This document shows, piece by piece, positions 1 to 23,467 of a stretch of 23,467 nt of DNA. The number at the start of each line of letters is the position of its first letter. Position 1 is the stretch's first letter. Both the position numbers and the translations under genes were made by a program. The notes under the pieces are model-generated. The model did not search any database, had not been told where the DNA came from, and saw only the letters and a program-made list of their open reading frames with translations. Source of the stretch: an uncultured Oscillospiraceae bacterium (lineage in GTDB: Bacteria > Bacillota > Clostridia > Oscillospirales > Oscillospiraceae); the NCBI GenBank assembly GCA_964468195.1, contig CAYXUI010000030.1, forward strand, positions 1-23,467. Direction: 5' to 3'.

Positions 1-1046
1 ACATCTCCCCCTACATGGTCACCGATACCGACAAGATGGAAGCCGTCCTGGACGATGCTTACATCCTGATTACCGATAAGAAGATCTCTTCCATTCAGGA
101 GATCCTGCCCATTCTGGAGCCCATCGTCAAGGCCGGCCGGAAGCTGATGATCATCGCCGAGGATGTAGAAGGCGATGCTCTGGCTACTCTGCTGCTGAAC
201 CGTCTCCAGGGCCGCTTCAATGTGGTCTGCGTCAAGGCTCCCGGCTTCGGCGACCGCCGGAAGGAAATGCTGCAGGATATCGCCGTGCTCACCGGTGGTA
301 CCGTGATCTCCAGCCAGCTGAACATGGAGCTGTCTGAGACCCAGCTGACCGATCTGGGCCACTGCCGTCAGATCGTTGTGAACAAGGACAACACCACCAT
401 CGTCGATGGCGATGGCTCCGCTGCGGATATTGCTGCCCGGGCTCAGATGATCCGTGCCAACATCGCCACCACTACCTCCGACTACGACCGTGAAAAACTC
501 CAGGAGCGTCTGGCAAAACTCTCCGGCGGCGTGGCCGTCATCAAGGTGGGTGCTCAGACCGAAGTTGCCATGAAGGAGCAGAAGTTGAGAGTGGAAGACG
601 CTCTGAACGCTGCCCGTGCTGCCGTGGAAGAAGGCATCGTGGCCGGCGGTGGTACCGCTCAGGTCAACGCTGTGGCCGCTGTGGAAGAGCTGATCGCTAC
701 CCTCCACGGTGACGAGAAGACCGGTGCCCGGATCATTGCCTCCGCCCTGCAGGCTCCCATCCGCCAGATCGCGGAAAATGCCGGTGTGGACGGTTCCGTG
801 ATCTACGAGAAGATCCGCTCCTGCGGTAAGGTGGGTTACGGCTACAACGCCTACACTGAGGAGTTCTGCGACATGATCGCTAACGGCATCGTGGATCCCA
901 CCAAGGTCACCCGTTCCTCTCTGGAAAATGCCGCATCCATCGCCGGTTGTGTGCTGACCACCGAATCTCTGGTGGTCGATAAGCCCGATCCCGCTGCTGA
1001 CGCTGCCATGGCAGCAGCTGCAGCCCAGGGCGGCGGAATGTACTAA
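1..1046 (+). CDS. groEL: Chaperonin GroEL (Cpn60), C-terminal ~348 codons; 5' end is outside the window (frame 3, first full codon at 3)
   Basis: The frame is open from the window edge ([39 protein letters not shown]...). Conserved GroEL blocks are present: [49 protein letters not shown], and a Gly/Met tail QGGGMY. Stop TAA at 1044-1046 is followed by a strong terminator. Confidence 0.97.
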
Positions 1047-1051
1047 GCATT

Positions 1052-1096
1052 AAAAACCCCTCCCAAGATTCTTACAGAACCTTGGGAGGGGTTTTT
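1052..1096 (+). terminator. Intrinsic terminator downstream of groEL (looks bidirectional)
   Basis: 11-bp GC-rich stem CCCCTCCCAAG (1057-1067) pairs with CTTGGGAGGGG (1081-1091) around a 13-nt loop. A T5 run follows at 1092-1096 and an A5 run precedes at 1052-1056. Confidence 0.85.
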
Positions 1097-1252
1097 GTAG
1101 GGCGGGGGCATGCCCCCGCCGCTTTGCTATCCATTTATACGCGCTCATTTGGTTGATACTGCCATACCAATCGTTGATTTCTACCCTTTGCCATTCAACC
1201 AGCCATGCAAATATCGTTACCTGTCCGGCGGAGGCATGCCTCCGCCCTACGA
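1097..1252. repeat. R1 REPIN-like doublet, copy A: two inverted GTAGGG+palindrome units flanking an AT-rich spacer
   Basis: Left unit is GTAGGGCGGGGGCATGCCCCCGCCGC (1097-1122). Right unit is GTCCGGCGGAGGCATGCCTCCGCCCTACGA (1223-1252), the inverted complement of the left unit. The same architecture recurs at 13790, 15922 and 17423. Confidence 0.9.
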
Positions 1253-1268
1253 TAGCATCTTAAGCATC

Positions 1269-1850
1269 TTAGTTTTTCCGAAACACAATCATTCCCGTTC
1301 TGGGGTCCATGCGGTCGATAATTGCCAGAGATTCCACCCGATAGCCCAGGTTCCGGATTCGCTGGCCGCCTTCCTGGAAGCCCTTCTCGATGGCGATGCC
1401 GCAACCCACCACTGTGGCCTCTGCATCCTCCACAATGGAGATCAGACCCTGCAAGGCGCAGCCGTTGGCCAGAATGTCATCCACGATGAGAACATGATCC
1501 GTTTTCTTCAGAAGCTTTTTGGACACGATGACCTGGTTCACATTCCGGTGCCGGAAGGACAGGACTCTTGCATCGTATACTTCTTCATCCATGATTTTCC
1601 GCTTTGTCTTCTTGGCAAAAACCATTGGCACCCCAAACTCCCGGGCCACGGCGGCGGCAATGGCAATGCCGGAGACTTCCAGGGTCAGAATTTTGGTGAC
1701 GCTCTGATCTGCATAGCGGCGGTGGATCTCTCTGGCGATTTCATCCACAAGGGCAATGTCCAGCTGGTGATACAAAAAGTTATCTACTTTCAATACTTCC
1801 GGGCTCATCACCACAGCATCCTTTAATATCCGCTCCTGAAGGAAATTCAT
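1269..1850 (-). CDS. xpt: Xanthine phosphoribosyltransferase
   Basis: 193 aa, collinear with Bacillus Xpt as I recall it: VLKVDNFLYHQLD, TLEVSGIAIAAAVA, PRPP loop HVLIVDDILANG, GYRVESLA. A GGAGG RBS lies 7 nt upstream of the ATG. Confidence 0.92.
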   Translation of the reverse strand: MNFLQERILKDAVVMSPEVLKVDNFLYHQLDIALVDEIAREIHRRYADQSVTKILTLEVSGIAIAAAVAREFGVPMVFAKKTKRKIMDEEVYDARVLSFRHRNVNQVIVSKKLLKKTDHVLIVDDILANGCALQGLISIVEDAEATVVGCGIAIEKGFQEGGQRIRNLGYRVESLAIIDRMDPRTGMIVFRKN

Positions 1851-1879
1851 AGGCGCACCTCCGATTTGTCTTTTCTTTC

Positions 1880-1908
1880 AGTATATCATATCTTTATTGG
1901 ATTGTCAC
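1880..1908 (-). promoter_or_regulatory. Candidate sigma-70-type promoter for xpt
   Basis: On the minus strand: GTGACA (-35, 1903-1908), 17-nt spacer ending in TGA (extended -10), TATACT (-10, 1880-1885). It lies about 30 nt upstream of the xpt RBS. Confidence 0.5.
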
Positions 1909-1978
1909 CGTTTTTTCCCTTTCCTGCCTTTACTTTTTCTCCGGTATGGGCTAGAATATTCCCAAAGGAGATGATTCC

Positions 1979-2329
1979 ATGGATAAAGAACTGCGTGACC
2001 GGCTGTACTGGCTGAAAGAAGAATTGCTGGAGGAAGAACCCTCCGTTGTGGCCCCACTGGATCTGGATTCCATTCTCGATGGCATTGATCTGCGGGATTA
2101 TGGTGAGGAGGATACACCGGAACCTCCTGCACCTGGCCGGACTGGCCGTAAGAAACTGTCCCGGGCAGAAAAACTGGAGCGGCAGACGTATGAAAATGCC
2201 TATCCCATGGAGGAGCGCAGCGTTGCGCCCCAAAAGAAGAAAGGCGTGAAGGGTCTTGTGATCCTGGCAATTCTGGAAATAATTGCCATTTTCTGCGTGT
2301 TGGGTTGGTGGATGCAATGGCTGGTGTGA
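1979..2329 (+). CDS. Hypothetical small protein: acidic N-terminal region, Lys/Arg-rich linker, single C-terminal transmembrane helix
   Basis: 116 aa. AAGGAG RBS 8 nt upstream of the ATG. The C-terminus GLVILAILEIIAIFCVLGWWMQWLV is a clear hydrophobic helix. The 3' end overlaps the gluQ start. I recognise no family. Confidence 0.6.
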   Translation: MDKELRDRLYWLKEELLEEEPSVVAPLDLDSILDGIDLRDYGEEDTPEPPAPGRTGRKKLSRAEKLERQTYENAYPMEERSVAPQKKKGVKGLVILAILEIIAIFCVLGWWMQWLV

Positions 2330-3237
2330 CCCCCGTTGGGCGGTTTGCCCCAACCCCTTCCGGCCGGATGCATCTGGGCAATGTGTTTTCTGCACTGCTT
2401 GCCTGGCTCTCTGTGAAAAGCAGAGGCGGAGAAATGGTGCTGCGGATGGAGGATCTGGACACCCAGCGTACCAGCGCCGAATTTGCCCAAATCCTCCGGG
2501 AGGACCTGAACTGGCTGGGACTGACTTATGACCGGGAAACAGAACCCCAGTCTCAACGGAGCCGGGTGTATGATAAATACTTTTCCCGAATCCAGGAGAT
2601 GGGGTTGATCTATCCCTGTTACTGCACCCGCAGCCAGCTCCACAGTGTCAACGCTCCCCACCTTTCCGATGGTACCTATGTCTATCCCGGCACCTGCCGA
2701 AACCTGAAGCAAGAAGATATTCCTGCAAACCGGTTGCCTGCCTGGCGGGTCATGGTCCCGGACAAAATCTTGACCGTGGAAGATAAGGTTCAGGGTCACT
2801 ATACATTGAATCTGGCCACCGGCTGCGGGGACATGGTTCTGCGCCGGGCCGACGGGGTCTATGTCTATCAGCTGGCGGTAACGGTGGATGACGGCGAAGC
2901 CGGTGTGACGGAGGTTGTTCGTGGCATGGATCTTCTCAGCTCTGCCCCCCGGCAGATGTATTTGCAGGAACTGCTGGGTTTCCCCCATCCGGAATATGCC
3001 CATGTTCCCATGCTGCTGGCCCCCGATGGCCGCCGCTTAAGCAAACGGGATCAGGATCTGGATCTTGGACAATTGCGGCTCCATGTGACCCGGGAGCAGC
3101 TGCTGGGAAGCTTAGCCTTCTCCGCTGGGATCCTCGATCAAAAGAAAGCCATTTCTCCACAGGAACTGGCGAAAGAATTCTCCTGGGAGAAGGTGCATGG
3201 TGACAGCATTTATTTGAATGCGGAGGATTTGCTGTAA
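2317..3237 (+). CDS. gluQ: Glutamyl-Q tRNA(Asp) synthetase (truncated GluRS paralog, no anticodon-binding domain)
   Basis: GRFAPTPSGRMHLGN (HIGH-type motif), LRMEDLD, Zn-site pattern CYCTR...YVYPGTC, YQLAVTVDD, and RLSKRD (KMSKS equivalent). About 306 aa, as expected for GluQRS. The ORF opens at TTG 2305; I prefer ATG 2317, preceded by GGTGGA 4 nt upstream. Confidence 0.85.
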   Translation: MAGVTPVGRFAPTPSGRMHLGNVFSALLAWLSVKSRGGEMVLRMEDLDTQRTSAEFAQILREDLNWLGLTYDRETEPQSQRSRVYDKYFSRIQEMGLIYPCYCTRSQLHSVNAPHLSDGTYVYPGTCRNLKQEDIPANRLPAWRVMVPDKILTVEDKVQGHYTLNLATGCGDMVLRRADGVYVYQLAVTVDDGEAGVTEVVRGMDLLSSAPRQMYLQELLGFPHPEYAHVPMLLAPDGRRLSKRDQDLDLGQLRLHVTREQLLGSLAFSAGILDQKKAISPQELAKEFSWEKVHGDSIYLNAEDLL

Positions 3238-3250
3238 CTTGAATATCTTG

Positions 3251-3374
3251 GCTCCCCCATAGGGGGAGCTGACCGAAATCTATGATTTCGGTCTGAGAGG
3301 GAGCTCATTCGTTACGCCCCATATCCGTCACCGGCTTGCAGCGGTGACACCTTCCCAGAGGAGAAGGTGTTTTT
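3251..3374 (+). repeat. R3 GC-rich multi-hairpin intergenic repeat, copy 1
   Basis: Consecutive hairpins: GCTCCCCC-ATA-GGGGGAGC (3251-3269), GACCGAAAT-CTATG-ATTTCGGTC (3271-3293), GTCACCG...CGGTGAC (3327-3348), CACCTTC...GAAGGTG (3348-3369). The hairpin order and the GTCACCG/CGGTGAC module are shared with copies at 10290 and 21967. Confidence 0.7.
3348..3374 (+). terminator. Probable gluQ intrinsic terminator (last hairpin of the R3 repeat)
   Basis: 7-bp stem CACCTTC/GAAGGTG, 8-nt loop, then TTTTT at 3370-3374. Confidence 0.55.
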
Positions 3375-3394
3375 GACATCTCCCCTGTCTTTTC

Positions 3395-3559
3395 CGTGGA
3401 TAACTTGTGTTATTCACAGGACAGAACTGTACTTTTCCACAATTTCCACAGGTTTTTCCACAGCACTTGGCAATTTCTCTGTTGAAACATCGGGGAATTT
3501 GTCCCATCTGTCCACTTTTTCCACAGATGTGTGCACAACTGTGGAAAAAGTTATGCACA
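3395..3559. promoter_or_regulatory. oriC-distal DnaA-box cluster (8 boxes with 7-8 of 9 matches to TTATCCACA in 165 bp)
   Basis: cgtggataa 3395-3403 (minus strand, 8/9); ttattcaca 3410-3418 (8/9); ttttccaca 3433-3441 (8/9); atttccaca 3442-3450 (7/9); ttttccaca 3454-3462 (8/9); ttttccaca 3517-3525 (8/9); tgtggaaaa 3540-3548 (minus strand, 8/9); ttatgcaca 3551-3559 (8/9). The TTTTCCACA variant is also the commonest box in the dnaA-dnaN spacer. Confidence 0.7.
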
Positions 3560-3613
3560 AGTGGGCATTACCTATGCCGGACGTGATACCCGTCCCCTGT
3601 AATTTCCTGAATG

Positions 3614-3655
3614 CAAAAAAACTCCACAGCTTTTTGCAAAGCTGTGGAGTTTTTC
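3614..3655 (-). terminator. Intrinsic (bidirectional) terminator of the oxidoreductase gene
   Basis: 13-bp stem ACTCCACAGCTTT/AAAGCTGTGGAGT (3621-3650), flanked by an A run at 3615-3620 and a T run at 3651-3654. Confidence 0.85.
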
Positions 3656-3659
3656 ATAA

Positions 3660-4763
3660 TCAGATCACATAATCGGGCTTTTCAAACTTCTTTTCCAGAG
3701 GATTCTGGCGCTCGATCTCGTTGAAGATGGCAATCTGGGCCTTAATGTGCTCGGGCTTCATGTACAGCTCCGCACCATTTACCAGGGTCTCATACCAGTC
3801 GTGGTAGAACCGGTTGGTGCACTTGCCGAAGGCATTCCACACGTCGGCATCCAGTGCCACCTCTTCCTCATGCCAAACCAGGTGGTTATTGCAGTAGGCA
3901 GGGGTGCCGTTTTCGTTGTGAATGGACTTGTGATCCAGCACGGGAGTGGGCACTTCCTCGTCCAGATAATACTTGTAGACGATCTTGCTGTTCATGACCT
4001 TCATGGTACCCTTGGTGCCAAAGATCTTGAAAATGGGCTGTTCTCCGGCGAAAGCGTCGGAGGGATTGACCTCCATCTCATAGATGGTGCCGTTTGCATA
4101 GTGCATGCGGCAGAACATGTAGTCCTCGGCATCGCCAACGGAGTTCCAGATGGCCATGTGGGAGGTAATGGCGGGCATTTCGTCGGACTCGGCCAGATCC
4201 ATGATCTGCTCGATGGAATGGGCAGCATTGTTGCGCATGGTGCCGGCATCCCGGTACAGCAGGGTCTGCCAGTCGTAGCGGCGGGCAAAGGAATTCTGAC
4301 AGGCACGGACCAGCTTGATATCGCCAATGACGCCTTCCTTCAGCAGACGCTTCATCTGGATGAAATAGTCGTTGTACTTGTACTGATGGAAAATGGTGAA
4401 GATGACATTGTTGGCCTTGGCGGTGTCAATGAGATCCTGAACCATTTCCGGAGTCTTGCACAAAGGCTTCTCGCACAGGACATTGAAGCCATGGGCCAGC
4501 AGATCCTTGGTAATGGGATAGTGCAAGTCAGAGTAGGAAGCGTTGGTGACGAAATCCAGCTCGTCCTTGTGGGCAAAGAGCTCGGTGTAGTCCGTCAGAG
4601 TCTCGCAGCCGAAGATTTCCTTGGCAGCAGCAGCCCGGGCAGGATCAGCTTCCACCACATATTTGACATTGCAGATATCATTGGCTTCGGTGCGCAGGAA
4701 AGCACCGTGGATGTCGCAGCCGGAGCGGCCAAAGCCGATGATGGCCATATTTAACTTCTTCAT
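3660..4763 (-). CDS. Gfo/Idh/MocA-family NAD(P)-dependent oxidoreductase
   Basis: 367 aa. N-terminal Rossmann motif MAIIGFGRSG and the family-typical CEKPL motif (VLCEKPLCKT). GGAGAAG RBS upstream. Substrate cannot be inferred. Confidence 0.88.
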   Translation of the reverse strand: MKKLNMAIIGFGRSGCDIHGAFLRTEANDICNVKYVVEADPARAAAAKEIFGCETLTDYTELFAHKDELDFVTNASYSDLHYPITKDLLAHGFNVLCEKPLCKTPEMVQDLIDTAKANNVIFTIFHQYKYNDYFIQMKRLLKEGVIGDIKLVRACQNSFARRYDWQTLLYRDAGTMRNNAAHSIEQIMDLAESDEMPAITSHMAIWNSVGDAEDYMFCRMHYANGTIYEMEVNPSDAFAGEQPIFKIFGTKGTMKVMNSKIVYKYYLDEEVPTPVLDHKSIHNENGTPAYCNNHLVWHEEEVALDADVWNAFGKCTNRFYHDWYETLVNGAELYMKPEHIKAQIAIFNEIERQNPLEKKFEKPDYVI

Positions 4764-4799
4764 AGGGTATCACTTCTCCTTACATTTTTTATCAAAGAT

Positions 4800-4828
4800 A
4801 TTATAACACACTTTCGTATCGATTGCAA
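4800..4828 (-). promoter_or_regulatory. Candidate sigma-70-type promoter for the oxidoreductase gene
   Basis: On the minus strand: TTGCAA (4823-4828), 17-nt spacer ending TGT, TATAAT (4800-4805). Confidence 0.6.
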
Positions 4829-4891
4829 TCCGTGGTTTTCCATAGGTTTTTCTCCCCTTTTTTGGACAGTTTGGGCATATGGAATGGGTAG

Positions 4892-4923
4892 CGAAAAAGG
4901 GCGACCGCTGGTCGCCCTTTTCG
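4892..4923 (-). terminator. Intrinsic terminator of mscL
   Basis: Stem GGGCGACC/GGTCGCCC (4899-4917) flanked by A5 and T4 runs, immediately after the mscL stop. Confidence 0.8.
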
Positions 4924-5370
4924 TTATTTCTCTTTCAGCAGATCCCGGATCTCCATCAAAAGCACTTCTTCATTGGAGGGCTTGGGGGGTGCGGGAGGTG
5001 CGGCTTCTTCTTTCTTTTTGCCGATTTCGGTAAGCTTATTCAGGCTCTTTACCAAGAAGAATACCACCAAAGCCAAAATCAGGAAATTGATGACAGCGGA
5101 GATAAAATTGCCGTAATTCAGAGTATTTTGAATCACATTTCCCGCTTCATCCAGCACCGGCTCAGAAAACAGCCGAGGCAAAACGATCTTCAGCTCAGAA
5201 AAATCAATGCCACCCATGAAAATGGCAATGATGGGCATGATGATATCATCCGTCAGGCTTTTGGTAATGGTGGAGAAAGCAGCACCAATGATGGTACCAA
5301 CAGCCAGCGCCATAGCGTTGCCCTTCACGGCAAAAGCCATGAATTCATCGATCCACTTTGGCTTTTTCAT
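4924..5370 (-). CDS. mscL: Large-conductance mechanosensitive channel MscL
   Basis: 148 aa: EFMAFAVKGNAMALAVGTIIGAAFSTITKSLTDDIIMPII, a second TM segment NYGNFISAVINFLILALVVFFLV, and a charged C-terminal helix. This is the classic MscL layout. Confidence 0.95.
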   Translation of the reverse strand: MKKPKWIDEFMAFAVKGNAMALAVGTIIGAAFSTITKSLTDDIIMPIIAIFMGGIDFSELKIVLPRLFSEPVLDEAGNVIQNTLNYGNFISAVINFLILALVVFFLVKSLNKLTEIGKKKEEAAPPAPPKPSNEEVLLMEIRDLLKEK

Positions 5371-5464
5371 ACGTTATATCCCTTTCAATCCTTAGTTAGG
5401 AGTTGTGGTGTTGCTTCGCAACATTTTTATCTTCCAACTCATAACTCCTAATTCCTAACTATTC

Positions 5465-6793
5465 TTACTTCGTAATGACTTCCAGGCCGCCCAGATACTT
5501 TCTCAGCACTTCGGGCACCACCACAGAGCCGTCAGCACGCTGGTTCTGCTCCACGATGGCGGGGAAAATACGGGAAGTTGCCAGACCGGAGCCGTTCAGA
5601 GTGTGCACATAGTCGATCTTGCCATCGGCACGGCGGTAACGGATATTGCCACGGCGGGCCTGATAATCCCGGGCATTGGACACGGAGGAAACTTCCTTAT
5701 AGCCGTTCATGGAGGGAATCAGGATCTCGATATCATAGGTTCTGGCCATGGAAGCGGAGCAGTCACCGGCAGCCAGCTTCACGGTGCGGAAGTGCAGACC
5801 CAGACCGGCAACCAGATTCTCGGCCTTCTTCACCAGTTCTTCGAAAGCCTCATCGGAACCCTCGGGGGTGGTGTACTGGAACATTTCCACCTTGTTGAAC
5901 TGGTGGCCACGAACCATACCACGCTCGTCGGCACGGTGGGAACCGGCTTCCCGCCGGAAGCAGGGGGTGTAAGCGAAGAACTTCTTGGGCAGGTCCTTCT
6001 CCGTCAGAATTTCGTCACGGTAAACGGAAGCCAGAGCGGCTTCAGCAGTGGGCAGCATGTAGAAGGTTGAGCCTTCCGTGGGATGGTTGGCGATCTTAAA
6101 GACCTCGTCAGCGAACTTTGGGAACTGACCGGCGGTTTCGCCGCAGGCATACTCCAGCATGTGGGGGGGCAGGATGAAATCGTAGCCGTCAGCGGTATGG
6201 GTATCAATAAAGTAATTCAGCAGTGCCCACTCCAGTCTTGCACCCATGCCGGTGTACATCCAGTTACCGCCGCCGGCCAGCTTGACGCCACGCTCGTAGT
6301 CGATGAGATCCAGATCCTGGCACAGATCCACATGGTGCTTGGGCTCGAAATCAAAGGAATGCTTCTCGCCGATGTAGCGCAGAGGCTCATTATTTTCCTT
6401 GCCACCGGGGAGCAGGTCAGGATCCGGCAGATTGGGCAGGCTCAGCATAGCAACCCGGTACTCTGCAGACAGTTCTTTCAGCTTTGCAGTGTCGGCCTCG
6501 TTAGCGGCATCCAGTGCAATGGCCTGGGCCTTGTTTTCTTCGATTTTGGCATCCACTTCTGCGGTGGATTCGCCCTTCTTTTCCAGGCCCTTCTTCATGC
6601 CAAAGAGCTTGCCGTTTTCCTTTGCCAGCTTGTTCTTCTGAGCGGTACGGCCTTCGGAGGTGGTCTTCAGGCTGCGGATCTCCACGTCCAGTTCCAGAAT
6701 GCGGTCAACGGTAGCATCGCAGTCTACTTCCTTGGCTTTCAGACCGGCCTTGACAGCATCGGGATTTTCTTTGATTTTACGAATGTCTAACAT
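5465..6793 (-). CDS. serS: Seryl-tRNA synthetase
   Basis: 442 aa. N-terminal coiled-coil arm begins MLDIRKIKENPDAVKAGLKAK. Class II core motifs include FRREAGS, GHQFNKVEMF and TLNGSGLATSR. AGGAGAGG RBS upstream. Confidence 0.96.
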   Translation of the reverse strand: MLDIRKIKENPDAVKAGLKAKEVDCDATVDRILELDVEIRSLKTTSEGRTAQKNKLAKENGKLFGMKKGLEKKGESTAEVDAKIEENKAQAIALDAANEADTAKLKELSAEYRVAMLSLPNLPDPDLLPGGKENNEPLRYIGEKHSFDFEPKHHVDLCQDLDLIDYERGVKLAGGGNWMYTGMGARLEWALLNYFIDTHTADGYDFILPPHMLEYACGETAGQFPKFADEVFKIANHPTEGSTFYMLPTAEAALASVYRDEILTEKDLPKKFFAYTPCFRREAGSHRADERGMVRGHQFNKVEMFQYTTPEGSDEAFEELVKKAENLVAGLGLHFRTVKLAAGDCSASMARTYDIEILIPSMNGYKEVSSVSNARDYQARRGNIRYRRADGKIDYVHTLNGSGLATSRIFPAIVEQNQRADGSVVVPEVLRKYLGGLEVITK

Positions 6794-6842
6794 GGTAACT
6801 TACCTCTCCTTATGGTTTTGTCCCGGTTTTTCGGGGCAAATG

Positions 6843-7703
6843 TTATTTTTGCAATTTCATCAGGGCGTCCAGCAGATTTTGCAGGTCTTCCTGACCGTAA
6901 AATTCCAGCTCAAAGCGGCCCTTGCGCTTGCCGTTGACGATTTTCACCCCACGGCCCAGATGCTTGCTCAGGCTCTTTTCGCACTCGGCAACGTAATCCA
7001 CGGCGAAGGTGACCTCCTGCTTGGGAGGCTGCTCCTTTGCCATGTTCTTGCACAGGGTTTCCGCCTGCCGGACAGACAGAGCCAGGGCCACGATTTTCTG
7101 GGCAGCTTCCAGCTGCTTTTTCTCGGTTTTCAGTGTAAGAATAGCACGGGCGTGACCGGCTGTCAACTCTCCCCGCTTCAATTTTTCCAGAACTTCCGGG
7201 CTCAGGTTCAGCAGTCGCAGAGAATTTGCCACGGTAGGCCGGGAACGCCCCACCCGACTGGCAGCGTCTTCCTGAGTCAGGCCGTATTCTTCAATGAGTG
7301 CCTGATAACCCAGTGCTTCTTCCACGCAGTTTAGATCCTGCCGTTGCAGATTTTCGATAAGGGCCAGCTCCATGGCCTTCCGGTCGTCGGCTTCCACCAC
7401 CACCACCGGCACATCGCTGATGCCCGCCAATCGGGCAGCACGCCACCGGCGTTCACCGGCAATGATCTGATAGTAGCCACTGGGCAGTTCCCGCACTGTC
7501 AGAGGTTGGATGACCCCATGGATGGCAATGGAATCTGCCAGTGCCTGCAATTCTTCTTCATCAAACTCCCGCCGGGGCTGGTCGGGATTTGGTTCGATCT
7601 TATAAATGGGCAATTCCCGGTAGGCACTGGTTTCCAGAGTTTCTTCCCCGAAATCCCCCAGTAATGCTCCAAGGCCCTTGCCCAAGCCTTTGTTGGATGC
7701 CAC
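6843..7703 (-). CDS. parB: Chromosome partitioning protein ParB/Spo0J (GTG start)
   Basis: 286 aa: KGLGKGLGALL, ParB box IQPLTVRE...YQIIAGERRWRAARLAG, and HTH LTQEDAASRVGRSRPTVANSLRLL. GGAGG lies 6 nt upstream of the GTG. Confidence 0.95.
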   Translation of the reverse strand: MASNKGLGKGLGALLGDFGEETLETSAYRELPIYKIEPNPDQPRREFDEEELQALADSIAIHGVIQPLTVRELPSGYYQIIAGERRWRAARLAGISDVPVVVVEADDRKAMELALIENLQRQDLNCVEEALGYQALIEEYGLTQEDAASRVGRSRPTVANSLRLLNLSPEVLEKLKRGELTAGHARAILTLKTEKKQLEAAQKIVALALSVRQAETLCKNMAKEQPPKQEVTFAVDYVAECEKSLSKHLGRGVKIVNGKRKGRFELEFYGQEDLQNLLDALMKLQK

Positions 7704-7811
7704 AAAATACCTCCAATCGTTTAGTGGATAGTTAAGGTATTCCCTTCGGGAATGATTTCATTATAAACTAACTATCAACTATCAACTTTATTTGCATTTA
7801 TTTGCACGAAA

Positions 7812-8573
7812 TTATTTACCAAGCTTACTTTTGATTTCTTCCGCCATCTCTCTGTAGGCCTTCGCTCCCCTGCTGTATTTATCATAAGCGGTCACGGGGA
7901 TCCCGTGGCTGGGGGCTTCTGCCAGGCGGACATTTCTGGGAATCACAGTGCGGAATACCTTGCCGGGGAAATGCTTGCGCACTTCCTGGGCTACCTGGGT
8001 AGAGAAATTGGTACGGCCGTCAAACATGGTCAGGGCCACCCCAAAAACCTCCAGCCGGGGATTCAGTTTCCGCTTCACCATCCGCAGGGTGTTCATCAGG
8101 TCACTCAAACCCTCCAGTGCGTAATATTCGCACTGCACCGGAATCAAAATGCCATCAGCGGCACAAAGTCCGTTCAGTGTCAGCAATTCCAAAGAGGGCG
8201 GACAGTCAATAAGAATCAGATCATATTGACTTTTTGCGCTGTACAGTGCCCTCTCCAGCTGCCGCTCCCGGTGATCGGCACCGATGAGCTCCACCGTGGC
8301 ACCGGCCAGCTCCGCCGATGATGGCAGAACATCACCGTAATCCGTGTGGATGATGGCATCTTCCAGGGCAACGCCGTTGATGGTCACATCGTAGATGCTG
8401 TAGCGGATCTTATGCTTGTCCACCCCAAGTCCGGAGGTGGCATTGGCCTGGGGGTCGAAGTCACACAGCAGTACCTTCAGTCCCAGCTCATGGAGGGCCG
8501 CCGTCAGATTCACAGCGGTGGTGGTTTTGCCCACGCCACCCTTTTGGTTGACGACTGCGATTATTTTACCCAT
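7812..8573 (-). CDS. parA: ParA/Soj chromosome partitioning ATPase
   Basis: 253 aa with the deviant Walker A motif NQKGGVGKTTTAVNL, plus DFDPQANAT and LILIDCPPSL. GGAGAG RBS upstream. Confidence 0.96.
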   Translation of the reverse strand: MGKIIAVVNQKGGVGKTTTAVNLTAALHELGLKVLLCDFDPQANATSGLGVDKHKIRYSIYDVTINGVALEDAIIHTDYGDVLPSSAELAGATVELIGADHRERQLERALYSAKSQYDLILIDCPPSLELLTLNGLCAADGILIPVQCEYYALEGLSDLMNTLRMVKRKLNPRLEVFGVALTMFDGRTNFSTQVAQEVRKHFPGKVFRTVIPRNVRLAEAPSHGIPVTAYDKYSRGAKAYREMAEEIKSKLGK

Positions 8574-8599
8574 AGGCTCTCCTTTTCTTTCTTTTTCTA

Positions 8600-8615
8600 T
8601 GTTTCACGTGAAACA
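8600..8615. promoter_or_regulatory. parS site 1 (perfect 16-bp palindrome TGTTTCACGTGAAACA)
   Basis: Exact match to the Firmicute parS consensus TGTTNCACGTGAAACA, 27 nt upstream of the parA start. Confidence 0.9.
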
Positions 8616-8638
8616 TGGGTGTTTGCGTTTTCTATGAC

Positions 8639-8654
8639 TGTTTCACGTGAAACA
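8639..8654. promoter_or_regulatory. parS site 2 (perfect 16-bp palindrome TGTTTCACGTGAAACA)
   Basis: A second exact copy, 39 bp centre-to-centre from site 1. On the + strand both sites are preceded by a TTCTATG-type flank. Confidence 0.9.
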
Positions 8655-8655
8655 A

Positions 8656-9009
8656 TCAATTTCCCGCAGAGGGTTCCGAAGTAGCGGTGATGGTGGTATA
8701 ATTCTGGCCAATTTTCTTTTGTCCCTCTTTCCAGTGCTGGTAAGTGGGAACCGCCAGAGCCGCTGCCAAAATGGATACCAAAATCAGGGACAGCCACAGG
8801 GTCCGCACCTGTTTTTTCAGTTTTTCCACCTGTTCTTCCGGGGAAATGGTCTTTTTGCGGCTGACTTTCTTTACAGCAGTGACTTCTTTTCTGCCAGGAA
8901 GCTGAACCACCGTCCCCGGACGTACCGGATAACGCTGCATTTCCAGTTGACATTCCATGCAAAAAACCTGCTCATCTTTCGTCTCCCGGCCACATTTGAT
9001 GCAGTTCAG
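8656..9009 (-). CDS. Zinc-ribbon plus single-pass membrane protein (hypothetical); probable non-canonical CTG start at 9007-9009. The ORF-track ATG is at 8958.
   Basis: The frame stays open upstream of ATG 8958 and encodes NCIKCGRETKDEQVFCMECQ, a CxxC-x10-CxxC zinc ribbon that the ATG splits in half. There is no ATG, GTG or TTG in that extension. The CTG is preceded by AAAGGCGGTGA. TM helix: LWLSLILVSILAAALAVPTY. Confidence 0.55.
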   Translation of the reverse strand: MNCIKCGRETKDEQVFCMECQLEMQRYPVRPGTVVQLPGRKEVTAVKKVSRKKTISPEEQVEKLKKQVRTLWLSLILVSILAAALAVPTYQHWKEGQKKIGQNYTTITATSEPSAGN

Positions 9010-9185
9010 AAAATCACCGCCTTTCTTAAAACTATCTACTATTGTACAACAGTTTTCCCGTTTCGTAAAGAGGAAAAGTGAAAATAAATCATTGTGTTAT
9101 GTTAATCGAGGTTAGTCAGAAGTTAATATAAATGTTGCAAATCAACACCAAAACTTCTAACTTCTCATTTCTAACTCCTCAATAC

Positions 9186-9222
9186 AAAAAATTCCGGTGC
9201 TTTACAGCACCGGAATTTTTTT
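9186..9222 (-). terminator. Intrinsic (bidirectional) terminator of the nucleotidyltransferase gene
   Basis: 10-bp stem ATTCCGGTGC/GCACCGGAAT (9191-9216), 6-nt loop, flanked by A5 and T6 runs. Confidence 0.85.
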
Positions 9223-9225
9223 ACA

Positions 9226-10149
9226 TTACTTCCACAGTCCGTCAGGATACAGTCCCTTTTCGGTCATGCTCTTCAGGGCTTCCACCACCACGGGCTTATC
9301 GGCAGCATAGGTCACGCCATACCAGCGGTCTTTGGAGGACAGCACCTTAATACTGGCGCTGCCGGTTTCGATCATATGGGTGATTGGCAGAGCCAGATAG
9401 TACTCGCACTTCAGGGGATTTTTAGGAAGGTATGCATCCAGATAAGCGGAGAACTGATCGTGAATCTCCTGAAGGAAGGAAGGCATGAAGCCCCACATAT
9501 TCATGGAAACGATGGTCTTCTCCCCTACATCGGTCCAGCTCTGGCCGCCGTCCTCGGTAAAGTGGATGCCGCCTGCATAGGTCTCGATCTGGGTCCGCTC
9601 AGTGATCTCCGTCAGCATGCCATTATCGTTGGTGACGCAAATGCCCCGGGCCACAGAGCCGTTTTCGGTAACGGTCTTACCGAGTTCGTAACCCACCATG
9701 CAGTAGCCGTAGGGATCGGTACAGGTAGACAGATGCTCGTAAATGGTCTTGAAGGCTTTCTTGCCATAGTAGTCATCGGCATTAATGACGGCAAAAGGCG
9801 CACCATCGATGGCATCAGCCGCACAGAGAACCGCATGGCTGGTACCCCAGGGTTTGGTACGGCCTTCGGGAACGGTGTAGCCTTCCGGCAGGACGTTCAG
9901 TTCCTGATAAGCATAACGCACTTCCACGGGAGCCTTGGAAAGTCTTGCACCAACGGTATCCATAAAGTCCTTCTTGATGGCTTCCTTGATGATGATGACC
10001 ACAGTCTCAAATCCGGCCTGATGGGCATCATAAATGGAATAGTCCAGAATGGCCTCCCCCTGGCTGCCCACGGGATCAATCTGTTTTAAGCCACCATAAC
10101 GGCTGCCCATACCGGCTGCCATGACCACAAGAACAGGTTTCTTTGCCAT
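9226..10149 (-). CDS. Sugar-phosphate nucleotidyltransferase family protein (NTP_transferase fold); substrate unknown
   Basis: 307 aa. N-terminal nucleotide-binding signature VVMAAGMGSRYGGLKQ, then KPWGTSHAV and VINADDYYG. AAAGGAGA RBS upstream. Confidence 0.8.
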   Translation of the reverse strand: MAKKPVLVVMAAGMGSRYGGLKQIDPVGSQGEAILDYSIYDAHQAGFETVVIIIKEAIKKDFMDTVGARLSKAPVEVRYAYQELNVLPEGYTVPEGRTKPWGTSHAVLCAADAIDGAPFAVINADDYYGKKAFKTIYEHLSTCTDPYGYCMVGYELGKTVTENGSVARGICVTNDNGMLTEITERTQIETYAGGIHFTEDGGQSWTDVGEKTIVSMNMWGFMPSFLQEIHDQFSAYLDAYLPKNPLKCEYYLALPITHMIETGSASIKVLSSKDRWYGVTYAADKPVVVEALKSMTEKGLYPDGLWK

Positions 10150-10194
10150 AACAAATATATCTCCTTTGGTTGTTGTCGGTTAATGTCTGAACAT

Positions 10195-10223
10195 AGTATA
10201 AACCATACACAAAAAGAAAGCAA
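10195..10223 (-). promoter_or_regulatory. Candidate promoter for the nucleotidyltransferase gene
   Basis: On the minus strand: TTGCTT (10218-10223), 17-nt spacer, TATACT (10195-10200). Confidence 0.45.
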
Positions 10224-10289
10224 GAGTGAATCCTGCTTTTTGTGCAAATTATCAAATTCAAAATTGGATGGGATACGAGAACTGCCTTG

Positions 10290-10395
10290 CCTCCCTCTTT
10301 AAGGGAGGTGCCCCCGAAGGGGGCGGAGGGAGTGTTCTAAAAACGAGAGGACACTCCCCCAGTCAGCTTCGCTGACAGCCCCCTCAGGGAGGGGG
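10290..10395 (+). repeat. R3 GC-rich multi-hairpin intergenic repeat, copy 2
   Basis: CCTCCC...GGGAGG (10290-10308); GCCCCC-GAA-GGGGGC (10310-10324); long-range stem GGGAGTGT (10328-10335) with ACACTCCC (10351-10358); GTCAGC-TTC-GCTGAC (10362-10376); CCCCCTC...GAGGGGG (10379-10395). The module order is the same as in 21967-22125. Confidence 0.75.
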
Positions 10396-10448
10396 CCAAG
10401 GGGTACAGTGTAGCCCGTCATAAAATTACCGTATAGTAGGTACGCAGA

Positions 10449-10691
10449 TCATTTCAGTCTCCGTTCCAGCGTCACCGCATTCAAGCTGGTCAGATAGACC
10501 CGGTTAAAGCCGTATTCACTGGTGAGAACAAAGCTTTTCGGCAGATCATCACAGGGCACGACCTCCCCTTCCCTCTCCGCCTGTTCCAGAAATTCCCGGG
10601 TGCGTTTGGAGGTAGAGGTGTTGTCCAGATCAAAGATGCCAATAATACTCCGGTCCCGCACCGCCATGTCATTTCCTATGGATAAGTACAT
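10449..10691 (-). CDS. DUF370 protein, RemB/YaaB-like (RemA/RemB extracellular-matrix regulator family)
   Basis: 80 aa. MYLSIGNDMAVRDRSIIGIFDLDN...PKSFVLTS...VYLTSLNAVTLERR is collinear with B. subtilis YaaB/RemB (MYIHLGDDFVV..DIVGIFD...) as I recall it. Confidence 0.75.
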   Translation of the reverse strand: MYLSIGNDMAVRDRSIIGIFDLDNTSTSKRTREFLEQAEREGEVVPCDDLPKSFVLTSEYGFNRVYLTSLNAVTLERRLK

Positions 10692-10711
10692 AAAACACCT
10701 CCAAATAACGC

Positions 10712-10822
10712 TGTCATCTTGAGCGAGCGAAGCGAGTCGAAAGATCTACGCACTAAATTGACTGCATATATCACAAAAGTGCGTAGATCCCTCCACTCGC
10801 TTACGCTCGGTCGGGATGGCAA
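10712..10822. repeat. R4 long imperfect hairpin repeat, copy 1
   Basis: Left arm TGTCATCTTGAGCGAGCGAAGCGAGTCGAAAGATCTACGCAC. The right arm reverse-complements to TTGCCATCCCGACCGAGCGTAAGCGAGTGGAGGGATCTACGCAC. The loop is about 25 nt. Arms match those of the copy at 18986-19098. Confidence 0.8.
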
Positions 10823-10824
10823 CT

Positions 10825-11262
10825 TTACTTAAGTTTCTTCCATTCCACTACCGCCAGTTCATCACAGCGGTTATTCTTGGGATTGGTGGCGTGCCCCTTT
10901 ACCCAGTGGTAACTTACCTTGTGCTTCATAGTTAAGCTAAGCAATTCCTCCCAGAGATCCGGGTTCAGGGCGGGCTTTTTATCGGACTTGATCCAGCCCT
11001 TTTTCTTCCAGCCCCAGGCCCAGCCCTTTTCCAGTGCGTCAATGACGTACTTGCTGTCGGAGTAAAGCTCTACAATGCAGGGCTCTTTCAGAGCTTTCAA
11101 TCCTTCAATAACGGCTGTCAGCTCCATCCGGTTATTGGTGGTCTTGGCCTCGCCGCCGGAGAGTTCCTTTTCCACGCCGTTAAATTCCAGGATGGCACCC
11201 CAGCCACCGGGGCCGGGGTTACCGGAACAGGCACCGTCGGTGTACAGCGTCACGGTTTTCAT
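10825..11262 (-). CDS. rnhA: Ribonuclease HI
   Basis: 145 aa: [44 protein letters not shown] (the DEDD catalytic pattern). The start ATG overlaps the gyrA stop (ATGA, 11259-11262). Confidence 0.95.
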
Positions 11263-13760
11263 GCCTGCTCATTCTCCTCGATATTTTCCACCCGCTCCAG
11301 AGAGACCACCTGATTGCCCTCTTCGATGCGCATGACGATGACGCCCTGCACATCCCGCTTGTAAATGTTGATGGAAGATGCGGGGATGCGGATGATGACG
11401 CCGCCGTTTTCAATGACCATCACATCGTCATTTTCTGCCACGGCGCAGCAACCGGCCACCTTGCCGGTCTTGGTGGTGATGTTGTAGTTCTTCAAACCCT
11501 TACCACCACGGCTCTGGGGTACCTTGGTGCCGTCGGGGCCGGTGCGGAGGTATTCGCTGAGCTCGGTACGCTTACCGTAACCGTTGACGGTAACGGTGAG
11601 CAGGGTCTTCCCTTCTTCGGCCTTCTCGGCACCCACCACGAAATCGTCACCGGTGAGCTGGATGCCCCGGACACCGGCAGCATCACGACCCATGCACCGC
11701 ACGTCATTTTCGTTGAAGCAGATGGCCATACCGTTGGCAGTAGCCAGAACGATATTGTCATTGCCATTGGTGCGGATGACGTTGACCAGATGATCTCCCT
11801 CTTCCAGGGTAATGGCCCGGATACCGGCCTTCCGGTTGGTTTTCAGAGAGATAAAGGGCAGACGCTTCACAGTACCCTTCTCCGTTACCATCATCAGGAA
11901 TTCTTCATCGTCAAACTCCCGGGTAATGACCATGGCAGTGACATTTTCGCCGGGTTCCAGGGGCAGGACGTTAACAATGGCAGTGCCTCTTGCAGTGCGT
12001 CCGGCTTCGGGGATCTGGTAGCCCTTCCGGTGATGGACACGGCCAAGGTCGGTGAAGAACAGCATATGATCGTGGGTAGAAGCGATATTCAGGGACTTGA
12101 CATAGTCCTCGTCCTTCAGATTCTGAGCGCTGACACCACGTCCACCACGGCTCTGGGTCCGGTAGGTATCCACGGGCATCCGCTTGATGTAGCCCTGATT
12201 GGACAGAGTGAAGGCGCAGGTCTCCTCTTCAATCAGGTCTTCAATGTCCAGCTCGTCCTCGATTTCCTGAATTTCGGTCTTCCGATCGTCGCCGAACTTG
12301 TCCCGGATGGCGATGAGCTCTTCCCGGAGGAGCGCCTTCATCTTTTCGGGGTCGGCCAGCAGTTCCAGATAGTAGTTGATCCGCTCCATGAGTTCATCGT
12401 ACTCATTTTGCAGCTTTTCCCGATCCAGACCCTGCAAAGCTTTCAGCCGCATGTCCAGAATGGCCTGAGCCTGGACATCATCCAGATTGAACCGTTCCAT
12501 CAGTTTCTGCTTGGCATCGTCATAGGCAGAGCGGATGATGTGAATGACTTCGTCAATGTTATCCTGAGCGATCAGCAGACCTTCCAGCAAATGGGCACGC
12601 TCTCTGGCCTTTTTCAGGTCATACTGGGTGCGCCGGGTCAGAATTTCATTCTGGTGAGCCAGATATTCGTCCAGAATCTGCCGCAGAGACAGAATTTTTG
12701 GCTGCTTCTGGTCGTCCACCAGTGCCAGCATGATAATGCCGAAGCTACTCTGCAAAGCAGTCTGCTTGAAGAGGTTATTCAGCACCACCTGGGGATTGGC
12801 ATCCTTTTTCAGTTCGATGACCATCCGCATACCGTTGCGGTCAGTTTCGTCTCTCAGGTCGGAAATGCCGTCCAAACGCTTGTCCTTCACCTGCTCGGCG
12901 ATGTTCTTGATGAGCTGACGCTTGTTGACCTGATAGGGCAGTTCGGTGACGATGATCCGGGTGCGATCCTTGCCAAATTCCTCAAATTCCGTTCTGGCAC
13001 GGACCACCACCTTGCCACGGCCGGTGGCATAAGCCGCCCGAATGCCGCTTCTGCCCATGATGATACCGCCGGTGGGGAAATCCGGGCCGGAGATATGCTC
13101 CATCAGATCGGACAGCCCGCATTCCGGGTCATCCAGCACGCAGACGCAGGCATTGATGACCTCCACCAGATTGTGGGGCGGAATGTTGGTAGCCATACCA
13201 ACGGCGATACCGGAAGAACCGTTCACCAGCAAATTGGGGAACCGGGAAGGCAGAACCCGGGGTTCTTTCCGGCTCTCGTCAAAGTTGGGATCCCAGTTGA
13301 CGGTGTCCTTGTCGATGTCCCGGAGCATTTCGTTGGAAAGCTTGGAAAGTCTGGCCTCGGTGTAACGGTAAGCAGCCGGGGGGTCACCATCCACGGAACC
13401 AAAGTTACCGTGGCCATCCACCAGCATATAGCGCATGGAGAAATTCTGGGCCAGACGCACCATGGCATCGTAAACGGAAGCATCACCATGGGGGTGATAC
13501 TTACCCAGCACGTCACCGACACAGGTGGCCGATTTCTTAAAGGGTTTGTCGGAAGTCAGGCCGCTTTCGTACATGGTGTACAGGATTCGGCGATGGACAG
13601 GCTTCAAGCCGTCCCGAACATCCGGCAGCGCCCGCCCGACAATAACGGACATGGCGTATTCAATGTAGGATTTCTCCATCTCATCCACCAGGTTGCTCTC
13701 GGTAATTACCTGGTCGGGAAAGAGAATATCCTCCGGTTTATAACTGCGGTTATGTGCCAT
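11259..13760 (-). CDS. gyrA: DNA gyrase subunit A
   Basis: [38 protein letters not shown], the AYRYTE active-site Tyr motif, and a C-terminal beta-pinwheel repeat region. The ORF opens at 13784, but ATG 13758-13760 has a GGAGGTG RBS 4 nt upstream ([10 protein letters not shown]...). Confidence 0.97.
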
Positions 13761-13789
13761 AAAGCACCTCCAATAATATATCAACGCAA

Positions 13790-13923
13790 TCGTAGGGCGG
13801 GGGCATGCCCCCGCCGCTCTGTTTCCAAAACAAAGCGGTTTCGATTATTTGGAACGCACTGCAAATAAAAAAGAATGAAATAATTTGGTACCCGGTCGAC
13901 GGGGGCATGCCCCCGCCCTACGA
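13790..13923. repeat. R1 REPIN-like doublet, copy B (gyrB-gyrA spacer)
   Basis: TCGTAGGGCGGGGGCATGCCCCCGCCGC (13790-13817), an AT-rich spacer, then GGTCGACGGGGGCATGCCCCCGCCCTACGA (13894-13923). Confidence 0.92.
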
Positions 13924-13931
13924 TACAAAAA

Positions 13932-15857
13932 TCAGATGTCAATATTCACCGCATACTTGGCGTTTCGTTCGATCCATTCTTTTCTGGGTTCTACCTGTTC
14001 GCCCATGAGGACGGTGAAAATGGCATCGGCACGGCGAGCATCTTCCAAAGTGATCCGGCGGAGGGTACGCTTTTCGGGATCCATGGTGGTCTCCCACAGT
14101 TCGTGGGGGTCCATTTCGCCCAGACCCTTGAACCGGCTGATGTCCACCTTGGCGCCGCTTTCGCCACGCATTTCGGCAGAAACCTGATCTCTTTCTTCGT
14201 CAGAGTAGGCAACCCGCTCCTGCTTGCCCTTTTTCAGCTTGTAAAGGGGCGGCACGGCGGAATAGACGTAGCCATTTTCGATCAGGGGCCGCATATAGCG
14301 GAAGAAGAAGGTCAGAAGCAGGGTGCGGATATGCGCACCGTCCACGTCCGCATCGGACATGATGATGACTTTGTGATAGCGGAGTTTCTCGATATCAAAT
14401 TCGTCTCCGATGCCGGCGCCCAGTGCCACGATCAGGGGGTAGAGCTTATCGTTTCCGTAGATCTTGTCGGCTCTGGCCTTCTCCACGTTGAGCATTTTAC
14501 CCCACATGGCGAGGATTGCCTGGAACCGGGAGTCACGACCCTGAATGGCGGAGCCCGCAGCGGAGTCACCCTCGACGATGTAAATTTCGCACAGGGAAGC
14601 GTCCCGCTCGTTGCAGTCCTGAAGCTTATCGGGCATCTGGCCGGATTCCAGTCCCGTCTTCCGACGAATGGATTCTCTTGCCTTCCGGGCAGCTTCTCTG
14701 GCCCGGTTTGCCATCATGGCCTTTTCCAGAATGGCCTTGGCGGTGGCAGGATGCTCTTCAAAGTATTCCGTCAGCTGCTCGTTAACGATCTGGTCAACCA
14801 AAGTACGGATGTAGGCGTTGCCCAATTTTGCCTTGGTCTGGCCTTCAAACTGGGCATCTGTCAGCTTAACGGAGATAATGGCGGTAATACCTTCCCGGCA
14901 GTCTTCGCCGGAAACTTTGTCGTCGCCTTTGATGATGCCGTTTTTCACGCCGTAGGCATTGAGCACACGGGTCAGGGCGGTCTTGAAGCCCGTCTCGTGC
15001 ATACCGCCTTCCGGTGTGCGGACATCGTTGGCAAAGCTCAGCATAAATTCGTTGTAGCCGTCGTTATACTGGATAGCCACTTCCGCGGAAGCGTCCCCCT
15101 TGGTGCCGTGCATGTAGACGATGTCCTCATGGAGGGCCGTCTTGTTCCGGTTGCACCACACAGCAAATTCCCGGATACCGCCTTCATAGCACATGGTCTC
15201 GGAAATGGGTTCTTCTCCCCGGGCATCGGTAATGGTGATGGAAAGACCTGCATTCAGGAAAGCTTCCTCCCGCATACGCTCGTGGAGCACTTCATAGTCA
15301 TACACCAGAGTGTCAAACATCTCCGGATCGGGCTGGAAGGTGACTTCCGTACCGTTCTTTTCGGTGTTGCCCACCACACGCATTTCCTGGGTGATGTGAC
15401 CCCGGGCGAATTTCATTTCGTGGATCTTGCCGTTCTTATGGACCCGAACGGTGAGCCACTCGGACAGGGCGTTGACGACGGATGCGCCCACGCCATGGAG
15501 GCCGCCGGAGACCTTATAGCCGCCGCCGCCGAATTTACCACCGGCATGCAACACGGTTAAAACCACTTCCAGCGCAGGCTTGCCGGTCTGGGGCTGGATA
15601 TCCACGGGGATACCACGACCATCGTCCACCACAGTGATGGAATCGCCGGGGTTGATGGTCACGGTGATGTGCTTACAGAAGCCCGCCAGAGCTTCGTCAA
15701 TGGAATTGTCCACGATCTCGTAAACCAGATGGTGCAGACCACTGGACGAGGTGGAACCGATATACATACCGGGTCTCTTCCGGACGGCTTCCAGACCCTC
15801 CAAAACCTGGATCTGAGAACCGCCGTATTCCTGTGTTACTTTCGTTTCTTCAGACAT
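13932..15857 (-). CDS. gyrB: DNA gyrase subunit B
   Basis: 641 aa: VLEGLEAVRKRPGMYIG, LHHLVYEIVDNSIDEA, GGLHGVGASVVNA, the Toprim region EIYIVEGDSAGGSA, and MSDADVDGAHI. GGAGG lies 7 nt upstream. Confidence 0.98.
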   Translation of the reverse strand: MSEETKVTQEYGGSQIQVLEGLEAVRKRPGMYIGSTSSSGLHHLVYEIVDNSIDEALAGFCKHITVTINPGDSITVVDDGRGIPVDIQPQTGKPALEVVLTVLHAGGKFGGGGYKVSGGLHGVGASVVNALSEWLTVRVHKNGKIHEMKFARGHITQEMRVVGNTEKNGTEVTFQPDPEMFDTLVYDYEVLHERMREEAFLNAGLSITITDARGEEPISETMCYEGGIREFAVWCNRNKTALHEDIVYMHGTKGDASAEVAIQYNDGYNEFMLSFANDVRTPEGGMHETGFKTALTRVLNAYGVKNGIIKGDDKVSGEDCREGITAIISVKLTDAQFEGQTKAKLGNAYIRTLVDQIVNEQLTEYFEEHPATAKAILEKAMMANRAREAARKARESIRRKTGLESGQMPDKLQDCNERDASLCEIYIVEGDSAAGSAIQGRDSRFQAILAMWGKMLNVEKARADKIYGNDKLYPLIVALGAGIGDEFDIEKLRYHKVIIMSDADVDGAHIRTLLLTFFFRYMRPLIENGYVYSAVPPLYKLKKGKQERVAYSDEERDQVSAEMRGESGAKVDISRFKGLGEMDPHELWETTMDPEKRTLRRITLEDARRADAIFTVLMGEQVEPRKEWIERNAKYAVNIDI

Positions 15858-15921
15858 TCATTGTCCTCCTATCGTTACCAAACCGCATGATGTTGTGACG
15901 CTGTAAATAATTCACGCGGGT

Positions 15922-16033
15922 TCGTAGGGCGGGGGCATGCCCCCGCCGCCCCACGTCCGGAATAAATGTTTTTCCAAAAACCGGACGGCAAAAATGGATA
16001 CCTGGTCGGCGGAGTCATGACTCCGCCCTACGA
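15922..16033. repeat. R1 REPIN-like doublet, copy C (recF-gyrB spacer; overlaps the recF 3' end)
   Basis: TCGTAGGGCGGGGGCATGCCCCCGCCGC (15922-15949), a spacer, then GGTCGGCGGAGTCATGACTCCGCCCTACGA (16004-16033). The right-hand palindrome has two compensated changes. Confidence 0.92.
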
Positions 16034-17127
16034 ATATTTCCTTTGATTACTTCAATATTCTTCCCCAGTTTGGTAAATCTGCCGCTTTCGCAGCAGGTGA
16101 TGAATACCTGGCCGGAGATGATCTGGTTCAGCACAAAATCCTGCCTTCCCGGATCCAGTTCGGAGAGCACGTCATCCAATAGCAGTACCGGCTGCTCTCC
16201 CCATTCCCGGCCCATGAGTTCCCGCTGGGCCAGTTTCAAACTGATGGCAGCAGTGCGGGTCTGCCCCTGGGAACCATAGGCTTTCAGGTCGATTCCGTTC
16301 AAGGCCACGGTGAAATCATCTTTCTGGGGGCCTGTCAGGCATTGAGCCGTTTCCAGCTCCGCACGGTAATGCCGCTGCAAATGCTCCTGCAAGTCTTCCG
16401 TCAATTTCGCCACCGGGGCAAAGGGATTGGAAACCGTGGAGACGGTCTTATATTCCAGAGAAAAATTCTCCACACCTCCGGAAAACTGCCTGTGGAAATC
16501 TTCTGCGCTTTTCCCCAGAGCATCGAAAAACCGGGCTCGGTAGGAGATCAGCAGCGCACCCACCTGACAAAGCCTGGTGTTGTATTCCGGCAGAATGTCC
16601 AGCACGGCGGGATTTTCAAAGTGGTCTTTCAAAATCCGGCTTTTTTGCTCCAAAATCCGGTGGTACTCCCCCAGAGCCGCTTCGTAATTGGGCCGCAGAC
16701 CGCAAAGGGCCGTATCGGCGAACCGCCGCCGCTGGGCACCGCCCATTTTCAGGATCAGTAAGTCCTCCGGGCAAAACAGCACCGTAGGCAATACCCCTGC
16801 CAGTTCCGAAGCGCTTTTCTTTCTGGCACCGTTGCGGAAGATCTGCCGGGGCCGGGCACCGGAAAACAGGAGATAGCGCAGCGTCTGCTGCCGCTCCTGA
16901 GAGAAAACCGTACCCTGAATTTCTCCGAAATCTGCCCCAAAGGACACCATTTCTGCCGTTTTCTGAGCCCGGAAACTTTTTCCGCTGCCAAGATAAGCGA
17001 TGGCTTCCAGCAGATTGGTCTTTCCCTGGGCATTGTCCCCCACGATGAGATTCACCCCGGGGTCAAATTCCACCTCTGCCTCGGTATAATTCCGGAAGGT
17101 GCGCAGCGTCAGTTTTTCCAGATTCAT
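16015..17127 (-). CDS. recF: DNA replication and repair protein RecF
   Basis: 370 aa: FRNY, Walker A GDNAQGKTNLLEAI, the signature region, and Walker B LLLDDVLSELD. The start overlaps the yaaA stop (ATGA). The last 6 codons and the stop lie inside R1 copy C. Confidence 0.95.
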   Translation of the reverse strand: MNLEKLTLRTFRNYTEAEVEFDPGVNLIVGDNAQGKTNLLEAIAYLGSGKSFRAQKTAEMVSFGADFGEIQGTVFSQERQQTLRYLLFSGARPRQIFRNGARKKSASELAGVLPTVLFCPEDLLILKMGGAQRRRFADTALCGLRPNYEAALGEYHRILEQKSRILKDHFENPAVLDILPEYNTRLCQVGALLISYRARFFDALGKSAEDFHRQFSGGVENFSLEYKTVSTVSNPFAPVAKLTEDLQEHLQRHYRAELETAQCLTGPQKDDFTVALNGIDLKAYGSQGQTRTAAISLKLAQRELMGREWGEQPVLLLDDVLSELDPGRQDFVLNQIISGQVFITCCESGRFTKLGKNIEVIKGNIRRAES

Positions 17128-17369
17128 GCGTGGTTGGAGATCAGGTAGGTCTGATCCTGGAAAGAGAAAGTGTCCCCATTATAGAGCTTCTTGCCCCGCA
17201 TGGTACAGACTTCCCCATTCACCAGAACCTCTCCTTCCTGGATCAGGCTCTTGGCCTCACCGCCGGAATAGACAATGTTGGCATATTTCATAGCATCCTG
17301 GAGCTTAATAAACTCCGTGGAAATGGACACCGGAATGGCGGTGTCTTTCTTTTTTACGGTTACTTTCAT
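17124..17369 (-). CDS. yaaA: S4-domain RNA-binding protein YaaA
   Basis: 81 aa: IKLQDAMKYANIVYSGGEAKSLIQEGEVLVNGEVCTMRGKKLYNGD. It occupies the conserved position between dnaN and recF. GAGGTGA RBS upstream. Confidence 0.88.
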   Translation of the reverse strand: MKVTVKKKDTAIPVSISTEFIKLQDAMKYANIVYSGGEAKSLIQEGEVLVNGEVCTMRGKKLYNGDTFSFQDQTYLISNHA

Positions 17370-17422
17370 AATTTTTCACCTCAAAAAATGGTATCAATCA
17401 GGCGGAAACATATTCGTTGCAT

Positions 17423-17586
17423 TCGTAGGGCGGGGGCATGCTCCCGCCGCTCAGGCAGCGATGATTGCATAGGTATTTATTAAAATGCTGTGTCCCCACA
17501 TCTGAGATACCGTCGTAACATACTTCATTCAACGAACCAATTAAAAATCTATAGCGGGTCGGCGGGGGCATGCCCCCGCCCTACGA
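17423..17586. repeat. R1 REPIN-like doublet, copy D (dnaN-yaaA spacer)
   Basis: TCGTAGGGCGGGGGCATGCTCCCGCCGC (17423-17450), a 106-nt AT-rich spacer, then GGTCGGCGGGGGCATGCCCCCGCCCTACGA (17557-17586). Confidence 0.92.
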
Positions 17587-17588
17587 TG

Positions 17589-18698
17589 TTAGCCGTTCTT
17601 AATTCTCACCGGCAGCACCATATAAGCAAAATCAAACTTATCATCCACTGGGGTCAGGACGATGGGGCTTAAGCCGTTGGTCAGTTCCATGGTCACCTCT
17701 TCGGAGGGGATGACTTTCAAGGCATCGGCAAGATACCGGACATTGAAGCCGATCTCCAGTTCCTTGCCGTCACCGGCGATGGAACATTTATCCTCTGCGG
17801 CACCGATGGTGGTATTGGTGCGCATCAAAAGCTCATTGTGGCTGAACACGCAGCGCACGGGGCTCTTGTATTTTTCGGAAACGATCAGACCCACACGCTC
17901 CACGGAAGAGGAAAGATCGGAAACATGGGCCACCAGCTGAATGGGGCAGTTGGTGGGAACGACTTTCCGCCAATCCAGGAATTCGCCGTCCAACAGCCGG
18001 CAGACCAACGTTGCGTTGCCGATCTGATACAAAATGTGCTTGGGGCCAAGGGTGAAAGAAGCATCGTCTTCGGAATCGGTAACGATTTTTTCCACTTCTT
18101 TCAGTCCCTGAGCGGGAACCACAAAGGAAAGCTCCCGCTCGGTGCTCTCCTGGGGGTGGTAAGTCCGGCGGGCCAAACGGAAACCGTCCACGGCAATGGC
18201 GGTGATGGAATCGTTGGTGACCTCGAACTTCACGCCGGTGTGGATGGGACGGCCCTGATTTTCGGACACGGCAAAAATGGTGCCGGAGATCAGTTCCTTC
18301 AGCTTGTTCTGGGGGATCTTGATGGGACGGCCGGAGTTGACATCCGGAAGGTCGGGGTAATCCTCGGCACTTTCGGCGGAAATGGTGAAGGAAGCATAGC
18401 CTGCCCGGATGGAGACTTTGAAATCCTCGCTGACCACCACCGTCACCGGGCCTTCCGGCAGACGGCGGACAATGTCGCCAAAGAGCTTGGCCGGGAGAAT
18501 GCACTCACCGGGGTCCGAGACTTCTGCGGGAATGTCATAGGTAATGGCCGTTTCCATATTGTAGCCGGTGAGGGAAATGCCGTGACCGGCCTTGCAGAAG
18601 ATACCCTCGATGACGGAAAGGCTGCTCTTCTGCGCTACTGTCCGTCCGGCAATATTCAGACCCTGAACCAGCATGTTTTTTTCACAGGTAAAACGCAT
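17589..18698 (-). CDS. dnaN: DNA polymerase III beta sliding clamp
   Basis: Full-length clamp (MRFTCEKNMLVQGLNIAGRTV..., ending PVRI). The ORF opens at 18704 (MTM...), but the AGGA RBS spacing and homology to MKFT-type N-termini favour ATG 18696-18698. Confidence 0.95.
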   Translation of the reverse strand: MRFTCEKNMLVQGLNIAGRTVAQKSSLSVIEGIFCKAGHGISLTGYNMETAITYDIPAEVSDPGECILPAKLFGDIVRRLPEGPVTVVVSEDFKVSIRAGYASFTISAESAEDYPDLPDVNSGRPIKIPQNKLKELISGTIFAVSENQGRPIHTGVKFEVTNDSITAIAVDGFRLARRTYHPQESTERELSFVVPAQGLKEVEKIVTDSEDDASFTLGPKHILYQIGNATLVCRLLDGEFLDWRKVVPTNCPIQLVAHVSDLSSSVERVGLIVSEKYKSPVRCVFSHNELLMRTNTTIGAAEDKCSIAGDGKELEIGFNVRYLADALKVIPSEEVTMELTNGLSPIVLTPVDDKFDFAYMVLPVRIKNG

Positions 18699-18704
18699 GG
18701 TCAT

Positions 18705-18960
18705 TTTCCTTTCTTGAATAAAATAAGAAAGATAGATATATCTATCATAGGTTAAGGCAGTCGTAACAGTATTAGTACAAATTTATGTGGAAAAGTCCCT
18801 TTTGCCTTAGAGCCGCAACGGAAATTTCTCCACAACCCGGTGTGAAAAAATAAGAAGTTTTCCACAGCCAATTTTTCCGGCTGTGGGGAAATTTTTTCTG
18901 AGCGAGTTTTCCACACAATTTCTTTCCACAATCCACAGGGACTGTGGATAAATTTTTGCG
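18705..18960. promoter_or_regulatory. oriC (dnaA-dnaN spacer): AT-rich unwinding-element candidate plus a DnaA-box array
   Basis: 18705-18785 is AT-rich and contains the perfect 16-bp palindrome GATAGATATATCTATC (18731-18746). DnaA boxes: tgtggaaaa 18786-18794; ttctccaca 18826-18834; ttttccaca 18858-18866; tgtggggaa 18882-18890; ttttccaca 18907-18915; ctttccaca 18922-18930; caatccaca 18929-18937; tgtggataa 18943-18951 (9/9). Gene orientation switches at dnaA. Confidence 0.8.
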
Positions 18961-18985
18961 TCTGCTATTTCTAAGGGAAAAGTCT

Positions 18986-19098
18986 TGTCATCCCGACCAA
19001 GCGTAGCGCGTGGAGGGATCTACGCACCGAATGTCACTTATGCAGTACGATAGTGCCAAGATTCCTCGAATCCGCTTGCGCTCCGCTCGGAATGACAA
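18986..19098. repeat. R4 long imperfect hairpin repeat, copy 2 (inside the origin spacer, next to the dnaA stop)
   Basis: Left arm TTGTCATCCCGACCAAGCGTAGCGCGTGGAGGGATCTACGCAC. The right arm reverse-complements to TTGTCATTCCGAGCGGAGCGCAAGCGGATTCGAGGAATCTTGGCAC. Confidence 0.8.
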
Positions 19099-19105
19099 CG
19101 TATTC

Positions 19106-20419
19106 TTACAAACTGGAGTTAATATTCGCCGTAATATCCCGGATGTTATTTTGCATATGGCTGTCGCCGTTTTTCAGGGCGACTTCCACTTTCCGGATGG
19201 CGTAGAGTACGGTGGAGTGGTCTCTGGCAAATTCCTTGCCGATATCCGGCAGACTCAGGTTGGTGAGTTTCCGGATCAGATACATAGCCACCTGCCGGGC
19301 TTCCGCGGTGCCCTTGTTTTTCTGGGTGCCCCGGATCACGCTTTCGTCTACATTATAGAATTTGCAGACCTGGGTGATAATCAGCGGAGCTGTGGGCAGG
19401 GCGTTGCCTTCGCTCTTGAACATATCGTCAATGGCCCGGGAGATATTGGGAAGATCCAGAGGCATGTTGTTCAGGTCCCGGTAGGCCAGAATCTTTTTCA
19501 CGGTACCTTCGATCTGCCGGACATTGCTGGTAATATTGATGGCGATGTAGTTACACACATCGTCGGTCAGCGTCAGTCCCAGCTGCCGGGCCTTGTTCTG
19601 GATGATGGCCATTCTGGTCTCGTAATCCGGGGGATTGATGTCAGCAATCAGGCCCCAGAGGAACCGGCTGCGGAGACGTTCTTCCAAAGTCAGCATATCG
19701 TCAGGTTTCCGGTCAGAAGTCAGGACGATCTGCTTGTGCTCTTCATAGAGTTTATTAAAGGTATGGAAGAATTCCTCCTGGGTGGATTCCTTACCGGCGA
19801 TGAACTGGATATCATCCACCAGGAACAGGTCTGCTTCCCGGTACTTGCTGCGGAATTCGATATTTTTACCGTTTTTGATGGCGTCGATCAGCTCATTTGT
19901 GAACTGGTCGCCCTTGATATACACGATATTGGCGGTGGGATTATCCTTGCGGATGCCGTTGGCAATGGCGTACAGCAGGTGGGTCTTGCCCACGCCGGGA
20001 GGGCCATAGATAAACAGGGGGTTATACACCTGGCCCGGGGTTTTGGATACCGCAATGGCGGCGGAGTGGGCGAAGCGGTTGCTGGGGCCCACAACGAAAT
20101 TATCGAAGGTAAACTGGGGGTTAAAGTCCATGGAGGTGGAAGCTTTGGCTTTGTTCTTTCTGGCGTTGAGCTCCTCGTCACCAAAGACCAGCAGCTTGGC
20201 GTCGGAATTGAATACCTCCTTCAAAGCGTCCTGGATGTAATCGGTGCAGCGGCGGCGGATGATCTCCCGGCGGAAATCCGAAGGAGAATACAAAATCAGG
20301 TTATCCTCGTTCAGCTCCACCACCTCAGCGTCGTCAAACCACGCCGACACGGTGACGGCACCCAGACGCTCTTCCATATGGCTCAAAACCTTGGCCCACA
20401 CATAGGCGGAAGAATACAT
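19106..20419 (-). CDS. dnaA: Chromosomal replication initiator DnaA
   Basis: AAA+ motifs NPLFIYGPPGVGKTHLL and LFLVDDIQF, plus C-terminal DNA-binding domain motifs ARQVAMYL and HSTVLYA. The ORF opens at 20452, but ATG 20417-20419 has an AAGGAG RBS 7 nt upstream (MYSSAYVWAKVL...). Confidence 0.97.
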   Translation of the reverse strand: MYSSAYVWAKVLSHMEERLGAVTVSAWFDDAEVVELNEDNLILYSPSDFRREIIRRRCTDYIQDALKEVFNSDAKLLVFGDEELNARKNKAKASTSMDFNPQFTFDNFVVGPSNRFAHSAAIAVSKTPGQVYNPLFIYGPPGVGKTHLLYAIANGIRKDNPTANIVYIKGDQFTNELIDAIKNGKNIEFRSKYREADLFLVDDIQFIAGKESTQEEFFHTFNKLYEEHKQIVLTSDRKPDDMLTLEERLRSRFLWGLIADINPPDYETRMAIIQNKARQLGLTLTDDVCNYIAINITSNVRQIEGTVKKILAYRDLNNMPLDLPNISRAIDDMFKSEGNALPTAPLIITQVCKFYNVDESVIRGTQKNKGTAEARQVAMYLIRKLTNLSLPDIGKEFARDHSTVLYAIRKVEVALKNGDSHMQNNIRDITANINSSL

Positions 20420-20477
20420 ATTGCGGCTCCTTTCTCTTATCTGAAAGCCCAATTCCGGGCATAACTATTCACCCTAA

Positions 20478-20506
20478 ATCTTATCACATTTGACCATAAA
20501 ACTCAA
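20478..20506 (-). promoter_or_regulatory. Candidate dnaA promoter in an AT-rich leader with weak DnaA boxes
   Basis: On the minus strand: TTGAGT (20501-20506), 17-nt spacer ending TGA, TAAGAT (20478-20483). Nearby boxes: tatggataa 20536-20544 (8/9) and tatggagaa 20513-20521 (7/9). Confidence 0.35.
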
Positions 20507-20542
20507 GGAAATTATGGAGAAATAAATTCTAAATTTATGGAT

Positions 20543-20573
20543 AAAAAGGAACAGGCAAGGCCTGTTCCTTTTT
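20543..20573. terminator. Orphan terminator-like hairpin between the dnaA leader and a repeat block
   Basis: AGGAACAGGC (20547-20556) pairs with GCCTGTTCCT (20560-20569). A5 precedes and T5 follows. No CDS ends next to it on either strand. Confidence 0.5.
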
Positions 20574-20589
20574 ACGAGACTGATACCCT

Positions 20590-20817
20590 GGCGGTAATCG
20601 TTACACCATTGGGTGGGTAGCCCGGTAACGAATCCGGGTGAAAATTGTGACTGTAAGGGCGATCATTGGTCGCCCGCCCGATAACTGACCAGATACCAGC
20701 GGGCGGCCAATAGCCGCCCCTACGAAATTGTTGTGACATTTCCCAAAAAACTCATCACTCCTAACTTCTACTATGTCCCGAACCGGGCGGGCCCAATGGT
20801 GTAACGATTACCACCGG
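20590..20817. repeat. Composite inverted-repeat element with an R2 doublet nested inside
   Basis: An identical 21-bp core GGTAATCGTTACACCATTGGG at 20593-20613 is inverted at 20792-20812. Flanks extend the similarity to about 37 bp. Each arm abuts a CCCGG...CCGGG-type hairpin. Confidence 0.75.
20652..20725. repeat. R2 REPIN-like doublet (GTARGGGCG-RYYATTGGY-CGCCCGC units)
   Basis: TGTAAGGGCGATCATTGGTCGCCCGCC (left) and GCGGGCGGCCAATAGCCGCCCCTACGA (right) are mutually inverted around a 20-nt spacer. The GTAG-like head plus GC palindrome layout matches R1. Confidence 0.75.
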
Positions 20818-20906
20818 CCTATCCCACTCGAAATAGTCTTTGGCCACTGTCCACTTCTCTCTACATTCCGCTCAAAAAACCTCCCGGAAATTGGTGACTT
20901 TTTGGC

Positions 20907-20935
20907 TTGATTCTGGGTATTTCCTATGCTAGAAT
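20907..20935 (+). promoter_or_regulatory. Candidate promoter for the YitT-family gene
   Basis: TTGATT (20907-20912), 17-nt spacer ending TGC, TAGAAT (20930-20935). Confidence 0.5.
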
Positions 20936-21008
20936 ACATGATTAAGAACCACAATAAAATACAGAAAACCGTCCATGTCCTTTTGGCATGGGCGTAAGAG
21001 GATCGATT

Positions 21009-21929
21009 ATGCAAACCGCAAAAAAAATCTGGACCTATCTTGTGGTTGCCGTTATTGCTTTGGGAGCATCCTTAAATTATGAATTGTTCGTCTTCCCAAA
21101 TCAGTTTGCCCCTTCGGGCCTGAATGGCATCTGCACCATGATCCAGCATATTACCGGCATTTCCGTGGGTTATTTGAGCCTTGTCATCAATGTGCCTCTG
21201 GCCATTTGGTGTTATAAAGAGGTCAGCAAACCCATCGCTGCCCGGTCTATGGTCTATGTGCTGATGTTTTCTCTGGGACTGCTGTGTTTCGATCAGGTGG
21301 ATCTTTCTGCCTTTGCCTATGTGACGGAAAGCGGCACTTCCAAAATTCTGGGCCCACTGGTTGCCGGTGTGATCCAGGGTTATATCTATTCGGTTCTGAT
21401 GAAGGCCAGCGCCTATTCCGGCGGCACGGATTTTATCTCTGCCATCGTCCATCAGCGGGATCCCAGTAAAAGCGTGCTGGGATTCAGCTTCGTCATCAAT
21501 GTTTTCGTGGCCATTGCCAGCTATTTTGTCTACGGCTACCAGATGGAACCGGTGATCCTGTGCATCCTGTACAGCTTCATGTCCAGCAATGTTGGCTCCC
21601 GCCTGCAAAAGTCCGGCCGGGAAGCCATCTGTTTTGAGATCATCACCGACTATCCGGAGGAGATTTCCAAGGAAATCATCGCAAAAACCCACCATTCCAC
21701 CACCTTGATCCCCGCCAAGGGCATGTATTCCGGCCACGAGACCAATATGCTGGTGTGCGTGGTCAATAAGCCCCAGGCGGCCATCGTCATTCAGATCTGC
21801 CGCAGCTATGACCGTACCTTCGCCATCATGGACCCTGTGGGCGAAGTAGTGGGTAACTTCAAAAAGCTCAATCAGGACGGCCACCAGGTCATCGAAATGC
21901 TGGACGCCGGAGATGGAAAGACGTTGTAA
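21009..21929 (+). CDS. YitT-family membrane protein (DUF161 TM region plus C-terminal DUF2179 domain)
   Basis: Multiple TM helices, a GGTDF motif (SGGTDFISAI), and a C-terminal soluble domain (ICFEIITDYPEEISKEII...TLIPAKGMYSG). The ORF opens at 20988 (ATG), but ATG 21009 has an AAGAGGA RBS upstream. Confidence 0.8.
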   Translation: MQTAKKIWTYLVVAVIALGASLNYELFVFPNQFAPSGLNGICTMIQHITGISVGYLSLVINVPLAIWCYKEVSKPIAARSMVYVLMFSLGLLCFDQVDLSAFAYVTESGTSKILGPLVAGVIQGYIYSVLMKASAYSGGTDFISAIVHQRDPSKSVLGFSFVINVFVAIASYFVYGYQMEPVILCILYSFMSSNVGSRLQKSGREAICFEIITDYPEEISKEIIAKTHHSTTLIPAKGMYSGHETNMLVCVVNKPQAAIVIQICRSYDRTFAIMDPVGEVVGNFKKLNQDGHQVIEMLDAGDGKTL

Positions 21930-21966
21930 CAGTTGACAGTTAAGTAGTGCAAAGGGCTGCGCAATC

Positions 21967-22125
21967 CCTTCCCCCGGGGGGAAGGTGCCCCGAAGGGGCG
22001 GAAGAGGAACGGCGAAACTTTAAAGTTTGCAGAAAGTCTGTTACAACGCAATAATCGTAACATTTTTGCCCGCATTCCTCTTCAGTCACCGCCTTTGGCG
22101 GTGCCAGCTTCCCCCCGGGGGAAGC
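21967..22125 (+). repeat. R3 GC-rich multi-hairpin intergenic repeat, copy 3
   Basis: CCTTCCCCC/GGGGGAAGG (21967-21985); GCCCC-GAA-GGGGC (21987-21999); long-range stem GAAGAGGAA (22001-22009) with TTCCTCTTC (22075-22083) enclosing a 65-nt AT-rich insert; CACCGCC-TTT-GGCGGTG (22087-22103); GCTTCCCCC/GGGGGAAGC (22107-22125). Confidence 0.75.
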
Positions 22126-22210
22126 GATATGCGGCCCATGGCCGCCAAACCAATTTCGTAAGCAAATACAATTACTATATAAAAATCTAACAATCAGGAG
22201 GAACTAAAAA

Positions 22211-23467
22211 ATGGCGTATTATTATCCCGAACCCAGCCACACCTTCAGCGAATACCTGCTCGTTCCCGGATATACTTCCGAGGAATGCGTCCCGGACAAG
22301 GTCAGTCTCCGGACTCCTTTGGTCAAGTACCGCAAGGGCGTGGAGGAGCCCGCCATTTCCCTGAATGTTCCTCTGACTTCTGCCGTTATGCAGTCTGTGT
22401 CCAATGACACCCTGGCCATCGCTCTTGCCAAGGAAGGCGGCATCAGCTTCATTTTCGGCTCCCAGTCCATTGAAAATCAGGCTGCCATGGTGGCCAAAGT
22501 CAAGGGTTATAAGGCAGGCTTCGTCACTTCTGCTTCCAACCTGACCCCTGATGCCACGCTGGCAGATGTTCTGAATCTGAAGGCTGCCAACGGCTTCTCC
22601 ACCGTGGCCATCACCGAGGACGGCACCGCCCACGGCAAGCTCCTGGGCATCGTCACCAGCCGTGACTACCGTGTGTCCCGGATGAGCCCCGAAGACAAGG
22701 TCAGCTCTTTCATGACCCCCCGGGAAAAGCTCATCACCGCCCCCGCTGACACTTCCCTGAAGGAAGCCAACAACATCATCTGGGATCACAAGCTGAACAG
22801 CCTGCCCATCGTGGACGAAAATGACCACCTGATGTACTTCGTCTTCCGGAAGGACTACGCTTCCCACAAGGAAAATCCCCTGGAACTGCTGGACAGCCAG
22901 AAGCGCTATCTGGTAGGTGCCGGTATCAACACCCGGGACTACGCCACCCGGATCCCCGCTCTGCTGGAAGCCGGTGCGGATGTTCTGGTTATCGACTCCT
23001 CCGAGGGTTACACCTGCTGGCAGGAAAAGACCATCAAGTGGGTTCGGGAAACCTACGGTGACACCGTGAAGATCGGTGCCGGTAACGTGGTGGACCGGGA
23101 CGGCTTCCGGTTCCTGGCTCAGTGCGGCGCAGACTTCGTCAAGGTGGGCATCGGCGGCGGCTCCATCTGCATCACCAGAGAGACCAAGGGCATCGGCCGT
23201 GGTCAGGCCACTGCCCTGATCGAAGTGGCAGCTGCCCGGGATGAGTATTTCAAGGAGACCGGCATTTATGTGCCCATTTGCTCCGACGGTGGTATCGTCC
23301 ACGATTACCACATGACCCTGGCTCTGGCCATGGGCGCAGATTTCCTGATGCTGGGCCGCTACTTCGCCCGGTTCGACGAGTCCCCCACCAATAAGGTCAT
23401 GATCAATGGTGCTTATATGAAGGAATACTGGGGCGAAGGCTCCAACCGTGCCCGGAACTGGCAGCGC
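22211..23467 (+). CDS. guaB: IMP dehydrogenase, N-terminal 419 codons; the 3' end runs off the window
   Basis: I translated this frame by hand because it has no stop and is absent from the ORF track: [28 protein letters not shown]..., a CBS pair region ([22 protein letters not shown]), the catalytic loop [12 protein letters not shown], and CSDGGI...MLGRYFA. AGGAGG lies 9 nt upstream. Confidence 0.93.

Follow-up and report, generated by a model that had tools for sequence, protein, structure and literature searches.

A putative promoter-less DnaA-box cluster outside oriC, close to the replication origin of an uncultured Oscillospiraceae bacterium

The DNA analysed here, referred to throughout as the window, is a stretch of 23,467 nucleotides from an uncultured gut Oscillospiraceae bacterium whose SerS protein is 82-88% identical to the SerS of Faecousia MAGs (Oscillospiraceae). 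It holds a long co-directional run of genes, dnaA...parA-parB-serS-mscL-Gfo, in which the gene for a Gfo/Idh/MocA oxidoreductase (hereafter Gfo) comes last, and it is in the intergenic region between the 3' end of that gene and the 3' end of a gluQ-like gene that a dense cluster of DnaA boxes is found. The features of the window, several of them assigned from Pfam matches and gene calls, are as follows.

15-1046, plus strand: 3' part of groEL (Pfam/gene calls)
1269-1850, minus strand: phosphoribosyltransferase gene (Pfam/gene calls)
1979-2329, plus strand: small ORF (Pfam/gene calls)
2305-3237, plus strand: gluQ-like gene with a tRNA-synt_1c catalytic domain, left flank of the cluster, 3' end towards it
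3395-3559, both strands: DnaA-box cluster, nine boxes, six of them perfect matches to TTWTNCACA and three with one mismatch
3660-4763, minus strand: Gfo, right flank of the cluster, 3' end towards it
4924-5370, minus strand: mscL (Pfam/gene calls)
5465-6793, minus strand: serS
6843-7703, minus strand: parB
7812-8573, minus strand: parA
8600-8654: two perfect parS sites, TGTTTCACGTGAAACA, upstream of parA and about 5 kb from the cluster
9226-10149, minus strand: NTP-transferase gene
10449-10691, minus strand: RemA-like gene
10825-11262, minus strand: RNase H gene
between the RNase H gene and dnaN: gyrA, gyrB, recF and a gene for an S4-domain protein
17589-18704, minus strand: dnaN
18678-18951: oriC box array in and beside the dnaA-dnaN spacer, six perfect TTWTNCACA boxes
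19106-20452, minus strand: dnaA
20988-21929, plus strand: YitT-family gene, divergent

An ORF on the plus strand at 4879-5451 was considered as a further gene and rejected, being the antisense frame of mscL (4924-5370, minus strand). The intergenic regions of the window carry several REP-like and MITE-like repeat families. A preliminary description of this DNA had put the cluster about 15 kb from oriC, between the 3' ends of gluQ and the Gfo gene, and both statements hold: dnaA and dnaN are confirmed, the distance to the dnaA-dnaN spacer is 15.4 kb, and the gene calls converge on the cluster, with no promoter-like site inside it.

The intergenic region itself, from 3238 to 3659, is laid out in the following way, with boxes graded by their mismatches to TTATCCACA.

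3348-3374, plus strand: terminator-like hairpin facing gluQ, CACCTTC..GAAGGTG (3348-3369) followed by T5, read from the sequence
3365-3559: conserved module of about 195 bp, its bounds taken from comparison with a diverged strain (L089)
3395-3462, both strands: sub-array A, one minus-strand box followed by four plus-strand boxes
3395, minus strand: one-mismatch box TTATCCACG
3410, plus strand: one-mismatch box TTATTCACA
3433, 3454 and 3517, plus strand: one-mismatch boxes TTTTCCACA
3442, plus strand: two-mismatch box ATTTCCACA
3463-3516: spacer of 54 bp between the sub-arrays, with no boxes and no IHF consensus
3517-3559, orientations plus, minus, minus, plus: sub-array B, spacings 13, 10 and 11 bp
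3530, minus strand: two-mismatch box TTGTGCACA
3540, minus strand: one-mismatch box TTTTCCACA
3551, plus strand: one-mismatch box TTATGCACA
3560-3607: strain-variable filler of small hairpins between cluster and terminator, with a weak RsaE-like match that stays under threshold
3606-3645: bidirectional intrinsic terminator directly past the Gfo stop codon, A7-CTCCACAGC...GCTGTGGAG-T5

Three boxes of sub-array A, at 3433, 3442 and 3454 on the plus strand, follow one another head-to-tail, their starts 9 and 12 bp apart, while sub-array B contains a 38-bp imperfect palindrome (3514-3551) and a convergent pair, 3517(+)/3540(-), whose 14-bp gap has a counterpart in a cluster from a distant relative, L003, discussed below. 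Seven of the boxes match TTATCCACA at 8 of 9 positions and two at 7 of 9, all within 165 bp; thus the high density claimed in the preliminary description stands, and its count of eight becomes nine. TT(A/T)TNCACA is the general bacterial DnaA-box consensus, and TTTTCCACA is a documented cyanobacterial variant of it (PMC4674748). Perfect TTWTNCACA sites number 12 in the 23.5-kb window, six at 3410-3559, six at 18678-18951 and none elsewhere. Likewise, the seven copies of the TTTTCCACA 9-mer in the window are divided between the cluster (four) and the dnaA-dnaN spacer (three, at 18786(-), 18858(+) and 18907(+)), which bears out the earlier statement that the cluster uses the main variant of the spacer. 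In two relatives (L016 and L080), TTTTCCACA is also the main box of the dnaA-dnaN spacer.

That these boxes are a product of chance or base composition, or the motif of some other DNA-binding protein or repeat family, is scarcely credible. The REP-like and MITE-like families in the intergenic regions of the window lend the idea some initial appeal, but the boxes belong to none of the repeat families recovered in a window-wide search, and TTATCCACG, TTATTCACA and TTATGCACA fit TTWTNCACA rather than one longer repeat unit. One-mismatch boxes number 18 in the window as a whole, where shuffled sequence gives 4.5 +/- 2.3, and the observed counts were never attained by any shuffle. At the rate found outside both clusters, 0.043 boxes would be expected in 165 bp, against the seven present (Poisson P(>=7) about 5e-14). 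Queried with 3340-3665, collections of plasmids and phages yielded nothing, and hence no sign of a mobile-element origin. As for other proteins, Spo0A boxes were looked for in the region and none was found, and the parS sites are located elsewhere.

The dnaA-dnaN spacer of the same genome has the expected anatomy of an origin, with a box array and an AT-rich stretch; the most AT-rich 40-mer of the origin region, at 18710-18749, reaches 82.5% AT and adjoins dnaN. Upstream of dnaA, boxes are unusually scarce, the single good one lying at 20536, and no rpmH gene lies beside dnaA. The initiator protein encoded here appears canonical in its domain IV, which aligns with the solved DNA-binding domains of the E. 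coli and M. tuberculosis proteins and carries the motif ARDHSTVLYA where E. coli has GRDHTTVLHA. In what we take to be the E. coli numbering, R399, P423, D433 and H434 are kept, with the substitutions T435S and H439Y.

The cluster and the oriC array of its own genome have much in common: TTTTCCACA prevails in both, each has six perfect boxes, boxes in both orientations, and tight tandem pairs (TTTCCACAATTTCCACAGG against TTTCCACAATCCACAGG, for example). Taken together with the box-poor region upstream of dnaA and the repeated rearrangement of the origin region in this lineage, the equal number of boxes might suggest that the cluster is a second or auxiliary origin, or the displaced half of a bipartite oriC. 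We regard this as barely plausible. Unlike the oriC array, the cluster lies away from dnaA and dnaN, the neighbouring genes converge on it rather than diverge, and it has no AT-rich unwinding element, as the preliminary description had already remarked: the highest AT content of any 40-bp segment in 3238-3659 is 67.5%, a value that belongs to the terminator, against 82.5% beside dnaN. Neither an unwinding element nor dnaA/dnaN adjacency with diverging genes is present. Our own reading of the sequence found no trio-like repeat beside the end boxes, and when the cluster was compared with the spacer by blastn-short and by local alignment, no homology other than the boxes themselves emerged. Furthermore, the relatives examined in which dnaA lies beside parA (L021 and L068, together with L016 in the strict scan) also have no cluster upstream of dnaA, so that an upstream half that could have been displaced probably never existed.

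On the gluQ side the cluster is preceded by a series of small hairpins, the last of them at 3348-3369, and on the Gfo side it is followed by the bidirectional terminator, within a segment (3553-3655) that folds at -39 kcal/mol with z = -6. The cluster thus occupies a pocket between convergent transcription units, flanked by terminators, and should be transcriptionally quiet. A scan with promoter and terminator consensus sequences found no sigma-70-like promoter on either strand of 3238-3607, no Rfam family reaches its gathering score anywhere in the window, and the arrangement seen at DnaA-regulated promoters, a promoter and a gene pointing away from the boxes, does not occur. The two ORFs that cross the cluster, 3328-3558 on the minus strand and 3367-3672 on the plus strand, match no Pfam family, and the plus-strand ORF spans a segment that in the diverged strain L089 is swapped for unrelated sequence of different length, in keeping with the earlier judgement that neither has a protein-like composition.

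These observations bear directly on a further reading, in which the boxes serve, under the control of DnaA, as operator or promoter of a small RNA or peptide that has escaped annotation, for example an RsaE/RoxS-like RNA at 3553-3652 on the plus strand that ends at the shared terminator. Several B. subtilis DnaA-box clusters also serve as promoters (PMC4447404), and a permissive Rfam scan of 3150-3750, which returned sub-threshold matches only, gave as its best a full-length but weak match to RsaE (28.4 bits), with CCCGUCCCCU against the consensus CCCAUCCCCU, followed by a terminator and associated with a good fold (z = -6). Nonetheless, the score is far from the Rfam gathering threshold of 79 (RF01820) and carries no significance once the whole window is considered, the fold z-score stems from the terminator hairpin, and there is no promoter-like site in or beside the cluster. 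The body of the candidate RNA (3560-3607) is replaced in L089 while the boxes are kept, and the ORFs that might encode a peptide have no family and are not preserved. We therefore reject the RsaE-like RNA, whose body is not conserved even within the species and whose score is sub-threshold, and consider a role of the cluster as operator or promoter for any such RNA or peptide to be very improbable.

Within the species, the locus is stable. Eleven short Logan contigs, which derive from several sequencing runs, carry the coding sequence of the window's Gfo protein; SRA runs with the species include SRR17221337, SRR19576298-314 and SRR26073956. The Gfo-cluster-gluQ junction is identical in six independent SRA-run assemblies (L081-L086); since the same junction is present in each of them, it is not a mis-assembly. 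The module at 3365-3559 shows zero changes across L081-L088. In the diverged strain L089, three of the 165 positions of the cluster and four of the 195 positions of the module are changed, and a neutral reference is provided in the same strain by 23 synonymous differences over the 1104 nt of Gfo and by 12 differences over the 160 nt of the mscL-Gfo spacer. A neutral level of about 8% would predict 13.2 changes in the cluster (P(<=3) about 9e-4), and the rate of change of the module is some 4-5 times lower than that of synonymous sites and of intergenic sites elsewhere. This test draws on one diverged strain, and the module could also look constrained if it had recombined recently. In L089, two of the three changes in the cluster run towards the box consensus, one turning TTATTCACA into TTATCCACA and the other GTCCAC into TTCCAC (at 3507-3515, within the 54-bp spacer).

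The sequence around the module has had a very different history. In L089, the roughly 50 bp at 3560-3607 are swapped for about 77 nt of unrelated hairpin sequence, so that the conserved unit starts exactly at the outermost box, TTATGCACA, and non-homologous or strongly diverged sequence flanks 3365-3559 on both sides; the stem of the hairpin at 3348-3374 is retained despite several changes within and around it. This contrast in L089 is the strongest evidence we have, and it suggests that what is maintained is the array itself, not the sequence next to it. Within the species, the cluster appears to behave as a self-contained unit, conserved over about 195 bp.

Outside the species, the picture changes. 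The preliminary description had proposed a test of whether the cluster is conserved at the same syntenic position in related genomes; such conservation extends to the species only, and at least 12 sister lineages that have serS-mscL-Gfo, or at any rate Gfo, do not carry the cluster. No box cluster is present in contigs whose Gfo is 75-94% identical to that of the window (L091-L105 and L110-L117), and those without the cluster include L091-L094, L099-L103 and L110-L114 (Gfo 83-94%), several of which have the full parA-parB-serS-mscL-Gfo order. We also searched the 90% Gfo cluster for variants of 95-99% that could serve as further diverged strains; among the 15 members listed of 640, those other than the query were sister species at 83-92%, and those looked up carried no box cluster. 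In the sister contigs, DNA homology to the window ends at the Gfo stop codon. Thus, the cluster is dispensable, as its absence from sister species implies, and these comparisons suggest that it is evolutionarily young or often lost.

The genes on either side also differ among relatives. Past Gfo, L091 and L110-L114 have REP-like or MITE-like hairpins and then an operon of nfnA/pyrK-like and gltD-like genes, and in L003 and L055 an NTP-transferase gene comes after gluQ; the junction between gluQ and Gfo in the window is therefore a synteny breakpoint. On a larger scale, the parAB-serS-mscL block is co-directional with RemA-gyrA...dnaA in the window, convergent with it in L004, L011 and L025, and divergent from dnaA in L016, L021 and L068, and the slot past mscL is empty in L005, L011 and L035, occupied by a lipoprotein gene in L004 and L008, by Gfo in L091, L110 and L112, by a box cluster in L003, and by Gfo plus the cluster in the window. 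The origin region has thus been repeatedly reshuffled in this group.

A survey of 80 loci centred on serS, taken from GTDB species representatives and totalling 1.16 Mb, places the cluster in a wider context. Under a strict criterion of at least four one-mismatch boxes per cluster, clusters were found in dnaA-dnaN spacers (L016 and L080) and downstream of serS (L003 and L038) only; relaxed criteria added the dnaA-dnaN spacers of L021, L068 and L075. Relaxed clusters (TTWTNCACA, one mismatch or fewer, at least four hits) in L002, L065, L076, L011, L064 and L051 were rejected as AT-rich noise or parS. The non-origin clusters, which begin 0.1-1.3 kb past serS, are the following, in the coordinates of their own loci.

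11922-12174 of L003: downstream of serS, strict criterion
12496-12774 of L038: downstream of serS, strict criterion, 13 relaxed boxes
11397-11525 of L012: downstream of serS, from a count of core motifs

Whether two or three are counted besides that of the window, all of them fall less than 2 kb downstream of serS, a zone that makes up roughly 13% of the sequence surveyed (P about 0.02 to 0.002). Like the cluster in the window, those of L003, L012 and L038 are found 0.1-1.9 kb past serS, at a distance of 3.7-5 kb from the parS array that precedes parA, and they share TTTTCCACAG-type boxes with it. Unlike it, they sit upstream of co-directional genes and may be linked to promoters; they cannot be aligned with it beyond the boxes, and most relatives have no cluster at all. 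The closest likeness, and the only one beyond the boxes when the cluster was aligned with all the loci, is to L003, which shares with sub-array B a 37-nt arrangement, TCCAC-TTTTTCCACAGA-N-CTGTGGAAA, including the same 14-bp gap, and gives a local alignment score of 44 against 27-33 for other pairs of clusters. This shared arrangement hints at common descent.

It is at this point that the main rival to a functional reading has to be weighed. The cluster could be a stranded, neutral relic, either a former DnaA-responsive upstream region of a neighbouring operon or a copy of an origin-type array, left behind by rearrangement, which may bind DnaA without any selected role. The junction between gluQ and Gfo is indeed a breakpoint, with pyrK-like and gltD-like genes after Gfo or mscL and an NTP-transferase gene after gluQ in relatives; the L003 cluster, with its 37-nt arrangement in common with sub-array B, lies between mscL and an nfnA/pyrK-like operon; and sister species manage without the cluster. 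However, within the species the module evolves some 4-5 times less rapidly than either synonymous sites or the other intergenic sequence, and the flank next to it was turned over, albeit in a single diverged strain. Sister species in which the Gfo-pyrK intergenic region and its promoter are intact carry zero boxes, so the boxes are not a general property of that promoter, and a copy of the origin array would have to be reconciled with the absence of extended homology to the genome's own oriC. Overall, we consider the relic unlikely, though it is the alternative that carries the most weight.

To our knowledge, DnaA-box clusters outside the origin have been characterised experimentally in few model bacteria, namely E. 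coli (datA and DARS), B. subtilis (the DnaA-box clusters, or DBCs) and Streptomyces, and IHF and Hda are absent from the Bacillota. The datA locus of E. coli, with five boxes in about 1 kb, is a non-coding, non-promoter cluster that is replicated early and acts negatively on initiation. It does so through IHF-dependent hydrolysis of DnaA-ATP (PMC5295017). B. subtilis has six intergenic DBCs outside oriC, most of them proximal to it and all stably bound by DnaA, and their joint deletion causes early initiation in a dosage-dependent manner (PMC3245932; PMC5295017). Deletion of any single DBC has no phenotype, and only the six-fold deletion has one (PMC3245932); the contribution of the DBCs is rated as minor in a review (PMC5295017). 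Their positions vary among Bacillus species, yet they stay close to oriC (Okumura et al., PMC3245932), and they overlap DnaA-regulated promoters, those of sda, ywlC, yydA, vpr and trmE (PMC4447404).

Set beside these systems, the cluster shows two of the hallmarks of a DBC, boxes clustered in an intergenic region outside the origin and proximity to oriC. Like the B. subtilis DBCs, it is a dense intergenic box array near the origin of a member of the Bacillota, at a position that is not conserved between relatives, and the mechanism to be expected in both cases would be dosage-dependent binding or titration of DnaA. Unlike them, it is flanked by terminators at convergent 3' ends and has no plausible transcriptional target, and it is the one such cluster in a 23-kb window from an uncultured clostridial lineage, against six DBCs in B. 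subtilis. With datA it shares a non-coding, non-promoter character, good boxes, early replication and a position adjoining the 3' side of neighbouring transcription units. It differs from datA in having nine boxes in 165 bp, no sequence homology and no IHF site: the IHF consensus WATCARNNNNTTR has no match in 3238-3659, its sole matches in the window being at 5077 and 7460, so the non-promoter, early-replicated cluster typical of datA is there and the IHF site between the boxes is not. The likeness to the B. subtilis DBCs and datA drawn in the preliminary description is thus retained for an oriC-proximal cluster that is neither origin nor promoter, and is lost at the IHF site of datA. As DBC positions vary between Bacillus species and single deletions are silent, the lack of synteny beyond the species leaves the analogy unrefuted.

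On balance, by analogy with these systems, we lean towards the view that the cluster is a lineage-specific, promoter-less DnaA-box cluster outside oriC, of the B. subtilis DBC/datA kind, and probably a new example of an established type, the origin-proximal DnaA-box cluster. It very probably binds DnaA in vivo, for which the box variant shared with oriC and the canonical domain IV speak indirectly; that it measurably restrains initiation is a possibility we hold more tentatively, and with some doubt, since here the analogy must carry the argument. The general pathway can nevertheless be outlined. Consider a cell in which initiation has just taken place. The locus would be copied very soon afterwards, and because it is replicated so early, good sites near the origin would be promptly doubled. 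DnaA would bind the closely spaced boxes of arrays A (five) and B (four) cooperatively, and the terminators on both sides would shield the module from the convergent gluQ and Gfo transcripts. The doubled sites would then pull DnaA off oriC, and premature re-initiation would be damped, as has been proposed for the DBCs (by titration) and for datA.

One broader possibility, decidedly improbable at present, is that Oscillospiraceae own a set of promoter-less, terminator-insulated DnaA-box modules that are gained and lost repeatedly in a single slot past parS-parA-parB-serS(-mscL), where ParB would spread if its reach resembles that in B. subtilis, and that these act as a DnaA reservoir coupling Soj/ParB to the control of initiation, with the clusters of the window, L003, L012 and L038 as four instances. 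In B. subtilis, the loss of the DBCs acts in synergy with that of spo0J (PMC3245932), and if such a set of modules did exist, that synergy would gain a physical counterpart.

Regardless of how far the pattern extends, the cluster is unusually clean in that it has no entanglement with a promoter, and DnaA binding is the only obvious activity left on which selection could act. It also offers a view of how such elements may evolve, being constrained in one species, missing from its nearest relatives and recurring nearby in distant ones. If the reading we favour is confirmed, the compact 195-bp fragment would allow titration to be tested without transcriptional side effects, and the idea that DnaA sinks near oriC form a general, fast-turnover layer of initiation control in the Bacillota would gain support.

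Faecousia-like genomes have undergone repeated rearrangement of the origin region, as seen when the serS-centred loci L003, L004, L011, L016, L021, L025, L055 and L068 of related species are compared with window 1-20500. Depending on the species, the parAB-serS-mscL block is co-directional, convergent or divergent with respect to the dnaA-gyrA operon, and in the window itself replication forks from the dnaA-dnaN origin would meet groEL and gluQ head-on. The window carries two perfect parS sites (TGTTTCACGTGAAACA) directly upstream of parA:

8600-8615, parS
8639-8654, parS

Both fall within a mechanical ORF at 8597-8962 (minus strand). At least one parS, allowing up to one mismatch, is present in 61 of the 80 related serS loci, and it lies directly upstream of parA in all eight inspected loci that have parA, with five copies in L038.

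Several repeat elements are interspersed among the window's genes, some of them close to dnaA:

1095-1253, 13789-13924, 15921-16034 and 17423-17587, REP-like palindromic family (TCGTAGGGCGGGGGCATGCCCCCGCC), inverted pairs in four intergenic regions
10712-10802 and 18986-19100, second hairpin family (TGTCATC...GAGCG...GGATCTACGCAC)
20572-20613 and 20792-20833, 42-nt inverted arms of a MITE-like element upstream of dnaA

The regions holding TCGTAGGGCGGGGGCATGCCCCCGCC pairs include gyrA/gyrB, gyrB/recF and S4/dnaN, and one copy of the GGATCTACGCAC type lies in the dnaA-dnaN spacer, hence within the presumed oriC, where it separates dnaA from the box array. Upstream of dnaA (20453-20987) there is a single good DnaA box, at 20536 (TTATCCATA). 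The whole window has no rpmH and thus lacks the common rpmH-dnaA gene order.

In sister species, the intergenic region between Gfo and the pyrK-like nfnA is represented by three loci:

L110, 7105-7600
L112, 7105-7394
L091, 6105-6394

The hairpin elements in these regions, REP-like or MITE-like, differ from one another; after them comes a conserved promoter (TTGACA...TATAAT), and none of the three regions contains a DnaA box. In the window, a sub-threshold RsaE/RoxS-like match (28.4 bits against a gathering score of 79) spans 3553-3652 on the plus strand and includes both a terminator and the motif CCCGUCCCCU; L089, a diverged strain of the same species, has unrelated sequence in its place.

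At two window sites, 4879-5451 and 1110-1826, the longest ORF is not the real gene but lies antisense to it. The genes there are:

4924-5370, minus strand, mscL
1269-1850, minus strand, phosphoribosyltransferase

We rejected ORF 4879-5451 as a gene; it is the antisense frame of mscL, a frame that even matched relatives at 32-54% identity in tblastn.

Good DnaA boxes also recur as a pair or trio in related loci:

L006, 3692/3705
L011, 3236/3249
L012, 5605-5693
L003, 5486

Here TTATCCACA is accompanied by TTATCCGCA on the other strand at a distance of 13 bp, and in several relatives the boxes precede parA by some 2-3 kb. The window has no counterpart of this arrangement. In the relatives that carry it, the pair or trio may represent a DnaA-regulated promoter.

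Follow-up and report, generated by a model that had tools for sequence, protein, structure and literature searches.

Head-out doublets of GTAG-type REPs in an Oscillospiraceae genome and their probable mobilization by a RAYT encoded elsewhere

RESULTS

Four inverted doublets of a 24-nt hairpin unit were found in the window, the whole stretch of 23,467 nucleotides analyzed here from an uncultured Oscillospiraceae bacterium. The elements are most probably GTAG-type REPs arranged as head-out doublets, part of a dispersed, nonautonomous Oscillospiraceae family that would be moved by a RAYT encoded elsewhere.

Units, arms, and spacers of the window doublets

Each unit consists of GTAG followed by a 20-nt GC palindrome (8-bp GC stem, 4-nt loop), and eight units lie within the 23.5-kb window. 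A search of the window with GTAGGGCGGGGGCATGCCCCCGCC at up to three mismatches recovered seven of them; the eighth (16008-16031), with four mismatches to GTAGGGCGGGGGCATGCCCCCGCC, was recovered at a threshold of four. The preliminary description of this DNA had listed four copies, all of which were confirmed, with zero chance matches in 100 dinucleotide shuffles of the window. The doublets are as follows:

1095-1252: units 1097-1120 (+) and 1227-1250 (-), spacer of 106 nt, between groEL (+) and a phosphoribosyltransferase gene (-)
13790-13923: units 13792-13815 (+) and 13898-13921 (-), spacer of 82 nt, gyrB-gyrA gap
15922-16033: units 15924-15947 (+) and 16008-16031 (-), spacer of 60 nt, recF-gyrB gap
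17423-17586: units 17425-17448 (+) and 17561-17584 (-), spacer of 112 nt, gap between dnaN and an S4-domain gene

Using Pfam, the genes of the window were identified as groEL, phosphoribosyltransferase, gyrA, gyrB, recF, S4-domain protein, dnaN, and dnaA. The gaps filled by the doublets are approximately 157 to 219 nt. Hairpins occur 0 to 16 nt past the stops of dnaN, recF, gyrB, and the phosphoribosyltransferase gene. The distance from the doublet end to the stop codon is 2 nt for 17423-17586 (dnaN, stop at 17589-17591), 8 nt for 13790-13923 (gyrB, stop at 13932-13934), and 16 nt for the right end of 1095-1252 (minus-strand phosphoribosyltransferase gene, stop at 1269). The left unit of 1095-1252 adjoins the T-run of the terminator hairpin of groEL (1052-1096). 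One hairpin provides the recF stop: the recF frame enters the right unit of 15922-16033 (...NIRRAES*) and terminates at a TGA in the loop of the unit.

The right arm had been described as the exact inverted complement of the left, which proved incorrect for all four doublets, as the arms differ at two positions in 1095-1252, one in 13790-13923, four in 15922-16033, and one in 17423-17586. The changes in units 1227-1250 (GGAGGCATGCCTCC) and 16008-16031 (GGAGTCATGACTCC) are compensated and leave the palindrome perfect, while the right arm of 13790-13923 has a single uncompensated change (CCGTC). Unit 17425-17448 (+) has one stem change, and unit 17561-17584 (-) is the exact consensus. Of the TACCYGGTC motifs said to precede each right arm, those at 13889-13897 and 15998-16006 are exact, and the remaining two are partial. 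Spacer lengths, measured between 24-nt units, range from 60 to 112 nt, and GC contents from 38 to 48%.

The unit is dispersed in Oscillospiraceae and constrained as a hairpin

The unit had been taken for a mobile repeat, which agrees with its occurrence well beyond this locus: the matches listed cover at least 112 blocks, most of them 8 kb long, in approximately 43 assemblies. All but one of these listed assemblies (MAGs) are labeled Faecousia, Oscillospiraceae, Clostridiales, or similar, and at least 13 separate blocks with the unit come from one MAG. GTAG-type REPs usually number >100 per genome, scattered through extragenic DNA. The closest hits are relatives at 77 to 85% identity. Judged by these sequence matches, the family is one of Oscillospiraceae, namely, Faecousia and its relatives. 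Among the viral contigs searched, only six loci carried the unit; thus, it is not chiefly phage borne.

The listed loci contain 78 head-out doublets, 13 double-foot palindromes, 84 single units, and three head-in pairs. In the 266 units of these loci and in all eight units of the window, GTAG directly precedes an 8-bp stem with a 4-nt loop, placing at the stem-loop foot the 5' GT[AG]G that characterizes GTAG-type REPs. A pyrimidine dinucleotide (YY) immediately precedes GTAG in 215 of the 266 units (81%) and is the only sequence hint regarding putative RAYT cleavage next to the foot. Doublet spacers across the family measure 59 to 143 nt, and the inner junction motifs GACCRGGT and ACCYGGTC are common to the doublets and to the flanks of one RAYT gene (RAYT-B, below) at locus L137. 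The four window doublets share the same polarity, as had been described; this is not a rule of the family, in which polarity relative to flanking genes showed no strand bias (8 same, 7 opposite). Gaps between convergent genes were occupied in 35% of cases, compared with 23% for codirectional and 17% for divergent genes, a modest effect that depends on crude ORF calls.

Stem positions vary as compensated pairs, with G-C, A-T, T-A, and C-G all found at position 12/17 and other positions varying likewise. At each stem position, 79 to 97% of the distinct variants are paired, with several pair types per position, and the stem-loop is kept by complementary changes, as in GTAG-type REPs. Across the 46 doublets with unequal arms there were 123 arm-to-arm differences versus 25 unpaired stem positions inside units. 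As read from these variants, the constraint is on the hairpin of each unit and not on identity between arms.

RAYT genes in related genomes

RAYT-like genes, which the preliminary description had invoked, are present in related genomes, where the unit of the window either flanks them or lies within them. Two lineages, RAYT-A and RAYT-B, were identified in unit-bearing genomes, and tblastn searches of the window with both gave no match. Copies of the unit flank RAYT-B in head-out orientation in L030, L033, L137, L138-140, and L141-143, the flanking unit in L141-143 being the exact consensus 24-mer of the window. In L138-140, the entire RAYT locus lies within the gyrB-gyrA gap, and each doublet combines two different REP subtypes, one per arm (GGCAAAGG versus GGCGAGGG). 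The REPtron arrangement, a cognate RAYT flanked by its own REP, was found in relatives only. In RAYT-A, in-frame copies of the unit lie on either side of the HUH motif.

The HUH and Y---NP tyrosine motifs on a Y1 fold that define a RAYT were found. RAYT-B carries NHVH, WQ, and YIxxNP, in the form MPNH[VI]H/YIxTNP, and RAYT-A carries THIH, FQ, and YIDxNP, the first in an MPTHIHAI context. Against NCBIfam NF047646, RAYT-B scored 73.4 and 79.7 bits (E values of 1e-20 to 1e-22) and RAYT-A scored 51.7 to 58.6 bits (E value of 1e-13 or better); the curated cutoff of 80 bits was reached by no RAYT, RAYT-B being just under it and RAYT-A well under. Homologs of RAYT-B are named "REP element-mobilizing transposase RayT" by JGI. 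For RAYT-A, the best PDB sequence match was 4ER8 (E value of 4e-6), a RAYT bound to a REP hairpin, and the best fold match was 4ER8_A (TM score of 0.60, rmsd of 2.6).

The gyrB-gyrA doublet of the window was also considered as a scar left by deletion of a RAYT gene such as that in L138. Only an arm and approximately 15 nt align (GACCGGGTACCAAATTAT versus GACCCGTACCAAATTTAT), which is suggestive but leaves this origin unproven, and it was set aside.

Insertion sites and spacer families

At offsets 0 to 3, none of the 78 doublets had a direct repeat of at least 4 nt, and flank matches of 2 to 3 nt were at the level of the permutation control. The lack of target-site duplications first noted for the window copies therefore held for these and for the 78 doublets overall. 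This bears on whether the elements are instead MITEs, that is, internally deleted derivatives of DDE-type IS with terminal inverted repeats of 27 to 35 bp, moved as double-stranded DNA. Such elements would also have inverted-repeat ends enclosing a variable, AT-rich interior, and would account for spacer families dispersed over unrelated sites. However, they would be expected to generate the duplications that are absent here; each supposed terminal repeat is itself palindromic and is kept by compensation within the arm while arm-to-arm identity decays, single and double-foot units occur, and the only transposase-like genes found between these units are HUH/Y1 RAYTs. A MITE origin is thus extremely unlikely. 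The original assignment of the elements to the REP/REPIN type, served by a RAYT (HUH) rather than by a DDE transposase, is supported by the missing duplications, the compensation within units, and the RAYT flanks in relatives.

Ten spacer families account for 53 of the 78 doublets and occupy sites with unrelated flanks, several of them inside one MAG; these families appear clearly to have spread as whole doublets. The window doublets may not have done so, given that a comparison of their four spacer interiors gave no significant similarity, the arms being >83% identical. That dissimilarity, the 84 single units, and the two subtypes in the arms of L138-140, which recall the Y and Z REPs of E. 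coli BIMEs, would suit an origin of the window doublets as BIME-like pairs rather than REPIN replicators, formed by adding single REPs one by one or by capturing DNA between units. Against this, orientation is almost always head-out (78 versus 3 head-in), the inner junction motifs recur in doublets and L137 RAYT-B flanks alike, and the ten spacer families moved, as it appears, in one piece. We regard this origin as improbable.

Presence and absence in orthologous gaps

Orthologous gaps were compared among relatives and were not conserved, being empty or otherwise filled, in keeping with the mobility originally proposed. In L129, approximately 27 nt separate the gyrB stop from the gyrA start, and the gap is empty. 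The unit is absent from the gyrB-recF and S4 gene-dnaN gaps of L052, and in L052 and L128 gaps are occupied by unrelated repeats; the relatives with these empty or otherwise filled gaps (L129, L052, and L128) are 79 to 85% identical. The gyrA-gyrB gap holds different REP arrangements in L014 and L031, and a doublet in L061 is orthologous to a double-foot singlet in L105. No clean occupied/empty pairs were found at high flank identity, as flank divergence was too great or the supposedly empty site contained another repeat; empty sites were found at a coarse level only (L129 and L052).

E. coli BIMEs are reported to bind DNA gyrase, and three of the four window copies fall in one gene run, while REP elements also occur in the gyrA-gyrB gap of L014, L031, and L138-140. 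These observations would suit an ancient, immobile cis-regulatory feature of dnaN-recF-gyrB-gyrA, such as an attenuator or a site that binds gyrase or senses supercoiling. The predicted RNA folds of the window doublets have minimum free energies of -62 to -78 kcal/mol (z-scores of -6 to -9) and approximately 28 bp paired between the arms, which is the long hairpin of a REPIN. A search of the whole window against Rfam 15 at the gathering score gave no match, and a terminator and promoter scan of 13700-17700 gave site counts not above those of shuffles. The units do not have the GC hairpin directly followed by a T-run of an intrinsic terminator, canonical T-runs being absent; the consensus terminator scan listed a single unit, 13796-13815 (+ strand), in the nontranscribed sense for these genes. 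As the gaps in relatives are empty or differently filled, spacers differ wholly between species, and the unit is present at >100 unrelated loci, a conserved regulatory feature is very improbable.

DISCUSSION

The layout of the window elements is that of an HH dimer or REPIN, with a GTAG foot, an 8-bp GC stem, and a 4-nt loop per unit. In the mechanism that we favor, a RAYT (TnpA-REP, an HUH/tyrosine nuclease), probably encoded elsewhere in the source genome and usually single copy, would recognize the units as single-strand DNA hairpins, cut beside the foot, and rejoin the DNA without target duplication. Units or whole doublets would thereby spread to intergenic gaps, preferentially just 3' of genes. 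Recognition of a single-strand hairpin fits the lack of target-site duplications together with compensation within each unit. Since the palindromic core would act as an inverted and a direct repeat at once, a doublet could collapse by deletion to a double-foot singlet (GTAG-core-CTAC). The three doublets within the dnaN-recF-gyrB-gyrA run would be transcribed and could fold as a stem of approximately 28 bp or as two hairpins shortly after the stop codon; an influence on termination or on the stability of the mRNA, if any, would be a by-product.

A bolder reading, which we consider unlikely, is that this is the first REP-RAYT system characterized in Bacillota and perhaps not merely selfish. From inside the operon, the hairpins could regulate genes for replication and gyrase, whether by protecting mRNA 3' ends, by stalling terminating ribosomes, or by binding gyrase, and RAYT-A, with a REP doublet fixed in frame on either side of the HUH strand, could act on the gene that encodes it.

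REPINs of Pseudomonas and E. coli were reportedly described by Bertels and Rainey. Like the doublets here, those REPINs (RAYT groups 2 and 3; PMC5581495) are inverted REP pairs capable of a long hairpin, and the RAYT that goes with them is single copy, vertically inherited, and located in a conserved neighborhood. They differ from the family here, in which the spacers are longer (59 to 143 nt) and form many families, with a unique spacer in each of the four window copies, and in which the hairpin of each unit, not the long doublet stem, is constrained.

GTAG-tagged REPs have a terminal GTAG beside a 6- to 13-bp GC-rich stem with a short loop, form subfamilies that differ by complementary stem changes, occur as HH dimers with the GTAG ends outside and 20 to 100 bp apart, and favor gaps 3' of genes, sometimes overlapping coding ends (Di Nocera et al. 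2013, PMC3733652). The Oscillospiraceae family matches them in foot, stem-loop, stem subfamilies, dimer layout, and gene-3' preference; its stem, GGCGGGGNCATGNCCCCGCC, is likened to the GTAG REPs of that survey (24 consensus families) by these described traits. In contrast to the hosts here, no Firmicutes or Clostridia species is named in the survey.

REPtrons of TnpA-REP subclass 2.4, equivalent to Bertels group 4 (Quentin et al. 2018, PMC6006769), likewise have both long canonical and double-foot REPs, the latter attributed to loss of the center of an inverted dimer, and carry REP copies in frame inside the tnpA-REP gene, as does RAYT-A. RAYT-B resembles the subclass 2.4 motifs (NH[IFV]H, WQ, and YIxNNP), whereas RAYT-A, with THIH, FQ, and YIDxNP, differs. 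The two units in RAYT-A lie before and after the HUH motif, whereas insertions in that study are generally between HuH and Y, and subclass 2.4 comes mainly from Cyanobacteria and Bacteroidetes rather than Oscillospiraceae (PMC6006769). With IS200/IS605 elements (IS608 and ISDra2), the system shares the HUH/Y1 fold, hairpin ends with a 5' tetranucleotide guide, and the lack of target duplication. Unlike in those elements, the RAYT gene is not multicopy and does not travel with the repeats, there is no tnpB gene, and doublet polarity has no strand bias.

The traits of the Oscillospiraceae family all have precedents in GTAG REPs and subclass 2.4 RAYTs, and the understanding of what REPs are is unchanged by it. 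Work on REPs and RAYTs has been almost entirely in Proteobacteria, with surveys reaching Cyanobacteria and Bacteroidetes, and no description of a REP or REPIN family in Clostridia, including Oscillospiraceae, was found in the literature searched. A rich REP family and two RAYT lineages in abundant gut anaerobes widen the known host range, and the many compensated stem variants offer a compact natural test set for RAYT hairpin choice. As repeats break assemblies, they may help to explain the many short contigs that carry RAYT genes and repeats. They also affect annotation, with the recF frame extended into a repeat and spurious ORFs crossing the doublets.

Architecture of the doublets in the window

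The observation of four REP-type doublets in the window was confirmed, the elements lying at the positions first reported for them. Each has the layout GTAG-core ... core-CTAC, that is, a head-out inverted pair of 24-nt units, in which a GTAG foot is followed by a 20-nt GC palindrome (8-bp stem, 4-nt loop).

Doublets in the window
1095-1252: groEL/phosphoribosyltransferase; spacer 106 nt; arms differ at 2 positions
13790-13923: gyrB-gyrA; spacer 82 nt; arms differ at 1 position
15922-16033: recF-gyrB; spacer 60 nt; arms differ at 4 positions
17423-17586: dnaN/S4-domain gene; spacer 112 nt; arms differ at 1 position

Using a sequence search of the window, it was found that seven of the eight units match GTAGGGCGGGGGCATGCCCCCGCC with three mismatches or fewer, the remaining one (16008-16031) having four; 100 dinucleotide shuffles gave no match to GTAGGGCGGGGGCATGCCCCCGCC. 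The preliminary description had taken the right arm to be the exact inverted complement of the left, which holds for none of the four doublets. The changes in right arms GGAGGCATGCCTCC and GGAGTCATGACTCC are compensated in pairs, and both arms therefore remain perfect palindromes. Each doublet can form an arm-to-arm stem of approximately 28 bp (RNA, -62 to -78 kcal/mol; z, -6 to -9). The same polarity, also claimed for the copies, is common to these four but is no rule for the family.

The neighboring genes identified by Pfam are groEL, a phosphoribosyltransferase gene, gyrA, gyrB, recF, an S4-domain protein gene, dnaN, and dnaA, with distances of 16, 8, and 2 nt between a doublet and the stop codon of minus-strand genes. 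The recF frame enters the right unit of the recF-gyrB doublet (16015-16033), ending ...NIRRAES*. Its stop codon is the TGA in the loop of the compensated variant GGAGTCATGACTCC; the loop-proximal variant alone supplies this TGA, and with the consensus unit in place of GGAGTCATGACTCC the frame would stay open. By analogy with the REPs of Escherichia coli, a regulatory side effect of the doublets on replication-gene transcripts is plausible.

Conservation of the unit hairpin

Compensated stem changes are the main difference among 62 distinct unit variants. Stem position 12/17 was seen as A-T, T-A, G-C, and C-G, and entire stems of the form GGGAGGG/CCCTCCC also occur. Across 46 doublets with unequal arms there were 123 arm-to-arm differences but only 25 unpaired stem positions within units; thus, it is the 8-bp hairpin of each unit that is preserved, not end-to-end identity. 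In 215 of 266 units, GTAG is immediately preceded by two pyrimidines, and in 220 of 263 the core is directly followed by G, often continuing as ACCRGGT.

The lack of target site duplications, noted initially for the window copies, extends to all 78 doublets checked, at any offset. Were the elements DDE-type MITEs, such duplications would be expected; their absence and the compensation of stem changes inside each arm contradict this explanation. The reading of the elements as REP/REPIN-type, of the kind associated with RAYT (HUH) enzymes, is supported instead.

Distribution of the unit

A genome-wide count of the motif had been suggested in the preliminary description. When one genome per species was scanned with the unit as a query, leaving four stem positions free, the unit proved not to be confined to this locus: at least 112 blocks from at least about 43 assemblies harbored it, with at least 13 blocks in a single MAG. 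All but one of the assemblies among the matches listed are MAGs with labels such as Faecousia, Oscillospiraceae, or Clostridiales, and animal guts are the source of most. The fit of the sole exception among these, L107 (Serratia rubidaea chromosome, LR590463.1, block 1680001-1688000), to the degenerate 24-mer may be coincidental, the sequence there perhaps belonging to an unrelated GTAG REP of Gammaproteobacteria. Only six viral contigs carried the unit. The loci found, together with the window, contain 78 head-out doublets but only three head-in pairs, as well as 84 single units and 13 "double-foot" palindromes (GTAG-core-CTAC).

Mobility and variation at orthologous sites

Ten spacer families of 2 to 12 members take in 53 of the 78 doublets, with both orientations present. 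The flanks of members are nearly always unrelated, and several members occur within the same MAG; doublets sharing a spacer have therefore spread as whole doublets. The spacers of the four window doublets share no significant similarity with one another and match none of the ten families, and these doublets may have been assembled from units one at a time instead of spreading as REPINs.

The comparison of dnaN-gyrA spacers among relatives, proposed earlier, revealed that orthologous origin regions vary in gap content, being empty or otherwise filled.

Orthologous gaps in loci of related genomes
L129 (81-82% identical): gyrB stop to gyrA start only ~27 nt
L052 (79-85% identical): gyrB-recF and S4-gene-dnaN gaps without the unit, containing other repeats
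L014: gyrA-gyrB gap with a double-foot unit and a decayed doublet
L031: gyrA-gyrB gap with a doublet that has an unrelated 125-nt spacer

The absence of the doublets from orthologous gaps and their occurrence at unrelated loci contradict the view that they act as a conserved regulatory element. At one orthologous site, where the flanks share at least 90% identity, L061 has a doublet of 135 nt and L105 a double-foot singlet. This pair fits a deletion between the two cores, which repeat each other in direct as well as in inverted orientation.

RAYT genes associated with the unit

No RAYT gene was found in the window, but RAYT genes bordered by the unit, which the preliminary description had proposed looking for, were identified in loci of relatives. 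The lineage designated RAYT-B (~155 amino acids; motifs NH[VI]H, WQ, and YIxxNP) scores 73 to 80 bits on NF047646 and has 1,422 homologues, some bearing the JGI name "REP element-mobilizing transposase RayT." In most cases the gene has a prfA-like gene on one side and a tsaE gene on the other. The unit flanks RAYT-B head-out in all loci examined (L030, L033, L137, L138-140, and L141-143), and in L141-143 it is the exact 24-mer of the window. In L137, a Faecousia MAG, the inner junctions of the flanks (GACCAG... / ...ACCTGGTC) agree with those of doublets. In L138-140 a RAYT-B gene and four doublets fill the gyrB-gyrA gap (L138, 1168-2313), which in the window is occupied by a doublet.

The two arms of each L138-140 doublet are always different compensated REP subtypes, GGCAAAGG versus GGCGAGGG, and two doublets in L138 (from about 1196 and 2094), as also in L139 and L140, have an insertion of ~60 nt in the left-unit loop.

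The other lineage, RAYT-A, was recognized from a 166-amino-acid open reading frame in L063 that was picked out by a motif screen of the loci and matches NCBIfam REP_Tyr_transpos at an E value of 8e-14, under the curated cutoff. It has 1,381 homologues, which carry the names "transposase [Faecousia sp.]" or "[Oscillospiraceae]." The RAYT-A alignment contains the motifs MPTHIHAI and YIDxNP; the genes lie among conserved housekeeping genes. Two conserved peptides are in-frame readings of the unit: VGRGLAPA of GTAGGGCGGGGGCTTGCCCCCGCC and AGASPRPT of the reverse unit. Each is present in 56 of 120 homologues, and both in 31. In the structural model (pLDDT 84.5, confident), one peptide is located at a beta-hairpin turn and the other within the loop that follows the HUH strand. 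Among known structures, RAYT-A most resembles that of the E. coli RAYT in complex with a REP hairpin (4ER8), and next the IS200/IS608/ISDra2 transposases.

Units in RAYT-A genes
L122, gene 3001-3507: units 3112-3135 and 3282-3305, both in the gene, either side of the HUH motif
L114, gene 3001-3501: units 2954-2977 and 3282-3305, the first 24 nt upstream of the ATG

An inverted REP pair brackets the part of the gene coding the HUH motif.

Comparison with described REP/RAYT systems

GTAG REPs have stems of 6 to 13 bp, form subfamilies by complementary stem changes, and occur as dimers with GTAG outside, 20 to 100 bp apart (Di Nocera et al., PMC3733652). Cleavage takes place at CT or CA beside the hairpin, with GTAG as a guide (Corneloup et al., PMC8266576). 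Subclass 2.4 RAYTs are associated with long and "double-foot" REPs, the latter proposed to be central deletions of dimers, and in-frame REP copies have been reported from the tnpA-REP gene (Quentin et al., PMC6006769). All features seen here agree with these descriptions, except that RAYT-A differs from subclass 2.4 in its THIH and FQ motifs and in the position of one unit ahead of the HUH motif. For Clostridia, only group 1 RAYTs are mentioned by Bertels et al., and no REPs associated with this group were found by Quentin et al. (PMC6006769). No REP/REPIN family for Clostridia or Oscillospiraceae was found in the searchable literature. The window elements are an additional family of an already known kind of repeat, the REP.

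Other repeats

Upstream of dnaA (window 20653-20723) there is a fifth head-out doublet, REP-like but diverged, consisting of GTAAGGGCGATCATTGGTCGCCC (+) and GTAGGGGCGGCTATTGGCCGCCC (-) around a 25-nt spacer containing GACCAGATACC and nested in a 42-nt inverted-repeat pair (20572-20613 / 20792-20833). Its second unit, GTAGGGGCGGCTATTGGCCGCCC, has no copy in 136 loci. The palindrome TGTTTCACGTGAAACA, which agrees with the parS consensus, is present in two perfect copies 39 nt apart (8600-8615 and 8639-8654), where none is expected by chance. A second intergenic family, unrelated to the REP unit, comprises TGTCATCYYGAGCGAGCGAAGCGAGTCGAAAGATCTACGCAC and an inverted partner (window 10712-10812 and 18986-19100; L014 5960-6800; L031 6550-6660); of these, the copy in the 400-nt dnaA-dnaN gap is next to DnaA-box-like clusters (TTTTCCACA / TGTGGATAA, 18780-18960). 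The palindrome TTCCCCCGGGGGGAAG represents a third type (window 21964-21987 / 22105-22128; L128 2630-2660 and 2900-2930), and in L128 motifs related to it occupy the gaps flanking gyrB. In L052, the closest relative, the gyrB-recF gap has a different inverted-repeat element (GGAGTGTGAAGTGTGGAGTT...CCATAACTTCACAC, 417-562) and no REP doublet. Overall, several different repeat families share the intergenic gaps of these genomes.
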